Of a stretch of 64,000 nt of DNA, positions 1-64,000 are shown one piece after another (the stretch's first letter is position 1; each line of letters opens with the position of its first letter). The DNA comes from Candidatus Woesearchaeota archaeon (GTDB lineage: Archaea; Nanobdellota; Nanobdellia; Pacearchaeales; UBA284), in assembly GCA_964396475.1 (NCBI GenBank), contig CAYNFE010000001.1, positions 69,474 through 133,473 of the forward strand, in the 5' to 3' direction. The notes below the pieces were generated by a model. It was not told the origin of the DNA, did no database searches, and saw nothing but the letters and a program-made list of their open reading frames with translations. Position numbers and translations under genes: made by a program.

Positions 1-522
1 CTTAGGTTCGCTTTTAGGTTTGATTTCTTTTTCTTCTTTCTTCTCTCTTTCCTTTATTTCTTTTTCTTTCTTTTTTGTTTCTTTTTTCTCTGTTTTCTTT
101 TTTTCAGCCGCTTTCTTTTTCTTTATTTCAGCCTTCTTTTCTCTCTCTCTTTCAATTTTTTCTAAGAATTTTTTAATATTTAAGTTTGCGATATTAATTT
201 TTTTCTCAAGAGCTTTTTTCGCTATCTCTATTCTTCTTTTCTGTCCAACTTTTCCTATAAAAATAATTTCATCTTTCTTTATTTCCTCTAAATCTTTAAG
301 AGCATAAATTAATCTCTGTTTTAATCCATTTATTTTACCTCTTGTTTCTCTTGGAGCACCATAACCTATAGATGGTCTTTTACCGTATCCTCTTCTTCTC
401 TCTCTCATTTTATTATCTCTTCCCTTGGGTTTTCTCCATACTTGCTTCTTTTTCCTTCTCCTTCCCAATCTTGATTTTTTTGTATTATCTCTTCTTAAAA
501 AAGAGGATTTTTTTCTTTTCAT
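1..522 (-). CDS. rpl32e: 50S ribosomal protein L32e (eL32), partial; C-terminus runs off the window start
   Basis: Absent from the ORF track because it is open-ended. Hand translation from ATG 522-520 gives MKRKKSSFLRRDNTKKSRLGRRRKKKQVWRKPKGRDNKMRERRRGYGKRPSIGYGAPRETRG...IGKVGQKRRIEIAKKALEKKINIANLN, then a Lys/Glu-rich tail with no stop before position 1. Lies directly downstream of L6, as in archaeal spc operons. Confidence 0.85.
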   Translation of the reverse strand, partial: MKRKKSSFLRRDNTKKSRLGRRRKKKQVWRKPKGRDNKMRERRRGYGKRPSIGYGAPRETRGKINGLKQRLIYALKDLEEIKKDEIIFIGKVGQKRRIEIAKKALEKKINIANLNIKKFLEKIEREREKKAEIKKKKAAEKKKTEKKETKKKEKEIKEREKKEEKEIKPKSEPK

Positions 523-523
523 C

Positions 524-1081
524 TTAGTGTTTTGCTGATCTACCTTTTTCTTTTTTAATTATCCAAATTCCATCTTGAAATACTCTTTTGTCTTTCTTCC
601 TGATTCTTGAAGCACTCTCAATATCTGCAGCTTGCTGACCAGCTAATTCTTTATTTATCGAATTTATTTTAATAATATCTCCTTCTATTTTTATCTCAAC
701 ACCAGGTATAAGTTTTACAACTCTGTCTTTATTTTCACCAAGAAAATTTTTTATTATAAACAGATTTTTTTCTTTATCTATCTTGACACTTGTTGGAAAA
801 TGTGTTGAACATATTTGTAATTGGTATTCATAACCCTCGCTCACACCCTTAATCATATTTGCAATATGGGCAGCTATAGTATGAATTAATTTTTTCTCTT
901 TTTTTGAAGCTTTATTATACCATATAACTATCTGATTATTTTCTTTTTGTATCATAATATTTTTAATCTTAAAAGTTTTCTCTAGACTGCCAAGTGGACC
1001 ATTGACAACTACTATTGGCAATTCCACTTTTACTTCTATTTTTTCAGGAATCTCTATTGTTTTTTTAATTTCTTTTCTCAT
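524..1081 (-). CDS. rpl6: 50S ribosomal protein L6 (uL6)
   Basis: 185 aa ORF with a two-domain uL6-like sequence (IEIPEKIEVKVE..VVNGPLGSL). Position between S8 and L32e. Confidence 0.9.
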   Translation of the reverse strand: MRKEIKKTIEIPEKIEVKVELPIVVVNGPLGSLEKTFKIKNIMIQKENNQIVIWYNKASKKEKKLIHTIAAHIANMIKGVSEGYEYQLQICSTHFPTSVKIDKEKNLFIIKNFLGENKDRVVKLIPGVEIKIEGDIIKINSINKELAGQQAADIESASRIRKKDKRVFQDGIWIIKKEKGRSAKH

Positions 1082-1087
1082 TTTAGT

Positions 1088-1474
1088 TTAGTAGCAATAA
1101 GCAATCAAACTTCCCCCTATATTTTTTTCTATAGCATCTTTATGAGTCATCAAACCTTTATTGGTTGATATTATAATTATACCAAACCCTCTAGCAGGAA
1201 GATATCTTTTAACATATTTATCAAATTCATTTTTTTTCACAAAAAATCTAGGTTTGATTGCACCACATTTATTTAATTTTTTAATTTTTATCTTAACTTT
1301 CCTAAATCTATCTTCCTCAATTTCAAAATCTTCTATATACTCATTTTCTTTCAATATTTTTAACACACCAAGCATCAAGTTAGATACTGGCATAATAGCT
1401 GTTTCCTTTTTTCCAGCCTTTTTGCAATTCATCATATCATTCAACATATTTGAAAGCCAATCTCTTACTACCAT
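1088..1474 (-). CDS. rps8: 30S ribosomal protein S8 (uS8)
   Basis: 128 aa with a uS8-like C-terminus (STNKGLMTHKDAIEKNIGGSLIAYCY). Operon position S14-S8-L6. Confidence 0.9.
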   Translation of the reverse strand: MVVRDWLSNMLNDMMNCKKAGKKETAIMPVSNLMLGVLKILKENEYIEDFEIEEDRFRKVKIKIKKLNKCGAIKPRFFVKKNEFDKYVKRYLPARGFGIIIISTNKGLMTHKDAIEKNIGGSLIAYCY

Positions 1475-1482
1475 TTTTCCTC

Positions 1483-1725
1483 CTACATATATTTTTTAAA
1501 ACCTATTTCTTTAGCTATTTCTCTAAAACAGTGTCTGCATAAATGCAATCCATATTTTTTGATATGTGCACCATATCTTCCGCATCTCACACATTTATAA
1601 GCCGCTATCCCAAATTTACGATCTTTTGGTTTACAAAATTTTAAAAATCTGGCTTTTATTACTGGCTTATTTTCCAACTGCTTTAATATTTTTCTCCAAT
1701 CACTTGCTGTCATTTTATTCTTCAA
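1483..1725 (-). CDS. rps14: 30S ribosomal protein S14 (uS14), zinc-ribbon type
   Basis: [25 protein letters not shown] CxxC..CxxC motif typical of archaeal uS14. The N-terminus is about 25 aa longer than usual. Confidence 0.9.
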
Positions 1726-2230
1726 TATTTATTTCAAAATTTTTTTTAAAATATTCTAGGGTTTCTTCTTTACTTATGCTGTGTTTTGGCCCTACCTTAC
1801 TTCTTGCTCTTTTTCTCTGAGATATTCTAAAACCAGGCCTCTTTAATTTAACAACAACATCAAAACCAAGTATCCCGATCTCTCTTTGATAAGATAGAGT
1901 TGGAATTTCGATATATTCTTTTATACCAAAACTTAAAAACCCACGATTGAACTGTTTTTTTCTAATGCTCGGAATTCCACCGAATAACATTTTCAATAGT
2001 TCATCAGTATTTTTCCTTATGGTTACTTTACAACCTATAGGCAATCCTGGCCTTATTTTAAAAGCTGGAATTCTCTTTTTAGCTAATGTTTTGACAGGAG
2101 TTGCTTTAGTAATTAATTTTAACATCATTATTGATCTTTTTAATTTTCCTGGATCTGCTGTTGCACAATGCAAAGTTATACTATCTATTTTGATCTGTTT
2201 CATTTTTTCTGTTTTATTTTCTTTATTCAT
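1715..2230 (-). CDS. rpl5: 50S ribosomal protein L5 (uL5)
   Basis: 171 aa with a uL5-like sequence ([26 protein letters not shown]). Operon position. Confidence 0.9.
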
Positions 2231-2889
2231 TTGAATTCTCCCTTTTCTATCACAAATATGTTTTCCTTTGATATTTTGAAAGTTTTATCTTCAATAACAA
2301 CAGAAATTTTATTATCTATCTCAGAAATCTTTCCTATGTTTCCTATATGTTTTCCACCAATAATAAACACAAAAGCTCCCTTAGCTAATTTTAAACAGTC
2401 TATAATATTGTTTTTCTTTAAGTCTAGAATTAGAGTATCTCCAACTTTGAAATCTTTCTTGTCAGTTATAAGATTTTTTCCATCATATAAATTAATCTGT
2501 ATTTTATTGCCTTTGATATTTTTTTTACCTATCACCTTACAAGGTTTTTTCAAAGCTCTTTCCTTATTTATCTCTTGAATAATTAATTTACCTTTTTTTG
2601 TAAGATATAAACTAAATGTCTTTTCAAGTTTTTTAATATAAATTCTATCAAAAAGACCAACATTGAATTTTTCATCCTTAACTATCCTATTGTTAATAAA
2701 AACCAATCCTTCTTGCAGTACTTTTTTAGCCTCTTTTCTAGTTTTAACCTCTTTTAATAAATCTCGAAGTATTACTAATAATGGAAAGGATATTTTTGAA
2801 GTATAAGGACCCTTACCTCTAATAATAAATCTTTTTCCTTTCCTTGGCAGGGACCAACTTTTTGGCATAGCTATTCTTTTTAGATGCAT
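2227..2889 (-). CDS. rps4e: 30S ribosomal protein S4e (eS4)
   Basis: N-terminal MHLKRIAMPKSWSLPRKGKRFIIRGKGPY is the eS4 signature. Archaea/eukaryote-specific protein between L24 and L5. Confidence 0.9.
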   Translation of the reverse strand: MHLKRIAMPKSWSLPRKGKRFIIRGKGPYTSKISFPLLVILRDLLKEVKTRKEAKKVLQEGLVFINNRIVKDEKFNVGLFDRIYIKKLEKTFSLYLTKKGKLIIQEINKERALKKPCKVIGKKNIKGNKIQINLYDGKNLITDKKDFKVGDTLILDLKKNNIIDCLKLAKGAFVFIIGGKHIGNIGKISEIDNKISVVIEDKTFKISKENIFVIEKGEFK

Positions 2890-2890
2890 C

Positions 2891-3277
2891 TTATTTTTCT
2901 CCTCTATTCAATTTTTTATTTCTTTTTTTATCTTCTAAATTTAATTCCAAAATTATTAAGTTAGATGGATGGAATGGAACATTGACTTTTGTTCCATCTT
3001 TTCTTGTTTTTTGTATTCCTTCTATATATACAATTATTTTTTTTGTACTAATTACAGATACCTTTCCCTTTTTCCCTTTAAATGTTCCTCTAATTATCTT
3101 AACTGTATCTCCTTTTTTTACAGGGAAAGATCTTTTCTTGTATTTTTTCTTAAGTTCTTTTGATAAATGTGTAGCTAACATTTTGTATTTCAAATGTAAG
3201 GGGGCTTTCGCTTTGTATTTTCTCTGTTTTCTAGGCTGTTTAGATGCCTTCCATTTCTTTGAAAATTTTTGTTTCAT
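2891..3277 (-). CDS. rpl24: 50S ribosomal protein L24 (uL24)
   Basis: SKQPRKQRKY..APLHLKYKMLATHLSKELKKKYKKRSFPVKKGDTVKIIRGTFKGKKGKV (KOW motif). Operon position. Confidence 0.9.
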   Translation of the reverse strand: MKQKFSKKWKASKQPRKQRKYKAKAPLHLKYKMLATHLSKELKKKYKKRSFPVKKGDTVKIIRGTFKGKKGKVSVISTKKIIVYIEGIQKTRKDGTKVNVPFHPSNLIILELNLEDKKRNKKLNRGEK

Positions 3278-3295
3278 TTTTTTTATTTTTAATAT

Positions 3296-3697
3296 TTAAA
3301 TAATTAAACTTGCTATTCTAGAGATAAAGGGCCATCTATCTGCAGATTCTCTAGCAATAGGACCTTTAATTTGGGTTCCTTTTGGATTTCCTTCTTTATC
3401 TTTAAGCAAGACAACAGCATTATCAGCAAAACTTATATGTTCTCCAGTAGCTCTTCTATATTCTTTTTTCTGCCTTACAACCACAGCAAAGAACACTTGT
3501 TTTTTCATTTTAGGATTTCCTTTACGAACACTTACTCTTACTAAATCTGCTACGCCACAGGCTAGCTGTCTTCCTTTTCTACCCTTTCCTCTCTTTACTG
3601 CCACGATTCTTACAATCTTTGCTCCACTGTTGTCAGCAACATTCACTCTACCTCCAAGATTTATTCCTTTTATTATTCTAGCTGATACTGCTTTCAT
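3296..3697 (-). CDS. rpl14: 50S ribosomal protein L14 (uL14)
   Basis: 133 aa with highly conserved uL14 sequence (VADNSGAK...FADNAVVLL...GTQIKGPIARE). Confidence 0.95.
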   Translation of the reverse strand: MKAVSARIIKGINLGGRVNVADNSGAKIVRIVAVKRGKGRKGRQLACGVADLVRVSVRKGNPKMKKQVFFAVVVRQKKEYRRATGEHISFADNAVVLLKDKEGNPKGTQIKGPIARESADRWPFISRIASLII

Positions 3698-4032
3698 TTT
3701 ATCTTTTCAATCACGATGAAATGTATGATCTTGCTTAAAGGCCTACATTCACCAATCTTTACTATATCTCCAATATTTATTTTTCCGATTAAACATTCAG
3801 GTAAGTAAGCATGTAATTTTGTGGAGGTTTTGGAGAAACGTTCATATTTTTTATTATAAACCAATCTTTCAAACTCAATAACCACTCTTTGACCAATCAC
3901 TTTTATAACAGCACCCCGGAAATATCTCCCACGTATGCTCAATTGTCCATGAGTAGGACACTTCTTATCATTACACTTCACAGTATCTTTTTTTTCTTTA
4001 TTTTTTCCTTCTTTCTTTTCCTTCATTTTCAA
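3694..4032 (-). CDS. rps17: 30S ribosomal protein S17 (uS17)
   Basis: CPTHGQLSIRGRYFRGAVIK...KLHAYLPEC...GDIVKIGECRPLSK matches archaeal uS17. Overlaps the upstream rnp1 by 35 nt, so the true start could be a later Met. Confidence 0.9.
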   Translation of the reverse strand: MKMKEKKEGKNKEKKDTVKCNDKKCPTHGQLSIRGRYFRGAVIKVIGQRVVIEFERLVYNKKYERFSKTSTKLHAYLPECLIGKINIGDIVKIGECRPLSKIIHFIVIEKIK

Positions 4033-4204
4033 TCCTGAATTTTATCTGTTCTTTAAGTAATTTTTTTATTCCTTTTCTTGTCTCAACCACAAGCAAATTT
4101 TTTGTCTCATCTATCACTTTACCTTTTATTCCTTTAAGTGATGTATTCTTTGCATCCACTATCTTTATTTTGTTCCCTATCAATAACTGCGATACTTTCT
4201 TCAT
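3998..4204 (-). CDS. rnp1: RNase P protein component 1 (Rpp29/Pop4), minimal form
   Basis: 68 aa: LIGNKIKIVDAKNTSLKGIKGKVIDETKNLLVVET..G matches the Sm-like Rpp29 core. Conserved archaeal position between L29/SUI1 and S17. Confidence 0.7.
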   Translation of the reverse strand: MKKVSQLLIGNKIKIVDAKNTSLKGIKGKVIDETKNLLVVETRKGIKKLLKEQIKFRIENEGKERRKK

Positions 4205-4234
4205 TTTTTCTTGTTTTTATTAACTTGTATTTTT

Positions 4235-4525
4235 TTATTCTATATTTTCTTTGTTGAAACCCATTTCTATCAATTTTTCTTTTACACTTTTCACATGATT
4301 TCCCTGCAATTCTATTGTGCTGTTCTTCACTGTACCTCCACACGCTAATTCTTCTTTTAATTTTTTTGCTGTTCCTTTAGTATCACTATCAATTCCTGAA
4401 ATCATTGTCACTATTTTTCCAAATCTTCTTTTCGTTGTCCGAATTTTTATTTTTTGTTTTGTTTTTGCTAATTCTTTACAAATACAAGCTTCTGTTGGTA
4501 AGCCACAATTTGGGCATATATTCAT
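4235..4525 (-). CDS. sui1: translation initiation factor SUI1 (aIF1)
   Basis: N-terminal CxxC..CxC knuckle followed by KIKIRTTKRRFGKIVTMISG...LKEELACGGTVKNSTIELQGNH, the SUI1 fold signature. Confidence 0.85.
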   Translation of the reverse strand: MNICPNCGLPTEACICKELAKTKQKIKIRTTKRRFGKIVTMISGIDSDTKGTAKKLKEELACGGTVKNSTIELQGNHVKSVKEKLIEMGFNKENIE

Positions 4526-4526
4526 C

Positions 4527-4721
4527 TTATTCTTTGGTTTGATTTAGCTGAGTATGAATTCTTGCCATCGTTCTTTTAATTTCCTTTAATTTTTTAGTTC
4601 CGGCAGTTGCCTGGCCTTTTTGTATTCTTAATTTTAATAGTTCTAATTTAAGCTCTTGTAATCTGTCTAATAGTTCTTTTTTATTCAAATTTTTTATTTC
4701 TCTATTTCTCAATACAGCCAT
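4527..4721 (-). CDS. rpl29: 50S ribosomal protein L29 (uL29)
   Basis: 64 aa helical protein (LRNREIKNLNKKELLDRLQELKLELLKLR). Position between S3 and SUI1. Confidence 0.85.
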   Translation of the reverse strand: MAVLRNREIKNLNKKELLDRLQELKLELLKLRIQKGQATAGTKKLKEIKRTMARIHTQLNQTKE

Positions 4722-4722
4722 T

Positions 4723-5487
4723 TTATTCTTTCCTTTCCTCTACTTTTTCTTTTATTTCTTCTTTCTTTTTTGTCTTTTTCTTTTTCTTAATTTTTTTGGT
4801 TATTTTTTTCTTTATTTCTTCCTTTTTAGCTTCCTCTTCTTCTTTAATTTTTCTTTCAGTCTCATTGAGCTTTTCTTTTATTTCTTCTTCTTTTATTTCT
4901 TCATTTATTTCTATTTTATCAGGAATTTTTGTACCTTTTGGAACTATGGCTACTTTTACTCCAACAACTCCAGGTCTAGTGAATGCTTTTGATGTGGCCC
5001 TTCTTACAATCTTTGTTTCTCCAGTCTTACTAAGATAGCCAAAAGCAAAACGCCAGCTTCTTGAACGTTGACTTGGCAATCTACCACTTAATCTTATTTC
5101 TGCACCAAGAGCACCTGCCCTCATAATACGTTCAAGCTGTCTATAAGCAATTAATTTAAAACTAAGTGGACCAAACCTTTCAAGTGATAATGCTATCTGG
5201 TCTGCAACAGTTTGAGCATCAAATATTGGTTCTTGAAGTTCTGATACTTCTATTTGTGGGTTCTCTAGTTTGAATTTTTTCTTTATTGATTCATTTATTT
5301 TTCGAATAATCTCTCCACCACGGCCTATGACTAGCCCAGGTCTAGAGGTAATAATAACAATTTTTTCTCCTACTGGTGTTCTTTCAATTCTAACTTCACT
5401 AATCTTCCCTTTTCCAATAATTGTTTTTATGAACTCTTTTATTTCAAATTCCTGTTTTTTTGCTTCAATAAATTTCTTTTCAATCAT
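4723..5487 (-). CDS. rps3: 30S ribosomal protein S3 (uS3) with Lys/Glu-rich C-terminal tail
   Basis: KH domain (VIITSRPGLVIGRGGEIIRKI) plus the uS3 C-domain. The last ~60 aa are low-complexity K/E. Confidence 0.9.
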   Translation of the reverse strand: MIEKKFIEAKKQEFEIKEFIKTIIGKGKISEVRIERTPVGEKIVIITSRPGLVIGRGGEIIRKINESIKKKFKLENPQIEVSELQEPIFDAQTVADQIALSLERFGPLSFKLIAYRQLERIMRAGALGAEIRLSGRLPSQRSRSWRFAFGYLSKTGETKIVRRATSKAFTRPGVVGVKVAIVPKGTKIPDKIEINEEIKEEEIKEKLNETERKIKEEEEAKKEEIKKKITKKIKKKKKTKKKEEIKEKVEERKE

Positions 5488-6050
5488 TTTTCTTCTTCTC
5501 CTTTCTTTTTTTCTTTCTCTGTTTCTTTTGTTTTTTCTTCCTTAGATTCGCTCTTAGGCTTGATTTCTTCTTTCTTCTCTTGCTTTTTTTCTTTTTTAGT
5601 TTCCTTTTTGATCTCAATTGTTTCAAGATTCACATGTGTTCTTTTGAAATGTTTTCCACCATATGCTATTCTTGTTCCTCTATAAGGTCTAGAAGCTTTA
5701 TTTGCAATAGCTTTACTTATAATCAAAGAATCTGCGTCAAGTCCTTTTGTTGTAGCGTTAGCTATAAGATTTTTTAATAATTTAATAAAATATTTTGATG
5801 CCTTTATAGGATATCTTCCAGAAGGTTTTCCTTTTGGCATGTTTTTCCTATGTGGAATCTCTCCTTTCATAGGAACAGCAACTTTTGCTCTTATCACTTT
5901 TTCTAAAATTTCTAATGCTTTCTGCGGATTTTTCCCTTTAATGAATATACATATAGCAATGGAATGTTTTGTGCTAATAGGAAGGTTTTTTCCTACTGCT
6001 TTTGCTATCTTTACTTTTTTCTTTTCTTGCTTCTTTTCTTTTTCTGTCAT
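5484..6050 (-). CDS. rpl22: 50S ribosomal protein L22 (uL22) with K/E-rich N- and C-terminal extensions
   Basis: Core KAVGKNLPISTKHSIAICIFIKGKN...GRYPIKASKYFIKLLKNLIANA matches uL22. Both termini are K/E low complexity. Confidence 0.9.
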   Translation of the reverse strand: MTEKEKKQEKKKVKIAKAVGKNLPISTKHSIAICIFIKGKNPQKALEILEKVIRAKVAVPMKGEIPHRKNMPKGKPSGRYPIKASKYFIKLLKNLIANATTKGLDADSLIISKAIANKASRPYRGTRIAYGGKHFKRTHVNLETIEIKKETKKEKKQEKKEEIKPKSESKEEKTKETEKEKKKGEEEK

Positions 6051-6064
6051 TTTATTATTTATTA

Positions 6065-6451
6065 TTATTTAACTGAAAGGAAGGCTGAGCTTCTTGTAGC
6101 ACCTATACCAGGAGTTCCGTGTTGGATTTTTCCCCTAGTTTGTGCAAATTCTCCAAGCCTATGTCCAAGCATCTCTTCAACTATTTCGATAGAGATAAAT
6201 TCCTTACCATTATAGACATTAATCGTAAGACCAACCATTTGTGGTACAATTATTATATTTCTTCTGTGTGTTCTGATAGATTTTCCTTTTTCAGCCTTCT
6301 TCTCACACTGTTTTAAAAATTTCTCTATTGATTCTGTCTGTCTTAAAAGACTTCTTCTTTTCCTCGAAGGTAAAAATTTAGAAAATTCTCTCAGATCTAG
6401 AATTTTTAATTCAGATATTGATTTACCCCTATAATTAAATTCTTTTACCAT
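6065..6451 (-). CDS. rps19: 30S ribosomal protein S19 (uS19)
   Basis: VPQMVGLTINVYNGKEFISIEIVEEMLGHRLGEFAQTR is the uS19 signature. Confidence 0.9.
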   Translation of the reverse strand: MVKEFNYRGKSISELKILDLREFSKFLPSRKRRSLLRQTESIEKFLKQCEKKAEKGKSIRTHRRNIIIVPQMVGLTINVYNGKEFISIEIVEEMLGHRLGEFAQTRGKIQHGTPGIGATRSSAFLSVK

Positions 6452-6452
6452 T

Positions 6453-7154
6453 TTATTTTCTCTTTCCAGTCCTCCTTGGTCTTAACAATCCAACTTTTTT
6501 TCCAGGTGGCGCATTTCTTTTTGGTATCTTACTTTTGATTCTTTTTCCTCTTCCAGAACCAAAAGGATGGTCTATCACATTCATTTTAACAGCACTTGTT
6601 CGTGGATAGATTCTACCACCTACAGCTTTTTTCATATGAAACATCTTTCCTGCCTTAATTATTGGTTTTTCATGTCTGCCACTTGCAGAGACTATTCCAA
6701 CAGTGACTCTGACATTAGGATTAAGAAATTTTTCTTTTTTAGAGGGTAATTGAACATAAATTCCTTTAACATCTTTTTTTCTCACTTTTGCAGTAGAACC
6801 ACTTGTCCTAACTAGCTTTGGACCGGTGCCTGGTCTAGTTTCTATGTTAAAAATAGATGTGCCTATTGGAAGATTACCTAAACTAACAATATTACCAGAA
6901 GAAATTTTTGCTTTCTTTCCAATTTCTATTTTTTGTCCTTCATACATATTTTCAGCAGCAATATTATAGAAAATCTTGCCATTCAATCTTATCTTGGCTA
7001 TTGGAGCACTGTAACAAGCAATATTAATCAATTTTTCAACTACACCAATTCCTTCTGTTGATGGATAACTCACACTAATTCTGAATGCTTTTTTCCTAGT
7101 TCTATAAGTGAGACTTCCTTTTCCTCTTGCTTGCTGTATTATCCTTTTTCCCAT
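6453..7154 (-). CDS. rpl2: 50S ribosomal protein L2 (uL2)
   Basis: 233 aa: GNLPIGTSIFNIETRPGTGPKLVRTSGSTA...MNVIDHPFGSG. Confidence 0.95.
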   Translation of the reverse strand: MGKRIIQQARGKGSLTYRTRKKAFRISVSYPSTEGIGVVEKLINIACYSAPIAKIRLNGKIFYNIAAENMYEGQKIEIGKKAKISSGNIVSLGNLPIGTSIFNIETRPGTGPKLVRTSGSTAKVRKKDVKGIYVQLPSKKEKFLNPNVRVTVGIVSASGRHEKPIIKAGKMFHMKKAVGGRIYPRTSAVKMNVIDHPFGSGRGKRIKSKIPKRNAPPGKKVGLLRPRRTGKRK

Positions 7155-7155
7155 T

Positions 7156-7407
7156 TTATATTATTCCAAGTTTTGTTGCAATATCAATAGCCGGACTTTC
7201 TGGCTTTAATTTGATAAAAGCAATTTTTTTATTGTTTCTTATTTGAACATTCACACTTTTAACTTTAGCCTTAAAATTCTCTGTGAGAGCCTTGGCTATC
7301 TCTGCTTTTGTAGCTTTCATATCAACCACAAAAACAATCTTGTTTTCAATTTCTATCATTTTAATTGCTTTTTCTGTTGTTAGAGGATAAAATAATATTT
7401 TTTTCAT
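7156..7407 (-). CDS. rpl23: 50S ribosomal protein L23 (uL23)
   Basis: 83 aa: YPLTTEKAIKMIEIENKIVFVVDMKATKAEIAKAL. Operon position. Confidence 0.9.
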   Translation of the reverse strand: MKKILFYPLTTEKAIKMIEIENKIVFVVDMKATKAEIAKALTENFKAKVKSVNVQIRNNKKIAFIKLKPESPAIDIATKLGII

Positions 7408-8186
7408 TTTAATTCTCCTACTGCTTTTTCAGTCCATACCGTGAGTCTTCCAGGAACTCCACCTGGAGCAAGAGTAGAGATATTTAATTGATTTACAGAA
7501 GTTATATCAAGACCAAAATTTTTTAATTTTTTTGCTTTCTCTTGTGCGGAAGTAATAAACAGAATTTTTGAACTTTTTTTATATTTTCTTCCTCTTCTTT
7601 TTCCCTTTCCAGCTCTTACTTTCTTAGTTAATTTAATTTTTGTTCCTATTAATTTTGATAAAAAAGCTATGATATCTTTAGATTTTTTTTCTAGGATTGA
7701 GGATTCTATTATTAAAGGAAGATCAGAAGAAACATTTATCTTAGAATATTTTTTTTCAAGAATTTTTTTTGATGCAGTAGCTGCAATTGCTCCTTGAATT
7801 GCAATCTTTTTTTCCCTGATATTTATTTTTTTCCTTCTCTTAACTGCCTTAGGAGGATGTGCTGCCATACCTCCAACAGTTCCTGAAATAAAAGCACCTT
7901 TCCAGTTAAATCTCTCTCCTCTTCTAGAAAGAACTTTTCTAGGAACTCTTGAAACTCCTAGACCATAAAGAGTTTTATAGCGATGCCTTCTGTGGCTTTG
8001 TTTACTACTTCCAGCTCCTTTTCCAGCTAGAGAATAAGAACCATAAGGCTGTTGTTTCTTTGTTGTTTCAAAAACCTTATGAATTATATCATTTCTAACC
8101 ATGACTCTGAACACAGCAGGTAATTCAATTTCTTTGACTTTTTTCCCTTCGAATCCAATCACAGCGACTTTCATTTTAGATATCAT
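7404..8186 (-). CDS. rpl4: 50S ribosomal protein L4 (uL4)
   Basis: 260 aa with archaeal L4/L1e-like sequence (GVSRVPRKVLSRRGERFNWKGAFISGTVGG). Position between L3 and L23. Confidence 0.9.
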   Translation of the reverse strand: MISKMKVAVIGFEGKKVKEIELPAVFRVMVRNDIIHKVFETTKKQQPYGSYSLAGKGAGSSKQSHRRHRYKTLYGLGVSRVPRKVLSRRGERFNWKGAFISGTVGGMAAHPPKAVKRRKKINIREKKIAIQGAIAATASKKILEKKYSKINVSSDLPLIIESSILEKKSKDIIAFLSKLIGTKIKLTKKVRAGKGKRRGRKYKKSSKILFITSAQEKAKKLKNFGLDITSVNQLNISTLAPGGVPGRLTVWTEKAVGELK

Positions 8187-8188
8187 CT

Positions 8189-9160
8189 TTATTTCAATAA
8201 TTTTAAAATATCATAATTTTTTTTGGAGGTTTTTTTTGTTTCGCGTAGAGGTGATGTGAGAAGTAACTGTCTTTTTGGAGCACCCTGTACAGAGCCCCTA
8301 AGTAATATATAATTTGTTTTTATCTTACCATAATGAGGGAATTCAAAAGAAAATTTTTCAATATTTTTAGCAGAACCAGAGTCCAAAAGTTTAGAATTAT
8401 ATTGAAGACGCGTAAAGAAACCATACTGACCAGCCATAGGAGCTCTAAAAGTAACTCTTGAAGGGGTCCAAGCCCCTAAGCTTCCTGGTCTTCTTCTACC
8501 TTTCTCAGATTTATGTTGTTTAAGACTTATACCGAAACGTTTTACAGGTCCTGAAAATCCGTGTCCTTTTGTCAACCCTCTTACATCAATAATCTGGTTT
8601 TCCTTGAAAAAATCCTCTAATTTAAGCTCTTTATCAACATATTTTTTAACAAATTCAAATTTTTCTGAGACATTTCCTCCAAGACCGATTTCAGCTATGT
8701 CTGGACTCTTCTTTATTCCTGTTTCCTTAGGAACACTATAAACAATTATATGTATATCATCATATATGCTTAGTTTCTTTTCAATCTCATTTAGTTTTTC
8801 AATAATTTTTGTTTTTTGTTTTGGAATTTTTATTTTACTTTTTATTTCTTTATCGAGATTATTAGAAAAAAGATCAAAAATAACTTTATTATTCTTATAG
8901 AATCTTATCACAAAAATTTTCATAGAAGGACACTCAATTAAAGTAGAAGGAATTATTATTTGTTTATTTTTAGTTAGAGAATCAGGTGTTAAATCACGAG
9001 CAAAAACACGTATCATTCCTACCTTATAACCAATAAAACCAAGAAGACCATTATGTTTTTTTTGCAGAGGTTTCCAGTTTACACTAGGTAAAAGTTTAAC
9101 TGCTTTCTTTCTTGGCCAGAACTGTAACGAACCAGCCCTTGGCTTGTGTGTCTTTGGCAT
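8189..9160 (-). CDS. rpl3: 50S ribosomal protein L3 (uL3)
   Basis: 323 aa: PRAGSLQFWPRKKA...GYKVGM...KGHGFSGPVKRFG. First gene of the ribosomal super-operon. Confidence 0.95.
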   Translation of the reverse strand: MPKTHKPRAGSLQFWPRKKAVKLLPSVNWKPLQKKHNGLLGFIGYKVGMIRVFARDLTPDSLTKNKQIIIPSTLIECPSMKIFVIRFYKNNKVIFDLFSNNLDKEIKSKIKIPKQKTKIIEKLNEIEKKLSIYDDIHIIVYSVPKETGIKKSPDIAEIGLGGNVSEKFEFVKKYVDKELKLEDFFKENQIIDVRGLTKGHGFSGPVKRFGISLKQHKSEKGRRRPGSLGAWTPSRVTFRAPMAGQYGFFTRLQYNSKLLDSGSAKNIEKFSFEFPHYGKIKTNYILLRGSVQGAPKRQLLLTSPLRETKKTSKKNYDILKLLK

Positions 9161-9266
9161 TTCTGATAGCTAAATTTATTTTTAGTGTCATTCTACCCAA
9201 TACAAACCTCATAAAGGTAAGGACCCATAAAAATTAATCCGATGTTCTTTATAAAGTTTACTGAGC

Positions 9267-9953
9267 TCAAGCTGTAAAATCTTTCTCTTTAATGCTTTCC
9301 TTACCGTCAACAATAGCCTTTCTTATTATCTTTCCAGTTCTTTTTACCCCTAACCTTATTTTTTCATAATCTCCTTCTTTTTCAAGTTCTTTTGGGATAT
9401 TGATATCTTTTATAATATATGTATGCTCGAAATGTACTTTCTTAATCTCAGAAGGTAAATCAAATAAAAATTCTTTTTGAACTTGTGGCCAATATTTCAA
9501 ACTAAGAATCAATTGGCAAAATTTATCATTAACTTTTGCCTTGCTCCCTTTTCCTGGCCTAGGTAGTCTCTTTTTTATCTTTAAATCTATAGAATTATCT
9601 TCAGAAACACAATCAAAAAGAGTATAATTAGCTTTTGACACAAGACTTTTAAGCTCTTCACCACTAATTTTTTTATCAATATCATAAACAAAAAATCCTT
9701 TTTTCTTTTTTCCCTTAAGATCAGAAATTTGTTCTTTAATCATCAAAAGGCCTTTAATCTTAAACTCTGAAGAAAGAAAACTTATAAATTTTACAAGGTC
9801 ATTAGCTAGTTCAAAGCTAGTAGTTATTTTTATCATTGAAGTTTTTCTTATATTGATTATAGCCCTGTTTTCAAACTGTCCCTTACTAAATCTTACAAAC
9901 TGCCTATGCACACTTTCATCAATTTTATTTTCAAAAATTTTTTTTATAAACAT
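9267..9953 (-). CDS. hypothetical protein
   Basis: The ORF track gives 9267..10019, but the first 22 codons overlap tRNA-Val. Trimmed to the internal Met (MFIKKIFENK...). No family recognised. Confidence 0.55.
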   Translation of the reverse strand: MFIKKIFENKIDESVHRQFVRFSKGQFENRAIINIRKTSMIKITTSFELANDLVKFISFLSSEFKIKGLLMIKEQISDLKGKKKKGFFVYDIDKKISGEELKSLVSKANYTLFDCVSEDNSIDLKIKKRLPRPGKGSKAKVNDKFCQLILSLKYWPQVQKEFLFDLPSEIKKVHFEHTYIIKDINIPKELEKEGDYEKIRLGVKRTGKIIRKAIVDGKESIKEKDFTA

Positions 9954-9961
9954 TTTGAAGT

Positions 9962-10034
9962 GGGCCTGGCTGGGATCGAACCAGCGATTTCCACCTTGTA
10001 AGGGTGGCGTCATAACCACTAGACCACAGGCCCT
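9962..10034 (-). tRNA. tRNA-Val (anticodon UAC)
   Basis: Hand-folded cloverleaf: acceptor GGGCCUG/CAGGCCC, anticodon stem CCACC/GGUGG with loop CUUACAA, T-arm GCUGG-UUCGAUC-CCAGC. 73 nt, no encoded CCA. Confidence 0.9.
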
Positions 10035-10104
10035 TTATATAATTAATTGAGAGTAAAACTTTAAAAAGGTTTTCTCCTTTATTTCGAATGTAAATGGAGA
10101 TAAA

Positions 10105-11919
10105 ATGAAGAAAAAAACTCCCAAAAACACAGAAGAAAAAAAATATGATCCTGCAAAGGGAATGGAAGAGATAGAAAAACAGATCCCTGAAAAGGTCAAG
10201 AAAGAAATTGATAAAATTAGGGAGAACCTTAAGGAATTTAAGAGAGCTATTACTAAAAAATTTCCATTTATTGAGGCTATAGGAATTCTCCCTCCACCAG
10301 CCGCAAAAATAATAGAAGAGGAAGAGGAGGTGGAGAAAGAAAAAGATGAAAAATTGATACATGTTGTAATTATAGTTCCAGAAGAAAAAAATAAAGAGAC
10401 AGCTAAGATAAGGGTTGAGGGAATAAAACTTATTCAAGGAATGAAACCTAAGGTATGGCTCCATATTAAAACCACAAAACAATTATGGGAGATATGTTTT
10501 GATGGAAAATATACTTTAATAGAGGCAATGGCTATGTCTTTTCCTTTGTATGATAAAGGTATTCTTGGAGCTTTGAGAGTAGCATCAATTCATAAAACCC
10601 TTGTCCTTAAAAAATTTGAGAAGTATGTTGTTAGTTATGTTCTTGTTGGTTCTCTTGTAAGGGAAGAAGCAAAAAAAACAAGCGATGTAGATATTTTTAT
10701 TGTTATAGATGATACTGATGTTAAGCGTATGAGCAGATATGAGCTGAAAGAAAAATTGAGAGCTATAATATATAGTTATACTATGGAAGCAGGAGAGATA
10801 GCTGGAGTAAAAAACAAGTTAAGCCCACAAATATACATTCTAACAGAATTTTGGGAAGCAGTTAAAGATGCTCATCCTGTTATATTTACATTCATTAGAG
10901 ATGGCGTCCCTCTTTATGATAGGGGAGCTTTCATGCCTTGGAAGCTTCTTTTGAAAATGGGTAAGATTAAGCCAAGTCCAGAAGCTATTGACATGTTTAT
11001 GAGTCTGGGAGAGAGAGTAGCAATTAATGTAAAGAGAAAGTTGAATGAGATAGCAACAGAAGATATTTATTGGGGTATCATAACACCAAGCCAGGCTGTT
11101 TTAATGCTTTATGGAGTGCCTCCACCAGTACCTAAAGAAACTGTAAAACTGATGAGAGATATTTTTGTAAAGAAAGAAAAAATTCTAGAACCAAAATATA
11201 TAGATATTCTGGATAAGATAGTAACTCTCTACAAAAAATATGAACATGAAGAAGTTAAAACTATTACTGGGAAAGAAGTAGATATGCTCTTAAAACAATC
11301 ATCAGAATATATTAAAAGATTAAAAGAATTAATGGATCAAATAGAAAAGAAAACTAGTGAAAAAGAAATCATAGAGATTTATGATTCTATTTTTAATCTT
11401 CTTAAAGGAATTCTTGGAAAAGCAGGAGAGACAGTAATGCTTAAAAAATTTGAAGATGAATTAGTTAAGAAAACAAAATTATCTCCAAGAAATCTTATTC
11501 TTCTAAACAAAATAGTCGATGCCAAGAAAAAATATAAAAAAGGAAAGATAACAAAACAAGATATATCAGAAGCAAGAAAAGCATCTCATGAATTAACTTC
11601 AGCACTTTTAGAATACACTCAAAGACGAGAGATTTTAGAGATAGAGAAGCACAAAATAGATCTCATTTACAAAACTAAAGAAGCTGGAAAAGAAATAGTG
11701 AAAAAAGGAGAGGTATTATTGTTTAAAGATTCAGCATTCATTATCCCTGACATAACTCTTGATATAATAAAGAAATTCAGTGAAGAGAAAATTAGAGACA
11801 GCAATAAAGAAGAGTTAAGAAAAAATTTAGCAAAGAAAGGAAAAATCGAAAAAAAGATTACACCTAAACTTCTAGAAGCACTAAGAAAACTTTTTGGAGA
11901 GTTTGAATTGATTTTTTAA
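10105..11919 (+). CDS. large nucleotidyltransferase-domain protein of unknown function
   Basis: 604 aa. GSLVREEAKKTSDVDIFIVIDD is the G-S...D-x-D signature of the Pol-beta-like nucleotidyltransferase fold. The rest is helical and K/E-rich and unassigned. Confidence 0.6.
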   Translation: MKKKTPKNTEEKKYDPAKGMEEIEKQIPEKVKKEIDKIRENLKEFKRAITKKFPFIEAIGILPPPAAKIIEEEEEVEKEKDEKLIHVVIIVPEEKNKETAKIRVEGIKLIQGMKPKVWLHIKTTKQLWEICFDGKYTLIEAMAMSFPLYDKGILGALRVASIHKTLVLKKFEKYVVSYVLVGSLVREEAKKTSDVDIFIVIDDTDVKRMSRYELKEKLRAIIYSYTMEAGEIAGVKNKLSPQIYILTEFWEAVKDAHPVIFTFIRDGVPLYDRGAFMPWKLLLKMGKIKPSPEAIDMFMSLGERVAINVKRKLNEIATEDIYWGIITPSQAVLMLYGVPPPVPKETVKLMRDIFVKKEKILEPKYIDILDKIVTLYKKYEHEEVKTITGKEVDMLLKQSSEYIKRLKELMDQIEKKTSEKEIIEIYDSIFNLLKGILGKAGETVMLKKFEDELVKKTKLSPRNLILLNKIVDAKKKYKKGKITKQDISEARKASHELTSALLEYTQRREILEIEKHKIDLIYKTKEAGKEIVKKGEVLLFKDSAFIIPDITLDIIKKFSEEKIRDSNKEELRKNLAKKGKIEKKITPKLLEALRKLFGEFELIF

Positions 11920-11920
11920 A

Positions 11921-12178
11921 ATGAAAGCTGTTGTTGTTAGTTTTAGACGTGGAAGACATACTTATAAACCAAGACATTTCATTATTCAGACTGAAAAATC
12001 TAAGAACAAAAAAGATGCAGAAAAATATCTAGGAAAGAAAGTGGAATGGAAAAGTCCTGCAGGAAAAATCATTAAAGGTAAGATAACAGCATCACATGGA
12101 AATAAAGGACTTCTAAGAGTTGTGTTTGAAAAAGGCCTTCCAGGACAAGCAATAAATACAGAAGCAGAAATAAAATAA
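11921..12178 (+). CDS. rpl35ae: 50S ribosomal protein L35Ae (eL33)
   Basis: 85 aa: RRGRHTYKPRHFIIQ...YLGKKVEWKSPAGKIIKGKITASHGNKGLLRVVFEKGLPGQAI matches L35Ae. Confidence 0.85.
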   Translation: MKAVVVSFRRGRHTYKPRHFIIQTEKSKNKKDAEKYLGKKVEWKSPAGKIIKGKITASHGNKGLLRVVFEKGLPGQAINTEAEIK

Positions 12179-12211
12179 AAAAATAAAAAAAAATAAAAAA
12201 ATTTTATATTT

Positions 12212-12385
12212 TTATTCTGTAGGTTCTTCAGTAGTTTCTTCACTGGCTTTTTCTTCTGTATCCTCTTCTTCTACTTTTTCTTCAGTAGTTTCTTCATTAC
12301 TTTCTTCTGTTTCAGTTTTAGGATTTTCCTCACTAGTTGTTTCTTCAGTCTCTTCTTCTTTTTTGTCTTCTTCTTCACCTTCCAT
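12212..12385 (-). CDS. possible small, extremely acidic protein (57 aa)
   Basis: Below the ORF-track cutoff. Hand translation gives MEGEEEDKKEEETEETTSEENPKTETEESNEETTEEKVEEEDTEEKASEETTEEPTE. GGAGGT lies 6 nt upstream of the ATG. The low-complexity composition makes coding status uncertain. Confidence 0.3.
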   Translation of the reverse strand: MEGEEEDKKEEETEETTSEENPKTETEESNEETTEEKVEEEDTEEKASEETTEEPTE

Positions 12386-12533
12386 TTTAACCTCCTATAA
12401 AAAATTTAAATTAAAATAAGCAGAATATTATTTTTTTCTTTTCTCTATTTAGAAATTTAATCTACTTAATATTTAAATCTTTCTAAAAACATTAAGCGAA
12501 AATCTTTAAAAACTTCTTTTTCTTTAACATGAG

Positions 12534-13211
12534 ATGCAGATCAAATTACTTATTGATGGTGGGGCAATGAAACCAGGCCCAGCCATAAGTCAGAAGTTAG
12601 GACCTTTAGGGATAAATTTAGGTAAAGTTATAAGTGAGGTTAACAAAGCCACCACAGATTTTAAGGGAATTAAAGTTCCTGTCACTCTTGACATTGATTC
12701 AAAAACCAAAGATTTCACTGTTACTGTTTCAACACCACCAACAGCTGAACTTTTGAAGAAAGAACTTGGATTTACAAAAGGCTCTCAACAGCCTGATAAG
12801 ATTAAGGTGGCTAATGCTGCTATAGAATATATTATTAAAGTTGCTAAAATTAAGCAAAAAGATATGTTTGTTGATAGTCTTAAAGCAGCTATAAAATCTG
12901 TTTTAGGTTCTTGTGTTAGTAATGGAATTCTTGTGGAAAGCAAAGATCCTAAAGAAATCATAGAAGAGATTGAGAAAGGAGTTTATGATAAGATAATTTC
13001 TGAAGGAAAAGAAATTCCTGATAAAGAGAAACTTGATAAGCTAGATTCTGATTTCAAAGAAGTTCAGAAAGTTCAAGAGGCTCTAATTAAAGAAATACAG
13101 AAGAAAGAAGAGGAAAAAGCAGCAGCAGCTGCACCTGCGGCACCTGGTGCTCCAACAGCAGAAGCTCCTGAGGAAAAGAAAGAGGAGAATAAGGAAGAAA
13201 AGAAAAAATAA
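12534..13211 (+). CDS. rpl11: 50S ribosomal protein L11 (uL11) with ~60 aa C-terminal extension
   Basis: N-terminal DGGAMKPGPAISQKLGPLGINLGKV and the full uL11 core. The extra tail ends EEEKAAAAAPAAPGAPTAEAPEEKKEENKEEKKK. Confidence 0.9.
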   Translation: MQIKLLIDGGAMKPGPAISQKLGPLGINLGKVISEVNKATTDFKGIKVPVTLDIDSKTKDFTVTVSTPPTAELLKKELGFTKGSQQPDKIKVANAAIEYIIKVAKIKQKDMFVDSLKAAIKSVLGSCVSNGILVESKDPKEIIEEIEKGVYDKIISEGKEIPDKEKLDKLDSDFKEVQKVQEALIKEIQKKEEEKAAAAAPAAPGAPTAEAPEEKKEENKEEKKK

Positions 13212-13220
13212 TTTAATAAG

Positions 13221-13230
13221 ATTTAAATAT
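13221..13230 (+). promoter_or_regulatory. TATA-box-like element upstream of tRNA-Pro
   Basis: ATTTAAATAT lies 23-32 nt upstream of the tRNA 5' end, the spacing expected for archaeal promoters. Confidence 0.35.
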
Positions 13231-13252
13231 CAAACAGCTTCTTTTAAATTAG

Positions 13253-13327
13253 GGGGCTGTAGTGTAGTTTGGTTTAGCATTAGAGGTTTGGGACCTCTCG
13301 ACCCCGGTTCAAATCCGGGCAGCCCCA
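13253..13327 (+). tRNA. tRNA-Pro (anticodon UGG)
   Basis: Acceptor GGGGCUG/CAGCCCC, anticodon stem AGAGG/CCUCU with loop UUUGGGA, T-arm CCCGG-UUCAAAU-CCGGG. 75 nt. Confidence 0.9.
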
Positions 13328-13340
13328 TCACATAATTAAA

Positions 13341-13553
13341 ATGAGAACAAAAAAAACAAAATCAATAGCTCGTTTTGGTGCAAGATATGGTGCTGTTGTC
13401 AAGGAAAAAGCCAGAAAAGTTGAATCAAAACAAAAAAAAAGACAAAAATGCCCTTTCTGCAAGAAACAATCTGTGAAAAGACTTTCTAAAGGATTATGGC
13501 TCTGTAAATCTTGCAAGAAAAAATTCACTTCTCAAGCCTATTATATTAAATAA
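13341..13553 (+). CDS. rpl37ae: 50S ribosomal protein L37Ae (eL43)
   Basis: SIARFGARYGAVVKEK...CPFCKKQSVKRLSKGLWLCKSCKKKF zinc ribbon, the L37Ae signature. Confidence 0.9.
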   Translation: MRTKKTKSIARFGARYGAVVKEKARKVESKQKKRQKCPFCKKQSVKRLSKGLWLCKSCKKKFTSQAYYIK

Positions 13554-13612
13554 TAAATTAGATAGTTCAAGAAAAACTTAAAGTTTATAAATAAAAAGAA
13601 ATAAGGTAGAAT

Positions 13613-13750
13613 ATGGTTACATACAAATGTTTTTTCTGTGGTAAAACAGTTTCAGCTAAAGCATTGAAAGAACGTTTTTCATGTCCCTACTGTGGCTCTA
13701 AGGTTTTTTTTAAACCAAGGACAGCTGTTAAGAAAATCAAGGCGGTGTGA
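13613..13750 (+). CDS. rpoP: DNA-directed RNA polymerase subunit P (RpoP/Rpb12)
   Basis: 45 aa ORF absent from the track: MVTYKCFFCGKTVSAKALKERFSCPYCGSKVFFKPRTAVKKIKAV. CxxC..CxxC zinc ribbon and the conserved archaeal position right after L37Ae. Confidence 0.8.
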   Translation: MVTYKCFFCGKTVSAKALKERFSCPYCGSKVFFKPRTAVKKIKAV

Positions 13751-14097
13751 GTATAATGATAAAAAAAGAAAAAGAGAAAAAGCCAGAACAAAATTTAGTT
13801 CAACTTCAGTTAGCTGAACAAAATCTTCAAAATCTAGTTCTACAGAAACAAGTATTCCAACTTGAATCAATAGAAACAAATAATGCTCTAGAAGAATTAA
13901 AAAAGAGCAAAGATGGGGATGTTTATAATATTGTAGGTTCCTTAATGTTCAAATCAAATAAAGAACAGCTCACAAAAGATCTAGAGAAAAAGAAAGATTT
14001 ACTTAATTTGAGAATTAAGAGCATTGAAAAGCAGGAAGAAGATATCAAAAATAAACTTTTAAAGGTAAGAGAAGAAGTATTGAAAGGTATGAAATAA
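13747..14097 (+). CDS. pfdB: prefoldin beta subunit
   Basis: 116 aa with two coiled-coil arms flanking a central hairpin (DGDVYNIVGSLMFKSNKEQL). Conserved L37Ae-RpoP-prefoldin neighbourhood. Confidence 0.8.
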   Translation: MSIMIKKEKEKKPEQNLVQLQLAEQNLQNLVLQKQVFQLESIETNNALEELKKSKDGDVYNIVGSLMFKSNKEQLTKDLEKKKDLLNLRIKSIEKQEEDIKNKLLKVREEVLKGMK

Positions 14098-14192
14098 TAA
14101 TTAGCTTTGTAAAAGATACTTTAAAATATATTAAAAATAGTATCAAAAAATTTATAAAGTAAAGAAATTTTATAAATAGGATTTATTAAAAA

Positions 14193-14567
14193 ATGGGCAT
14201 ATTTGGTAAGATTTTCAGAGGAAAAGGTGGAGAAACACCAGAATCTCCAGAATATATTGAAGTTGATGTAGGTAAAGAAGACAAGAAAGTCAAGATCATC
14301 GTTAGGCCATTTATACTTAAAGCTTTTGATGATATAAATAAGATTCTTGAAGCTCTAAGAGATGGTTACACTATAGCTTTGATAGATATTAAGCCTCTCA
14401 AACAAAAAGATGTTGTTGAACTTAAGAGGTCAATATCTAAGTTAAAGAAAACAGTAGATGCACTTGAAGGAAATATTGCTGGTTTCGGAGAGAATACTAT
14501 TGTTGCTACTCCTCCTTTTGTTGACATATACAGAGGAGAGAAATTAAGAAAAGTAGAAAAAGTTTAA
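14193..14567 (+). CDS. sepF: SepF-like cell division protein (DUF552 family)
   Basis: 124 aa. The pattern IVRPFILKAFDDINKILEALRDGYTIALIDIKPL...ELKRSISKLKKTVDALEGNIAGFGEN resembles the archaeal SepF core. Confidence 0.55.
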   Translation: MGIFGKIFRGKGGETPESPEYIEVDVGKEDKKVKIIVRPFILKAFDDINKILEALRDGYTIALIDIKPLKQKDVVELKRSISKLKKTVDALEGNIAGFGENTIVATPPFVDIYRGEKLRKVEKV

Positions 14568-14574
14568 AATTTAA

Positions 14575-15228
14575 ATGAAAGTTCTATTCGTGCCTTCTAA
14601 ATATAAAATTCATTTTTCTTTAGGGAATATAGAATCAAAAAGATTACCTTCTAAAATAGGGTTAATAACAACAATCCAGCACACAAATTCTTTAAAAAAA
14701 ATAAAAACATTTCTAGAAAAACATAAGAAGAAAGTAATAATTAGAAAATCTGAATTTCTGGAAAAAGGACAAATCTTAGGTTGTGATGTCAGTGCAGCCA
14801 CAAAAATACAAGATAAAGTTCAAGCCTTCCTATATGTTGGTTCAGGAAAATTCCACCCTTTACAGCTCGCATTAGCAACAAATAAACCAATCTATATCTA
14901 TAATCCCCTTACAAATCAATTCTCAAAACTAAAAGCAGAAGATATAAACAAAGCAAAGGCAAGAAAGAAAGGTCAGAAGCTCAAATTCTTATCAGCACAA
15001 AATTATGGTATTCTCGTATCAACAAAACCAGGCCAAAATAAACTCAAACAGGCCATAGCTCTAAAAAAGAAACTGGAAAAACAAAAAAAGAAAGCCTATA
15101 TTTTTATGTTCAATACCCTAGACATAAATCAATTAGAGAACTTCCTAAAAGTAGAATGCTGGATAAACACATCTTGTCCTGGCCTCAGTCTAGAAAATCC
15201 TTTTATCTGGATTAATGACATAGAATAG
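14575..15228 (+). CDS. dph2: diphthamide synthesis Dph2-like protein, short form
   Basis: Motifs GQILGCDVSAA, YVGSGKFHPL, ILVSTKPGQ and WINTSCPGLS match the Dph1/Dph2 family. It is only 217 aa. Confidence 0.6.
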   Translation: MKVLFVPSKYKIHFSLGNIESKRLPSKIGLITTIQHTNSLKKIKTFLEKHKKKVIIRKSEFLEKGQILGCDVSAATKIQDKVQAFLYVGSGKFHPLQLALATNKPIYIYNPLTNQFSKLKAEDINKAKARKKGQKLKFLSAQNYGILVSTKPGQNKLKQAIALKKKLEKQKKKAYIFMFNTLDINQLENFLKVECWINTSCPGLSLENPFIWINDIE

Positions 15229-15244
15229 TAAAGAGGACTATAAG

Positions 15245-15763
15245 ATGATAGAATACAAAAAAGCAACGTTCGATAAAATTGAAGATATATTAGAATTAGA
15301 GAATAGTTTTTTTAAAAGTAAAAGTGAATCACCTTCAGAAACAAGAGAAGGGATAGAATTATTTTTAAGATTAGGTGGAGAATGTATAATCCAATACTTA
15401 AATAATAAACCAAGTAGTTATGTGGGGATTATTAAAGTAAAAAATCTGGATGAGAGAATAAATTCTTTGTCTAATAATTCTCCTCTTAAGAAAGTCTATC
15501 AAAGAAGGATTTTAGAAAATTATAGAGATTATTATTTTGTTCATTCTTGGGTCAGTTTAAATCAAGAAGCCAGTGGTTTATTTCATAAAATTTTTGGAAA
15601 GAATAGTAAATATTATGATAAAAAATTAGTAGGATTTTGTCTAAAATCAGATAAAAAAGCTTTAAATGCTTATTTAAGATTTGGGAAGGTGGTTGAAGAA
15701 ATAGCTGATTTATATTCTTCTAGAACTGTCCATTGTGTGTTGATATCTAAAAATAGAGAATAA
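15245..15763 (+). CDS. hypothetical protein (possibly GNAT-like fold)
   Basis: 172 aa clean ORF with a plausible start. No confident motif. Confidence 0.4.
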   Translation: MIEYKKATFDKIEDILELENSFFKSKSESPSETREGIELFLRLGGECIIQYLNNKPSSYVGIIKVKNLDERINSLSNNSPLKKVYQRRILENYRDYYFVHSWVSLNQEASGLFHKIFGKNSKYYDKKLVGFCLKSDKKALNAYLRFGKVVEEIADLYSSRTVHCVLISKNRE

Positions 15764-15809
15764 TTTCCTAACTCAATAAGTAATCAGACTAAGAGTCAGA
15801 ATTCTAAAA

Positions 15810-15890
15810 CGCCGGGACTGGGACTCGAACCCAGATGCCCAAAAAGGCCCAGCTTTCCAGGCTGGTGCGATACCATTACGCGATCCCGGC
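15810..15890 (-). tRNA. tRNA-Ser (anticodon GGA) with long variable arm
   Basis: Acceptor GCCGGGA/UCCCGGC, anticodon stem CCAGC/GCUGG with loop CUGGAAA, long variable arm (GCCUUUUUGGGC), T-arm CUGGG-UUCGAGU-CCCAG. Confidence 0.9.
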
Positions 15891-15910
15891 ACATCAACAA
15901 GAGCATATAA

Positions 15911-15920
15911 AGATATAAAA
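15911..15920 (-). promoter_or_regulatory. TATA-box-like element upstream of tRNA-Ser
   Basis: TTTTATATCT on the minus strand, 21-30 nt upstream of the tRNA 5' end. The region is shared with the divergent EndoQ-like gene. Confidence 0.35.
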
Positions 15921-15942
15921 ATCTTTTTTACCCCATTTAAGA

Positions 15943-17166
15943 ATGCAGATTATTTCAGACTTACACATACATTCAAGATTTAGCAGAGCAACAAGTCATG
16001 AGCTAAATATTCCTAATTTAGAAAAATGGGCAAATATCAAGGGAGTTGACTTGCTTGGGACAGGTGATTTCACACATCCTTTATGGATTCAGGAAATAAA
16101 AGACAATTTAAAAGATGAAGGAGAGGGAATTCTTAAAACACTGAATGGCTTTCCATTTATTCTTCAAACAGAAATATCCTTAATGTACAGCCAGGGAGGA
16201 AAAGGAAGAAGAGTGCATATTGTCATTCTTGCTCCAAATCTTGAGACAGTCCAGCAAATCAGCAGCTATTTTGGAAAAAAAGGCCGTTTAGATTATGACG
16301 GCAGACCAATTTTTGGCATACCTCTACCTGAAGTTGTAGAATCTTTAAAAGAAATCTCAGATGACATTGAAATAATTCCTGCACATATCTGGACACCTTG
16401 GTTTGGTCTTCTTGGCAGTAAATCTGGGTTTGATTCTTATGAAGAGGCATTTGATGATCAGGTTAAACATATCCATACTCTTGAGACTGGTTTAAGTAGT
16501 GATCCAAAAATGAACTGGAGACTTAGCAAGCTAGATAAGTATACTATAATTTCTTCTTCTGATTTACATTCTTTCTGGCCTTGGAGACTTGGAAGAGAAG
16601 CCACTATTCTTGACTTGCCTAAATTAACATACAAAAATATCATTAAAGCCATAAGAAAAAAAGAAGGATACAAAGGTACGATAGAAGTTAATCCAGCATA
16701 TGGCAAATATCATTTTGATGGTCATCGCCTCTGTAATTTCTCATGTCCACCAAAAGAAGCAAGAGAAAAATACAAGAATATCTGTCCTATATGTCATAAA
16801 CCACTTACCATAGGTGTAGAACATAGAGTAGAAGAACTTGCAGATAGAAAAGAAGGTTATAAGCCAAAAAATGCTTTTGAATTCAAAATCCTTTTACCTC
16901 TTCATGAAATTCTTTCTAAGCTGCTTGGTTCAGCAATGGCAACAAAAAAAGTATGGGCTGAATATAATAAATTGATTGATAAATTCAAAAATGAATATAA
17001 TATCCTTCTTAATGTTCCAGTAGAAGATTTAAGAAAAGTGACAACAGATAAAATTGCTGGAGCCATAATTAAAAATCGTGAAGAGAAAATCAAAGTCAAA
17101 CCTGGTTTCGATGGTGAATATGGCCAGGCAATAATAGAATCAGAAAAACAAGAAAAGCTTTTTTAA
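15943..17166 (+). CDS. PHP-domain endonuclease Q-like protein
   Basis: N-terminus MQIISDLHIHSRFSRATS...KGVDLLGTGDFTHPLW and an internal zinc finger (CPICHKPLTIGVEHRVEEL) resemble archaeal EndoQ (TIGR00375-type). Confidence 0.6.
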   Translation: MQIISDLHIHSRFSRATSHELNIPNLEKWANIKGVDLLGTGDFTHPLWIQEIKDNLKDEGEGILKTLNGFPFILQTEISLMYSQGGKGRRVHIVILAPNLETVQQISSYFGKKGRLDYDGRPIFGIPLPEVVESLKEISDDIEIIPAHIWTPWFGLLGSKSGFDSYEEAFDDQVKHIHTLETGLSSDPKMNWRLSKLDKYTIISSSDLHSFWPWRLGREATILDLPKLTYKNIIKAIRKKEGYKGTIEVNPAYGKYHFDGHRLCNFSCPPKEAREKYKNICPICHKPLTIGVEHRVEELADRKEGYKPKNAFEFKILLPLHEILSKLLGSAMATKKVWAEYNKLIDKFKNEYNILLNVPVEDLRKVTTDKIAGAIIKNREEKIKVKPGFDGEYGQAIIESEKQEKLF

Positions 17167-17188
17167 TTCTTTTAACCTTATTTTATTA

Positions 17189-17260
17189 GCCCTCATAGTT
17201 TAATGGATAGAATACGGGCTTGCGGAGCCTGCGATCGCGGTTCGAATCCGCGTGGGGGCA
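17189..17260 (+). tRNA. tRNA-Arg (anticodon GCG)
   Basis: Acceptor GCCCUCA/UGGGGGC, anticodon stem CGGGC/GCCUG with loop UUGCGGA, T-arm CGCGG-UUCGAAU-CCGCG. 72 nt. Confidence 0.9.
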
Positions 17261-17275
17261 TTAGCTATTTAAAAA

Positions 17276-18085
17276 ATGAAAAAATTATTGATTGTGTTAA
17301 TATTGGTATTATTTCTTGTTTCTGGCTGCATCCAAGAACCAACATCAAGAAAAAGAATTCTTGAATCAGCCAAAGTTATTAGAGTTGTCGACGGTGATAC
17401 TATAAAATTAGAAAATGGAGATACAATTAGACTCTTACACATAAATACAGCAGAGAAAGGAGAAGAGTGTTATGAAGAAGCAAAAATAAGATTAGAAGAA
17501 CTAGTATTAAACAAAACAATCTGGCTTGAAAGAGACATGCAGAACCTAGATCAATATGACAGAAAATTAAGATATATTTTTCTAGAATACAATACAGATC
17601 CAGAAAATTATGATGGATTTGTGAATTTAATAATAATAGAAGAGGGTCTTGCTGCCTTACTTATTATTGAACCAAACATGAAATATAAAGAGATTTTTGA
17701 ATTTGCAATAGAAAAAGCAGAAGGATGTCTTTTTGAAAAAAGTTCATTTTCTGGATGCTTTTCTATAGAAGAATTTAATTATGATCCTGAAGATAGTGAT
17801 TGTAAAAATCCTAATGAAGAATATGTAAAAATAAAAAATAATTGTGAAGATATTAACATGAATGATTGGATAATAAAAGATTCTGCCAGGCATGTTTATA
17901 GATTTGAGAATTTTATATTAAACTCACAAGAGAGTTTTACACTACATAGTGGCTCTGGTCAAGATAATGGGAGTGATTTATACTGGCAGATGAGTGGAAG
18001 CTGTCCTGTGGTTTGGAATAATGATGGGGATAGCTTATTTTTGAGGGATTCCGACGAGAAACTAGTTCTTTATTACAGTTACTAA
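17276..18085 (+). CDS. secreted lipoprotein: staphylococcal-nuclease-like (SNase) domain fused to a lamin-tail domain (LTD)
   Basis: Signal plus lipobox-like LVSGC. The stretch VIRVVDGDTIKLENGDTIRLLHINTAEKGEECY is SNase-like. The C-terminal EYVKIKNN..DINMNDWIIKDSARHVYRF..FTLHSGSG is LTD-like. Confidence 0.75.
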   Translation: MKKLLIVLILVLFLVSGCIQEPTSRKRILESAKVIRVVDGDTIKLENGDTIRLLHINTAEKGEECYEEAKIRLEELVLNKTIWLERDMQNLDQYDRKLRYIFLEYNTDPENYDGFVNLIIIEEGLAALLIIEPNMKYKEIFEFAIEKAEGCLFEKSSFSGCFSIEEFNYDPEDSDCKNPNEEYVKIKNNCEDINMNDWIIKDSARHVYRFENFILNSQESFTLHSGSGQDNGSDLYWQMSGSCPVVWNNDGDSLFLRDSDEKLVLYYSY

Positions 18086-18088
18086 AGG

Positions 18089-18100
18089 TTTTTAAATTTT
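18089..18100 (+). promoter_or_regulatory. TATA-box-like element upstream of tRNA-Met/Ile2
   Basis: TTTTTAAATTTT lies 18-29 nt upstream of the tRNA 5' end. Confidence 0.35.
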
Positions 18101-18117
18101 AATTGTTTCTCTTATTT

Positions 18118-18190
18118 GCCGGTATAGCTCAGTGGTTAGAGCACGAGTCTCATAAGCTCGGGGTCGGGAGTTCAAATCTCCTTACCGGCA
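18118..18190 (+). tRNA. tRNA with CAU anticodon (elongator Met, or Ile2 if C34 is modified)
   Basis: Acceptor GCCGGUA/UACCGGC, anticodon stem CGAGU/GCUCG with loop CUCAUAA, T-arm GGGAG-UUCAAAU-CUCCU. The G1:C72 pair and the lack of a GGG/CCC anticodon stem argue against an initiator. Confidence 0.85.
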
Positions 18191-18200
18191 CTTTTTAAAA

Positions 18201-18404
18201 ATGAAAAATAAAGATAAAAAATTTCCAATAATTTTGTTACTTTTAGCAATAATAGTAACTTTTGGAACATTTCTTGTAAGTTCTATGCATGCTACAATAA
18301 CAGGAGCAGTTATTGGTAGCGTTTTTTCTGGATGGACCTTAATCTGGGTAATTTTGATATTAACAGCAGTATTTATAGGACTAAGCATCTTGCATGAAAA
18401 ATAA
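18201..18404 (+). CDS. small membrane protein (2 predicted TM helices)
   Basis: 67 aa, strongly hydrophobic with a basic N-terminus. Preferred over the antisense ORF 18182..18388. Confidence 0.45.
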   Translation: MKNKDKKFPIILLLLAIIVTFGTFLVSSMHATITGAVIGSVFSGWTLIWVILILTAVFIGLSILHEK

Positions 18405-18426
18405 AAAGAAAAAAGAAAAACTAGTT

Positions 18427-18741
18427 TTATTTTTTTACTAAAATTATATCTATTGTTGAAACATTGACTTTTTTACCTTCTTTATTTTCAAATTCTTCAC
18501 TATTTATCTGAATATCTTTCACTTCAATTCCCTGTTCCTTAAGGAAGCGTTTTGTAGCAACTTCTGCGACATCAACTGCTCTAGAAATGAACTTACCTCT
18601 TGCTTTAATTGTAACTTCTTTTGCTCCCTTAGTTGTAAACTGCATCACTACTCCTGTCACATAGTTCATAAACGGTTTTCCTCCGATAAAGACAATGTTG
18701 TCATCTGTTCTTGTTCTTTCAGTCATTTTTTTAACCTCCAT
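18427..18741 (-). CDS. albA: DNA/RNA-binding protein Alba
   Basis: NIVFIGGKPFMNYVTGVVMQFTTKGAKEVTIKARGKFISRAVDVAEVATKRF is the Alba signature. Confidence 0.9.
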   Translation of the reverse strand: MEVKKMTERTRTDDNIVFIGGKPFMNYVTGVVMQFTTKGAKEVTIKARGKFISRAVDVAEVATKRFLKEQGIEVKDIQINSEEFENKEGKKVNVSTIDIILVKK

Positions 18742-18789
18742 AACTTTTGTTTTTTGTTATCTGTTTTCTAAGCTATATACTTAGCATGA

Positions 18790-18981
18790 TTACTTACTCT
18801 TTTCTTTTTTGACTAATCTTGTTATATAACCGGCAATACTATTTCTATTTTTTTTATTTACTTCTAATGTTTCATTAAGTATTTTTTTATTTTTTTCAAA
18901 GTCATCTGTGAATAAATTAGGATATTTTTCTATTAATTTTCTGGTTGTTCTCTTGATTGCTAATGATTTCACTCTGCCCAT
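18790..18981 (-). CDS. rps17e: 30S ribosomal protein S17e (eS17)
   Basis: MGRVKSLAIKRTTRKLIEKYPNLFTDDFEKNKK...NSIAGYITRL matches eS17. Confidence 0.9.
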   Translation of the reverse strand: MGRVKSLAIKRTTRKLIEKYPNLFTDDFEKNKKILNETLEVNKKNRNSIAGYITRLVKKEKSK

Positions 18982-19010
18982 TTGTTTATTTTAGTCTCTA
19001 TATATAAATT

Positions 19011-19679
19011 TTATGGGATTAAAGGATTTCTCCCTTTAGCCTTCCCTTTATATCTACCACGGGCTTCAACCTTTTTAATCCTTTCTATAATTATACTTGA
19101 TTGTTTTGATTTCTTATAACCTTTGACTACAGAACCAAAATATTTCTCCCATCTCTTAAAGTGTTTTGCCTCAAGAGCCTCTCTCAATAAATGTAGATCA
19201 ACAGCTTTATCCTCTGCTCTAGCTGAATGAAATCCTAAACCAAAATCAATAAAATAAACATCTCTATTTTTTAGAATCATATTGCTAGTAGTCAAGTCAC
19301 CATGAATAATTCCAAAGTCATGAATCAAAGCTGTATTTCTACCTATCTTTTCACAGACAGCTAAAGCTTTTGTCAAAGGAAACTTATCCAATGAATCACT
19401 TAACAATTTTCCCTGAATATACTCCATCTCAATCTCTGTTTCTGGTTCAAATCTTTTTCTTGCCATCCCATTAATAGCCTTAACTCTAGGAACAGCAATA
19501 ATAGAAGCACTCTTTCTCAGTATCTTTGCTTCATGTCTAGTTCTACTTGTTCTAAGAAACAAATCTAAATGTTCGTGACGATAGCCTTTCTTAATTCTTC
19601 TCTTTAAGAGCGAATTCCCTTTTTTAATAAGCAAGGCTTCTGCCCCTCTTCCAATAATTTTTTCTTTCATCCTAATCAA
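19011..19679 (-). CDS. bud32: KEOPS complex kinase/ATPase Bud32 (PRPK)
   Basis: GAEALLIKK...RHEAKILRK...IIHGDLTTSNMIL..VYFIDFGLG is an atypical RIO-like kinase core. Stand-alone, with no Kae1 fusion. Confidence 0.8.
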   Translation of the reverse strand: MIRMKEKIIGRGAEALLIKKGNSLLKRRIKKGYRHEHLDLFLRTSRTRHEAKILRKSASIIAVPRVKAINGMARKRFEPETEIEMEYIQGKLLSDSLDKFPLTKALAVCEKIGRNTALIHDFGIIHGDLTTSNMILKNRDVYFIDFGLGFHSARAEDKAVDLHLLREALEAKHFKRWEKYFGSVVKGYKKSKQSSIIIERIKKVEARGRYKGKAKGRNPLIP

Positions 19680-21127
19680 TAACTCTTAGCTATCCATATA
19701 ATGTGTTTAGCTTTCTTTCCACAGTAAACACACTTACCTCTTGCTTTAGCTTTTTCGTTTATCCCAATAATTTTTGCGCCCTGTGTTTTTGTTTTAATCC
19801 AATCCTCACATTTTTCATTGCCGCACCATTCGCTAACTGTTAATTTCTTATTTTTGATGGCTTTTGTTAATTCAGCCATGTTCTTGACTTTTGTTGTGCC
19901 TTTCTTTAGCATATCTTCTGATTTTTTAAGTAAATTTTTATGAATATCGTCGAGAATTTTCTTAATTTTATCATTCATATCTTTTGTCCTTACTATTTCT
20001 TTTTTCCCTGTATCTCTTCTAACAGCTATAATTTGATTTTTTACTAGATCTTTAGGTCCTATTTCTATTCTTAGTGGAATACCTTTCATTTCCCAATCAT
20101 GAAACTTATAACCAGGACTATATTCTTTTCTATTATCTAAAAAAGTCCTGAATTTGAGATTCTTTTTTAATTCTTTTGCTTTTTTTAGAACTTTTTCCTT
20201 GGTTTTTTCAAAAAGAATAGGGATAATTACAATTTGAACAGGAGCAACTCTTGGCGGAATAATCAGACCCTTATTATCACCATGAATAGCTAGCATTATT
20301 CCTATCATTCTTGTTGTTATTGCCCAGGTGTTTTGCCAGACATACTCTTCTTTTCCTTGCTTGTTCAGGAATTTTATATCGAAAGCTTTAGCAAAAATCT
20401 GTCCGTCATGATGAAAGTCTGGCCCTTGAACAACTCTACCATTCGGAAGAAGACACTCAATAGCTTTTGTAAATTCAGCGCCAGCAAACTTCTCTGATTC
20501 TGTCTTTCTACTGACAAAGCCAGCTATAGCCAGATAATCTCTTAAAATCTCATTATAAATTCCTAGAATTTGTTTTTCCTCAATTAGAGCTTCTTTCTCT
20601 GTTGCAAAACAAGTATGTCCCTCATTCCATAAGAATTCTCTAGGTCTTATTAACAAGATAGGATGTTTAAATTCCCATCTTACAACATTATTCCATTGAT
20701 TATATTTTAAAGGAAGATCTCTCCAAGAACGAATCCATTTTGAATATGAAGTATACATTGCTGTTTCAGAGGTTGGCCTGATTGCCAATCTCTCTTGCAA
20801 TTTTCTTTTTCCAGCTTCTGTCACCCAGGCCACTTCTGGCGAGAAACCTTTTAGATGAGATTCTTCTTTCTTAAGCAATGATTCTGGAATAAAAAGAGGA
20901 AAATAAACATTCTTTATCCCAAGTTTCTTAAATCTTTTGTCTGTTTCTTCTTTAATTTTTTCCCAGATAGCATAAGCAGAAGGCTTCAAGATTTGACATC
21001 CAGAAACAGAACTATAATCAACTAAATCTGCTTTTATAACTGCTTGAGTATACCACTCACTATACTCATCTTTTTCTACTTCCAGACCTAATTTCTTACT
21101 TGTTTTTTTCTCCTTCTTTTTTAGCAT
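19676..21127 (-). CDS. proS: prolyl-tRNA synthetase (archaeal/eukaryotic type)
   Basis: 483 aa. Class II motifs (RPTSETAMY, NQWNNVVRWE, FHHDGQIFAKAF) plus a C-terminal Zn-binding domain ending in Y. Confidence 0.9.
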   Translation of the reverse strand: MLKKKEKKTSKKLGLEVEKDEYSEWYTQAVIKADLVDYSSVSGCQILKPSAYAIWEKIKEETDKRFKKLGIKNVYFPLFIPESLLKKEESHLKGFSPEVAWVTEAGKRKLQERLAIRPTSETAMYTSYSKWIRSWRDLPLKYNQWNNVVRWEFKHPILLIRPREFLWNEGHTCFATEKEALIEEKQILGIYNEILRDYLAIAGFVSRKTESEKFAGAEFTKAIECLLPNGRVVQGPDFHHDGQIFAKAFDIKFLNKQGKEEYVWQNTWAITTRMIGIMLAIHGDNKGLIIPPRVAPVQIVIIPILFEKTKEKVLKKAKELKKNLKFRTFLDNRKEYSPGYKFHDWEMKGIPLRIEIGPKDLVKNQIIAVRRDTGKKEIVRTKDMNDKIKKILDDIHKNLLKKSEDMLKKGTTKVKNMAELTKAIKNKKLTVSEWCGNEKCEDWIKTKTQGAKIIGINEKAKARGKCVYCGKKAKHIIWIAKSY

Positions 21128-21218
21128 CTTTTTCTATCTGTTTTAATACATTTAATCTTTTAAACTTTTTTAATCATTTTTCAGAAACCTTTAAATAAAT
21201 TATTCTCTCCTTAGGATT

Positions 21219-21797
21219 ATGAGTATACTTGAAAAAGAGGATGAGAGGCAAAATATACTTGGTATTCTAAGAAATACACGTAAAGCCCTAAAAACAAATG
21301 ATACATTACTCCTTAAAGAAATGTCAAACAGGACTGTTCATGGTGCTTCGATCTCTAAAGATCCAGCTAGTATTTCTATTGCTGTTACAGTCTATGCCTT
21401 AAGTAAGATAATAGGACGCAGAGATTATACTGAACATAAAGAATGGTCTTCTTTTCTTTCCAAAGTTAAAAGAAGTATTAACAAAGCTATTGACCATCTT
21501 GAAAAAAAAGATATAAAATTTTTTCATGAAGATATGAAAGATATAAGAAAATCTGCTAATGAAATAGCAGGTCGTTTGAAAATCTATATTAAAGATGTTT
21601 TTAGATTTGCTCAGATAAACAAAGCTTCTAGGATATATGAGCATGGTATTTCAAGAGCCGAAACAGTCAGACTTTTAGGTATAACAGAATGGGAACTTGC
21701 CGAATATGTAGGTAAAACAGGCATCCCTGATGTTTCACTCAGTTTGACAATGCCAATAAAAGAAAGAATAAATTTTACAAAAAGATTATTTGAATAA
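21219..21797 (+). CDS. hypothetical protein with C-terminal helix-turn-helix
   Basis: 192 aa. GISRAETVRLLGITEWELAEYVGKTG looks like an HTH. Its stop overlaps the next start by 1 nt. Confidence 0.5.
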   Translation: MSILEKEDERQNILGILRNTRKALKTNDTLLLKEMSNRTVHGASISKDPASISIAVTVYALSKIIGRRDYTEHKEWSSFLSKVKRSINKAIDHLEKKDIKFFHEDMKDIRKSANEIAGRLKIYIKDVFRFAQINKASRIYEHGISRAETVRLLGITEWELAEYVGKTGIPDVSLSLTMPIKERINFTKRLFE

Positions 21798-22468
21798 TGA
21801 AAGCTAAAAAAGCCCTTATTTTTGATTCAGGATCTATAATTACACTAGCTTTAAATGACTTACTTTATATTTTAGAACCTCTCAAAAAGGCTTTTGGAGG
21901 AGAATTCTATATTACAGAGTCAGTAAAAATGGAGATAGTAGATAGATCAATTAAATCAAGGAAGTTCATGTTAGAAGCATTAATGATAAAATCTCTAATT
22001 AATAAAGGAATTTTAACAGTGGCTCATTCCACCAACACTATGAGGAAAGAAACTAAAAGAATTCTAGATATAGCAAATCATACTTTTAACACAGAAGAAG
22101 AGTGGATTAGGTTAATTCATGAAGGAGAAACTTCTTGTCTTGCGCTCTTTAATATGGTTGATGCAGAAAAGAAAGCAATTGTTGTCGATGAAAGGACCTT
22201 AAGAATGCTATGCGAAGCTCCTCAAAATTTGAAAAAACTTCTTGAAAAAAAATTAGATAAGAAAATAAAACCAAGAGAAGAGAATTATAATTTTTTCAAA
22301 AATTTCAAGGTAATTCGTTCTTCTGAATTGGCATTTATTGCTTACAAAAAAAAGATCATCAGTTTGCCTGCAAAATCTCAGGATGCTATTAGAGCTATTC
22401 TCTACGCTACAAAATATAAAGGGTGCGCTATTTCTAATCATGAAATTGAGATTGCTAAAAAACTATGA
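21797..22468 (+). CDS. PIN-like domain protein (putative nuclease)
   Basis: 223 aa. Acidic residues in IFDSGSIITL, ITESVKMEIVD, GETSCLAL and VVDERTLR are arranged as in PIN-fold nucleases. Confidence 0.45.
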   Translation: MKAKKALIFDSGSIITLALNDLLYILEPLKKAFGGEFYITESVKMEIVDRSIKSRKFMLEALMIKSLINKGILTVAHSTNTMRKETKRILDIANHTFNTEEEWIRLIHEGETSCLALFNMVDAEKKAIVVDERTLRMLCEAPQNLKKLLEKKLDKKIKPREENYNFFKNFKVIRSSELAFIAYKKKIISLPAKSQDAIRAILYATKYKGCAISNHEIEIAKKL

Positions 22469-23469
22469 AAGAAGCATCGTATTATGAAAAATTAAAAGAA
22501 AATACTGTTAGATGTAGACTCTGCCCTAGATTCTGTATAATTAAATTAAATGATAGAGGAAATTGTGGAGTTCGTGAGAATAAAAATGGGAAGCTTTTTA
22601 GTCTAGTTTATGAAAATCCAGTTTCTATTGCTCTAGACCCAATTGAAAAAAAACCCTTCTATCATTTTCTTCCAGGACAACAAGCATTGAGCATTGCAAC
22701 TGCCGGCTGTAATCTGCATTGTTTGTATTGTCAAAATTGGGAAATCTCACAATGTAAACCTGAGAAAGCCTCTTCTTTTAAAATGTCTCCAAAAAGAGTT
22801 GTTGAAGAAGCTACAAACAGAGAAGTTAAGATAATGAGCTATACTTATACAGAACCTACGATATTTTATGAGTATATGTTAGATATAGCAAAATTAGCCA
22901 AACAAAAAGGAATTAAAAATACTACTGTGACTAATGCATTCATAAATCCAGAGCCAATAACAGAACTTTGTAAATATTTAGATGGAACTAATGTTGATTT
23001 TAAAGGTAGCGATAAGTTTTATAGAGAATTAAGTGGAGCATGGCGTAAGCCAGTAGAAGAGGCTATAAAGATTATGCATGAAAAAGGAGTGTGGATTGAA
23101 CTTACTAATTTAATTATTCCAGGACATAATGATAAAGAAAAAGATATTATTAAATTAGTAAATTGGATTAAAGAAAATTTAAGTGTAGATGTTCCTTTGC
23201 ATTTCTCAGCTTTCTATCCAACATACAAGATGTTAGAGACACCTCCAACTAATCCAAAGATTGTCATTAAGGCAAGAAAGATGGCTATGGATGCTGGGCT
23301 TCATTATGTTTATACAGGTAATATTAATGATAAGGAAGGCTCTACTACTTTCTGTCCTAAATGTAATAAACCAGTCATAATCAGGACTGGCTTTATGATT
23401 AAAGAAAATAGACTTATCGACGGTAAATGTCCTAATTGCCAAGAAAAGATTGCAGGAGTATGGAAATAA
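22465..23469 (+). CDS. AmmeMemoRadiSam-system radical SAM enzyme (PflA-like activase family)
   Basis: CRLCPRFC...GNCGVRENKNGKL...DPIEKKPFYHFLPG...ATAGCNLHCLYCQNWEIS (CxxxCxxC) and a C-terminal CPKC..CPNC. Confidence 0.8.
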   Translation: MKEASYYEKLKENTVRCRLCPRFCIIKLNDRGNCGVRENKNGKLFSLVYENPVSIALDPIEKKPFYHFLPGQQALSIATAGCNLHCLYCQNWEISQCKPEKASSFKMSPKRVVEEATNREVKIMSYTYTEPTIFYEYMLDIAKLAKQKGIKNTTVTNAFINPEPITELCKYLDGTNVDFKGSDKFYRELSGAWRKPVEEAIKIMHEKGVWIELTNLIIPGHNDKEKDIIKLVNWIKENLSVDVPLHFSAFYPTYKMLETPPTNPKIVIKARKMAMDAGLHYVYTGNINDKEGSTTFCPKCNKPVIIRTGFMIKENRLIDGKCPNCQEKIAGVWK

Positions 23470-23522
23470 TTAATCACTTTAAAATAACAAATTTTATATA
23501 TTAGTTCTTCTTTTGTTTTTAT

Positions 23523-24206
23523 ATGATTGTTTTGATAGAACCTAATAAAAATAAAAAGAAAAAACTCTGTGATCTAATTAATAGAGAAAGAATAGTTCCT
23601 GTTAAATTTCCAGGTGAAGTTTTAAATTTTTTATATAAATATCAGAAAAAAGTAGATTTAATTATTGCTAATTCTAATATGCCTTTTGTAAGTGATCTCA
23701 TCTCAAAAAAATTATTAGAAAAGTTATGTAGTAAATTAAATCTACCAAGAATTCCTTTAGTTGGATATTACAAAGAAGAGGATGAAAATACTAAAAAATT
23801 AAAAGAGGCAGGCATAGATTTGATTAAATATGATGAAAGAAATTCTGAATTTCCTTTTCAGTACCTAAGTTTAATCAGAAAAGAATATCCTGGATTAAAT
23901 ATTGATGTAACAAATATAATGGAAATTAGAGATTATTGGTTAGGGATAAAACAAAAGCCAGAAAAAAAAGAATTGGATTCAGAAGAAATAGAAGATATAT
24001 TAAATGTACTTTCACCTACTGAAGAAAAAGAAGTAATGGATATAACAGAAATTTCAGCACAGGTCAAGCCATATATAACTCAAAATGAATATGATAAAGT
24101 AGTAGATGAGCTTGATGAATGGAAGAAAAAATATAACAAACTAGAAAAGGAACATAAAGATTTAAAGGTTTCTGTTAAAGATATAATAGACACTGCTAAG
24201 AAATAA
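23523..24206 (+). CDS. hypothetical protein, degenerate receiver (REC)-like N-domain plus coiled coil
   Basis: 227 aa. MIVLIEPN...VDLIIANSNMP resembles a CheY-like fold lacking the N-terminal acidic pair. The C-terminus is acidic coiled coil. Confidence 0.4.
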   Translation: MIVLIEPNKNKKKKLCDLINRERIVPVKFPGEVLNFLYKYQKKVDLIIANSNMPFVSDLISKKLLEKLCSKLNLPRIPLVGYYKEEDENTKKLKEAGIDLIKYDERNSEFPFQYLSLIRKEYPGLNIDVTNIMEIRDYWLGIKQKPEKKELDSEEIEDILNVLSPTEEKEVMDITEISAQVKPYITQNEYDKVVDELDEWKKKYNKLEKEHKDLKVSVKDIIDTAKK

Positions 24207-24207
24207 A

Positions 24208-25260
24208 ATGGAGAGGGCAAAAAAATATTCTATAGATAGGCCAAGACTTGTTTTTGATTATGCTTTACCAATATTTCAGTCTTTAGTGGAAGATAGCCAT
24301 ACTAAAATAAAGGTTCCTCCAGAAAAGAGATTAGTTGGCACTGCAATAGATATAATTTCATTTATTTATCGTTTTTGTTATAAGGATTTAACTGTAATCC
24401 TGCGTCATGAAGGTAAGACTAATTTTTTTGAAAAAAAGACAAAACACATCCCTATGATTTTAGAATTGATAATTGATAAAAATATTTCACCAAAAAATTT
24501 TGTCAGAGGAGGTCACAAAACAGCAATAATTCATCCTCCTTCAGAATATGATTATAGTCTAGCTTCTGTAAGCTCTTCACCATTGTTTAAATCAATAAAA
24601 AGAAAATTTCCTCTTGATGAATTTCTACACAAGTTTTTTGATCTAAAACCAGAATATAAATCAGGAATAATGGTATCTTGTAATTCTACATTTGGATTTA
24701 AGATAGATTGGAGATACCAAAAAGATAATCTTGTTTCTGAATTTCAAAATCATTATCTAGATTCTTCCAAAACCATGAAAAAGATATCACAAACCTTATT
24801 TAATTATGATTGGTCAGTTATACTATCTCTTGCTGTTGATGTGATGGCGGGAAAGTCAAAGGAAGAAATAACTAGAAAAAGATATCCTGAAGAAGAAAAA
24901 GATTTCCTCAGAGAAAGATTAGATAGAAAAATTGAGAAGGCTATTCATAAATCAGCTCCTTGTTTTATTAAGGGATTATCTAAAGGAGAAAATTCATATG
25001 AAATTTGTAAAGCAAATAAATTATGTAGTTGGAATTATTCAAGACTCTATGGATCAAAAATTATGAGTGCTCTTATCAACCGTTCAAAAAGAAAAGAGGA
25101 TACTAAGAGAATTTTAGATTATTATTATAAGGTTACTGGAGAAAATATAGATGTTAAAACTTTTTTGAATGGAATTAGTTTAGAAAGATCAAAAAGAAAA
25201 AGAAAAAGAGCACTGGTGCCATATAAAGATCAACAAAAAGCCTTAGTTTCACTTTCTTAG
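24208..25260 (+). CDS. hypothetical protein
   Basis: 350 aa ORF starting 1 nt after the previous stop. No family recognised. Confidence 0.5.
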   Translation: MERAKKYSIDRPRLVFDYALPIFQSLVEDSHTKIKVPPEKRLVGTAIDIISFIYRFCYKDLTVILRHEGKTNFFEKKTKHIPMILELIIDKNISPKNFVRGGHKTAIIHPPSEYDYSLASVSSSPLFKSIKRKFPLDEFLHKFFDLKPEYKSGIMVSCNSTFGFKIDWRYQKDNLVSEFQNHYLDSSKTMKKISQTLFNYDWSVILSLAVDVMAGKSKEEITRKRYPEEEKDFLRERLDRKIEKAIHKSAPCFIKGLSKGENSYEICKANKLCSWNYSRLYGSKIMSALINRSKRKEDTKRILDYYYKVTGENIDVKTFLNGISLERSKRKRKRALVPYKDQQKALVSLS

Positions 25261-27012
25261 AATTTTTATTATAACCCATAATGCGAATATCACTACAATA
25301 ATTAGTGGAACGAGCCACCAATTATCATTGATAAAGTATAGTGCATTATCAAGGAATGCTAATCCTGTTAAGCTTGGTAGATAATTTGTAGCTAATCCAA
25401 ACTTACTGAAATGACTTATTTTAGCAGAAACTTCATGAACACTTTTATCATCAATGCTGCTTAATGTTACCCATTTTCCTAACTGTTCATCATACATTAT
25501 AATGAAAAGTCTGCCTTTGGCTTCGTCTTCATGATATCTTATTCTTACTTCAGCATCTGGTTCAAATGCAACTCCTGAAGGTAAGAAATCATATCCTCTA
25601 ACTAGCATCATATTTGCTGGCAACGTAGGCATCATTCCAGCAGCCCTTATACTGATTATTTGTTGAGGATTCTTTAGTAGACCATCTTCTAATCTTATTT
25701 CTGAACAATCTGGAATAACAACAAAGGCCATTCCATCATTGCTTTCTATTGTTAATATCCCTTCACAAGTAATAGGTCCTTCTTCTTCCTCTTCTTCTTG
25801 ACCTGGAGCACTCTTACAATCTTCAGGACAATTATAATAAGTTTCTCCCCATTCACAAATTCCATTACCACAAACTGGAGCAGGAGCTGAACCACCACCT
25901 CCACCTCCTCCTCCGCCACCTCCGCCAGAGGATCCAGTAATTGTCATTTGTAAATTATCTTCATTATTATCCCAATTAATACACTCATTATCAGAATCAA
26001 CTACAGCTCTCATTGTGTAGGTTCCGTCTCCAGCTGCAGACCATGTATCTGATACATTAACTGTTGAGCCAGCACCAACATCACCAACATTAATTGTTCT
26101 TATCAAGAGATTTCCACGATAGAGTGTTACAACAACATTTGAAGCATTAATTGTAGTATTCCTATTAACATTTGTGAAAGTAACATTAAAAGTTACTATA
26201 GTTCCATCTTTCACACTATTATCTGAAACAGTGAATGTGTCTATTCCAAGATCTGAACCAAAAATATTAATATTTGCATTAGTATGGCTAGGCTGATAAT
26301 TGAAACCAGCACTATCTTTGTAATTAGCTATTGTCTCCAAAATCTGCACACCACAATAATCAGTATTAATATTAACAGATCTTGTCTGTGTGTTTCCAGA
26401 TAAGATAGTTGTATAGAAGAAATTATCTACCACACCTTCAGCTGTTAGAGTTGTTTGACCATCAACATCATAAGCATCTCCTGTTCCAGTATTACTTATC
26501 CATAGATCTATCAAGCTGTTTTGTTTAGCAATTAAGTTAGCTGGGAGTAATGGATAAGCAAGCAAGATATTTGGAGGTAAGACAGTTGATTGTATTGTGA
26601 TATTTCTTGTAACACTACAGTTGGCTTCATATTCTACAATAATTTGGATAGTATAATTTCCTGGGCTAGTTGAGTTCATAAGCCAAGTGTAATAACCTCC
26701 ACCCAAACCATCATCAATTAAAGTGGCAGGATTGCTTCCTGAAACTATGACTATGCCGGCTGGAGTCCAGTTAAGCCAAACCGGTTGTCCTGCTCCGCCA
26801 AATAAATCATAATATGTTAGATTAAAATTCTGACCTACTTGCAAATCACTTGGTGAGTAAGTTATTATTTTTGTTGTTCCACTACCAGAACATTCTGCTG
26901 CCTGACCAAAAGTTGTCATGATTGTTATAATTACAGCCATCAAAAATGCAATTGTTATGAGTTTTATCTTGACTTTCTTCTCCATTTTATATTTTCTTTT
27001 CTTTTCTTTCAT
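25249..27012 (-). CDS. C-terminally anchored surface protein with CARDB-like domain and Gly12 linker
   Basis: 587 aa. Contains an N-terminal signal/TM and a CARDB-like segment (TFNVTFTNVNRN...VNVSDTWSAAGDGTYTMRAVVDSDNECINWDNNEDN). A 12-Gly run, VCGNGICEWGETYYNCPEDC, a C-terminal TM and KILRK follow. Confidence 0.75.
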   Translation of the reverse strand: MKEKKRKYKMEKKVKIKLITIAFLMAVIITIMTTFGQAAECSGSGTTKIITYSPSDLQVGQNFNLTYYDLFGGAGQPVWLNWTPAGIVIVSGSNPATLIDDGLGGGYYTWLMNSTSPGNYTIQIIVEYEANCSVTRNITIQSTVLPPNILLAYPLLPANLIAKQNSLIDLWISNTGTGDAYDVDGQTTLTAEGVVDNFFYTTILSGNTQTRSVNINTDYCGVQILETIANYKDSAGFNYQPSHTNANINIFGSDLGIDTFTVSDNSVKDGTIVTFNVTFTNVNRNTTINASNVVVTLYRGNLLIRTINVGDVGAGSTVNVSDTWSAAGDGTYTMRAVVDSDNECINWDNNEDNLQMTITGSSGGGGGGGGGGGGSAPAPVCGNGICEWGETYYNCPEDCKSAPGQEEEEEEGPITCEGILTIESNDGMAFVVIPDCSEIRLEDGLLKNPQQIISIRAAGMMPTLPANMMLVRGYDFLPSGVAFEPDAEVRIRYHEDEAKGRLFIIMYDEQLGKWVTLSSIDDKSVHEVSAKISHFSKFGLATNYLPSLTGLAFLDNALYFINDNWWLVPLIIVVIFALWVIIKILRK

Positions 27013-27013
27013 T

Positions 27014-30000
27014 TTATGTGATTGTTATTTGTGTATTATTACTAAATTCATGGTTTCCAGCCCAGCTTGTTAAAGTCTTAAGTCCAGTTGTTGTTGATGT
27101 AACATTCCAGTTTGCTATTTTGAACTGGCTAGGAGCAAGGTCATACCACTGAATAGCTGGCCATGTTGGCAAGATAGTTAATCCAGAGCTGACTTCTAAT
27201 TCAACTCTTAAGTCATAAAATGATTGGGTAGCCCATAAATTCTGTATAACACTTCTTACAAGGAATTGCTGTCCAAGAGGATAGCTTGACTGGTTTGTTG
27301 TTGGCCTGAAAATTGAACAATCAATAGCATCACAGACTTTCCATACTCTTACATCTTGGCTTAGTTCATTATTAGCTAGATTAGTTTCACCAGGAACAGG
27401 TAAGCTTTTAACTTTAACAGTTCTCCAGTTATCATTATTAGCATTCCACAATAAAGTAACTTCTTGTGTCTGACCAATATCTAAGTTGATAAGCTGCCAG
27501 TCTACAGGAACTGAATTGTCCTCTAATGTGACATTAATATTAGTTTCATTTTGATTTCCAACATTACTTACATTAGCTTTTACATAAACTACATCATAAA
27601 GCCATGCAGTTGAACTTGAAACAGATTTATTAGTTCCATTAACTTCCTTGATTAGCTCGATTGAATCAACACTTATATCATGTATAGCTTCTAAGACAGT
27701 AATAAAGTGTGTTGCGCTTCCTTCTGAATAATTCTCATTACCTGCATAATAAGCTGTGATATTATAATATCCAGGATTATTATACACTGAAATATCTGTA
27801 AGAGGACTAGCTCCAAAAGCAAATTGTGTTCCGTTTCTCAATAAACTTAAATCACCAGTTGTTGGAATATTAAGTATACCAGTATGATTAACACTCTCTC
27901 CTTCTGTAATTATTATGTCACTATTTAAACTATTCAAATATAATGTAACAGATGAATTTGCTTTGTTAATTGTTAGGAAATATGTTACTGAAGCTGAACT
28001 ATGATTCTCATCCCCGTTTGAAACAGCAGTATAACTATAATATCCAGCTGCAAGAGTGGCTATTTCAGATTGAGGAGATGTTCCATTAGCGACCATTGTT
28101 CCATTTCTATACAATGTTATATAGCCATAAGGTGTTGTTCCAGTTGCATTGCTAATTGTTCCATAATCAATTGTCAAATTATTCTCAATACCATTCAGAT
28201 AAAGATGAACTTCTCCTGGAAATAAGGCACTTACAATTAATATATTATTAACAGAAGCTGCTGTCCAATTCTGGCTTCCAGTTGTATTACAAACATATCC
28301 ATAAGCCCCTTCTGGAAGTGTAGCAGTTTCATAAATCAAAGTGTAGCCGCTTGCTACTAAAGTATCATTTCTATATAAGTTAATCAAAACTTCATTATTA
28401 TTTGCTTGGCAAGTTATGTTAGTTTCTGTTCCTACTGTAACATTCCATCCAGGCTGAGCACTTAAATTAAGTACTGTTGTTCCTTGAGTAACATTCAACC
28501 ATCTTGTCAGACTTTGTTCAGTATAATTTTGTGAAGCAGGATAATAATATGTATAATTATATAATCCAACACCTAGCTGTGCTATCTCAGTTGCAGGACT
28601 TCCACTTGCTACTATCTGAGAATCTCTGTAAAGTAATGCATTGCTAGCTCCTTGACTGATGTCTAACCAACCAGTTGCATTTGTAGTTGAATTAAAAAGA
28701 ACACTCAAATCATTTTCTTGTCCATTTAGGGCTAGATATATAGTATGATTATCTTGCATTATTATATAAGTTAATAGAGAAGTTGAGTTCCATTGGTTAA
28801 TTGTATCATTTGCATACCATCTATAATTATATGTTCCTACAGCTAAATCAGAAAAAACAAAACTACAGTTTGTATCTAATGAAGGCAATCCAGGATTACA
28901 TACAGGAGTATAATTTGTTCCATCAAATTCAAATATTACAGTATCAACACCAAAATCATCTAGCCATTCTATACTGAAATCATAAGGACCTGAACCATAA
29001 ACAACAGGACTTATAGGATTGACTTGTTCATTCAACCACCAAGGAGGTAAGTCTACTAGAGAAATAATATTTATTGTTCTATTTCTTTCATTATCACTAG
29101 GATTTTCATCAACAAAACCTATAATTGTTGCATTTAAAGTGATATTATATGTTCCAAGTTCATATCCTGTTGTATCCCAATCATATGTTGGATAAGTAAA
29201 AACATTAATTACAGATTGTGTTGTATATAATACTATTTTATGAGTTGAATTGACTAGATAGTAGGTCATATTAACTGTCTCTGGCTGTGTTCCATAATTA
29301 TTCACTCTTGCTTTTAATTCATATGTTAATCCTTGTGTTAAATTTGCTGGATCATCTAGTATTGCTGTACCATTATAACTTATTCTTATTCCATTAACAG
29401 TATTAGTATAATTATTATCTATTCCAACATCATGTATAATCACACTTGTATTAACAATAAAAGTCCAATTCTCAACTGCGAAAGCACTATTGAAAGCATC
29501 ATCTATACATTCAACATTCCATAGATAAACTCCATTTGATAAGTTATTATAGTTCCAATTTCCATTTGTGGCATTAGCTGTCTGTTGGCTTCCATCTACT
29601 TGCCATGCTCCACTTGTATTACTATAGATATTACAATCTAGAAGTAAGTCCATATTATCTGTTACATTATATATTATAGTAACATTCTCATTAGTTACAG
29701 AGTTATTAGGTGGGAATATCAGATTTACAACAGGAGGCTCTATATCTGGAATTGTTGTATTAATAGTGAATGTCCAATTTTCTATAGCAAAAGCACTATT
29801 GAAAGAATCATCAATACACTCAACATTCCAAGTATATGTTCCATCAGGAAGATTTAGATAATCATAAGTATCTGTTGTTGCATTAGCTGTCTGTTGGCTT
29901 CCATCAATCTGCCAACTTCCACTTGCATCACTATAAATATTACAGTCTAATAATAAATCCATATTATCTGTTACATTATATATTACAGTTACATTCTCTA

Positions 30001-33000
30001 TAGGAATTACAGATCCATTTAATGGTGAAACAAGATTTACAACTGGAGGTTCGATATCTCCAGTTATTGTTACAGTTATATTATAAACACTATCAAATGA
30101 ACTACCACCAAATTCACAAGTTGTTGTAACAGTTATGTCTGAAATTCCAACTGCAGCAGCTGTAACATTCCATTGTGTTATAATTGTAGTTCCGCTAGTG
30201 ATATTTCCTAGAACATTAACAGGAGTTGGGGTTGTTAATACAGTATTATTTGAGAAAGTTATTGTTGCATTACAGTTAACAACATCTCCACCAACAGCAG
30301 TGATATTAGCCTCAGTCAAGAAAACATCACTTAAGTTAAATACAGCATTATCATTTGGTTGAGTAATTATTGTTGTCGTATTTCCATAACCAGGGATAAC
30401 TTGTACAACAAACCATGTTGTCTCAGTAGTATTCCAATTATTACTAGTATCATTAGCAAAAATTCTAACACTATAATTTCCAACTTGCATAGTATTTATG
30501 AAGTCGTATAGATATTGGTCTACTGCCATTCCAGGACTCATAGTAAAATTATTCATTGTTAGATCAGGATAAGTAACTTGAGCAAGAACAGTATCTACAG
30601 CAACATTATCTCTTGCAAATGCTGACAATAAAGTATTTTCTGATTGATTTATGAATTGAGGTATTGCATTAACATTCCATACATCTGGAGGAATAATGTC
30701 AGGACCACTAACATTAACAATAAAAGTCCAATTCTCAACTGCGAAAGCACTATTGAAAGAATCATCAGTACACTCAACATTCCATAGATAAACTCCATTT
30801 GATAAGTTAGTATAGTTCCAATTTCCATTTGTTGCATTAGCAGTCTGTTGACTTCCGTCAATCTGCCATGCTCCACTTGTATTACTATAGATATTACAAT
30901 CTAGAAGTAAGTCCATATTATCTGTTACATTATATATTATAGTAACATTCTCATTAGTTACAGAGTTATTAGGTGGGAATATCAGATTTACAACAGGTGA
31001 TTCAGTATCATTAAGTACTGTAACATTAATCCAGTGTGTTTCAAAACTACTTGAATAATTCTGACTACCTGGATAAATAACACTAACATTATGTATTCCT
31101 GTTTGATTGAAACTTGTGATATTAGTTACAGTATAATTATCTACATTAATAAGCTGGGTGTCAAGATAGAGCTGAAGTTCATAAATTCCTTGTCTTGATT
31201 GTATGGCATCTGTATCTTCATTAGGATTAGGCATGCCATCAATCACAGGATACTCTTCTTGATGTGGACTAGGATGTACTGGAATAATTAAATAACCAGT
31301 CATATTAACAATATCATTTACACTAACAGTTATATTGTCATCAATTCCATTAAGTCTTAAGTTTACAAGAGAAAATGCAGGATTAACAATCAATATATTA
31401 TTTATAGATGCGGCACTCCAATTCTGATTTCCGCTCGTATTACAAACATATCCATAAGATCCTACACTAAGTAAGGAAACATCAGGATTATTTACAATCT
31501 GTCCATTTCTATATAAGTTAATTAAAACTTCATTATTATTAGCTGTGCAAGAAACATTTGTTGTTGTTGGATAAGTCACATTCCAGCTTGGTTGTGAGTC
31601 AAGTGTTAATATTGTTGTAGCAGGATCTATAATATATAAAGCAGAAGTGCTAGCTCCACTATAATTCTGTGTTGCTGTGACATTACATATATAATTATAG
31701 CCAGAAGGATTTGCAGCCAATGTAATAGGTAAATTATTTTCATTTGTTACATTAAAACCATCTCTCCATAATTCAGCATTAGCCTCAGGATTTGTACAAG
31801 AACATGAAGCTATGAATGGCTGTTGATCATAAGTAATAGGGCTCTGAGGAACAAAGTTTAATGTACATGAACTATTTGTCTGTCCAACTGTCAACCATCT
31901 TGTCAGACTTTGTTCAGTATAATTTTGTGAAGCAGGATAATAATATGTATAATTATATAATCCAACACCTAGCTGTGCTATCTCAGTTGCAGGACTTCCA
32001 CTTGCTACTATCTGAGAATCTCTGTAAAGTAATGCATTGCTAGCTCCTTGACTGATGTCTAGCCAACCAGTTGCATTTGTAGTTGAATTAAAAGGAACAC
32101 TCAAATCATTCTCTTGTCCATTTAATGCAAGATGTATTGTATGATTATCTTGATTTACAACATATAAACTAGAATTGCTTGCGCCATGATAATTCTGTGT
32201 TTCAGTAACATTACAAGTATAATTAAATATGCCTGCTGGAAGAGGAATTGGAATATTATTGTATTGTGTGATATTTACATCATATATCCAAAGTTCAGCT
32301 TGAGCTTCGGGGTTTGTACAATAACAAGAAGCATTCACATCCACTGGATAAACACTAGGACTTTCTGGATCAAAATTTAAGAAACAACTAGTATTAAGCA
32401 AAACATTGACAACACTAACATTCCATGCTAAAGCATCTTCTCCTCCTTTGTTATCATAAACAATAACATAAACATCATGAAGTCCAGAAGCATTGTAATC
32501 AGGCTGATAATCATAAGAAGAAATTGTTGAAACTTCCTGTCCATCTAAATTCCATGTATAATATAAAGGATCATTGTTAGGGTCAGAAGCCCAAATTTCA
32601 AAATGCAATGTCTGACCTTCATCAACACTTGGAATTAAATCTTGAGGAACATAATCATTAATAACAGGAGGTTGATTAATACCTTCGAACCAAATTGTTA
32701 TTCTATCAGATTCAACAACATGATTTCCTAAATCCTTTGTTTCTGAATAATAAGTATGATTTGCTGGCTGTGTTTCTGTCTTGACCTTAACAAAAGTACA
32801 TGTTGTCTGGCCACCACAATCCTTATATCCCCATTCTTGACCATCTTCATAAATTTTAATCCATCTTATTCCAGCATTTTCAAGATAATCAGTTGCAATA
32901 GCTGTTAATACTGCAGTTGTATTTGTATGTGTTGTATCAGAAAAAAACTGGAGTGTTGGAGGAGGATCAATTCTTCCATCATCAATTCCTACAGGACTGA

Positions 33001-33118
33001 TTCTATTTTCAAATCCTGGTTCAATAACATCAGTAGGGACAACAAAAGAACCAAGCAAGAGAGGTATGAGTATAAAAATTGGAATTAAACTCAAAATTAA
33101 TCTAGCTCTATTATTCAT
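27014..33118 (-). CDS. giant secreted repeat protein (2034 aa), adhesin/S-layer-like
   Basis: Uninterrupted 6.1 kb ORF with an N-terminal signal/TM (LILSLIPIFILIPLLLGSF). Contains a PKD-like segment (YYTWNLDGQEV), CARDB-like segments, internal near-identical repeats and very many N-x-S/T sequons. No C-terminal anchor. Confidence 0.8.
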   Translation of the reverse strand: MNNRARLILSLIPIFILIPLLLGSFVVPTDVIEPGFENRISPVGIDDGRIDPPPTLQFFSDTTHTNTTAVLTAIATDYLENAGIRWIKIYEDGQEWGYKDCGGQTTCTFVKVKTETQPANHTYYSETKDLGNHVVESDRITIWFEGINQPPVINDYVPQDLIPSVDEGQTLHFEIWASDPNNDPLYYTWNLDGQEVSTISSYDYQPDYNASGLHDVYVIVYDNKGGEDALAWNVSVVNVLLNTSCFLNFDPESPSVYPVDVNASCYCTNPEAQAELWIYDVNITQYNNIPIPLPAGIFNYTCNVTETQNYHGASNSSLYVVNQDNHTIHLALNGQENDLSVPFNSTTNATGWLDISQGASNALLYRDSQIVASGSPATEIAQLGVGLYNYTYYYPASQNYTEQSLTRWLTVGQTNSSCTLNFVPQSPITYDQQPFIASCSCTNPEANAELWRDGFNVTNENNLPITLAANPSGYNYICNVTATQNYSGASTSALYIIDPATTILTLDSQPSWNVTYPTTTNVSCTANNNEVLINLYRNGQIVNNPDVSLLSVGSYGYVCNTSGNQNWSAASINNILIVNPAFSLVNLRLNGIDDNITVSVNDIVNMTGYLIIPVHPSPHQEEYPVIDGMPNPNEDTDAIQSRQGIYELQLYLDTQLINVDNYTVTNITSFNQTGIHNVSVIYPGSQNYSSSFETHWINVTVLNDTESPVVNLIFPPNNSVTNENVTIIYNVTDNMDLLLDCNIYSNTSGAWQIDGSQQTANATNGNWNYTNLSNGVYLWNVECTDDSFNSAFAVENWTFIVNVSGPDIIPPDVWNVNAIPQFINQSENTLLSAFARDNVAVDTVLAQVTYPDLTMNNFTMSPGMAVDQYLYDFINTMQVGNYSVRIFANDTSNNWNTTETTWFVVQVIPGYGNTTTIITQPNDNAVFNLSDVFLTEANITAVGGDVVNCNATITFSNNTVLTTPTPVNVLGNITSGTTIITQWNVTAAAVGISDITVTTTCEFGGSSFDSVYNITVTITGDIEPPVVNLVSPLNGSVIPIENVTVIYNVTDNMDLLLDCNIYSDASGSWQIDGSQQTANATTDTYDYLNLPDGTYTWNVECIDDSFNSAFAIENWTFTINTTIPDIEPPVVNLIFPPNNSVTNENVTIIYNVTDNMDLLLDCNIYSNTSGAWQVDGSQQTANATNGNWNYNNLSNGVYLWNVECIDDAFNSAFAVENWTFIVNTSVIIHDVGIDNNYTNTVNGIRISYNGTAILDDPANLTQGLTYELKARVNNYGTQPETVNMTYYLVNSTHKIVLYTTQSVINVFTYPTYDWDTTGYELGTYNITLNATIIGFVDENPSDNERNRTINIISLVDLPPWWLNEQVNPISPVVYGSGPYDFSIEWLDDFGVDTVIFEFDGTNYTPVCNPGLPSLDTNCSFVFSDLAVGTYNYRWYANDTINQWNSTSLLTYIIMQDNHTIYLALNGQENDLSVLFNSTTNATGWLDISQGASNALLYRDSQIVASGSPATEIAQLGVGLYNYTYYYPASQNYTEQSLTRWLNVTQGTTVLNLSAQPGWNVTVGTETNITCQANNNEVLINLYRNDTLVASGYTLIYETATLPEGAYGYVCNTTGSQNWTAASVNNILIVSALFPGEVHLYLNGIENNLTIDYGTISNATGTTPYGYITLYRNGTMVANGTSPQSEIATLAAGYYSYTAVSNGDENHSSASVTYFLTINKANSSVTLYLNSLNSDIIITEGESVNHTGILNIPTTGDLSLLRNGTQFAFGASPLTDISVYNNPGYYNITAYYAGNENYSEGSATHFITVLEAIHDISVDSIELIKEVNGTNKSVSSSTAWLYDVVYVKANVSNVGNQNETNINVTLEDNSVPVDWQLINLDIGQTQEVTLLWNANNDNWRTVKVKSLPVPGETNLANNELSQDVRVWKVCDAIDCSIFRPTTNQSSYPLGQQFLVRSVIQNLWATQSFYDLRVELEVSSGLTILPTWPAIQWYDLAPSQFKIANWNVTSTTTGLKTLTSWAGNHEFSNNTQITIT
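28496..28756. repeat. intragenic repeat A, copy 2 (261 nt, near-identical to 31892-32152)
   Basis: Direct comparison: constant 3396-nt offset with only a handful of substitutions. Encodes ...NGQENDLSV.FNSTTNATGWLDISQGASNALLYRDSQIVASGSPATEIAQLGVGLYNYTYYYPASQNYTEQSLTRWL. Confidence 0.9.
29451..30047. repeat. intragenic repeat B, tandem copies 1 and 2 (~290 nt each)
   Basis: Encodes the ~100 aa module PPVVNL..P.N.SV...NVT.IYNVTDNMDLLLDCNIYS..SG.WQ.DGSQQTANAT...Y.NL..G.Y.WNVEC.DD.FNSAFA.ENWTF. Copy 1 (29451-29734) is near-identical to 30714-30997. Copy 2 is more divergent. Confidence 0.9.
30714..30997. repeat. intragenic repeat B, copy 3
   Basis: 284 nt, near-identical to 29451-29734 at a constant 1263-nt offset. 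Confidence 0.9.
31892..32152. repeat. intragenic repeat A, copy 1
   Basis: See 28496-28756. Confidence 0.9.
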
Positions 33119-33126
33119 TTTTTAAT

Positions 33127-34716
33127 TTATTTCTTTTTAGCTGGTATATAGTGAAGTTCTAAACCACCACCATTTCCATCTTCATTAGTTTTAAAATAAG
33201 CACCAAAACTAATATCATCATAAACTAAAGATCCTGAAAATTTGTGGCTTTTTTTAAAGGAATTATAATTATGCTCTAACCATGTTGCCCAATTCATATT
33301 ACTATAACCCATTTTTGTCTTAAAGTTCCATTGACTAGGTTCATCATAAGTTTTTTCCATGTCAAATTCTGCAAATGGTCCCCAAAATTTTCTAGTAAAG
33401 TCAATATTATTATATTTATGTAATATTTTTTTGTAAACATCATTAATAGATACATTTCTGTCAATATCTCTTCTTTTTAATAAATAATCATTAACAATTC
33501 CTTTTTCTGCTATATTTTTTGGAAGGATATTTACGGCAAAAATCAAACCACCCCCAATAGACCTATCACCAACACCAAATCTTAATGAATTATCTACATT
33601 TTTTATTTTAGAATTTAGTGTTTGTTCAAGATACCAAGGAGATTCTCCATTAGACTTAAAAAAACACCTATCAAAATCTACTCTATAATCTAGGCTCTTA
33701 TCTTTCTTCCCTACTTCAGCCAATAAATTCAAATAATCAGTATTAATCTGGGTTCTGTCTGTAATTAATGAACTTTTATTTCCTATTTCATGGCTTGATA
33801 TAGGGATAGTATCAATATAAGTCTGATTTCCATTTATTCTTACAATTGTTTGTCCATTTATATCTGTGATAATATTAGTATTATTTCTTATTTCATTATC
33901 AATTGTATGATTTTCTAAAACAGTTCCCAAGCCAAATTTTAAATTAGGTTGTGGTTTGATTAGATATTCAAATCTTCCAGAATTTTTGTTGTCTTTATTT
34001 TGTATCCTTGTTCTAGAATCAGTTAAAACATTAATATCAAGATCTGTTTTTGTTATAATTTCTATTCCTTGGTTCTCTCTTGTAGAATCACCATAAACTT
34101 CATGATATCTATTTGTAGTATTATCTTCTGTGACTATTGTACTGTTATTATTTCCTATTTGGAATGTAAATTTACCTAGTCTTAAATCAAGTCCTTTAGA
34201 ATTTCCTTTATCATCTATATCTTGGTTTGATAAATCTTGTTCATCAATAATCTGAGAGTATGCTCCATTTTGGATTAATCCATTTTCTGTTTTTGAGCTA
34301 GATGTTGAATCACTTTGTTGAGATGATATTCTTCTCATATCAATATTTCCAAATAAACCCACCTTTCCATTATAATCTACTCCACCCAAAACACCTAAAC
34401 AAGCAGTTTCTCCATCTTTTTTTGTTTTTACATGCATATAAGGAACAGCCATAAATTCTATATTACTAAGTTTTACCCTAGTTCGAAGATTTCCATTAAA
34501 ACCAAAGAGATCATCTTTTCCAAAATAAGTCTCTCCTGAAAAAGAATAATCAACAATTTCTTTTTTAACCCCTAATGTATCTATCTTTGCACTATCTTCC
34601 TCTAAAACTATCACATCTAAAAAATTATCATTGGACTCTTTTGGTTTTTGTTCTTTATCAGCTGGAGAAGTTCCCATTAGAAACGATAAAATTATGCTTG
34701 ATAATGTACTCATCAT
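33127..34716 (-). CDS. secreted beta-rich protein of unknown function (porin-like sequence texture)
   Basis: 529 aa, first gene of the 34716->25249 operon. Weak N-terminal hydrophobic segment and N/D/S/T/G-rich sequence. Many short alternating hydrophobic/polar stretches are flanked by Gly (ACLGVLGGVDYNGKVGLFGNIDM, LDLRLGKFTFQIG, SIGGGLIFAVNI, ISFGAYFKTNEDGNGGGLELHY). Confidence 0.6.
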   Translation of the reverse strand: MMSTLSSIILSFLMGTSPADKEQKPKESNDNFLDVIVLEEDSAKIDTLGVKKEIVDYSFSGETYFGKDDLFGFNGNLRTRVKLSNIEFMAVPYMHVKTKKDGETACLGVLGGVDYNGKVGLFGNIDMRRISSQQSDSTSSSKTENGLIQNGAYSQIIDEQDLSNQDIDDKGNSKGLDLRLGKFTFQIGNNNSTIVTEDNTTNRYHEVYGDSTRENQGIEIITKTDLDINVLTDSRTRIQNKDNKNSGRFEYLIKPQPNLKFGLGTVLENHTIDNEIRNNTNIITDINGQTIVRINGNQTYIDTIPISSHEIGNKSSLITDRTQINTDYLNLLAEVGKKDKSLDYRVDFDRCFFKSNGESPWYLEQTLNSKIKNVDNSLRFGVGDRSIGGGLIFAVNILPKNIAEKGIVNDYLLKRRDIDRNVSINDVYKKILHKYNNIDFTRKFWGPFAEFDMEKTYDEPSQWNFKTKMGYSNMNWATWLEHNYNSFKKSHKFSGSLVYDDISFGAYFKTNEDGNGGGLELHYIPAKKK

Positions 34717-34853
34717 TTTCCCTTTAGCCTTTAGTTCTCAACGAACTTATTCTATTTATTTTTTTTCTTTTTTAAATCTTTCGCCTTTCTAAACTAAAAA
34801 GTAGTGACAAGAAGGTAGTAAAAAATATATAATATTTTTCTTTATCTTTTAGA

Positions 34854-36167
34854 ATGAAAATATTTTTTACTGTCTTAATTTTAATTCTTCTGTTACCTTC
34901 AGTATCTGCGATAGTGATAAATGAAATTTTACCTGATCCAGAGAGTGATTGGAATGGTAATGGACAGAATGAAACATATGCTGATGAATGGATAGAGTTA
35001 TTTAATACTGGGCAGACAAAAAATTTAACTGGGTGGAAAATAGGTGATAAGGTTGAGAATTATACTTTAAATCATATTATATGTTCTGGATGTTTTTTAG
35101 TTTTGTTTGGTTCTGAAACTTCTTTACAGTTGAATAACAATGATGAAACTGTTTATTTTTATGATAACAATAGTATTCTTATTGATTCTTATTCATATTC
35201 TTCTTCCTCTGATGACTTATCTTTTGGAAGATGTCCTGACGGTAATGCATCTTGGCAATCAAATTTAAATCCAACACCAGGACAAGCAAACAACTGTTCG
35301 CAACAACAGCAAGAAGAAAAAGAATTAAACTTAGATTATCCAGGGCAAGTCGAGTGTGAAGAAGAATTTTATATTGAGATTGAAGCTTCTGGTTTTGAAG
35401 ATGGTGATTATGATGTCAAAATAGATATTCTTAGTGAGAATGACGAAGAGAGAATAGGAAAAGTGTGGAATGAAGAAGATGAGAAATGGCAGTCCACAAA
35501 TAATTATATAATAGAAATTTTAGAAATTGAGAATGACGAAGGAGATGTAAAATTAAAATATAAGATAGAGGATTTTGAAGGAGATGCTATACTAAGGCCA
35601 AGGATAAGGAAAACAGGTTCAAGCTCTTATGAACAGTTTGATGATGAAGATATAGAAGTGGAATGTAATATCCAAGAGGAATCTGAGATCAAAATTCTAG
35701 AATGGCCTACAGAAGCTAGATTTGGTGAGGAGATTAAAGTAGAAATTGAAATTTATCGAGGAGATACAGCAAAATATGCAGTTTATATTTATGTTCAAGA
35801 CAATGAAGGATCAAAAATGAGTGATAAAATTAGTTTACATGCTGATGAAAAATTCCAGATATATACTGAAACTATAACATTGACACTTAAATGCGAGAAT
35901 GAACAAGGAACTTATGAAATTATTGCAGAAGGTTTTGATACTGAAGATAGAAAAGAAATAACAATAGAATCTTGTGAACCTGAATCTGAAGAACCTATGG
36001 TTGAATCTTCTAAAACTGAAACTACCAAGACTAAAACTTATCAATCTAGTCATTCATATCCTAGCTCTGTAGAATCAGAAAATCTTCTAATCAATAAAAC
36101 TTTACCTTATATTTTGTCTTCAATAGCATTACTTCTCGTCATTTATTTAATAATCAAGAAGATTTAA
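34854..36167 (+). CDS. C-terminally anchored surface protein with N-terminal lamin-tail domain (LTD)
   Basis: 437 aa. After the signal peptide comes IVINEILPDPESDW...DEWIELFNTGQTKNLTGWKIGD...ETVYFYDNNSILIDSYSY, an LTD pattern. An acidic middle region, a C-terminal TM and KKI follow. Confidence 0.7.
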   Translation: MKIFFTVLILILLLPSVSAIVINEILPDPESDWNGNGQNETYADEWIELFNTGQTKNLTGWKIGDKVENYTLNHIICSGCFLVLFGSETSLQLNNNDETVYFYDNNSILIDSYSYSSSSDDLSFGRCPDGNASWQSNLNPTPGQANNCSQQQQEEKELNLDYPGQVECEEEFYIEIEASGFEDGDYDVKIDILSENDEERIGKVWNEEDEKWQSTNNYIIEILEIENDEGDVKLKYKIEDFEGDAILRPRIRKTGSSSYEQFDDEDIEVECNIQEESEIKILEWPTEARFGEEIKVEIEIYRGDTAKYAVYIYVQDNEGSKMSDKISLHADEKFQIYTETITLTLKCENEQGTYEIIAEGFDTEDRKEITIESCEPESEEPMVESSKTETTKTKTYQSSHSYPSSVESENLLINKTLPYILSSIALLLVIYLIIKKI

Positions 36168-36202
36168 AAAGAAGTATCATTTTTTATTAAAATAAAAATA
36201 AA

Positions 36203-36676
36203 ATGGACCAAAAAGAAATAAGAGATAAGCTTGCACATGAATGGCTTCGTACCCATCTAATTTTTGAAATATTAGGAAAGCCAGCAGAACATATAGAGAA
36301 AGCAATGGATATGTTATTAGAAAAGCTTGCAGAAGAGAAAAATATAGAACTCTTAGATAAGAAAACCAATAAAGCAAAACCTGTAGAAAAAACAAAACAG
36401 GTCTTTACCACTTTTGCAGAAGCTGAAGTTCTTATTAATAAATTACCTCGTCTTATAGAAATTATTTTTGATTACATGCCTTCTTCAATTGAAATAGTGG
36501 AACCAACAGTATTGAAATTTAAAAATGAGGATGTGAATGCTTTGATAAATGATTTGGCTGCAAAACTTCACCACTATGATGCTATTTCAAAAAAATTAAA
36601 GATAGAGAGAGCTGCTCTTATAAAAAGACTCAAGGAAGAATTAGATAAGAAAGAAGAAGGAAAGGAAGAGAAATAA
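36203..36676 (+). CDS. hypothetical cytoplasmic protein
   Basis: 157 aa, helical and K/E-rich at the C-terminus. Preferred over the two antisense ORFs. Confidence 0.5.
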   Translation: MDQKEIRDKLAHEWLRTHLIFEILGKPAEHIEKAMDMLLEKLAEEKNIELLDKKTNKAKPVEKTKQVFTTFAEAEVLINKLPRLIEIIFDYMPSSIEIVEPTVLKFKNEDVNALINDLAAKLHHYDAISKKLKIERAALIKRLKEELDKKEEGKEEK

Positions 36677-36679
36677 AAA

Positions 36680-36937
36680 ATGAGTATAGATAATAAATTC
36701 AACAAATCTGGTAAAACTAAAGAAATAATCAAAGATATGTTTTTGATCGGAACGTTATTTGGGGGAACTGCTAATTTAATTTATAATATCACAACAGCAG
36801 AGGAATTTACCCGCTTAGAATCTTTAGGTTATTTTATTAAAGGTGCTGGATTTGGTGCAATTGCAGGATTAGTTCTTGGTTCATTATGTAGTATTATCTA
36901 CATAAGTATTAATAAGCATAGAATTAAAAAATATTAA
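36680..36937 (+). CDS. small membrane protein with Gly-zipper-like helices
   Basis: 85 aa: GTLFGGTANLIY and GAGFGAIAGLVLGSLCSIIY. Confidence 0.45.
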   Translation: MSIDNKFNKSGKTKEIIKDMFLIGTLFGGTANLIYNITTAEEFTRLESLGYFIKGAGFGAIAGLVLGSLCSIIYISINKHRIKKY

Positions 36938-36947
36938 AAATAAAAAA

Positions 36948-39080
36948 TTAACGTCTTCTTATACTTGAGGGTCTCTGAAATTTTTTCTCATATTGTTTTG
37001 ATGCTTCTTTCAAGAATTCACCCATCTCTTTTCTTGGTTTTTTTCTTATTAGAATATAAATAATGATCAGTATAATTATTATTGCTGCAGATATTATTAT
37101 GCCCCAGGTTCTTCCAGGTGTTGCTTTCTTTTTGCAAGCATCAGCTGGCACACAACAAACAAATGTATCTTTTGCTGCAGTAATATTTCCTTCACAGATT
37201 TCATTTTCTTCTTCTCTACAGATTTTACCTCCTAATTCAGAACAAGTTTTTTCTTCTAAACCTATACTTGTAATATTTATAGTCATAGGAAGGGTTGTAG
37301 TTATTTTTTCTGAATTATATTTTGCTTCAGCTATAATTTCTCCTTCATAGACTCTTGCTATTACTGGTGAAAATGAAATTGTTATTGTTTCTTTTTCTCC
37401 TCTAATAATCTCCTCTATAAAACTTGGATCTATTCTCTCAACAACACCAATCAAGGCAGAACTGTAAGTTAGGGAAATATCTATAATATCTCTATCAAGT
37501 TTATTTTCTAATCTAATGCTAATTGTAAAAGGTCCTTCTGAAACATCTGCTGTTTTTGTGATATTTTTTTCAATGAAATAAAATCTTTTTTGTATCAGGC
37601 TTTCATTAAGCTCTGTAGTTTTATTTTCCCATTCTTGTTCTGTTTCATTTATAATCTCTTGCTGTTCACTCTCATTAAGCTCTTCTTCACTTGAACCCAC
37701 AGAACCATTTATCCCCTCCTGTCCAGTTTTTTCTGTAAATATCAAAATAGGGATTGAATAATCATAATGTTCCTGAGAAATTTTAGATCTGTAATCAAGG
37801 GCAAGGTTTTCAAAGATAGTTCTTCCATCAACTGTAGTTACTTGAGGAATATCAAATCTCAAATTTTTTATACCATTGACAGGCAAATTTGTTATAATAC
37901 TGGAATTAAGCATATTTGTTTCTATGACTATATCACTTATTCCTTTGTTCAATAAAATTAAATCAAAGGTTCCGAGACTTTCTGTTTTTATGATGCCTGG
38001 CCAAAATGCAAGTAAGGGTTCTATGTTTTTATTTTGAAAACCAAAGACAAGCATGAATGATTCATCCACTAGAGATAAAGTTCCTTGTTCTAAAAGCCAG
38101 CTTTCAGATTTTTCTATAGAATCTAAATAACTTGAGTTTGAATAATTATTAGATTTTAAAATGAAAGTAGCGAGACTAGTTGCTTTTATATCTGATTCAT
38201 AACTAGTTAGATTTTTTGGCCACCATCCACTAGTTGTCTGTGAATTTAGAATATGATTTAATATTTCAGAATCTTTTGTCAAATAATAAATAATAGCTTT
38301 TTCTTCGATATTAATAGCATTTTCTTTCAGCCAAGAAATTCCAGCAGCATTAACACTATCATTCTTATCTAATCTTCCTGTCATTGCAAGAGAAAATAAA
38401 GCATAAGCTGTAGCTTCTGTATCACATGGACTGCCCCAGCATCCAGTATTATTATCTTGAGAAGTTTCTAGAATGTCTTGCATTTCCTGTCTTACTAAAC
38501 TATCTTTAAAATTTATAAGAGTAAGGGCATTTAATCTCATACTACATTCTTGATTTATGCAAGAATCATCTCTCTCCTTGTAAGTTGTCAATGCTTCCTC
38601 TTCCAATATATGTGAAAGTGCACCTGCAGAAAGAATATGTTCTTCTAGATCTAGAGTAAGCCATTTATTTTCAACTCTAGGTCTTAAATTTTCATATCTT
38701 GATGTTGTTATCTTTTTAATAGTTAAAGGTGTATTTGCAACATATAAACTTCCATCTTTACAAGTTCCTCTGACTCTCAACAAATAATCATTAGGTTCAT
38801 TAGGTAAGTCAAACCATAAGAAATATTTTGTATCTGTTACTTTTGAGATAAAAATATTAATAGGAAGTTGAGTGCTTCCTCTATAAAAAAAGATATCGCT
38901 AGAAAGAATGTCTCTCATAACATCAGCATCTAATTCAACCTGTACTGTTTCTTCTGGAAGATAAACTGTTTTTGCAAGGTTCAAATTAATGCAAGCTAGG
39001 GCACTAACATTACTTATACAAAAACAAAAAATGAAAATCAATACTATTATTATAAAAAAAATAAAATAATTCTGCCTCAT
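36948..39080 (-). CDS. membrane-anchored surface protein with prenyltransferase/terpene-cyclase-like alpha/alpha-toroid region and one six-Cys module
   Basis: 710 aa with an N-terminal signal. Segments CWGSPCDTEATAYALFSL, AGISWLKEN and NSQTTSGWWPKN resemble QW/SQHop-cyclase-type repeats. The juxtamembrane CSELGGKICREEENEICEGNITAAKDTFVCCVPADAC is followed by a TM and a basic tail. Confidence 0.6.
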   Translation of the reverse strand: MRQNYFIFFIIIVLIFIFCFCISNVSALACINLNLAKTVYLPEETVQVELDADVMRDILSSDIFFYRGSTQLPINIFISKVTDTKYFLWFDLPNEPNDYLLRVRGTCKDGSLYVANTPLTIKKITTSRYENLRPRVENKWLTLDLEEHILSAGALSHILEEEALTTYKERDDSCINQECSMRLNALTLINFKDSLVRQEMQDILETSQDNNTGCWGSPCDTEATAYALFSLAMTGRLDKNDSVNAAGISWLKENAINIEEKAIIYYLTKDSEILNHILNSQTTSGWWPKNLTSYESDIKATSLATFILKSNNYSNSSYLDSIEKSESWLLEQGTLSLVDESFMLVFGFQNKNIEPLLAFWPGIIKTESLGTFDLILLNKGISDIVIETNMLNSSIITNLPVNGIKNLRFDIPQVTTVDGRTIFENLALDYRSKISQEHYDYSIPILIFTEKTGQEGINGSVGSSEEELNESEQQEIINETEQEWENKTTELNESLIQKRFYFIEKNITKTADVSEGPFTISIRLENKLDRDIIDISLTYSSALIGVVERIDPSFIEEIIRGEKETITISFSPVIARVYEGEIIAEAKYNSEKITTTLPMTINITSIGLEEKTCSELGGKICREEENEICEGNITAAKDTFVCCVPADACKKKATPGRTWGIIISAAIIIILIIIYILIRKKPRKEMGEFLKEASKQYEKKFQRPSSIRRR

Positions 39081-39118
39081 TTTAATAGATAGAGAAAAAA
39101 GAGTTAATAAATTTTTTC

Positions 39119-41530
39119 TTATTTCTTTGACATCTTTTTTAACTTTTTCAATGTTTTTTCAAGATCTGATTCTGCTTTTCCTCTGGTTCTTATTTTTGCT
39201 TTTGGTGCCTCAGGCAGTTTTGGCTTTGCCATAGATGCAGGCATGGGTCTCATAGGTCTTGACATAGCAGCTTTTGGAACTGCTCTAACTGGACCTGGAC
39301 CTCTTGCTGGCCTAACTGGTCCCGGTCGTCTAGCCATTGTTGCTGGAATTCTTGTTCTTGAAGGCATGACTGGTCTTCTAGGAGGCATTGTTCCTGGTGG
39401 GAAAAGTTCTAGCTTTTTCTTTGGTTTTGGTTTTTTGAATTTGAAGAAATATAATAATACAGCTGCGATAACAACCAATATAATAATTAACCATAACCAC
39501 CACAAGCTAGCTGGCTTTTTACACTCACCCTGGCTAGGACAACATCTTGTGGTATCACTAGCTTCTATATAATCAACAGAACATTTTTCATCGCCAATAC
39601 AGGTTGTTCCTGCCTGTCTAGCACAAGTTCCAACACATCTACCAGTACAACAATTCTCAACATCTCTTGTTTTTTGTATAAACCCATCAAAACAATCTTC
39701 ACCAATATCACACTCTTCTCCTATATTACTACAACTAACATCTTCTACACATTCTACAGTTGTTCCTACACAACACATGTCAGTATCTTGTGTTGTTGTG
39801 AAACCGACAGTATTCCAGGTTATACTATTCACACAAACCTCTCCAGAGCTACATACAATACCAATATCAATACAATTTTGTTCAGAAGCATTTGCAGGAA
39901 CACAAGAACCTAAACAACAATCACCATCTAGTGTATAGACAGTATCGCCGTAACACTCTTCTCCAGCTTCACAGACAGCTCCTCCAGCTTCGCTACATTC
40001 TGCATCAGCGTATTTTTTACAACAATAATCTTCCCAGTCAGGACAAACTATAGTCCAAACATCAAATTCATCTGCTTCACACTGTTCTTTACAGACTCCA
40101 CCAGCATCACTGCATTCTATAGTTCCTCCTCCAAGCCAATGACAACAAATCTGTCCTGTTGGGCAATCAAAAGGAAGTTCTATCCATTCTGGAGCACAAG
40201 TTAAATTTTCAGTACATTCATAAAAAGGACCTTGATCCTCACATGCTCCTCCTACTCCGCCAGTTCCAGGACAGAGATAAGGCCAAAATACCCATAAAGC
40301 AAATGCAGTATCTCTAATAGAATTTTTTCCAGCCTCCCCATAAGCACTTGAGACAAGATCTCCATTTGGTTCTTGATTAGTAATTAAATAATTTTTTGCC
40401 TTGCTTATAGCATCTGGGCCTGTTCCACCTAAAGCTAAGCCAGCATGAGCAGTATCATAAACTCTTCCATAGACAATAGGTTGTATCAACCAATAGCCTT
40501 TATCTATGCCTACAATTTTTTGTGCATTTAGTATTGTATCAGAATATCTTGACTGGGTTGTCAAAGGATATAAGAAAGATTCAGGGAAAAATTTTATATT
40601 TTCTTCTGCAAAAACTACAAGATAAGGAATGAGCAGATTTGCATTCTCAGTATCTCCTTGTCTTGATAAAACATATGCTGTCCATGCAGTTCCTTCATAA
40701 TCGCAAGTTCCAATGTTAAGAGGATTAGATTGACAATAAGATGGAACTCTTAATTCTAGAGGTTGTGGTTGGTCTTCAATCTTATTTGAACCTGGCACTC
40801 CTGGTTTGCCACTTTTAGTCTCGCTTGAAACATGCCAAATCTCGCTGCCTGCTTTTTTGTAAAGCAGAGAAGTTCTATAGACTTCAGTATCACTCCAACA
40901 CTTAATAGTATATATATTACTATAACACTGGGAACTTTTCTCTACTTCAAACCAATAATCTCTATAAGTTCTTTTGAAACAGTCAGTAGTATTCAACATC
41001 TCAACAGTTTTATCATCATTAACTTTAAATGCTAATTTCTCATCATGTCCAGCATAAATTATTGAACAGGTAGCATTATGACCTCGCTCTACATCTATCT
41101 GTAAATACCAATCAATTCCTTGAGTTTGAGTCATATTTTGTCCAAGAAGCCAGTTCTTTATTTTGGTAGTATTTTCATCAAATTCATCCAAAGCCATTTT
41201 TGCAAGAGCTGTTTCAGTCAACAGACACTGACTCTCTGAGTTTGGTCTAGGTCCAGCCCCCCAACATTTTATTTCTGGTCCAACATAGGCTTTGGAGTTC
41301 AAAGCGCTTCTCCCAGGATCAGTAAGAGTAGTATTACAGTATAAAGCAAGGAGAGAGAAAGCATGTTGTTTATTATTCAATTCAGCCCAGTGTCCTCGTA
41401 CTTTATTTATAAGCCAATCATAAGCTTCAGCAACTTTATCTTCTTCAGTTTCTTGGGCTAAAGTAAAACTAATACTGGAAATAAGAATTAAGATAAGAAT
41501 AGTACAAAAAACTACACTCTTTTTTATCAT
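39119..41530 (-). CDS. membrane-anchored surface protein: alpha/alpha-toroid-like region, six tandem six-Cys modules, TM, Pro/Arg-rich cytoplasmic tail
   Basis: 803 aa with an N-terminal signal. Toroid-like repeats (AYDWLINKV, IKNWLLGQNMTQTQGIDWY, GTAWTAYVLSRQG, AKNYLITNQEPNGD) precede the Cys array at aa 420-670. The TM LWWLWLIIILVVIAAVLLYFF and a 107 aa tail follow. Confidence 0.6.
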   Translation of the reverse strand: MIKKSVVFCTILILILISSISFTLAQETEEDKVAEAYDWLINKVRGHWAELNNKQHAFSLLALYCNTTLTDPGRSALNSKAYVGPEIKCWGAGPRPNSESQCLLTETALAKMALDEFDENTTKIKNWLLGQNMTQTQGIDWYLQIDVERGHNATCSIIYAGHDEKLAFKVNDDKTVEMLNTTDCFKRTYRDYWFEVEKSSQCYSNIYTIKCWSDTEVYRTSLLYKKAGSEIWHVSSETKSGKPGVPGSNKIEDQPQPLELRVPSYCQSNPLNIGTCDYEGTAWTAYVLSRQGDTENANLLIPYLVVFAEENIKFFPESFLYPLTTQSRYSDTILNAQKIVGIDKGYWLIQPIVYGRVYDTAHAGLALGGTGPDAISKAKNYLITNQEPNGDLVSSAYGEAGKNSIRDTAFALWVFWPYLCPGTGGVGGACEDQGPFYECTENLTCAPEWIELPFDCPTGQICCHWLGGGTIECSDAGGVCKEQCEADEFDVWTIVCPDWEDYCCKKYADAECSEAGGAVCEAGEECYGDTVYTLDGDCCLGSCVPANASEQNCIDIGIVCSSGEVCVNSITWNTVGFTTTQDTDMCCVGTTVECVEDVSCSNIGEECDIGEDCFDGFIQKTRDVENCCTGRCVGTCARQAGTTCIGDEKCSVDYIEASDTTRCCPSQGECKKPASLWWLWLIIILVVIAAVLLYFFKFKKPKPKKKLELFPPGTMPPRRPVMPSRTRIPATMARRPGPVRPARGPGPVRAVPKAAMSRPMRPMPASMAKPKLPEAPKAKIRTRGKAESDLEKTLKKLKKMSKK

Positions 41531-41542
41531 ATTTTTCTAAAC

Positions 41543-42934
41543 TCACATATATTTAAAAGACTTTCGTTTACTTTGTCTTTTCTGTTTTCTCTTTTTTCCT
41601 TTTTCTTCTCTACTCTGTCTTTCTGCAATCATAGCTCTTCTTAAAACATAATTCACAGGATTCTTTATCTTCTTACATATTGGAGGATGAACATCAGTTG
41701 GGCAGACACCCAAATCAAGATAATAAGCATTTAAATTGCAATTAGGAGGCAATCTAGGTTCTTGTTTTTTAAACCATTGCAATTGTGTTGCAATATAATT
41801 TTCTTTAAGTGCCCTATAATTTAATTTATTCCATTTCTTAATTCTGGATTCAACATCTTCCATACTTAAACCAAGAGACCTAAAAAAATTGATAAGAATA
41901 AATAGAGCTCTTTTCCTTCCATCATGTTTCATTCCAAGCAAGATATTTTTTATACAAGGTGGAAACATTTCTTCATTTAGTTTATCTATTTTAATTTTTG
42001 GAAATGGAGTTTTTTTCTTTATTTCTTTTTCTTTGATTTCTTCTCGCGCTTCTTTTCTTGCTTTCCAATCTATGGCTTGAACAAATAACTCTTTGGCTTC
42101 TCCTTGCTCAGGTTCAGACATGAAAGGTTTAACAAAAATTCTCTCAGGTTTTGCCCATGCTGGATGAAAGGCTTTAATTTGGTCAGATCTTATGACTACA
42201 CTAGCTAGTCCTGTTCTTTCATGTAAAGAGTATGCCATTCTATAGAGGTGTCTTGGGGCAATAAGCACAGTATCAATTTCCAGAATACTAAAAGGATTGA
42301 ATCTAGCTTCTCCTTCATCAATTAAAGCCTCGATAGGTTTTCCAGTAGCTTTAGATATTTCTTTTAAACTGCTCAATTTTAAAATTCTCTTAGCAAGATC
42401 TTGATATATCATATCTTTAAGGTAAGCTGCAATCAACCTTGGACCTTCTGGAAAAAAATCTTTTACATCCATCTCATTAATTTTTGAAGGAAAGGCCTTG
42501 AATTTAAGACCGATATGAAAACCACTGCCTCCACTAAATTTCAACCCAAAATTTCTTACACCATGGAAATACAAAGCTTCGCAGAGGAGCCAGGCTGCTA
42601 TTTTACTGTATTCAATAAATTTGCAATCTATGTCCAAAATAAGGTCCCATCCTTGTCTCATCTTATTTAGCTGTTCTATTCTTAGATCAGTGCTTAAGTC
42701 AAGAGGAGTGTTCCATAACTCTTCAGAGACATGAAAAGATGTTGCTCCTCTGGCTGCAAGATTAGCAATATCTTGTGGATATTCAATTATATCGGGTCTC
42801 TTCCCAAAAGTATCAAAATAAAGAGGAATGGTTTCTTTATTTTTTGCTTGCTCAGCTAAGGCAGCTTGTACATCTTTTCTTAAATAATAAAAATAAGCAG
42901 TTTTTCTTAACCCTTCCAACTTTTTCATTAACAA
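41543..42934 (-). CDS. priSL: fused archaeo-eukaryotic DNA primase (PriS catalytic domain plus PriL Fe-S C-terminal domain)
   Basis: AEP motifs LILDIDCKF, FSGGSGFHIGL and EIDTVLIAPRHLYRMAYSLHERTG. C-terminal FPPCIKNIL...GRKRALFILINFF...PPNCNLNAYYLDLGVCP...PPICKKIKNPVNY matches the 4-Cys PriL-CTD. Confidence 0.8.
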   Translation of the reverse strand: MLMKKLEGLRKTAYFYYLRKDVQAALAEQAKNKETIPLYFDTFGKRPDIIEYPQDIANLAARGATSFHVSEELWNTPLDLSTDLRIEQLNKMRQGWDLILDIDCKFIEYSKIAAWLLCEALYFHGVRNFGLKFSGGSGFHIGLKFKAFPSKINEMDVKDFFPEGPRLIAAYLKDMIYQDLAKRILKLSSLKEISKATGKPIEALIDEGEARFNPFSILEIDTVLIAPRHLYRMAYSLHERTGLASVVIRSDQIKAFHPAWAKPERIFVKPFMSEPEQGEAKELFVQAIDWKARKEAREEIKEKEIKKKTPFPKIKIDKLNEEMFPPCIKNILLGMKHDGRKRALFILINFFRSLGLSMEDVESRIKKWNKLNYRALKENYIATQLQWFKKQEPRLPPNCNLNAYYLDLGVCPTDVHPPICKKIKNPVNYVLRRAMIAERQSREEKGKKRKQKRQSKRKSFKYM

Positions 42935-43030
42935 AATTAGAAGTGAAAATTTAAATAATTACTTATGATTAAAAATATTCAATAAGAAACACAATAACAC
43001 AATAAACTTTAAAAAGTTCTGAACTCTAAG

Positions 43031-43777
43031 ATGCCTATGTTAATTAAATTAGATAATCCAAAACTTCTTGCCGATAGTATTTCATTGCTTTCAGATCTAG
43101 TCTTGGAAGTTAAGGCAAAAATAAATAAGAATGGTTTTGAGATAACAGCAATAGATCCTGCTAATGTTGCTTTAATATCATTAAAAATTCCAGCAAAAGT
43201 TTTTTCACAATTTGAATTAGATAAAAATAAGGAAGAAGAACTTGGATTGAATCTTGAAGATCTTAAACAAGTACTAAGAAGAGCATCACCAAACTCACCC
43301 CTCATAATAGAAAGGAAAGATAATACTATTAGACTAAAAATAAGGGAAAAATCAAAGAGGGCTTTTAGTTTAGCTTTAATAGATATAGAAGCTGAAGAAA
43401 AACAAATCCCAAATCTAAATTTCTTATCTAAAATAGAGCTAGACTCAAGAAGTTTTTCAGAATCAATAAATGATGCATCAATAGTTGCTGACTCTTGTTC
43501 TTTTAATGCCTCAGAAAATCTTTTTTTGATAGAGGCAAAAGGAACCCTAAATTCAGCTAAGACAGAATTTAACAGTGATGAGATAAAAATAGATTCTAAA
43601 GAAAATTCAAAATCCAAATATAGCTTAGATTATCTTGTTAAGTTTGCAAAAGCATCAAAATTATCTGATAAGGTTAAAATTAATTTTTCAAATGATTACC
43701 CTGCAAGATTTGATTTTGTTAACAAGGAAGGAATTGAGTTAAGTTTTATTCTTGCTCCGAGGGTAGAAGAAGAATAA
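43031..43777 (+). CDS. pcn: DNA polymerase sliding clamp PCNA
   Basis: 248 aa with a two-domain PCNA pattern (LSDLVLEVKAKINKNGFEITAIDPANVALISLKIP...LGLNLEDLKQVLRRA...YSLDYLVKFAKA). Confidence 0.9.
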   Translation: MPMLIKLDNPKLLADSISLLSDLVLEVKAKINKNGFEITAIDPANVALISLKIPAKVFSQFELDKNKEEELGLNLEDLKQVLRRASPNSPLIIERKDNTIRLKIREKSKRAFSLALIDIEAEEKQIPNLNFLSKIELDSRSFSESINDASIVADSCSFNASENLFLIEAKGTLNSAKTEFNSDEIKIDSKENSKSKYSLDYLVKFAKASKLSDKVKINFSNDYPARFDFVNKEGIELSFILAPRVEEE

Positions 43778-43824
43778 AAGGGGAATAGAATAAACTTTAT
43801 AAATATTAATTTGTTATTAGAAAC

Positions 43825-44649
43825 ATGGATAAAAGAGGACAGGTTACTCTGTTTATTATTATTGCCATTGCCATCGTAGCTGCCGCGGTTCTGGCTGTCG
43901 TTTTCTGGCCCGCTATATCTACAATGTTTATGTCTCAACAACAAGCAGAAACTTTTTTAGCTAGCCAGGCAGAACCTTTGAGAGATTCTGTCTATGATTG
44001 TGTTTATTTCGCAAGTTATCCTGCTCTTGAAAGAATGGGTTCACAAGCAGGCTATTATGATACTACTGGCCTAGATTCATTATATTTTACTGGTTCTGAT
44101 TATGTTGTTGTCATGTTTAAAGACTCTGCAAAACAAAGAATAAACAAACTTCCAAGCAAGACACAAATAGAAGAGCAATTTTCTCTCTTTTTAGAAAGAG
44201 AGGGTTATTTTGAGATTGATGATTGTTTGAATGATTTTTCTTCTTTTAAGAGAAAAATGGATGTTGAACCCGGACAAAAAGAGATAACAGCATCAATAAA
44301 TCCTGATTTTATTGTATTAGAAGTAGATTGGCCTATAAAAATAAGCAAGCAGACAGCAAGAGCAACTGCTGAGCAGACAGTCAATCAAAGACCAGTAACT
44401 TTCCTCATACCTTTAGGAAATTTATGGTATACTGCTAATAGGATTGTTGATTGTGAAACGCAGATAGATTGTGATTATGAGGGTCTTAAATGGGATGAAG
44501 AGACATGGGATGATCCTTACACACTTCAATATGTAAGCAGAGATGCTCTAAGTATTAATGAAAATCAAATTGTCTTTTTACTTGAATCAATTCCCTCAAG
44601 AACAGGAGAATTTCCATATAAATTTAATTTTGCAATAGATAGGACATAA
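43825..44649 (+). CDS. class III signal peptide (type IV pilin-like) protein, paralog A
   Basis: The N-terminus MDKRGQVTLFIIIAIAIVAAAVLAVVFW has a charged-Gly-Gln junction plus a hydrophobic helix. Paralogous to 52772..53521. Confidence 0.65.
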   Translation: MDKRGQVTLFIIIAIAIVAAAVLAVVFWPAISTMFMSQQQAETFLASQAEPLRDSVYDCVYFASYPALERMGSQAGYYDTTGLDSLYFTGSDYVVVMFKDSAKQRINKLPSKTQIEEQFSLFLEREGYFEIDDCLNDFSSFKRKMDVEPGQKEITASINPDFIVLEVDWPIKISKQTARATAEQTVNQRPVTFLIPLGNLWYTANRIVDCETQIDCDYEGLKWDEETWDDPYTLQYVSRDALSINENQIVFLLESIPSRTGEFPYKFNFAIDRT

Positions 44650-44665
44650 AAAATAAAATAAAAAA

Positions 44666-46480
44666 ATGAAAAAAATATTTACAATACTAGTGATGATTTT
44701 GATAGTTAGTATGACATTCAGTGTATCATTGTCCTTATCTTCTAAACAAGTTGAAGCTCAGGAACAAGAGGGCTGTTGTCTTGATACAGGAACAGGACAA
44801 CAGTGTGTGAGAACAACAAGAACAGAGTGTCCAGGAAGATTTTTTACTGGTCCTCCATATGATTGTTCTAATATACCTGAATGTACTCCTCAGACATGCA
44901 TTCCAAAAAAGAAGGATGAACCTTGTCTGAGAAATAAACCAGCTGCTGAATGTAGAGCTATGGGTGGAGTTCCAGAAAATCAACCTTTAGAATCAATTCC
45001 TCAATGTAAACCAGGTTGCTGTATTATTGCAGATGGAGTGAAGGCAGAAGTCTTGCAATATAGACAGTGTGAAAATCTTACTACAGCCTTAGGTTATGAA
45101 TTAAATATGATGGAATTTAGAGATGATATAACAAGTCAGGTAGAGTGTAAGAAAGTTGGTTCTCCAAGTGATTTAGGTTGCTGTGTTTTAGGGGCAGGTT
45201 CTTGTGCTTATGGTCCAAGACGAGAGTGCCAGGAAGGAAATTTTGTGCCTTTACAGGGTGGCTATTTTTGCAGAGATGTTGCTGACTGTGCTTTAACTAC
45301 TAACTTTTATTATGATTGTGGAAAATTACCTGGAAGTGAAACAGATATTTATTGGTTTGATAGTCAAGGCAATCAAGAAGAAATGACTGAAGATGGAGAT
45401 TGTAATTATCCTGATGCTCTATGTACTAAAGACAATATTGGAAATGTTTATTGTATGAGTACTAAATGTGAAAATATCTTTTTAGAAGACCAAATCATGT
45501 CAGATCATCCACCAAAAGTTGATATTAGAACAAGAACAGTTAATCTACTTACAGGAACTAGTGTGTGTTATAATTTTTATACAGCTTATGGAGATGAGAG
45601 AATGCAAGAAAGATCAACAGGCTTGCAGAATCAGATTCTTCACTGCTCATTTGGTAAGATAGATGTTGAGGGTTTAGGCCAGGATAGAGAAAAATTATGT
45701 ACTGAGGGAGGAGATTCTCCTGCTCTAATCCATGGAACAGTCAAAGAAAATAAATGGGATGAATGCAGTAAATGCGGATCTTCAGAAGGATTATTTGGAT
45801 TTGGTAATGAGGTTGGTGATTTCTTAGGGCCAGCTTCCATAGGATTGCCAACAGGAACAATGTTTTCAAGTCTATTTGGAGATTATTGTAATAAAGATAA
45901 GTGTGAGGGATTAAATGGAAATCCTGGTTATGGTGATTGTTATTATCATGAAGATGTTGGCAAAATAGGTTTTGGAACACCTATAGGTTCTTGTGATCCA
46001 ATATATCCACCAGGACTTGCAAACAGTCAGTGTACAGATTGTGGGGGTGGAGGAGATGCAGTATGGAATCTTTGTACAGAAGCAGAGTGTTATAGTAAAG
46101 GAGACTGTCAATTCCAGCCAGCTAGCACATGGTTGAGAGCAGGAACATTCATATGGTTCGCACCAGGCCTTGCAGTTGGAGAAAGAATAAGCCAGATAAT
46201 TCCAGAATGTATTATAACCACATCTTACTGTGCAATCAACAAACTAGATCCAGCATGCTTACACTCTTCAAATTATAATATATTAAGTTGTCTAGCAGAT
46301 AGAGGAAAAGCTTATGCAATCTGGGCGCCAGTATGGATAATCAATGGCAAGCTTATGGGGGCAGCCTGGAATGCCTTAAGTGGAGAGGTAACAAATAAAA
46401 TTGTATCAGAAGGAAAGAAAGCTGTTTTTGGTGGCGGCGAACAAGGAGGAGAACAAGGCAACCAAGGAGGTAATGAATAA
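44666..46480 (+). CDS. Cys-rich secreted protein of unknown function (604 aa)
   Basis: Signal peptide, then three GCC modules (EGCCLDTGTGQQC, PGCCIIADGVKAEV, LGCCVLGAGSCAY). Many further Cys, two amphipathic/hydrophobic C-terminal segments and a Gly/Gln/Glu tail. Confidence 0.7.
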   Translation: MKKIFTILVMILIVSMTFSVSLSLSSKQVEAQEQEGCCLDTGTGQQCVRTTRTECPGRFFTGPPYDCSNIPECTPQTCIPKKKDEPCLRNKPAAECRAMGGVPENQPLESIPQCKPGCCIIADGVKAEVLQYRQCENLTTALGYELNMMEFRDDITSQVECKKVGSPSDLGCCVLGAGSCAYGPRRECQEGNFVPLQGGYFCRDVADCALTTNFYYDCGKLPGSETDIYWFDSQGNQEEMTEDGDCNYPDALCTKDNIGNVYCMSTKCENIFLEDQIMSDHPPKVDIRTRTVNLLTGTSVCYNFYTAYGDERMQERSTGLQNQILHCSFGKIDVEGLGQDREKLCTEGGDSPALIHGTVKENKWDECSKCGSSEGLFGFGNEVGDFLGPASIGLPTGTMFSSLFGDYCNKDKCEGLNGNPGYGDCYYHEDVGKIGFGTPIGSCDPIYPPGLANSQCTDCGGGGDAVWNLCTEAECYSKGDCQFQPASTWLRAGTFIWFAPGLAVGERISQIIPECIITTSYCAINKLDPACLHSSNYNILSCLADRGKAYAIWAPVWIINGKLMGAAWNALSGEVTNKIVSEGKKAVFGGGEQGGEQGNQGGNE

Positions 46481-46833
46481 TGTCAATAGGAAAATATATT
46501 GCTGTAGGATTAATAAGTGCTGTTGTAGGAACTGGTATAACATATCTTGCAACTACTTCATATTATCAAAATCAAGTCAATAATCTACAACAAGAAAATA
46601 TTGAACTAACAAAAGAGAATACTAAACTCGAAAAAAAGTATGAAGGTATGAAAAATTTATTTTTAGAATCAATATCTCTGGAAATAAAAAGTATGGAAGA
46701 AGATTTAAAAGAAGAAGATAAAAGCCAAAAATTTAGCTGGAAAGAATATGAAGAAGAAAAAGAAGCCATAAAAAAAGAAATTCAAAAAGAAATCGGACCA
46801 AATGAACTTGAGAAAAAACTGACTGAAAAATGA
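46480..46833 (+). CDS. single-pass membrane coiled-coil protein (117 aa)
   Basis: N-terminal TM (IAVGLISAVVGTGITYLA) followed by heptad-like K/E/L sequence. The start overlaps the preceding stop by 1 nt, and its stop overlaps the next start by 4 nt. Confidence 0.6.
   Translation: MSIGKYIAVGLISAVVGTGITYLATTSYYQNQVNNLQQENIELTKENTKLEKKYEGMKNLFLESISLEIKSMEEDLKEEDKSQKFSWKEYEEEKEAIKKEIQKEIGPNELEKKLTEK
46732..46781. repeat. 50-nt segment repeated at 47724-47773 (encodes FSWKEY-acidic-EAIKKE)
   Basis: tttagctggaaagaatatgaagaagaaaaagaagccataaaaaaagaaat versus tttagttggaaagaatatgatgatgaagaagaagccataaaaaaagaaat. Confidence 0.8.
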
Positions 46834-49800
46834 AAAATAAATCACTAAAAATATTTTTTGTATCAATCTTAGCATTGACTATAATCCTATCAGCTTTACC
46901 TTTGTTGAATGCACAAAAATTTGAAACAATAAGAAAGCAAGAAGACCCAATAGTTGCCAACCTTAGTTTAGCTAGACTTAATTTATACCAAGAGGACATG
47001 GAAGATGGTCGGTATAGAATTAAATGTGATATAACAGGTGCAGAGTATACTATGGATCATAAATATGAATATCAAGTTAATATTATTGTAGAGGACTTAA
47101 ATACTGGAAAAGAAAAAAGATCTACAGCAACATTAAAAAAACACAAAGGCATTTTTGATCCAGGTTGGGATACACGAACTAGATGGGAATTATTTAAAGA
47201 TCAAATGTTCTTACCAGTTACCTTAGGTATAGGAAATGCTTTACAAATAAGAAGTAGGATGGCAAATAAGGGACAGAGTTTTGGAGAAGCTATCAATCCT
47301 ATGGCAGATTTTTGGCCTACTACTAAAGGAGCATATTTAATTATAGGTCCTGAAGTTGAAAAAGCAAATATAGTTTGTAATTATTATTATAAAAAACCAG
47401 GAAGAGCGCAGGTATTTGAAGGACCAGTCTATATACTAACTACTTCATTTACCAAAACTTTAACAGGCCCTGTAGAACTATGGCAAGAACCAAAACAAGG
47501 AGATAAGGTAGCTGCTGAACTTCAAAAAATAGAAACTAAATTGATTGACATAAGAGTTTATAAAAAAATGGCAGGTGACATTGGTAGGCCAGATTTAATT
47601 CCAAGGGTAAAGGCTCTAGAAAAAAAACTTGAAGAGTACAAAACAGAACTAGAAACTAATGGGGAAAGTGCATTAGCCTCTGATGCTGGGATTACTAGTC
47701 AAGCAATAGCAATTACTGGTTACTTTAGTTGGAAAGAATATGATGATGAAGAAGAAGCCATAAAAAAAGAAATGTCAGGCACAGGAAAAGGAAGAGGCCT
47801 GGAACCACCAAGAACTACAACACCACCAAAACCAGAACCAGAATCAAATTGTGTAAAAAATGGATTAGGTTTTTGTACATTAGAAGAAAATTGTAAACCA
47901 CCTGAAAGAATTTGGAAGCTATCAAGTGATAAAGATGATTGTCCACCAAAATTCATAAATTCTGGCATGACAAGAGTAGAACAAGTTTGTTGTGCTGAGA
48001 ATAAAGATATAGAATGTTCTAGAGTTATGGGAGATTCAAGTTATGAATGTACTGATGTTAGTGGATGGGAATCAAAAATGGTAACTAATTATTGCCCTGA
48101 AAGAGGCAGAGCAACTTGCCCAGGTGATTTAAGATGTTGCAAACCCCCAACATGCGGAAGTGAAGGAGGTATTGTTGTTAAAACAAGGCCAGAAGAAATA
48201 GAAAAATGTAAGCAGCCAACAAAATCTGTTTTCAAAATAGAAGAGGGTATTTGTTGTGAGCCAAAAGAAGCTGAAAGAGAGGCTCCTAAAAAAGTAGGAA
48301 CATTAGGAAGACTTTCTGTATGTGTTGGTAAGTATTGGTTATGGGGTAAGGAAAATGACATAACTTTCTTGGAAGCTGCTAAAAAAAGTTTGAGTGAAGT
48401 TACAGGAGTTTCAGGATTACCTACTATTAATGTAGAACAATTTAAAACACTAACACCAGAACAGAAAAAGGAACAAACTGATAAATGGAAAGAACAGCTT
48501 TTCAACAAAAGAAAAGAAATCTTAGATGATGAAAAACTTAAAGATCAAGCAGAAAAAATAGCAGAAGCAGAAGATAGTCTTGAAAAAACAGGGATGATTC
48601 ACGCAATGACATGGTCTGAGATTTCCTCTAATATAATATCATGTGCTCTAGGTGCTTACAAAGCTGGAAGATTAGCTTTCCAAGGTGGCGAGAGAAGCAT
48701 GGGAAAATGTTCAGCTGAAATGCCATTGCCTGGAACAGAAGCTTGTTTGAGTTGTAATAAAGATCCTTATAGAATCTGTACTAAAGAAAGGTGTGCTATC
48801 TTAGGAACTTGCATAGCTGTTCCAACTGAAAAAGGTGACCAATATAATTGTATTCCTGGAGAGTGTGAAGAGCTTGGCCTTGTAGGAATGGAAGATGGAA
48901 TTATTGAATGGTATATTAATGGAGAAATGGCACCAGAAAGTCCAAAACAAGCTGATATTAGTCAAGGCAATATAAGGACAGACATAGGGGAGATTCCTTT
49001 CAATACAAAGATGATAATAGTTAATTTGACAACTGACAAGCCAGCTCAGTGTAGATGGATTTTAGATGAAAGGGGAGCTGAGTTTGAAAATATGGAAGAG
49101 TTTGAAGATAATTATTATCCTATGTTACCAGGAGGAATTCCAGGATGGCAGTATGCTGGAATAATGTTGCCAGGTGATGTTGCTAGAGATGAAGAACATA
49201 GAATATTTATCAAGTGTAATAATGCTTGTAATATTGCGCATGGAGCAAGCTATGATCAAAATTATATAGAATTCAAATTAGCAAAGAAACCAGATCAATT
49301 ACCTCCAATAATAGTACATATTGATCCTCCAAACCATGCTGTCATAAATGGCGACTGGAAAAACCTGACTGTTAGTTTCTGGCTTGATGAGCTTGGTAAT
49401 TGTAAATATAGTGATAAGTCAATGAATTACACAATCACTTATGAAGAGATGAAGTACTTTAATGAGAAACCAAATGAAAACTCTAGTGTTATTTTCGGGA
49501 GATGCTATCCGGATGAATGCATTCACTTGACTGGAGCTCAATGTACTCACTGTGAACTTGAATTAGACTTGAGCAAAGGTTATGAAGAATTAAACTGGAC
49601 TGAAATGCCTCCAGAAATGCAAGAACAGCTAGAAGAATCGTTGTCTAATATAACAAAATTATTTAATTTCATGATAAGATGTGAGGATACTGCTCATAAT
49701 ATAATGATTGAAGATGACACTTTAGATTATATCTTTATGACAATGCCTGGCTATAACATCAGTGTGATAAGGCCAGAGATGGATGAAAGAACTTATGACA

Positions 49801-50366
49801 GGCAGCCAGAGATAGAAGTAACAAGCGAGCCAAGAGTGACAGAATGTAAATACAAGACTTATCAGGGTCATGGTCCTAAAACCCCTCCAGCATGGGATGA
49901 GATGTATTATATAGATGAATATATGGATATAGTGCATTATGGCAAACATAATGAAACACTTAATGCAACAAAAACAGGAATGCTTCATACATTATGGGCT
50001 AGATGCAGTGATAAATGGGCTATTGAGGCTATAAATTTCACTAAATTCTATACTATATTAGATGAAGATTCTCCAATAATCATAAGAATGTATCATGATA
50101 CTACAGTAGGAGATTATCTACTTATTGAGACAGATGAAAATTCAACTTGTGTTTATGGAACAAGCTCTAGTATTGCATGTAATTATAATTTCACTGAGGG
50201 AACAACAATGACAGGAAACAATGAAACAATACATGCAACTTATTGGCAGCTTGATCATCTCTATTATATCAAATGTGTAGATGAATGGGAGAATTATCCT
50301 GGCAGAGCTCCTGAAGCTAACGCATGTACAGCAATAATAAATCCTTACGAAGTTCCTCCACTATAA
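46830..50366 (+). CDS. giant Cys-rich secreted protein of unknown function (1178 aa)
   Basis: Signal peptide (IFFVSILALTIILSALPLLNA) and a coiled-coil segment, then the linker PPRTTTPPKPEPES. Six-Cys-like modules and a CxxC..CT...C module precede a long C-terminal region. No TM anchor. Confidence 0.75.
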   Translation: MKNKSLKIFFVSILALTIILSALPLLNAQKFETIRKQEDPIVANLSLARLNLYQEDMEDGRYRIKCDITGAEYTMDHKYEYQVNIIVEDLNTGKEKRSTATLKKHKGIFDPGWDTRTRWELFKDQMFLPVTLGIGNALQIRSRMANKGQSFGEAINPMADFWPTTKGAYLIIGPEVEKANIVCNYYYKKPGRAQVFEGPVYILTTSFTKTLTGPVELWQEPKQGDKVAAELQKIETKLIDIRVYKKMAGDIGRPDLIPRVKALEKKLEEYKTELETNGESALASDAGITSQAIAITGYFSWKEYDDEEEAIKKEMSGTGKGRGLEPPRTTTPPKPEPESNCVKNGLGFCTLEENCKPPERIWKLSSDKDDCPPKFINSGMTRVEQVCCAENKDIECSRVMGDSSYECTDVSGWESKMVTNYCPERGRATCPGDLRCCKPPTCGSEGGIVVKTRPEEIEKCKQPTKSVFKIEEGICCEPKEAEREAPKKVGTLGRLSVCVGKYWLWGKENDITFLEAAKKSLSEVTGVSGLPTINVEQFKTLTPEQKKEQTDKWKEQLFNKRKEILDDEKLKDQAEKIAEAEDSLEKTGMIHAMTWSEISSNIISCALGAYKAGRLAFQGGERSMGKCSAEMPLPGTEACLSCNKDPYRICTKERCAILGTCIAVPTEKGDQYNCIPGECEELGLVGMEDGIIEWYINGEMAPESPKQADISQGNIRTDIGEIPFNTKMIIVNLTTDKPAQCRWILDERGAEFENMEEFEDNYYPMLPGGIPGWQYAGIMLPGDVARDEEHRIFIKCNNACNIAHGASYDQNYIEFKLAKKPDQLPPIIVHIDPPNHAVINGDWKNLTVSFWLDELGNCKYSDKSMNYTITYEEMKYFNEKPNENSSVIFGRCYPDECIHLTGAQCTHCELELDLSKGYEELNWTEMPPEMQEQLEESLSNITKLFNFMIRCEDTAHNIMIEDDTLDYIFMTMPGYNISVIRPEMDERTYDRQPEIEVTSEPRVTECKYKTYQGHGPKTPPAWDEMYYIDEYMDIVHYGKHNETLNATKTGMLHTLWARCSDKWAIEAINFTKFYTILDEDSPIIIRMYHDTTVGDYLLIETDENSTCVYGTSSSIACNYNFTEGTTMTGNNETIHATYWQLDHLYYIKCVDEWENYPGRAPEANACTAIINPYEVPPL

Positions 50367-50395
50367 GATTTCTTTAATTTATTTTAGAATTGGAA

Positions 50396-50502
50396 TGGGG
50401 CCAGAGGGACTCGAACCCCCGACTGACGGTATCTCCGTTAGGGTTGATAAGGGATGTGCCCTTATTCTGGAGCCGCCTGTTTTACCATTGAACTATGGCC
50501 CC
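50396..50502 (-). tRNA. tRNA-Trp (anticodon CCA) with a 36-nt intron
   Basis: Acceptor GGGGCCA/UGGCCCC, anticodon stem GGCGG/CCGUC with loop CUCCAG^intron^A, T-arm GGGGG-UUCGAGU-CCCUC. 107 nt precursor, 71 nt mature. Confidence 0.85.
50431..50466 (-). other. tRNA-Trp intron at canonical 37/38 position
   Basis: Intron AAUAAGGGCACAUCCCUUAUCAACCCUAACGGAGAU. Its 3' GGAG can pair with CUCC of the anticodon loop to form a 4-bp helix flanked by 3-nt bulges (AGA and AUA), which is BHB-like. It has an internal hairpin AUAAGGG/CCCUUAU. Confidence 0.7.
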
Positions 50503-50525
50503 TGATAATATGCTCAAGAATAAGT

Positions 50526-50535
50526 TATTTTAAAA
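50526..50535 (-). promoter_or_regulatory. TATA-box-like element upstream of tRNA-Trp
   Basis: TTTTAAAATA on the minus strand, 24-33 nt upstream of the tRNA 5' end and immediately after the hjc stop. Confidence 0.35.
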
Positions 50536-50540
50536 CCTTA

Positions 50541-50927
50541 TCATCTGACGAATCTCTCAAAACTTTTTCCTCTTCTTTTTATGTCATCAAATGAGATTGC
50601 AAGTCCTTTTCCTGTCTTATCTAATTTGTCTGGATGAATAAACCACCAACCTTTTCTAAGAAACTTGATTGCAAGAATAGGATTTAAACCAAAATTTTTA
50701 GCAAACTTGATTAGCTCTGATATTTGTTCTTTTCTTAGATATTTTTTATTATTGCTTGAAATTTTAACTTCAACAGCATACTTCTTTTTACCGTTTCCAG
50801 CAAACAAATCACAGTTAGTTTCAGAAATCATGCCGCTTCCAGCTACTCTTGCAACAGAAAAACCCTGCTGACTTAATAAATGAAGCAATTCTCGTTCAGC
50901 ATCACTTCCTCTTTTCTTGTTTGCCAT
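50541..50927 (-). CDS. hjc: Holliday junction resolvase Hjc
   Basis: KRGSDAERELLHLLSQQGFSVARVAGSG...CDLFAGNGKKKYAVEVK...ILAIKFLRKGWWF matches archaeal Hjc with its catalytic E..D..E.K. Confidence 0.85.
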   Translation of the reverse strand: MANKKRGSDAERELLHLLSQQGFSVARVAGSGMISETNCDLFAGNGKKKYAVEVKISSNNKKYLRKEQISELIKFAKNFGLNPILAIKFLRKGWWFIHPDKLDKTGKGLAISFDDIKRRGKSFERFVR

Positions 50928-50928
50928 T

Positions 50929-52779
50929 TTATATATGTAGGGTTGGAAGTTCAGGGTATTCTTTTTCTTCTTTTACTTTATCTAAACATTCTTGGTTTAT
51001 TATCCCTTTGTAATGTTTTAAAATATCTTGAGAAAATTTATAATCAAAAACATCTCTACAAGAAAGATAAATAAATTCTGCAGTAAAAGCCCAACCTTCA
51101 ACAGCTTCTACTCTATGTCCAACTCGTATTGTATAATCTTTTTCAGAATTAAGATATCTAGAATAATGTTTTTGTAATATTTCATTTATTTTTTTACCAG
51201 GTTCAGAAGTATTAAGAAAAAAAGAAATATCTTTATCAAAATCATCTTTTTTTTCTTTATTAATATAATTGAACCATATTGCATGTCCTCCTTCATGAGT
51301 TGAAACATCAAAAAGAGTATGATGTCCTATTTCTTTTACACGATTTGCACCACTACTTATACCATATTCGTCATTTGATACTACAATTTTATCCTGTTCA
51401 ATATCATAAAATCCCTTTCCTAATGTAATATCTGAAATTTCAATTTTTTCTGGTATTGTATTTCTCGCTTCTTTTAAATAAAAAAAATCTAATTCTTCCA
51501 TAGCTTTTTTTGTAATTCCTTTATTTAAATCAACAATAGTAACAGGATATTTTTTATCTTCTTCTTTCCATACTGTTTTTCCTCTTTGGTCTATATCTAA
51601 ATATTTTCCCCTGCTAACCTCTATTTTTTTAATTTCAAAAAGATTCTCAGTGTTGCTTTCTATATTTATTTTTGGTTTTCCATTTTCAAAAATAACTCTT
51701 TGACCATTGTAATCTATCTCAACATTTGAAGTATCACTGATTGCAATTTTATCATTAAGGGCAATAGCATTTAAATTTCCCTTTTCAAATATATTATTAA
51801 ATTTCAGAATTTCTCTCTCAGGATTGATGGTTTCTTCAAAAATAAATAAATTTTCCCCATTTATTATTAAATCACCTTCTAGATAACTTATAGTTCCTTT
51901 TTTCAATAAAAAGTCATTGTTAAATTTTTCTTCACCAACACTATTCCATAAAACTTCACCATCAACAATAGCATCTCCAATTTTAATATCTTCAAGGTTT
52001 ATTTTTAAAACATATCCTAAAACATCATCTTTTTCTAATCTTATTTTAATTGGTTTATCACTCTTTATTTTTTTTGAATTCAACATAATTTCTTTACCTG
52101 CTTCAATAGTTATATCTCCTGTTCTAATATTTACAATAGTTGTATTGAGAAATTTTATATTTGAATTATAAATTCTCAGCTGTGGATCATCATAGTCTTC
52201 CACAGGATAAAATTTTAATGTTCCTCTTATTTTAGAGAAATTACACCAATCACAATAAAAATAAGTACTATCCTTATTAGTTACAATTTTTATAGGGGCT
52301 TCTTCCCATGCGTCTCTAAAATCCCCTCCACCTATCCATTTTGGTTGTAGTTTATTCAAGGTATCTAAATTTTCTAAATAAAAAGAAGGCTCATCCAATT
52401 CTCCAGAAAAAAATACCTTTTTGTTATCAATATCATATCTGCATCCTTCTTTTGTAGCTATACTAATTTTTTCATTAATTAATATAGTTTTCCCTCTGAA
52501 AGACGAACTCATTTTAATGTTATTTATATTTCTACCATTTTCTAAAATAAATTTAATATCAGCAATGGTTGATATCTCTCCATCAATCATTCTTACTTCA
52601 AGTATGCCATCTTCTCTCATGTTGGCTTTTTCAATATTGCCTTTGAGTATATAATTGTATATTTTCTCTCCATTAGAAAAATCTCCATCATTCAAAATAT
52701 CTGCTTTAACATCATACATAGAAACAAATATAAAAATAAAAAATAATACAAAAAAAATTATTTTTAGATATTTATTCAT
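50929..52779 (-). CDS. secreted protein with single HExxH motif (putative zinc metallopeptidase)
   Basis: 616 aa with an N-terminal signal/TM (IIFFVLFFIFIFVSM). A long beta-rich N-terminal part precedes C-terminal FDVSTHEGGHAIWFNY and a downstream EAVEGWAFTAE. Confidence 0.5.
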   Translation of the reverse strand: MNKYLKIIFFVLFFIFIFVSMYDVKADILNDGDFSNGEKIYNYILKGNIEKANMREDGILEVRMIDGEISTIADIKFILENGRNINNIKMSSSFRGKTILINEKISIATKEGCRYDIDNKKVFFSGELDEPSFYLENLDTLNKLQPKWIGGGDFRDAWEEAPIKIVTNKDSTYFYCDWCNFSKIRGTLKFYPVEDYDDPQLRIYNSNIKFLNTTIVNIRTGDITIEAGKEIMLNSKKIKSDKPIKIRLEKDDVLGYVLKINLEDIKIGDAIVDGEVLWNSVGEEKFNNDFLLKKGTISYLEGDLIINGENLFIFEETINPEREILKFNNIFEKGNLNAIALNDKIAISDTSNVEIDYNGQRVIFENGKPKINIESNTENLFEIKKIEVSRGKYLDIDQRGKTVWKEEDKKYPVTIVDLNKGITKKAMEELDFFYLKEARNTIPEKIEISDITLGKGFYDIEQDKIVVSNDEYGISSGANRVKEIGHHTLFDVSTHEGGHAIWFNYINKEKKDDFDKDISFFLNTSEPGKKINEILQKHYSRYLNSEKDYTIRVGHRVEAVEGWAFTAEFIYLSCRDVFDYKFSQDILKHYKGIINQECLDKVKEEKEYPELPTLHI

Positions 52780-53521
52780 TTTTTATAGCAAATTGGAAAG
52801 TATAGTATGGTTGATTTTTTAATTTAAATTCTTGATCATCTAACTTGTACAAAATATCTTTTTCTATAATAAAAGGAGTAATAATTATATTATTATTTTC
52901 TTGGAAATAAGATACTAATTCAAGATCAATATAGCCAGGATCTTCTATGTTACTTTCAGTTAAATTTTCTGCTATTTCTATTAGTTTTTTAATTCTCAAA
53001 GAATATTGAAAATTATATTCGTCATCTAATCTAATTGTATGATCATGAAGAGTAACAGTTATTGGCCATACAATAATTAAGAAAATTTTATCTTCATCGA
53101 TTTTTACATCAACATCTGGATTACCTTTAGAAATTATGATGTCTGTAAATGTAGAAAAATTAATTTCCTCTATTTTTTGCTCTATTTTTTTAGATATTTG
53201 TTCTTCAATCATCTCCAAGGACGGAATCAATAATTCTTCATCATAATAATAGTATGGTATTTTTTCAAAATTAGTGCTGAGACTTTTATCAGGAGGCATA
53301 TAACTATAACCTCCCTGCAAACCCGCTAATATAAAACTATTAATAATTTTTTCATCTAAACTATCTTTTATATAATAATTTAGTGAACTAATCTCTGGAG
53401 TTTTTTCTAGTTGTGTTCTTTGATAATTTTGATAAATAAAATAGGCAGCAAGACCGGCAGCAACAATCACTATTGCAATAATAATGAAAAGCGTTACTTG
53501 ACCTCTTTTGTTTTTATTCAT
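52772..53521 (-). CDS. class III signal peptide (type IV pilin-like) protein, paralog B
   Basis: N-terminus MNKNKRGQVTLFIIIAIVIVAAGLAAYFIY. C-terminal and internal blocks align with 43825..44649. Confidence 0.65.
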   Translation of the reverse strand: MNKNKRGQVTLFIIIAIVIVAAGLAAYFIYQNYQRTQLEKTPEISSLNYYIKDSLDEKIINSFILAGLQGGYSYMPPDKSLSTNFEKIPYYYYDEELLIPSLEMIEEQISKKIEQKIEEINFSTFTDIIISKGNPDVDVKIDEDKIFLIIVWPITVTLHDHTIRLDDEYNFQYSLRIKKLIEIAENLTESNIEDPGYIDLELVSYFQENNNIIITPFIIEKDILYKLDDQEFKLKNQPYYTFQFAIKNE

Positions 53522-53591
53522 GTTTTTTTCAGTATAATAATATATTTAAAGTTTTGTTGATTTTAACTTTTTAATTTTTAGGACACAAAAA

Positions 53592-53843
53592 ATGCAAACT
53601 GATCAAGAAAAAGGAAATACTTTGCTTAGAATATTAACCCCTTATGTAATAACAAGAGATCCTTATGAAGCTGAAATGTATTATAAGATAGCAATGGATT
53701 TTTATAAAAATGCAGATGTTAAACCACCTTTTGAAGCAATAAACATTAAAAACCAAATAGATAAAGAAAAAGAGAAAAAATATATAGAAAAAATTATTAA
53801 TAAATTGTATGAATTTTCTATAAATCTTGAGGCAATACTGTAG
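53592..53843 (+). CDS. hypothetical protein
   Basis: 83 aa ORF. Its 3' end overlaps the convergent 53818..53985 gene by 26 nt. Confidence 0.4.
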   Translation: MQTDQEKGNTLLRILTPYVITRDPYEAEMYYKIAMDFYKNADVKPPFEAINIKNQIDKEKEKKYIEKIINKLYEFSINLEAIL

Positions 53844-53985
53844 TTCTATGATTTGCCTTAGCTCTCTCTTCAGCCTCTTTTAATAATTTTTCTACTTTCT
53901 TGTTCAAAGCTTCAGCAAGATTAGCTGAAACTCTAAGCTCTTTGACAACTTCTTTTATTTTTGATTTTATCACGATTTCTACCAT
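53818..53985 (-). CDS. small histone-fold-like protein (DUF1931-like)
   Basis: 55 aa ORF absent from the track: MVEIVIKSKIKEVVKELRVSANLAEALNKKVEKLLKEAEERAKANHRTTVLPQDL. The pattern (V.KSK.KE....VS.....L...V..L...A..RAKAN.R.TV...D) matches the DUF1931 family as I recall it. Confidence 0.5.
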   Translation of the reverse strand: MVEIVIKSKIKEVVKELRVSANLAEALNKKVEKLLKEAEERAKANHRTTVLPQDL

Positions 53986-54011
53986 ATTCTACTTGTATGA
54001 ATTAGAAATTT

Positions 54012-54194
54012 TTATGGTTTTTTTCCAATGATTCTATAAACCTTAGTTCCACAGACTGCACACTTACCTTTTACTGCCCAGACACCTTTTTTTATCTCTA
54101 CAAATTCTGGATTTACTACTTCTCTTTGTTCTTTGCATTTCATACATCTTGCCATGTACTTCTTTTTTTCTTCTGTCTTTTTTTCTTCTGCCAT
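54012..54194 (-). CDS. small zinc-ribbon protein (DUF5679-like)
   Basis: 60 aa: CMKCKEQREV...KGKCAVCGTKVYRIIG, two CxxC pairs. Confidence 0.45.
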   Translation of the reverse strand: MAEEKKTEEKKKYMARCMKCKEQREVVNPEFVEIKKGVWAVKGKCAVCGTKVYRIIGKKP

Positions 54195-54251
54195 TTTTTT
54201 CCTCCCTTTTTATATCGATATTTATCTTTTTAGTTTTATAAATCTTACTTT

Positions 54252-56045
54252 TTATTCTCTTAACAGCATTTCTAATTTTTCTAATCTTTCCTTAGAAATT
54301 GTTTTTACTTTTCCTTTTGTTATTTGCTTAACGCGTGTCCTAGAAAGATCAATTTCTTTTGCAAGTTTTCTTATACTATTTTTTTTAATATGTTTTTTTA
54401 TTTTACTTATTATTCTTTGTGTAATAAAAGTAGGCTTTTCAATAAAAGGAATCTTATCTAAATCACACATTTTTTTAAGTTCTTTTGATGAGTAGTCTTT
54501 TTTAATATGTTTTTTATAAATTATATCCACAATTGGTTTTGCAATTTTTTTATTTTTACATTTTAAGGCTTCCTGAACTGTGCTTGAAGCAATTGGAATA
54601 TTTATTTTTTTTAAAATATCTGTATAATTAAAACCGTCTTTTTTAAAATTTTTAACGAGAGGTTCCACATCTTTAGTAAAATAATATTCACAAAAAAGTC
54701 TACTATTTTTTGGTCTGGTTCTTTTTAATATTTTCTCAAAATCATATTTATATTTGTCTGAAATTTTAGGTGAGAGTGCAAAATGTTTTTTAATTGATAT
54801 CAAAGCTTTTTCAGATATGACTTGATTTCCAATACCTTTTAATTTGTTTCTAAGCGTAATTTTAGCTAGACCTAATCTCTTTGCCACCTTACTTAAGTTA
54901 TTATTAGAGATCTTGACTTCAAGTTCAAGTATTTCTTTTACGTCGGCTGTGATGGGTATATAACCACTACATCTCTTAATCACACCATATAATTTAGAAA
55001 TATTTTTTATTTTCAAATCTTCACATATGTTTTCTAGAGCGATTTGTTTCTTTAATTCCTCCCGTTCCTCCTTACTTACTTTTTCTCTCAATTTCTTCTT
55101 TTCTTCTTTTAAAAATAATCTTTTTAGATATATCTCTCTAATACTTTTTTGTTTTTCCCAAGGAAATGAAGTAAAAAATTGATTTTCTGAAGGATATATT
55201 TTTTTTAATTGCTCTACACTATATTTTTCAAGATCTAACATTTCTAAACTTATTTTATCCAAAATTCTCTTCGGTATGGTCTTTACCTCATTATAATTAT
55301 ATTTTTCATAAGTGTGATTATTACAATTAAGATATGAAGCGGCTTTTTTACAAGAGCCTTTTATTTCAGTAAACTCTTTGACTATTTTTCTTGTTAGAGA
55401 CTCTTGCTTTTTTTTAGATTTTGACCTGGATTTTGACCTTAATACAATTCTTTCATTTCTAAAAACATCTTCTTTTTTAATTTCTTCTATCTTTTTCTCA
55501 ATAAGCTTTTCAACTAAAATATCTAATTTGTCTTTTCTTATCTTTCTTGCATTTCCATGAATTATATTCTGGAATTTCCACACACTTATTTTAAGATCTT
55601 TTGATGGTTTTCTATAACTTCCGTAAATAACATGTGGAAAATATGTTAAATAAAGCTGGTAAGTCTTTCTGACTTGTTTAGTGACTGGATATAATTTTTT
55701 ATCAACAGCAAGTAACATCCTGAATTTTGTTTTCGAAATTGGTGTTGTTTTTTCTAGTATTTTTTCAAGATCATTCATATTTATTTCAGATGTTCCATAA
55801 TGTTCTATTAAATAATTTGTGATCAATCTAAAAGAATTCTCTGGCATGACTTGATTTCTAGATTTATTTCTTAGTATAATCTCAAAATCATCCTTATCTA
55901 AATTTGCTCTTTTTGCTGCTTCACTTATATTATTATTAAAGATTTTAACATAAAGTGATGAATATTTTTTAACTTCATCTATAATAGGAATATAATCACC
56001 ATTATTATTTTTAATCTGAACCTTAGCCATAACTTTTAAGTACAA
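54252..56045 (-). CDS. multi-HTH protein with internal duplication, unknown function
   Basis: 597 aa. At least three HTH-like segments (NNNISEAAKRANLDKDDFEIILRNK, NNNLSKVAKRLGLAKITLRNKLKG, NSIRKLAKEIDLSRTRVKQITKGK). The true start may be Met6 (MAKVQIK). Confidence 0.55.
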   Translation of the reverse strand: MYLKVMAKVQIKNNNGDYIPIIDEVKKYSSLYVKIFNNNISEAAKRANLDKDDFEIILRNKSRNQVMPENSFRLITNYLIEHYGTSEINMNDLEKILEKTTPISKTKFRMLLAVDKKLYPVTKQVRKTYQLYLTYFPHVIYGSYRKPSKDLKISVWKFQNIIHGNARKIRKDKLDILVEKLIEKKIEEIKKEDVFRNERIVLRSKSRSKSKKKQESLTRKIVKEFTEIKGSCKKAASYLNCNNHTYEKYNYNEVKTIPKRILDKISLEMLDLEKYSVEQLKKIYPSENQFFTSFPWEKQKSIREIYLKRLFLKEEKKKLREKVSKEEREELKKQIALENICEDLKIKNISKLYGVIKRCSGYIPITADVKEILELEVKISNNNLSKVAKRLGLAKITLRNKLKGIGNQVISEKALISIKKHFALSPKISDKYKYDFEKILKRTRPKNSRLFCEYYFTKDVEPLVKNFKKDGFNYTDILKKINIPIASSTVQEALKCKNKKIAKPIVDIIYKKHIKKDYSSKELKKMCDLDKIPFIEKPTFITQRIISKIKKHIKKNSIRKLAKEIDLSRTRVKQITKGKVKTISKERLEKLEMLLRE

Positions 56046-56099
56046 AAGAAATAGATTTAAATATTTCTATGTTTTTTTATAACTGTTTATAAAAATTCT

Positions 56100-57587
56100 T
56101 TATTTCTCAGGTTTCATAAAAGGGAATAAAATAACATCTCTGATTGATGGAGAATCTGTCAATAACATGATAAGTCTGCCAACACCAATTCCCAAGCCAC
56201 TTGTAGGAGGCATCCCGTATTTCAAAGCCTCTATAAAATCTTTGTCAATAGGCATAGCAGCTTCATCACCTTTTTTCAGAAAACTAGTTTGTTCTTTTAG
56301 TCTTTCTTCCTGTTCTTTTGGATCGTTCAACTCATCATAAGATTTAGAGATTTCCATTCCCTTGATCAGTAATTGAAAACTATTTATTTTTGTCTTATCT
56401 TTTTCATTTTTCTTTGCTAAAGCAATCATTTCAATAGGATAATGTGTAAGAAAAGTAGGCTGAATTATTTTTGGCCTGGCTATTCTCTTATATAATTCAT
56501 CTAAGAGAGCACCATAGTGCATGCATTTATTGACATCAATATTTTTCAATTTCTTAGATATTATTATCTTCTTTAATTTTTCAAAAGTGTTTTCTTTGTT
56601 AATATCTATTTTTGTTTCTTTTAATATTAAATCCCTGAATTTTATTTTTTTATAAGGTGGTTTTAGATCAATCTTAGTTCCTTGATACTCTATTTTACTT
56701 GTACCAAGAACTTTTTTAGCGATGTAATAAACAATCATCTCGTTAAATCTTATGTTGTCTTCATAATTTGCATAAGCCCACATTGTTTCCATCTGCAAAA
56801 ATTCTGGATTATGGGCCCAATCAATACCTTCATTTCTAAAATCAGGAGAAAATTCAAAAATCTTATCATATCCTCCAACTATTAATCTTTTCAAATACAT
56901 TTCATTAGATATTCTTAAATATACCTTTATATCTAAGGCATTTAACTTAGATTCAAAAGGCTTGGCACTTGCCCCCCCATAAATTGGTTGTAGTATGGGG
57001 GTTTCAACTTCAATAAAACCATTCTTGACTAAAAATTCTCGCATAGCCCCAATAATCTTACTTCTTTTCATAAAAACTTCCTTGACTTTAGGATTCATTA
57101 TTAAGTCCAGATAGCGCTTTCTGTATCTTTCTTCTTTATCTTTAAAACCATGCCATTTCTCTGGTAGAGGCATCAAAGATTTTGTAAGAAGTTCTATTTT
57201 GGAAACTAAAATGCTTAATTCACCTCTTTTTGTCCGAAAAATAATACCCTCTATTCCTACAATATCTCCAGCATCAATAAATTTTTTGAAAAAGCCAATT
57301 TCCTTTGTTGGAGTTTCTTTTTCTTGAATGACTAGTTGAATTTTTCCTGTAGAATCCTGCAATGCTACAAAAGAGATTTTTCCAATATCTCTTACAGTCA
57401 TAACTCGCCCAGCAACACTAACTTTGTCTTTTGTTTTTTGTCCTGGCTTTAGATTAGAATATTTTTTTAAGATATGAGAAGCGTAATTTTTAACATTATA
57501 TTTGTATTTATAAGGATTGATTCTTTTGTCCAATAATCCTCCAATTTTCTTTTCACGCTCTTTTATTATCTGTTCCTCTCTTGTCAT
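56100..57587 (-). CDS. lysS: lysyl-tRNA synthetase, class II
   Basis: 495 aa. OB-fold anticodon-binding domain (VSVAGRVMTVRDIGKISFVALQDSTGKIQLV) and class II core (FRNEGIDWAHNPEFLQMETMWAY, GLGIGVGRLIMLLT). Confidence 0.9.
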   Translation of the reverse strand: MTREEQIIKEREKKIGGLLDKRINPYKYKYNVKNYASHILKKYSNLKPGQKTKDKVSVAGRVMTVRDIGKISFVALQDSTGKIQLVIQEKETPTKEIGFFKKFIDAGDIVGIEGIIFRTKRGELSILVSKIELLTKSLMPLPEKWHGFKDKEERYRKRYLDLIMNPKVKEVFMKRSKIIGAMREFLVKNGFIEVETPILQPIYGGASAKPFESKLNALDIKVYLRISNEMYLKRLIVGGYDKIFEFSPDFRNEGIDWAHNPEFLQMETMWAYANYEDNIRFNEMIVYYIAKKVLGTSKIEYQGTKIDLKPPYKKIKFRDLILKETKIDINKENTFEKLKKIIISKKLKNIDVNKCMHYGALLDELYKRIARPKIIQPTFLTHYPIEMIALAKKNEKDKTKINSFQLLIKGMEISKSYDELNDPKEQEERLKEQTSFLKKGDEAAMPIDKDFIEALKYGMPPTSGLGIGVGRLIMLLTDSPSIRDVILFPFMKPEK

Positions 57588-57621
57588 AATCTAAATAAGA
57601 AAAAATCATTTAAATATTTAA

Positions 57622-58194
57622 TCAATACACTTCTCTTCTATCAAGTTCATTCTGCACTATAGCTAAGGTTTGACTTGAGAAGTATTTGATCTGCCCAACA
57701 GAAATCTTTTTCACTTTATTTTTTATCCTTCTTAACTCTTGTTTTGGAATCCCTTCTTGATCACCAAAAATAAAAACAGGATTCTTATCTATCTCAACTG
57801 TCCTGATATCCTCTCCTTTAGCATCAAGAAGATAAATTGTCCTTCCTTTCTTGCTTAAATCTTCAACAATATCTGAGAAATTTTTCTTTTCAATCCAGCA
57901 TCCAGAAAATACCTCATTCCTTCTACTTTTTTTATATTTATACAGCATTCTTTTGATTAATCCAGATATATCTTTTTTGCTAATTATTTTAGGATTAGTT
58001 ATCTCAAGATGTTTTGGAGGATCAGGAGGGCCATAAAATACTAGATGCATTCTAATGTTCTTTCTCATAGCATTAGAGACAAAAAAAGCCATAATAATAG
58101 AATGACAAGCTATATCTAATCTTCCGGCAGCCATGAGATCTTTGATATTTCCACTTGTTCTTGCCTTTTTGGAAAAATAAATAAATTCTCTCAT
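57622..58194 (-). CDS. trmY: tRNA (pseudouridine54-N1)-methyltransferase TrmY (DUF358, SPOUT)
   Basis: MREFIYFSKKARTSGNIKDLMAAGRLDIACHSIIMAFFVSNAMRKNIRMHLVF matches the TrmY N-terminal signature. Confidence 0.75.
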   Translation of the reverse strand: MREFIYFSKKARTSGNIKDLMAAGRLDIACHSIIMAFFVSNAMRKNIRMHLVFYGPPDPPKHLEITNPKIISKKDISGLIKRMLYKYKKSRRNEVFSGCWIEKKNFSDIVEDLSKKGRTIYLLDAKGEDIRTVEIDKNPVFIFGDQEGIPKQELRRIKNKVKKISVGQIKYFSSQTLAIVQNELDRREVY

Positions 58195-58235
58195 AAAATA
58201 ATAAAATTTATAATACTTAAATATTCTATGTTTAG

Positions 58236-58538
58236 ATGGACAAAGAAGTAGAATATTTAATTATGAAATTTAAGATCTATGCAGAAAAGAATAAAAGATT
58301 AGGTTTTGCTCCAACTAAAAAAGAAGAAAAAAAATATAAGAATGTAACTTTAGACTATATTAAAAATCAATTATATAATCGAGAGCCAGGAGAAGTACCG
58401 ATTCCAAGATCATTGAATCCAGAAAAAGGAAAGATTATATATGAAACCTCTCATGGCTTAAAAACTATATTGCTTAAAAATTTAGGTTATGAATTAAGAG
58501 ATGGTATTTGGCAAAAGAAAATAAAGAAAACTAAATGA
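58236..58538 (+). CDS. hypothetical protein
   Basis: 100 aa ORF. No family recognised. Confidence 0.4.
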   Translation: MDKEVEYLIMKFKIYAEKNKRLGFAPTKKEEKKYKNVTLDYIKNQLYNREPGEVPIPRSLNPEKGKIIYETSHGLKTILLKNLGYELRDGIWQKKIKKTK

Positions 58539-59328
58539 TTCTTTCTGGTTTTAATACCTTATCTTTTTGTTTTTTAATTTTATCAGAATCAAAGAAAGGC
58601 CTGACAAGAGCAACCACTTTTTTATTATAGAAAGCAGCTATTATTTTTTCCTTTTCAAATTTTCCTTTTATTTTCTTGATGTCCTCTTTTTCTAAAAATT
58701 TTCCTTGTTTTAATTTTTCTACAGCTTCTTTTCTGACAAAGATAATTGGAGAAACCTTTGAAATCAATTTTTCTGCTGGAATTATTTTATTCTTAGTCAG
58801 TTTTTCTATTTTTATTGCTTTTTTTATTAAAAAAGGGCCTTGACTAATTCTTCTTAATAAGGTCATATGTGCTCCTACTCCAAGTGCTTGACCAAGATCA
58901 TGAATTAGTTTTCTAATATAAGTTCCAGCTTCACATTTAACTCTAAAAACAAAATTTTTATCTTGTTTTCTTAAGATTTTGAATTCATAGATAGTTCTTT
59001 CTCTTTCCTTCCTTCTGACTCTAGATTTTCTTGGTGGTAATTGTTTAATTTTCCCGAGAAATTTTTTCTTAATAGTTAATTTTAATTTTTTTAATGAAAC
59101 ATCTTTATGAAGATGAGCCATGCCTTCATATTCTTTATTGAGTCTTTCAAAAAGAGGCATTAATTTTGTTGCTCTGTTTAATGCGATAAGCAAAACTCCA
59201 GTTACATTAGGATCTAAAGTTCCTGCATGTCCAGCTTTCTTTGCTTTGAATTTTTTTCTTACTAAATCACAAGCTTGAAATGATGTTTTCCCTGCTGGTT
59301 TATCCAAAATAACAAAGACTTTTTCCAT
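58531..59328 (-). CDS. cbf5: tRNA/rRNA pseudouridine synthase Cbf5/TruB family, short form with PUA-like C-terminus
   Basis: ILDKPAGKTSFQACDLVRKKFKAKKAGHAGTLDPNVTGVLLIALNRATKL contains the catalytic Asp motif (GTLDP). The VTGVL variant is Cbf5-like. Confidence 0.8.
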   Translation of the reverse strand: MEKVFVILDKPAGKTSFQACDLVRKKFKAKKAGHAGTLDPNVTGVLLIALNRATKLMPLFERLNKEYEGMAHLHKDVSLKKLKLTIKKKFLGKIKQLPPRKSRVRRKERERTIYEFKILRKQDKNFVFRVKCEAGTYIRKLIHDLGQALGVGAHMTLLRRISQGPFLIKKAIKIEKLTKNKIIPAEKLISKVSPIIFVRKEAVEKLKQGKFLEKEDIKKIKGKFEKEKIIAAFYNKKVVALVRPFFDSDKIKKQKDKVLKPERII

Positions 59329-59389
59329 ACTTAAATTTAGAGGAAATTTTTTAAATACTTTATGTATTCTAACTAAAGGCTAAGAGAAA

Positions 59390-59770
59390 ATGAAAGAAAG
59401 CATTGAAACATTAGTTATTAAAGAAATATTTGAAAAATACCAAGTTAAAGTACTTATAGTCATAGGTGGGGATCATAAAAAAAATTATAGTGTTCTAAAG
59501 CCAGTCCTCGGATTAAAAGAAGTTTTACAAATATCTCATGACGAAAAAGGACATAAAATTTGCAAGTATGTTAAAAAATCTGATATTGTTGTTACAGTAC
59601 CTTTTAAAAAAGATGTTTTTAAATATTATATTAAACAAGCCCTCGAAAAACATCCTAAACCTTATGTCCACACTCATGGCGGATCAAGCAGCACTAATAT
59701 AGTTGAGAGTTTGTATGATAAAAAAGAAAGGCTAGAGCCAATTCTTCAAAAAGGTTGTGGAGAAATCTAA
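59390..59770 (+). CDS. hypothetical protein
   Basis: 126 aa ORF. No family recognised. Confidence 0.4.
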   Translation: MKESIETLVIKEIFEKYQVKVLIVIGGDHKKNYSVLKPVLGLKEVLQISHDEKGHKICKYVKKSDIVVTVPFKKDVFKYYIKQALEKHPKPYVHTHGGSSSTNIVESLYDKKERLEPILQKGCGEI

Positions 59771-60331
59771 TTACTTTTCTAATGCTTTTCTATGTATTAT
59801 TGGTTTAGGTTGCTTTGGTTTTTCATGTCTAATCTCTGGTTTTGCTTTTGCTATTTCTTTATGTAGAGCTTTTTCTTTCTCTTTTTTCTCTTCTTCCTTT
59901 TTCTTTTCCTCTTCTGTCTTTTTTTCTGGTTTCTTTTCTTCCTTTTTCTTCTTCCTCTTCTTTTTTTCTTCTTCTTTCTTCCTTATTTTTTCAATCTTCT
60001 TATTCAATCTTTCTTCTTCTTTTTTAAATTTTGGAGGAAGTGCTTGAAACTCTACCTTAATATTTCCTTCAGAATCTTTTATCGCTTTAACAGTAATTTT
60101 TTGAGGTGGTTTTTTTATTCCTCTAAGCCATACAGCCTCATTAATCCATCTATCAATCTTGACCTTTTTTAAATCCCTATCACGAACTTTCATATGTTTC
60201 GCTACAAATTCTTTTATTGCTTTCATAGCTTTCTTAGCCCTTTTATATTTTGGAGCTTTCAACCATTCTTTTCTTAAAGGTATTGTATATATTCTTTCTT
60301 CTTTTTTTATTTCTTTTTTTACCTTTGCCAT
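59771..60331 (-). CDS. rpl31e: 50S ribosomal protein L31e (eL31) with ~90 aa K/E-rich C-terminal extension
   Basis: The core ERIYTIPLRKEWLKAPKYKRAKKAMKAIKEFVAKHMK...VKIDRWINEAVWLRGIKKPPQKITV matches eL31. It is followed by low-complexity K/E sequence. Confidence 0.85.
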   Translation of the reverse strand: MAKVKKEIKKEERIYTIPLRKEWLKAPKYKRAKKAMKAIKEFVAKHMKVRDRDLKKVKIDRWINEAVWLRGIKKPPQKITVKAIKDSEGNIKVEFQALPPKFKKEEERLNKKIEKIRKKEEEKKKRKKKKEEKKPEKKTEEEKKKEEEKKEKEKALHKEIAKAKPEIRHEKPKQPKPIIHRKALEK

Positions 60332-60351
60332 CTTATTCTAGTATATTGATT

Positions 60352-60582
60352 TTAAAATTTTCTTCTTATTTTTCCATATTTTATTTTTCTTTTTCCCTTT
60401 CTTTTTATAGCTCGTTTTATTTTTGTTCTTCTCCATGATCTCTTAACTCTAGTCAATCTTGAAGGATGAACTCTCTTTCCTTTGCCTAGAGCCTTAGGAA
60501 TGACCCAAAAAGGAGTCCATCTTGTTCTCCTCTGCTGTTTTCCAAGACGTAATTTTTTTGATAAGGATTTATTTCTTGCCAT
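60352..60582 (-). CDS. rpl39e: 50S ribosomal protein L39e (eL39) with basic C-terminal extension
   Basis: MARNKSLSKKLRLGKQQRRTRWTPFWVIPK...HPSRLTRVKRSWRRTKIK matches eL39. There are ~25 extra basic residues. Confidence 0.85.
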   Translation of the reverse strand: MARNKSLSKKLRLGKQQRRTRWTPFWVIPKALGKGKRVHPSRLTRVKRSWRRTKIKRAIKRKGKRKIKYGKIRRKF

Positions 60583-60586
60583 TTTT

Positions 60587-60880
60587 TTATTTTTTTATTT
60601 TTATGTTAAAATTAGATTTAGTATTAGATTTTTTTCCTTGTTGAATATCTAAAAGCAAATTCTTAAATTCAGAATCATTTATTGGATTCTGTATCTGTCC
60701 GAGTTGAGAGGCTTGAGCTATCATTGCAATAGCTTTTATTGCAGTTTCAGGGTGAGCTATTTTCAAATTTCCATAACGTGAGATAGCTTCCTTACTCATT
60801 TTTTTCTTTGCTGTATTTTCCAATAACATGATTTGCTGCATCAATTCTACTTCATTAAAATTTGAATTTTTTTTATTCAT
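60587..60880 (-). CDS. PDCD5/TFAR19-like DNA-binding protein
   Basis: 97 aa. KEAISRYGNLKIAHPETAIKAIAMIAQASQLGQIQNPINDSEFKNLL matches the archaeal PDCD5-like family. Conserved position between S19e and L39e. Confidence 0.7.
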   Translation of the reverse strand: MNKKNSNFNEVELMQQIMLLENTAKKKMSKEAISRYGNLKIAHPETAIKAIAMIAQASQLGQIQNPINDSEFKNLLLDIQQGKKSNTKSNFNIKIKK

Positions 60881-60886
60881 TTTAGA

Positions 60887-61324
60887 TTATGATTTTAGCT
60901 CTGTTGCAAGAGCTTCTAGAAATTCCTTGCCTTTCTTTGTTAATCTTCTTCCGGCACGTTTCTCTTTAATATGCTCAACAAAACCAACTTTTGTCCCTTG
61001 TTGTACTATTGTCCTGATAATCTTTCCACTAGCTTTATAGAATTTTTCTGGTTTAACCCCTCTATTTTTTTTCGAGCCATATTTTGTTCTTAATTTTGAA
61101 ATTCCAACAACACCATTAACATAAATAGTTCTTAAAATGCTAGCTGCTCTTATATACCACCAATCATCTTTTTCAGGAGGCCTCATTTTTGATATTCCTG
61201 TTTTGACAAATGTCGCCCATTCCGGCATTTTAAATTCATCCATAGCCTTTAATCTCTCAGCTAAAACTTCTATAAATTTCTCTGCCTTGATTTCTCTTGG
61301 TGTTATTTTTTTAATTTTCGCCAT
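60887..61324 (-). CDS. rps19e: 30S ribosomal protein S19e (eS19)
   Basis: MPEWATFVKTGISKMRPPEKDDWWYIRAASILRTIYVNGVVGISKLRTKYGSKKNRG is the eS19 signature. Confidence 0.9.
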   Translation of the reverse strand: MAKIKKITPREIKAEKFIEVLAERLKAMDEFKMPEWATFVKTGISKMRPPEKDDWWYIRAASILRTIYVNGVVGISKLRTKYGSKKNRGVKPEKFYKASGKIIRTIVQQGTKVGFVEHIKEKRAGRRLTKKGKEFLEALATELKS

Positions 61325-61554
61325 TTTCTTATGAACATAGTAAAGCCAATAATCTTGGCTGTGAAATCTTTTCCTTCTCTCTTTTTAAGCTCTGAACAAA
61401 TATCTTGAGCTATCTTTTGTGCTTCTTTTCTATCTCTTGTAGCACTTTTAAGTATAGATACTTTAATTAAATCTTTCTTTTTAAATGTTTTTTCAAGATT
61501 ATCAAGGAAATTTTTAGTCAAACCTTGTTTGCCAAGTTGAAAAGAAACAATCAT
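61303..61554 (-). CDS. CRS1/YhbY-family RNA-binding protein
   Basis: 83 aa: FQLGKQGLTKNFLDNLEKTFKKKDLIKVSILKS...A..I...L..........IG matches the YhbY fold pattern. Confidence 0.65.
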   Translation of the reverse strand: MIVSFQLGKQGLTKNFLDNLEKTFKKKDLIKVSILKSATRDRKEAQKIAQDICSELKKREGKDFTAKIIGFTMFIRKWRKLKK

Positions 61555-62099
61555 TTTTTAATAGAAAATCCTCCGGCTGGAATTGCTTGTAAAATTTCTT
61601 CTTTACTAAATTTATATTCTTTCTTTTCTAGAATTTCCTTTATTTTTTCAGTAATCATTTCTTTAGGAATTTTGCCTGGTGTAAGAATAGCTAAACATTT
61701 AATTTTTGGAACTATAGGAACTGCTCTAATTTTCTTTTTTTGAACTTTTAAACATAATTTTAATCTTACTTTTGCTTTTTGAACTTTGCCAAGAACACTA
61801 AAAGTTCCTGTTTTCTGTCTTTTCTCCTTTAGTACTTGTTCTCCTATAAATATATGAATTTCCATTTCTTTTCTCCTCTTTTTCCATCCTTGACTAAAAC
61901 AAGCACAAAATACTGCAGCCTCTTTGATATCCTGGGCTGTTATTTTTCCTTTTAGAATGCAGAAAGGACTTCCAGGAGTTTTGGTATGCAAGATAATATC
62001 ATTTTTCTTTGCTTTCTTGACTAATTGTTCATTCTGTTGAGCACTTTTTCCTGCAAGAACAAGTTTGCCTTTAGATGTGTAAAACCATCGATATTTCAT
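61551..62099 (-). CDS. DUF814 (NFACT-R) domain protein
   Basis: YRWFYTSKGKLVLAGKSAQQNEQLVKKAKKNDIILHTKTPGSPFCILK matches the DUF814 core of the Rqc2/NEMF-related family. Confidence 0.65.
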   Translation of the reverse strand: MKYRWFYTSKGKLVLAGKSAQQNEQLVKKAKKNDIILHTKTPGSPFCILKGKITAQDIKEAAVFCACFSQGWKKRRKEMEIHIFIGEQVLKEKRQKTGTFSVLGKVQKAKVRLKLCLKVQKKKIRAVPIVPKIKCLAILTPGKIPKEMITEKIKEILEKKEYKFSKEEILQAIPAGGFSIKK

Positions 62100-62176
62100 A
62101 TCTAATTAAAGAAAAGACCGTTTTAAAATTTAATGCTTAACAAAAAATTTATAAATAATTCATGTGAGTTGTTCTT

Positions 62177-62584
62177 ATGGCTAATGGGGAATTAGAACTA
62201 GATAAAGAGACTAAGAAAGACTTGTTTGGATTATGTAATTGTCTTTTTAATCCATTTTGTGAGACAGATAAAGATCTCACAAACTTTTTATGGGAACTTA
62301 AGAATTCTTTCTTAGATGCAAAAAATAAACCACCAAAACCAGCAAGATCATTTTTTGATCATTTTAGATATATCTCACAATTAATAGCTTACAATACAAT
62401 AGATAAGACTGTTTATTTAACAGTTAAACAGTATAAAATAAACTATCATCCAGATGAAATTTCTCTTATGTGGATAACAAGAGAAAAAAATCTTGGCTAT
62501 GGAATTAGAATTGAATCAAAACGTGTTTTATTTAAATCAGAAGGAATAGAAATAGAAAGCTTATCAAAACTTAATAGGTGTTAA
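62177..62584 (+). CDS. hypothetical protein
   Basis: 135 aa ORF. No family recognised. Confidence 0.4.
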   Translation: MANGELELDKETKKDLFGLCNCLFNPFCETDKDLTNFLWELKNSFLDAKNKPPKPARSFFDHFRYISQLIAYNTIDKTVYLTVKQYKINYHPDEISLMWITREKNLGYGIRIESKRVLFKSEGIEIESLSKLNRC

Positions 62585-63954
62585 ATCTTCTTAATTTTTG
62601 AACCTTTATTAGTATCCTCAACAATATAACCTTCTTCTCTAATTTGTTTTCTTATTTTATCTGATAATTTGAAATTTTTCTTTTTTCTAGCTGCTTCCCT
62701 CTCTTTGACAAGCTTTTTAATTTTATCTGGAATCTTTATTTTTTCTTTCCTTAGAAGATCAAGAGCAAAAATCTTATCCATTTTCTTGATTGTTTGTATT
62801 TTCCCTTCTGCTTTCTTGTCTCTCACTAATTTCCATAAAATTGAGAGTGCTTTTGGCATATCAAGATCATCATCTATCGCCTTCTCAAATTCTTCTAGAT
62901 ATTTCTTATTGATTTTTTTATCATCTTTTATTTCTGCTATAAGATTTTTTAATCTTTCATAAGCATTTTTTGCAGCATCAAGACTTTTATAAGAAAATTC
63001 AAGCTGTGTTCTATAATGAGCAGTAAAACAAAAATATCTATAGTCAAGAGAATCATAACTTTTTTTTTCTAATTCTGAGATAGTTTGAATTTCTCCTTTG
63101 CTCTTAGCCATTTTTCCTCCTTTGAATAATAGCCATCTTGCATGCAACCAATAATTAACAAATTTTTTTCCAGTTGCTGACTCGCTCTGTGCAATTTCAT
63201 TTGTATGATGTACTGGAATATGTTCTTCTCCTCCTATATGAATATCAATTGTTTCTCCTAAATATTTCATTGACATTGCTGAACATTCTATATGCCATCC
63301 TGGAAATCCCTTACCCCAAGGACTCTGCCATTGCATCAAATGTTTTGGTTGATTTGTAATCCATAAAGCAAAATCACTAACATTTTTTCTTTCAGGGTCA
63401 ACTTTAACCCTTACTCCTTTCTTAAGCTCTTCTAATTTCAATTTTCCTAATTCTGTATAGTTCTTAAATTTAGAAGTATCAAATATTAGACCAACTTTTG
63501 TCTTGTAAGTATAATCATTCTTCTCTATTTTTTCAACTAGCTTTATCATCTCTTTTATGTGTTCAGTTGCTTTAGCCCAAATGTCAGGTTCTATAATATT
63601 TAATTTTTTTAAATCATCCTTAAAGACATCAGTATACTTATCAGCTAATTTCAGCATAGATTCTTTTGTTAAGGGTAGCCCTTCTCTTCTCAAAGCCTTA
63701 ACCATTTTATCTTCCCCTACATCAGCATCACTAGTAAGATGACCAACATCAGTAATGTTCATCACATGCTTTACTTTATAATTGTCATATAACAAAATCC
63801 TTTTCAAAATATCAACAAAAATATATGTTCTTAGATTTCCAATATGCTGATACCAATAAACAGTCGGACCACAACTATAGAGAGTAACAAGACCTTTTCT
63901 AATCGGCTTGAATTCCTCTTTTTTTCTTGTTAATGTATTATAGAGTTTTAACAT
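62581..63954 (-). CDS. cysS: cysteinyl-tRNA synthetase
   Basis: MLKLYNTLTRKKEEFKP...LYSCGPTVYWYQHIGNLRTY (HIGH variant), GWHIECSAM and KMAKSKG (KMSKS variant). Confidence 0.9.
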   Translation of the reverse strand: MLKLYNTLTRKKEEFKPIRKGLVTLYSCGPTVYWYQHIGNLRTYIFVDILKRILLYDNYKVKHVMNITDVGHLTSDADVGEDKMVKALRREGLPLTKESMLKLADKYTDVFKDDLKKLNIIEPDIWAKATEHIKEMIKLVEKIEKNDYTYKTKVGLIFDTSKFKNYTELGKLKLEELKKGVRVKVDPERKNVSDFALWITNQPKHLMQWQSPWGKGFPGWHIECSAMSMKYLGETIDIHIGGEEHIPVHHTNEIAQSESATGKKFVNYWLHARWLLFKGGKMAKSKGEIQTISELEKKSYDSLDYRYFCFTAHYRTQLEFSYKSLDAAKNAYERLKNLIAEIKDDKKINKKYLEEFEKAIDDDLDMPKALSILWKLVRDKKAEGKIQTIKKMDKIFALDLLRKEKIKIPDKIKKLVKEREAARKKKNFKLSDKIRKQIREEGYIVEDTNKGSKIKKI

Positions 63955-64000
63955 CTAAGAAAAATAAGAAAAAATAGTTTTTAATTTTAACTAAAATAAG

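What the first reader, a model, noticed from the sequence alone, without database searches (positions are those of the whole stretch)
43825..53521. Convergent twin operons opened by paralogous pilin-like proteins and encoding unassignable giant Cys-rich secreted proteins: candidate novel surface / host-contact apparatus
Seen in the sequence:
- A plus-strand operon 43825->50366 (274, 604, 117 and 1178 aa; a 16-nt gap, then 1-nt and 4-nt start/stop overlaps).
- It converges on a minus-strand operon 53521->50541 (249 aa, 616 aa, Hjc; an 8-nt overlap, then a 1-nt gap), with tRNA-Trp between the two.
- Both operons open with paralogs whose N-termini carry ..KRGQVTLFIIIAI plus a hydrophobic helix. 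This is the pattern of archaeal class III (type IV pilin-like) signal peptides. Their C-terminal blocks also align (VDWPIKIS / IVWPITVT; YKFNFAIDRT / YTFQFAIKNE).
- The cargo is signal-peptide-bearing: two very Cys-rich proteins, a TM coiled-coil protein and a protein with one HEGGH motif.
I cannot place the 274, 249, 604, 117 or 1178 aa proteins in any named family.
Inference: this is a dedicated, pilin-primed extracellular assembly (adhesion, bridging or host penetration) in a reduced, probably episymbiotic archaeon. About 15 percent of the window is invested in it.
Basis: partly seen in the sequence, partly recalled or inferred. Interest (0 to 1): 0.85.

Follow-up and report, generated by a model that had tools for sequence, protein, structure and literature searches.

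The report
Pilin-like partner plus secreted-cargo gene cassettes
Two neighbouring gene clusters in a tiny symbiotic-type archaeon (Pacearchaeota) are copies of a widespread, undescribed two-part surface module: a small membrane protein with a pilin-type start is always encoded just upstream of a large secreted protein, and related copies elsewhere carry enzymes that cut bacterial cell walls.

Summary
In detail: all seven ORFs, their overlaps and the intron-containing tRNA-Trp are as described. P1 (274 aa) and P7 (249 aa) are true paralogs (hhalign 99.4%). No Pfam, NCBIfam, PHROGs or PDB family matches P1, P2, P4, P6 or P7.

- **Organism:** Candidatus Pacearchaeota (DPANN).
- **P1/P7 superfamily:** about 105 members in about 80 Pacearchaeota, Woesearchaeota and Nanoarchaeota loci.
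  - N-terminus is K-[RK]-[G/A/S]-Q-V-T-[IL]-F-I-I-I-A, which fits a class III (prepilin) signal.
  - The fold is confidently predicted but matches nothing solved.
- **Gene pairing:** each member sits directly upstream of a large Sec-signal protein, in 88 of 96 testable cases and often with a 4-nt overlap. Subfamily tracks cargo class 88 of 88.
- **Cargo in the window:** P2 and P4 are the split form of a protein that is single-chain elsewhere, namely a disulfide-rich N-terminal half plus tandem Ig-like domains. The order PCNA-P1-P2 is deeply conserved. P6 is an orphan with one HExxH.
- **Paralogous cassettes elsewhere:** these carry peptidoglycan-binding or peptidoglycan-hydrolase domains.

Best reading: a pilin-like partner tethers or presents secreted cargo for cell-cell contact. 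No type IV filament machinery was found nearby, and no pilin fold or Pfam match was found. Hjc is a bystander.

The parts
43825..44649 (+). P1 (274 aa), a class-A member of the P1/P7 superfamily. It has a class-III-signal-like N-terminus (MDKRG|QVTLFIIIAIAIVAA...), one TM helix, and an extracellular alpha+beta domain with near-invariant Cys59 and Cys134.
   Evidence: - 61 homologs of 270-280 aa, all Pacearchaeota.
- Alignment A1.
- AF2 pLDDT 88.5, pTM 0.78.
- No PDB or BFVD structural match.
- No Pfam or NCBIfam hit.
44666..46480 (+). P2 (604 aa), Sec-signal cargo that is disulfide-rich (43 Cys, GCC-type modules). It is homologous to the N-terminal half of the fused 1000-1400 aa proteins of relatives.
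   Evidence: - 257 representatives at E<=1e-3.
- More than 50 of these are P2+P4C fusions.
- 22 invariant Cys in A4.
- No PDB or Pfam hit for the profile.
46480..46833 (+). P3 (117 aa), a lineage-specific small protein with one TM-like segment and a K/E-rich (coiled-coil-like) tail, inserted between P2 and P4.
   Evidence: - TM-like segment at residues 7-25.
- Homologs only in the closest genome, L008, as 102 aa and 80 aa ORFs.
- Only sub-threshold FtsL/LapA-type hits.
46830..50366 (+). P4 (1178 aa), Sec-signal cargo. It has a variable N-terminal region (residues ~30-600: unknown domain, Pro/Thr linker, CC-containing Cys modules at 341-500, K/E-rich stretch) followed by a conserved C-terminal core.
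   Evidence: - The full-length search finds only itself and one 54% relative.
- Only residues ~433-1178 or 597-1178 align to syntenic homologs.
- 43 Cys and 15 N-glycosylation sequons.
48618..50363 (+). P4C, the conserved C-terminal core of P4 (residues 597-1178). It has a small Cys-knot module and then about five tandem beta-sandwich (Ig/FN3/cadherin-like) domains, with about 20 invariant Cys.
   Evidence: - 32 Pacearchaeota homologs.
- Alignment A2.
- AF2 pLDDT 85.8.
- Foldseek hits to multi-Ig ectodomains, cadherins, HPI and EA1 S-layers and GhpA at E 1e-12 to 1e-7, with TM only about 0.2.
- Fused to P2-like halves in relatives.
52772..53521 (-). P7 (249 aa), a class-B member of the P1/P7 superfamily with the same N-terminus (MNKNKRG|QVTLFIIIAIVIVAA...).
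   Evidence: - hhalign against the P1 family: 99.4%, E 5.9e-21.
- BLASTP against P0060: 5e-21.
- 32% identical to the L004 247-aa gene at the syntenic site.
50929..52779 (-). P6 (616 aa), Sec-signal cargo of the P7 cassette. It is Cys-poor, an orphan, and has a single HEGGH at residue 495.
   Evidence: - The 8-nt overlap with P7.
- No homolog in 87 loci by jackhmmer.
- Only an identical fragment in metagenomes.
- hhalign against the main class-B cargo family: 3%.
- HExxH shuffle probability 0.009.
43031..43777 (+). PCNA, a conserved upstream neighbour 47 nt before P1 on the same strand. It is not part of the module's function but is a stable synteny anchor.
   Evidence: - Precomputed Pfam PCNA_N/PCNA_C on the syntenic genes.
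- PCNA is present upstream in 26 of 31 loci with a P2-family gene.

Best explanation
The region holds two cassettes of a two-component cell-surface module specific to Nanoarchaeota-type DPANN archaea (Pacearchaeota, Woesearchaeota).

**Component 1, the partner (P1, P7).** It is a protein of about 250 aa.
- Its N-terminus, K-[RK]-[G/A/S]|Q-V-T-[IL]-F-I-I-I-A..., has the form of an archaeal class III (prepilin-type) signal.
- Its extracellular part is a disulfide-stabilised alpha+beta domain of a fold not seen in solved structures.

**Component 2, the cargo.** It is encoded immediately downstream, often translationally coupled. It is a large protein with an ordinary Sec signal and no membrane anchor of its own.
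- In the plus-strand cassette the cargo is the split form (P2 + P4) of a protein that is a single chain in other lineages: a disulfide-rich head followed by a stalk of tandem Ig-like domains. This is the architecture of an adhesin or scaffold.
- In the minus-strand cassette the cargo is an orphan protein (P6) with a possible zinc-protease motif.

**Inferred mechanism.**
1. The cargo is exported by Sec.
2. The partner is inserted in the membrane and probably trimmed by a prepilin peptidase.
3. The partner binds its cognate cargo and holds it on the cell surface, either as a membrane stalk or at the tip of a short type IV-like fibre.
4. The cargo is thereby presented to a partner or prey cell.

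Sister cassettes carry peptidoglycan-binding and peptidoglycan-cutting domains, so the system as a whole most likely serves contact with, and attack on, bacterial cell walls.

**What is shown and what is inferred.**
- Shown: paralogy, N-terminal motif, gene pairing, co-diversification, fusion/split, Ig-like fold, PG domains in paralogous cargo.
- Inferred: cleavage, physical binding, surface display, fibre formation, and the target.
For: **Gene pairing**
- Of 96 superfamily members with room downstream, 88 have an ORF of at least 300 aa starting within -60 to +400 nt on the same strand.
- 69 of these start within 30 nt, and 36 overlap the partner gene.

**Cognate specificity**
- For 88 of 88 members, the nearest distant relative (<=60% identity, different locus) has the same cargo class. 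None of 2000 permutations reached this.

**N-terminus**
- Position -1 is only G (75), A (25) or S (5).
- Positions -2 and -3 are K or R (positions not used for ascertainment).
- Q6 and T8 are invariant in the independently found set A1.
- The motif stays fixed while the globular domain falls to 17-25% identity.

**Anchoring logic**
- P2, P4 and P6 have a Sec-type signal and no other TM segment.
- P1, P7 and P3 are the only membrane-anchored products.

**Rosetta stone link**
- More than 50 representative proteins fuse a P2-like half to a P4C-like half. An example is P0111, where P4C occupies 817-1381 at E 9e-173.
- Tandem [P1a-fused][P1b-P2-P4C] loci exist.

**Cargo architecture**
- P4C is a chain of tandem beta-sandwiches.

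**Extracellular character**
- There are about 20-22 invariant Cys in each of P2 and P4C.
- Cys59 and Cys134 of P1 are near-invariant.

**Target**
- PG_binding_1 in the L004 P4 homolog (E 5e-13).
- PG_binding_1/2 and YkuD in class-B cargo.
- M23, SLT, Amidase_3 and Glucosaminidase at the C-termini of class-C cargo.

**Literature**
- Large murein transglycosylases in Woesearchaeota have been read as anti-bacterial (PMC9723730).
- Peptidoglycan hydrolases are prominent in Nanoarchaeota (PMC12352652).
- Class III signals also serve non-pilin surface proteins, and T4P loci carry large Cys-rich adhesin-like proteins.
Against: - No pilin or class-III Pfam or TIGR model reaches threshold in any of 62 members.
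- The confident P1 model matches no pilin in the PDB; the best TM is about 0.1.
- No type IV filament ATPase, platform protein or prepilin peptidase was found in the window, about 8 kb past its left end, or about 1.1 Mb of related loci. The motif screen used for this was crude.
- Small canonical pilin genes are rarely adjacent: L005, L007 and L076 only.
- The window's own cargo (P2, P4, P6) carries no peptidoglycan domain, and none was found in 30 P4 homologs. The bacterial-wall inference is therefore borrowed from paralogous cassettes.
- Co-diversification can also reflect simple vertical inheritance of linked genes.
- Positions +1 to +9 of the motif logo are biased, because the pattern Q[VL]T[LIT][FI]IIIA was used to fetch the loci.
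Confidence: 0.55

Rival explanations
1. Membrane-anchored chaperone or inhibitor, not a pilin. P1/P7 would be ordinary N-terminal signal-anchor proteins with PepSY/YpeB-like alpha+beta modules. They would stabilise, fold or hold inactive the downstream secreted protein, as Bacillus YpeB does for the cortex-lytic transglycosylase SleB encoded in the same operon. No peptidase cleavage or fibre would be involved.
For: - JGI labels three homologs 'YpmB', a PepSY protein.
- Makarova et al. [quoted passage not shown] This may be the same family.
- The AF2 model is a TM helix plus three helix+sheet modules.
- The weak Foldseek hits are NTF2/RsiV-type alpha+beta rolls rather than pilins.
- No filament machinery lies nearby.
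- Several cargos are peptidoglycan hydrolases or binders, like SleB.
Against: - Pfam PepSY does not hit any of 62 members even at E<=1.
- The family profile finds no PepSY or YpeB chain among PDB sequences.
- A passive anchor would not need the near-invariant K-[RK]-[GAS]-Q-V-T motif, which is kept while the rest of the protein diverges to below 20% identity.
- An archaeon has no murein of its own to protect from these enzymes.
- The identity of cls.004634 with this family was not tested.
Confidence: 0.25
2. Core cell-envelope (S-layer-type) proteins. P2/P4 would be the main wall or canopy protein of these archaea and P1 its membrane stalk, analogous to Sulfolobus SlaA/SlaB. The role would be structural rather than host contact.
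For: - The class-A cassette is near-universal and sits in a housekeeping context next to PCNA in 26 of 31 loci.
- P4C is a chain of Ig-like domains with 15 N-glycosylation sequons.
- Foldseek hits include the Deinococcus HPI and B. anthracis EA1 S-layer proteins.
- Conservation among Pacearchaeota is moderate to high, at 41-80% identity.
Against: - L007 encodes a separate canonical S-layer protein (PF05124 S_layer_C, 808 aa) 4.5 kb from its fused P2+P4C gene.
- The same partner superfamily also serves orphan, enzyme-bearing and giant hydrolase cargos, which are not lattice proteins.
- The N-terminal part of P4 is hypervariable, and one homolog bears PG_binding_1.
- The Foldseek matches are generic tandem-Ig matches with TM of about 0.2.
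Confidence: 0.12
3. Coincidental neighbours. The shared N-terminus would be just a common DPANN signal-anchor, and adjacency to large secreted proteins would reflect clustering of surface genes with no functional coupling.
For: - The window has another surface-protein island at 25-36 kb that lacks any P1-like gene.
- P6 has no homologs, so its pairing cannot be checked by conservation.
Against: - Only two ORFs in the 64-kb window have the motif, and both are followed by cargo.
- 88 of 96 family members are followed by cargo.
- 36 cases show start/stop overlaps.
- Subfamily-cargo concordance is 88 of 88.
- The P2/P4 fusion exists in relatives.
Confidence: 0.03

Closest known systems
Type IV pilus minor-pilin plus secreted tip partner pairs (PilVWX/FimU-PilY1; type IVb CofB-CofJ and TcpB-TcpF). 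This comparison rests on my own knowledge, plus the PilY-like adhesins of archaeal T4P loci (PMC4858521; preprint 10.64898/2026.04.22.720090).
   Same: - A protein with a prepilin-type N-terminus and a large globular domain is encoded next to a big Sec-secreted protein that has no anchor.
- The partner presents the secreted protein at the cell surface.
- Multiple conserved cysteines are noted in archaeal T4P-locus proteins.
   Different: - There is no sequence or structural similarity of P1 to any pilin, or of the cargo to PilY1 (DUF2341 or beta-propeller).
- No assembly ATPase, platform protein or peptidase lies in the neighbourhood.
- There is one dedicated partner per cargo, repeated in 2-4 or more cassettes per genome.
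- Position +5 is Phe, not Glu.
[quoted passage not shown]
   Same: - A class-III-type N-terminus sits on a protein whose globular part is not a pilin.
- The genes lie away from the filament machinery.
- The N-terminus is conserved while the C-terminal domains are diverse.
   Different: - Bindosome proteins are solute-binding proteins next to ABC transporters.
- Here the globular domain is an unknown fold, and the neighbour is a giant secreted protein.
Bacillus SleB-YpeB pair and PepSY-domain membrane proteins (my own knowledge; PepSY/YpeB lead from PMC6393860).
   Same: - An N-terminally anchored alpha+beta repeat protein is co-encoded with a secreted cell-wall-active protein that depends on it.
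- Several cargos carry PG_binding_1 or lytic domains.
   Different: - PepSY is not detectable by HMMER.
- Gene order is partner first.
- The producer has no murein.
- The N-terminal motif is far more constrained than a plain anchor would be.
'Large lytic murein transglycosylases' of Woesearchaeota (AR20 and Lake A MAGs; PMC9723730) and archaeal peptidoglycan hydrolases (PMC12352652).
   Same: The class-C cargos found here (about 2000-2340 aa with C-terminal SLT, M23, Amidase_3 or Glucosaminidase) are evidently these proteins or their kin.
   Different: - Those papers describe the enzymes alone.
- The upstream long-form P1-family partner, and the link to the Cys-rich P2/P4 cassette next to PCNA, do not appear in the texts I searched.
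- The window's own cargo has no hydrolase domain.
Sulfolobales S-layer pair SlaA/SlaB (my own knowledge).
   Same: A two-gene unit encodes a large glycosylated Ig-like-rich outer protein and a smaller membrane-anchored stalk.
   Different: - SlaB is anchored by a C-terminal TM segment and has a coiled coil.
- There is no sequence similarity.
- A separate S_layer_C protein exists in L007.

Membership tests
Archaeal type IV pilin / class III signal peptide protein | N-terminal charged leader, then [K/R]-[G/A](-1), then cleavage, then about 20 hydrophobic residues (FlaFind-type pattern [KRDE][GA][ALIFQMVED][ILMVTAS][ILMVTAS], recalled from memory). | tested here: met
   - P1 has KRG|QVTLFIIIAIAIVAAAVLAVVF.
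- P7 has KRG|QVTLFIIIAIVIVAAGLAAYFI.
- Across 105 members, -1 is G75/A25/S5 and -2/-3 are K or R.
Archaeal type IV pilin / class III signal peptide protein | Match to curated N-terminal models (Pfam Class_IIIsignal or archaeal pilin N-terminal families; TIGR02537 arch_flag_Nterm). | tested here: not met
   - No Pfam hit at E<=1 for P1.
- TIGR02537 gives only E 0.47 (10 bits against a cutoff of 20) for P7.
- No such family appears among 62 members.
Archaeal type IV pilin / class III signal peptide protein | Pilin fold: N-terminal helix packed on a globular beta-rich head, similar to solved pilins or archaellins. | tested here: not met
   - The AF2 model has pLDDT 88.5.
- Foldseek against the PDB gives a best E of 8e-3 with TM about 0.1 and no pilin in the top 50.
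- The profile against PDB sequences gives only a non-significant N-terminal-only fimbrial protein (E 1) and flagellin (E 2.2).
Archaeal type IV pilin / class III signal peptide protein | Genomic association with the filament machinery (VirB11/FlaI-type ATPase, FlaJ/TadC platform, A24 peptidase). | tested here: not met
   - None is present in the window, about 8 kb past its left end, or about 1.1 Mb of family loci by motif screen.
- The whole genome could not be scanned.
- Archaeal pilin genes are often unlinked to the machinery (PMC4858521), so this is weak evidence against membership.
Archaeal type IV pilin / class III signal peptide protein | Cleavage by a prepilin peptidase (PibD/FlaK/EppA) and incorporation into a filament. 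| not testable with these tools
   This needs proteomics or N-terminal sequencing, or a heterologous cleavage assay.
PepSY / YpeB-like membrane proteins | Detectable PepSY domain(s) (PF03413) after an N-terminal anchor. | tested here: not met
   - No PepSY hit in 62 members at E<=1.
- No PepSY or YpeB chain is found by the profile in PDB sequences.
- Sensitivity at the HHpred level was not available, so a remote relationship (PMC6393860) stays open.
Archaeal S-layer proteins | Match to S-layer families (for example PF05124 S_layer_C) or a specific structural match to an S-layer protein. | tested here: not met
   - No Pfam hit for P2 or P4.
- Foldseek hits to HPI and EA1 are generic tandem-Ig matches with TM about 0.2.
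- A separate S_layer_C gene exists in L007.
Zincin metallopeptidases (for P6) | HExxH in a conserved catalytic-domain context, with a third zinc ligand conserved among homologs. | tested here: inconclusive
   - There is one HEGGH at residue 495, with a shuffle probability of 0.009.
- There is no Pfam, NCBIfam or PDB match.
- There are no homologs with which to test conservation.
Peptidoglycan hydrolase / binding proteins (for the window's cargo) | Presence of PG_binding, SLT, M23, amidase or similar domains. | tested here: not met
   - None is present in P2, P4 or P6, or in 30 P4 homologs.
- They are present only in the L004 P4 homolog and in class-B and class-C cargos of paralogous cassettes.

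The most novel reading that the evidence does not exclude
The P1/P7 superfamily defines a previously unrecognised, lineage-specific display or secretion system of Nanoarchaeota-type DPANN archaea. Each large extracellular effector (adhesin-like P2/P4, orphan enzymes, giant polymorphic peptidoglycan hydrolases) would have its own dedicated pilin-signal partner of a new fold. That partner would mount the effector on a short type IV-like fibre or stalk. Together they would form the organelle by which these archaea attach to and breach bacterial hosts. This would imply that many Pacearchaeota and Woesearchaeota are episymbionts or predators of bacteria rather than of archaea.
Probability: 0.3. Interest if true: 0.88.

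Novelty: new variant of a known kind. Interest (0 to 1): 0.7.

Why it matters
Pacearchaeota and Woesearchaeota are among the most abundant uncultured archaea. Their hosts, and the way they contact those hosts, are unknown.

This work turns seven 'hypothetical proteins' into a defined and testable module:
- a partner family with a prepilin-type start and a fold with no solved relative;
- a strict one-partner-one-cargo gene rule;
- a split/fused disulfide-rich Ig-stalk cargo conserved next to PCNA;
- sister cassettes whose cargo carries interchangeable bacterial-wall hydrolases.

It gives concrete handles for finding the host-contact apparatus in enrichments: antibody or cryo-ET targets, the mature N-terminus, and partner-cargo binding. 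It also supports the idea that these archaea interact with bacteria. Finally, it offers a simple genomic signature, the motif plus a downstream Sec-signal giant, for cataloguing effector repertoires in DPANN genomes.

Tried and rejected
- **ARAGORN for the tRNA** missed it. Rfam recovered it.
- **Full-length P4 homology search** saturated on low-complexity words and returned only 2 hits. It was rescued by searching residues 597-1178.
- **Sequence libraries** gave nothing for P1, P2, P4, P6 or P7. This covered Pfam, NCBIfam, PHROGs, single-sequence PDB searches and profile PDB searches.
- **Foldseek of the P1 model** against the PDB and BFVD gave no meaningful match.
- **PepSY/YpeB lead** from JGI names and PMC6393860 is not confirmed at HMMER level. 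I could not retrieve cls.004634 to test identity.
- **P6** has no homologs:
  - jackhmmer on 87 loci found none;
  - the metagenome scan found only an identical fragment;
  - hhalign against the main class-B cargo family gave 3%;
  - the exact-sequence look-up found nothing on record.
- **Viral origin** was rejected. There are no relatives in IMG/VR, and the context is conserved and housekeeping.
- **A third cassette in the window** (529/2034/587 aa cluster) was rejected. It has no P1-like N-terminus and no similarity to class-B or class-C cargo.
- **Motif screen for the secretion ATPase and prepilin peptidase** found only SRP54/FtsY-type GTPases.
- **Extending the source contig** worked only on the left side, which holds a ribosomal operon, SecY and a YidC-like gene. 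Look-ups for the right end, the middle and P0001 found nothing on record.
- **Single-linkage clustering of P1 globular domains** merged everything into one cluster. It was replaced by the nearest-neighbour concordance test.
- **arCOG02487-type predicted secretion system** (PMC5898192) was considered. It has different components, and no link was found.

Full report
**1. Observation**

The ORF map reproduces the finding exactly.
- Plus strand: 43825-44649 (P1, 274 aa), 44666-46480 (P2, 604 aa), 46480-46833 (P3, 117 aa) and 46830-50366 (P4, 1178 aa). The junctions are a 16-nt gap, a 1-nt overlap and a 4-nt overlap.
- Minus strand: 52772-53521 (P7, 249 aa), 50929-52779 (P6, 616 aa) and 50541-50927 (128 aa). 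The junctions are an 8-nt overlap and a 1-nt gap.
- The 128 aa protein is Hjc (Pfam 5.8e-27; NCBIfam 3.8e-36).

ARAGORN reports no tRNA between the operons. Rfam finds one at 50396-50502 on the minus strand (51.1 bits, E 4e-10). It is interrupted by about 40 nt after the anticodon loop, and the anticodon reads CCA, which is Trp.

The cargo features also hold.
- P2 has 43 Cys (7.1%).
- P4 has 43 Cys (3.7%) and 15 N-x-S/T sequons.
- P2, P4 and P6 start with Sec-type signals and have no other hydrophobic segment.
- P3 has one TM-like segment.
- P6 has one HEGGH. This is the only HExxH in 17,609 residues of window ORFs, and 0.9% of shuffles of P6 give one.

**2. Paralogy and the N-terminus**

BLASTP of P1 against P7 is only suggestive (E 4e-4). 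A 29-sequence P1 profile aligns to P7 with hhalign probability 99.4% and E 5.9e-21 over 188 columns. P7 also matches a distant family member at 5e-21.

In the 64-kb window only these two ORFs have a [KR][GA]Q start followed by a strongly hydrophobic 20-mer.

In the independently retrieved set A1, Q6 and T8 are invariant, and the residue before Q is only G or A. Over 105 non-redundant superfamily members, position -1 is G75/A25/S5 and positions -2/-3 are K or R.

One caveat applies. Positions +1 to +9 of that logo are inflated, because the genome scan used Q[VL]T[LIT][FI]IIIA as its pattern.

This is the form of an archaeal class III signal. The resemblance to Q(+1) substrates of EppA-type peptidases rests on my own recollection of Szabo et al. 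2007, which I could not open.

**3. Who has it**

All 61 P1 homologs and all 32 P4C homologs that carry a name are Candidatus Pacearchaeota. The genome-collection scan returned 80 loci from Pacearchaeota, Woesearchaeota and Nanoarchaeota MAGs.

Four records titled as bacteria also appeared. At least one of them (L055) has an archaeal PCNA beside the cassette.

There are several paralogs per genome, with three in the complete Pace33H chromosome. No relatives exist in IMG/VR.

**4. The cassette rule**

Of 96 family members with room downstream, 88 are followed on the same strand by an ORF of at least 300 aa starting within -60 to +400 nt. Of these, 69 start within 30 nt and 36 overlap the partner gene. 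The downstream N-termini are hydrophobic and signal-like.

Three classes emerge.

| Class | Partner length | Cargo |
|---|---|---|
| A | 253-280 aa | Cys-rich P2-type, or fused P2+P4C |
| B | 240-270 aa | Cys-poor, 340-1100 aa |
| C | 606-655 aa | Giants of about 1700-2340 aa |

For 88 of 88 members, the nearest distant relative (<=60% identity, another locus) has the same cargo class. None of 2000 permutations reached this. The window therefore contains one class-A cassette (P1) and one class-B cassette (P7).

**5. P2 and P4 are one system**

P1-, P2- and P4-homologs are syntenic in L001, L002, L004 and L008-L016. Only the C-terminal ~580-750 residues of P4 are conserved.

An exhaustive HMMER search with P2 found 257 representatives. 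More than 50 of them, at 1000-1400 aa, also contain a full P4C domain. One example is P0111, with P4C at 817-1381 and E 9e-173.

Many genomes carry the tandem arrangement [P1a - fused][P1b - P2 - P4C-protein]. The window's lineage keeps the split cassette. P3 occurs only there and in the closest genome, L008.

PCNA lies upstream on the same strand in 26 of 31 loci that have a P2-family gene.

**6. Structures**

P1:
- AF2 gives pLDDT 88.5 and pTM 0.78.
- The model has a TM helix (3-34), a long helix (38-73) and three helix+sheet modules.
- Foldseek finds nothing in the PDB (best E 8e-3, TM about 0.1, no pilins).
- It finds nothing in BFVD either.

P4C:
- AF2 gives pLDDT 85.8, and the model is all-beta.
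- It matches multi-domain Ig/FN3/cadherin ectodomains, two S-layer proteins and the GhpA grappling hook at E 1e-12 to 1e-7, but TM is only about 0.2.
- This makes it a generic string of about five beta-sandwiches, as in adhesins and surface scaffolds.

About 20-22 invariant cysteines in each of P2 and P4C, plus Cys59 and Cys134 in P1, point to disulfide-stabilised extracellular proteins.

**7. What the cargo does elsewhere**

- The L004 P4 homolog begins with PG_binding_1 (E 5e-13).
- Class-B cargos include PG_binding_1 (2 members, best E 1e-21), PG_binding_2 and a YkuD L,D-transpeptidase domain.
- Class-C cargos form one conserved giant family (25 of 26). Their C-terminal domains are interchangeable: Amidase_3, Peptidase_M23, SLT and Glucosaminidase.

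The class-C proteins correspond to the 'large lytic murein transglycosylases' already noted in Woesearchaeota and read as anti-bacterial weaponry (PMC9723730; PMC12352652).

None of these domains is present in the window's P2, P4 or P6, nor in 30 other P4 homologs.

P6 has no detectable relatives. Its HExxH therefore cannot be tested for conservation.

**8. Mechanism**

The cargos have cleavable Sec signals and no anchor. The only membrane-embedded products are P1, P7 and P3.

Three observations point the same way:
- tight, often overlapping gene pairing;
- strict partner-cargo co-diversification;
- an N-terminal motif kept invariant while the globular domain drifts to 17-25% identity.

The most economical model is that the partner binds its cognate cargo and retains or presents it at the cell surface.

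Whether the partner is a true filament subunit is open. The motif fits, and class III signals are known on non-pilin surface proteins. Against this, no curated pilin model matches and no pilin fold is seen. In addition, no assembly genes are found in the window, about 8 kb beyond its left end, or about 1.1 Mb of family loci. Small canonical pilin genes lie next to the cassette only in L005, L007 and L076.

I put 0.55 on 'pilin-signal partner that tethers or presents secreted cargo for cell-cell contact'. The rivals score as follows.
- A YpeB/PepSY-like anchor-chaperone without processing: 0.25.
- An S-layer-type structural pair: 0.12.
- Coincidence: 0.03.

**9. Comparison and novelty**

The nearest known logic is minor pilin plus secreted tip partner (PilY1 systems, CofB-CofJ, TcpB-TcpF, from my own knowledge). 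Also close are the adhesin-like, Cys-rich proteins of archaeal T4P loci (PMC4858521).

Membership in the pilin family fails three of the four testable criteria, so I do not file it as a pilin system.

Makarova et al. 2019 may already have flagged the partner family as a DPANN-specific 'double PepSY-like' dark-matter cluster. The giant hydrolases are also in the literature.

In the papers I could search, I found nothing describing the following:
- the partner-cargo cassette rule;
- the fusion/split relation of P2 and P4;
- the link between the Cys-rich module and the hydrolase-bearing cassettes.

I therefore rate it a new variant of a known kind, with interest 0.7.

**10.

- the significance of the convergent 'twin' layout;
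- including Hjc in the operon's function;
- treating P2 and P4 as separate unassignable giants;
- calling the openers pilins.

Noticed in passing
window 50396-50502 (-): tRNA-Trp (anticodon CCA) with an intron of about 36-40 nt right after the anticodon loop. Rfam finds it (51 bits) but ARAGORN misses it.
   Followed up: yes
window 43031-43777 (+); L001-L016, L032, L050, L051, L055, L073-L079: PCNA sits just upstream of the P1-type gene on the same strand, 47 nt away in the window. This order is kept in 26 of 31 loci with a P2-family gene, across very divergent genomes. It is an odd, stable linkage of a replication gene with a surface module and suggests possible co-transcription.
   Followed up: partly
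L002 10842-11641; JGI 3300072015 contig, locus positions 9342-9999: A HepT/MNT (HEPN/nucleotidyltransferase) toxin-antitoxin pair is inserted between the P1-type gene and its cargo in two unrelated genomes. This recalls the 'MNT-HEPN in housekeeping context in DPANN' remark of PMC6393860.
   Followed up: no
window 25249-36167: A second island of surface proteins holds a 587 aa protein (CARDB), a 2034 aa protein (Y_Y_Y + PKD), a 529 aa protein with no hit and a 437 aa protein (lamin-tail domain). None has a P1-like partner, and none resembles class-B or class-C cargo.
   Followed up: partly
L021, L027 (Pace33H), L029 and other class-C loci: A long-form partner (606-655 aa) is followed by a conserved giant of about 2000-2340 aa. 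Its C-terminal end swaps between Amidase_3, Peptidase_M23, SLT and Glucosaminidase, which is a polymorphic-effector-like design. The window itself contains no class-C cassette.
   Followed up: partly
window 36948-41530 (-); L001, L002, L007: Two large proteins with no Pfam hit (710 and 803 aa) lie between the primase large-subunit-like gene and the surface island. They are syntenic in distant relatives, and the L007 counterpart carries an intein, which hints at an essential (replication?) protein.
   Followed up: no
L005 11430-12415; L007 14692-15219: Small (164-175 aa) canonical pilin-like genes starting MKGQ.../...KKAQ... lie directly downstream of the fused P2+P4C gene in two lineages. The window has the unrelated P3 at the comparable place.
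   Followed up: partly
L053, L055, L074, L080: These are contigs filed under bacterial MAG titles (Cyanobacteria, Patescibacteria, 'bacterium', Bacillota) that carry the archaeal cassette. L055 also has an archaeal PCNA, so they are probably mis-binned or mislabelled archaeal contigs.
   Followed up: partly
window 44001-50000 vs 52001-56000: The plus-strand cassette is GC-richer (0.34-0.36) than the minus-strand cassette and its right flank (0.25-0.26). The window mean is about 0.30.
   Followed up: no
window 54252-56045 (-): A 597 aa lysine-rich ORF has repeated helix-turn-helix-like segments, with only a weak HTH_3 hit at the C-terminus. Its function is unknown.
   Followed up: no
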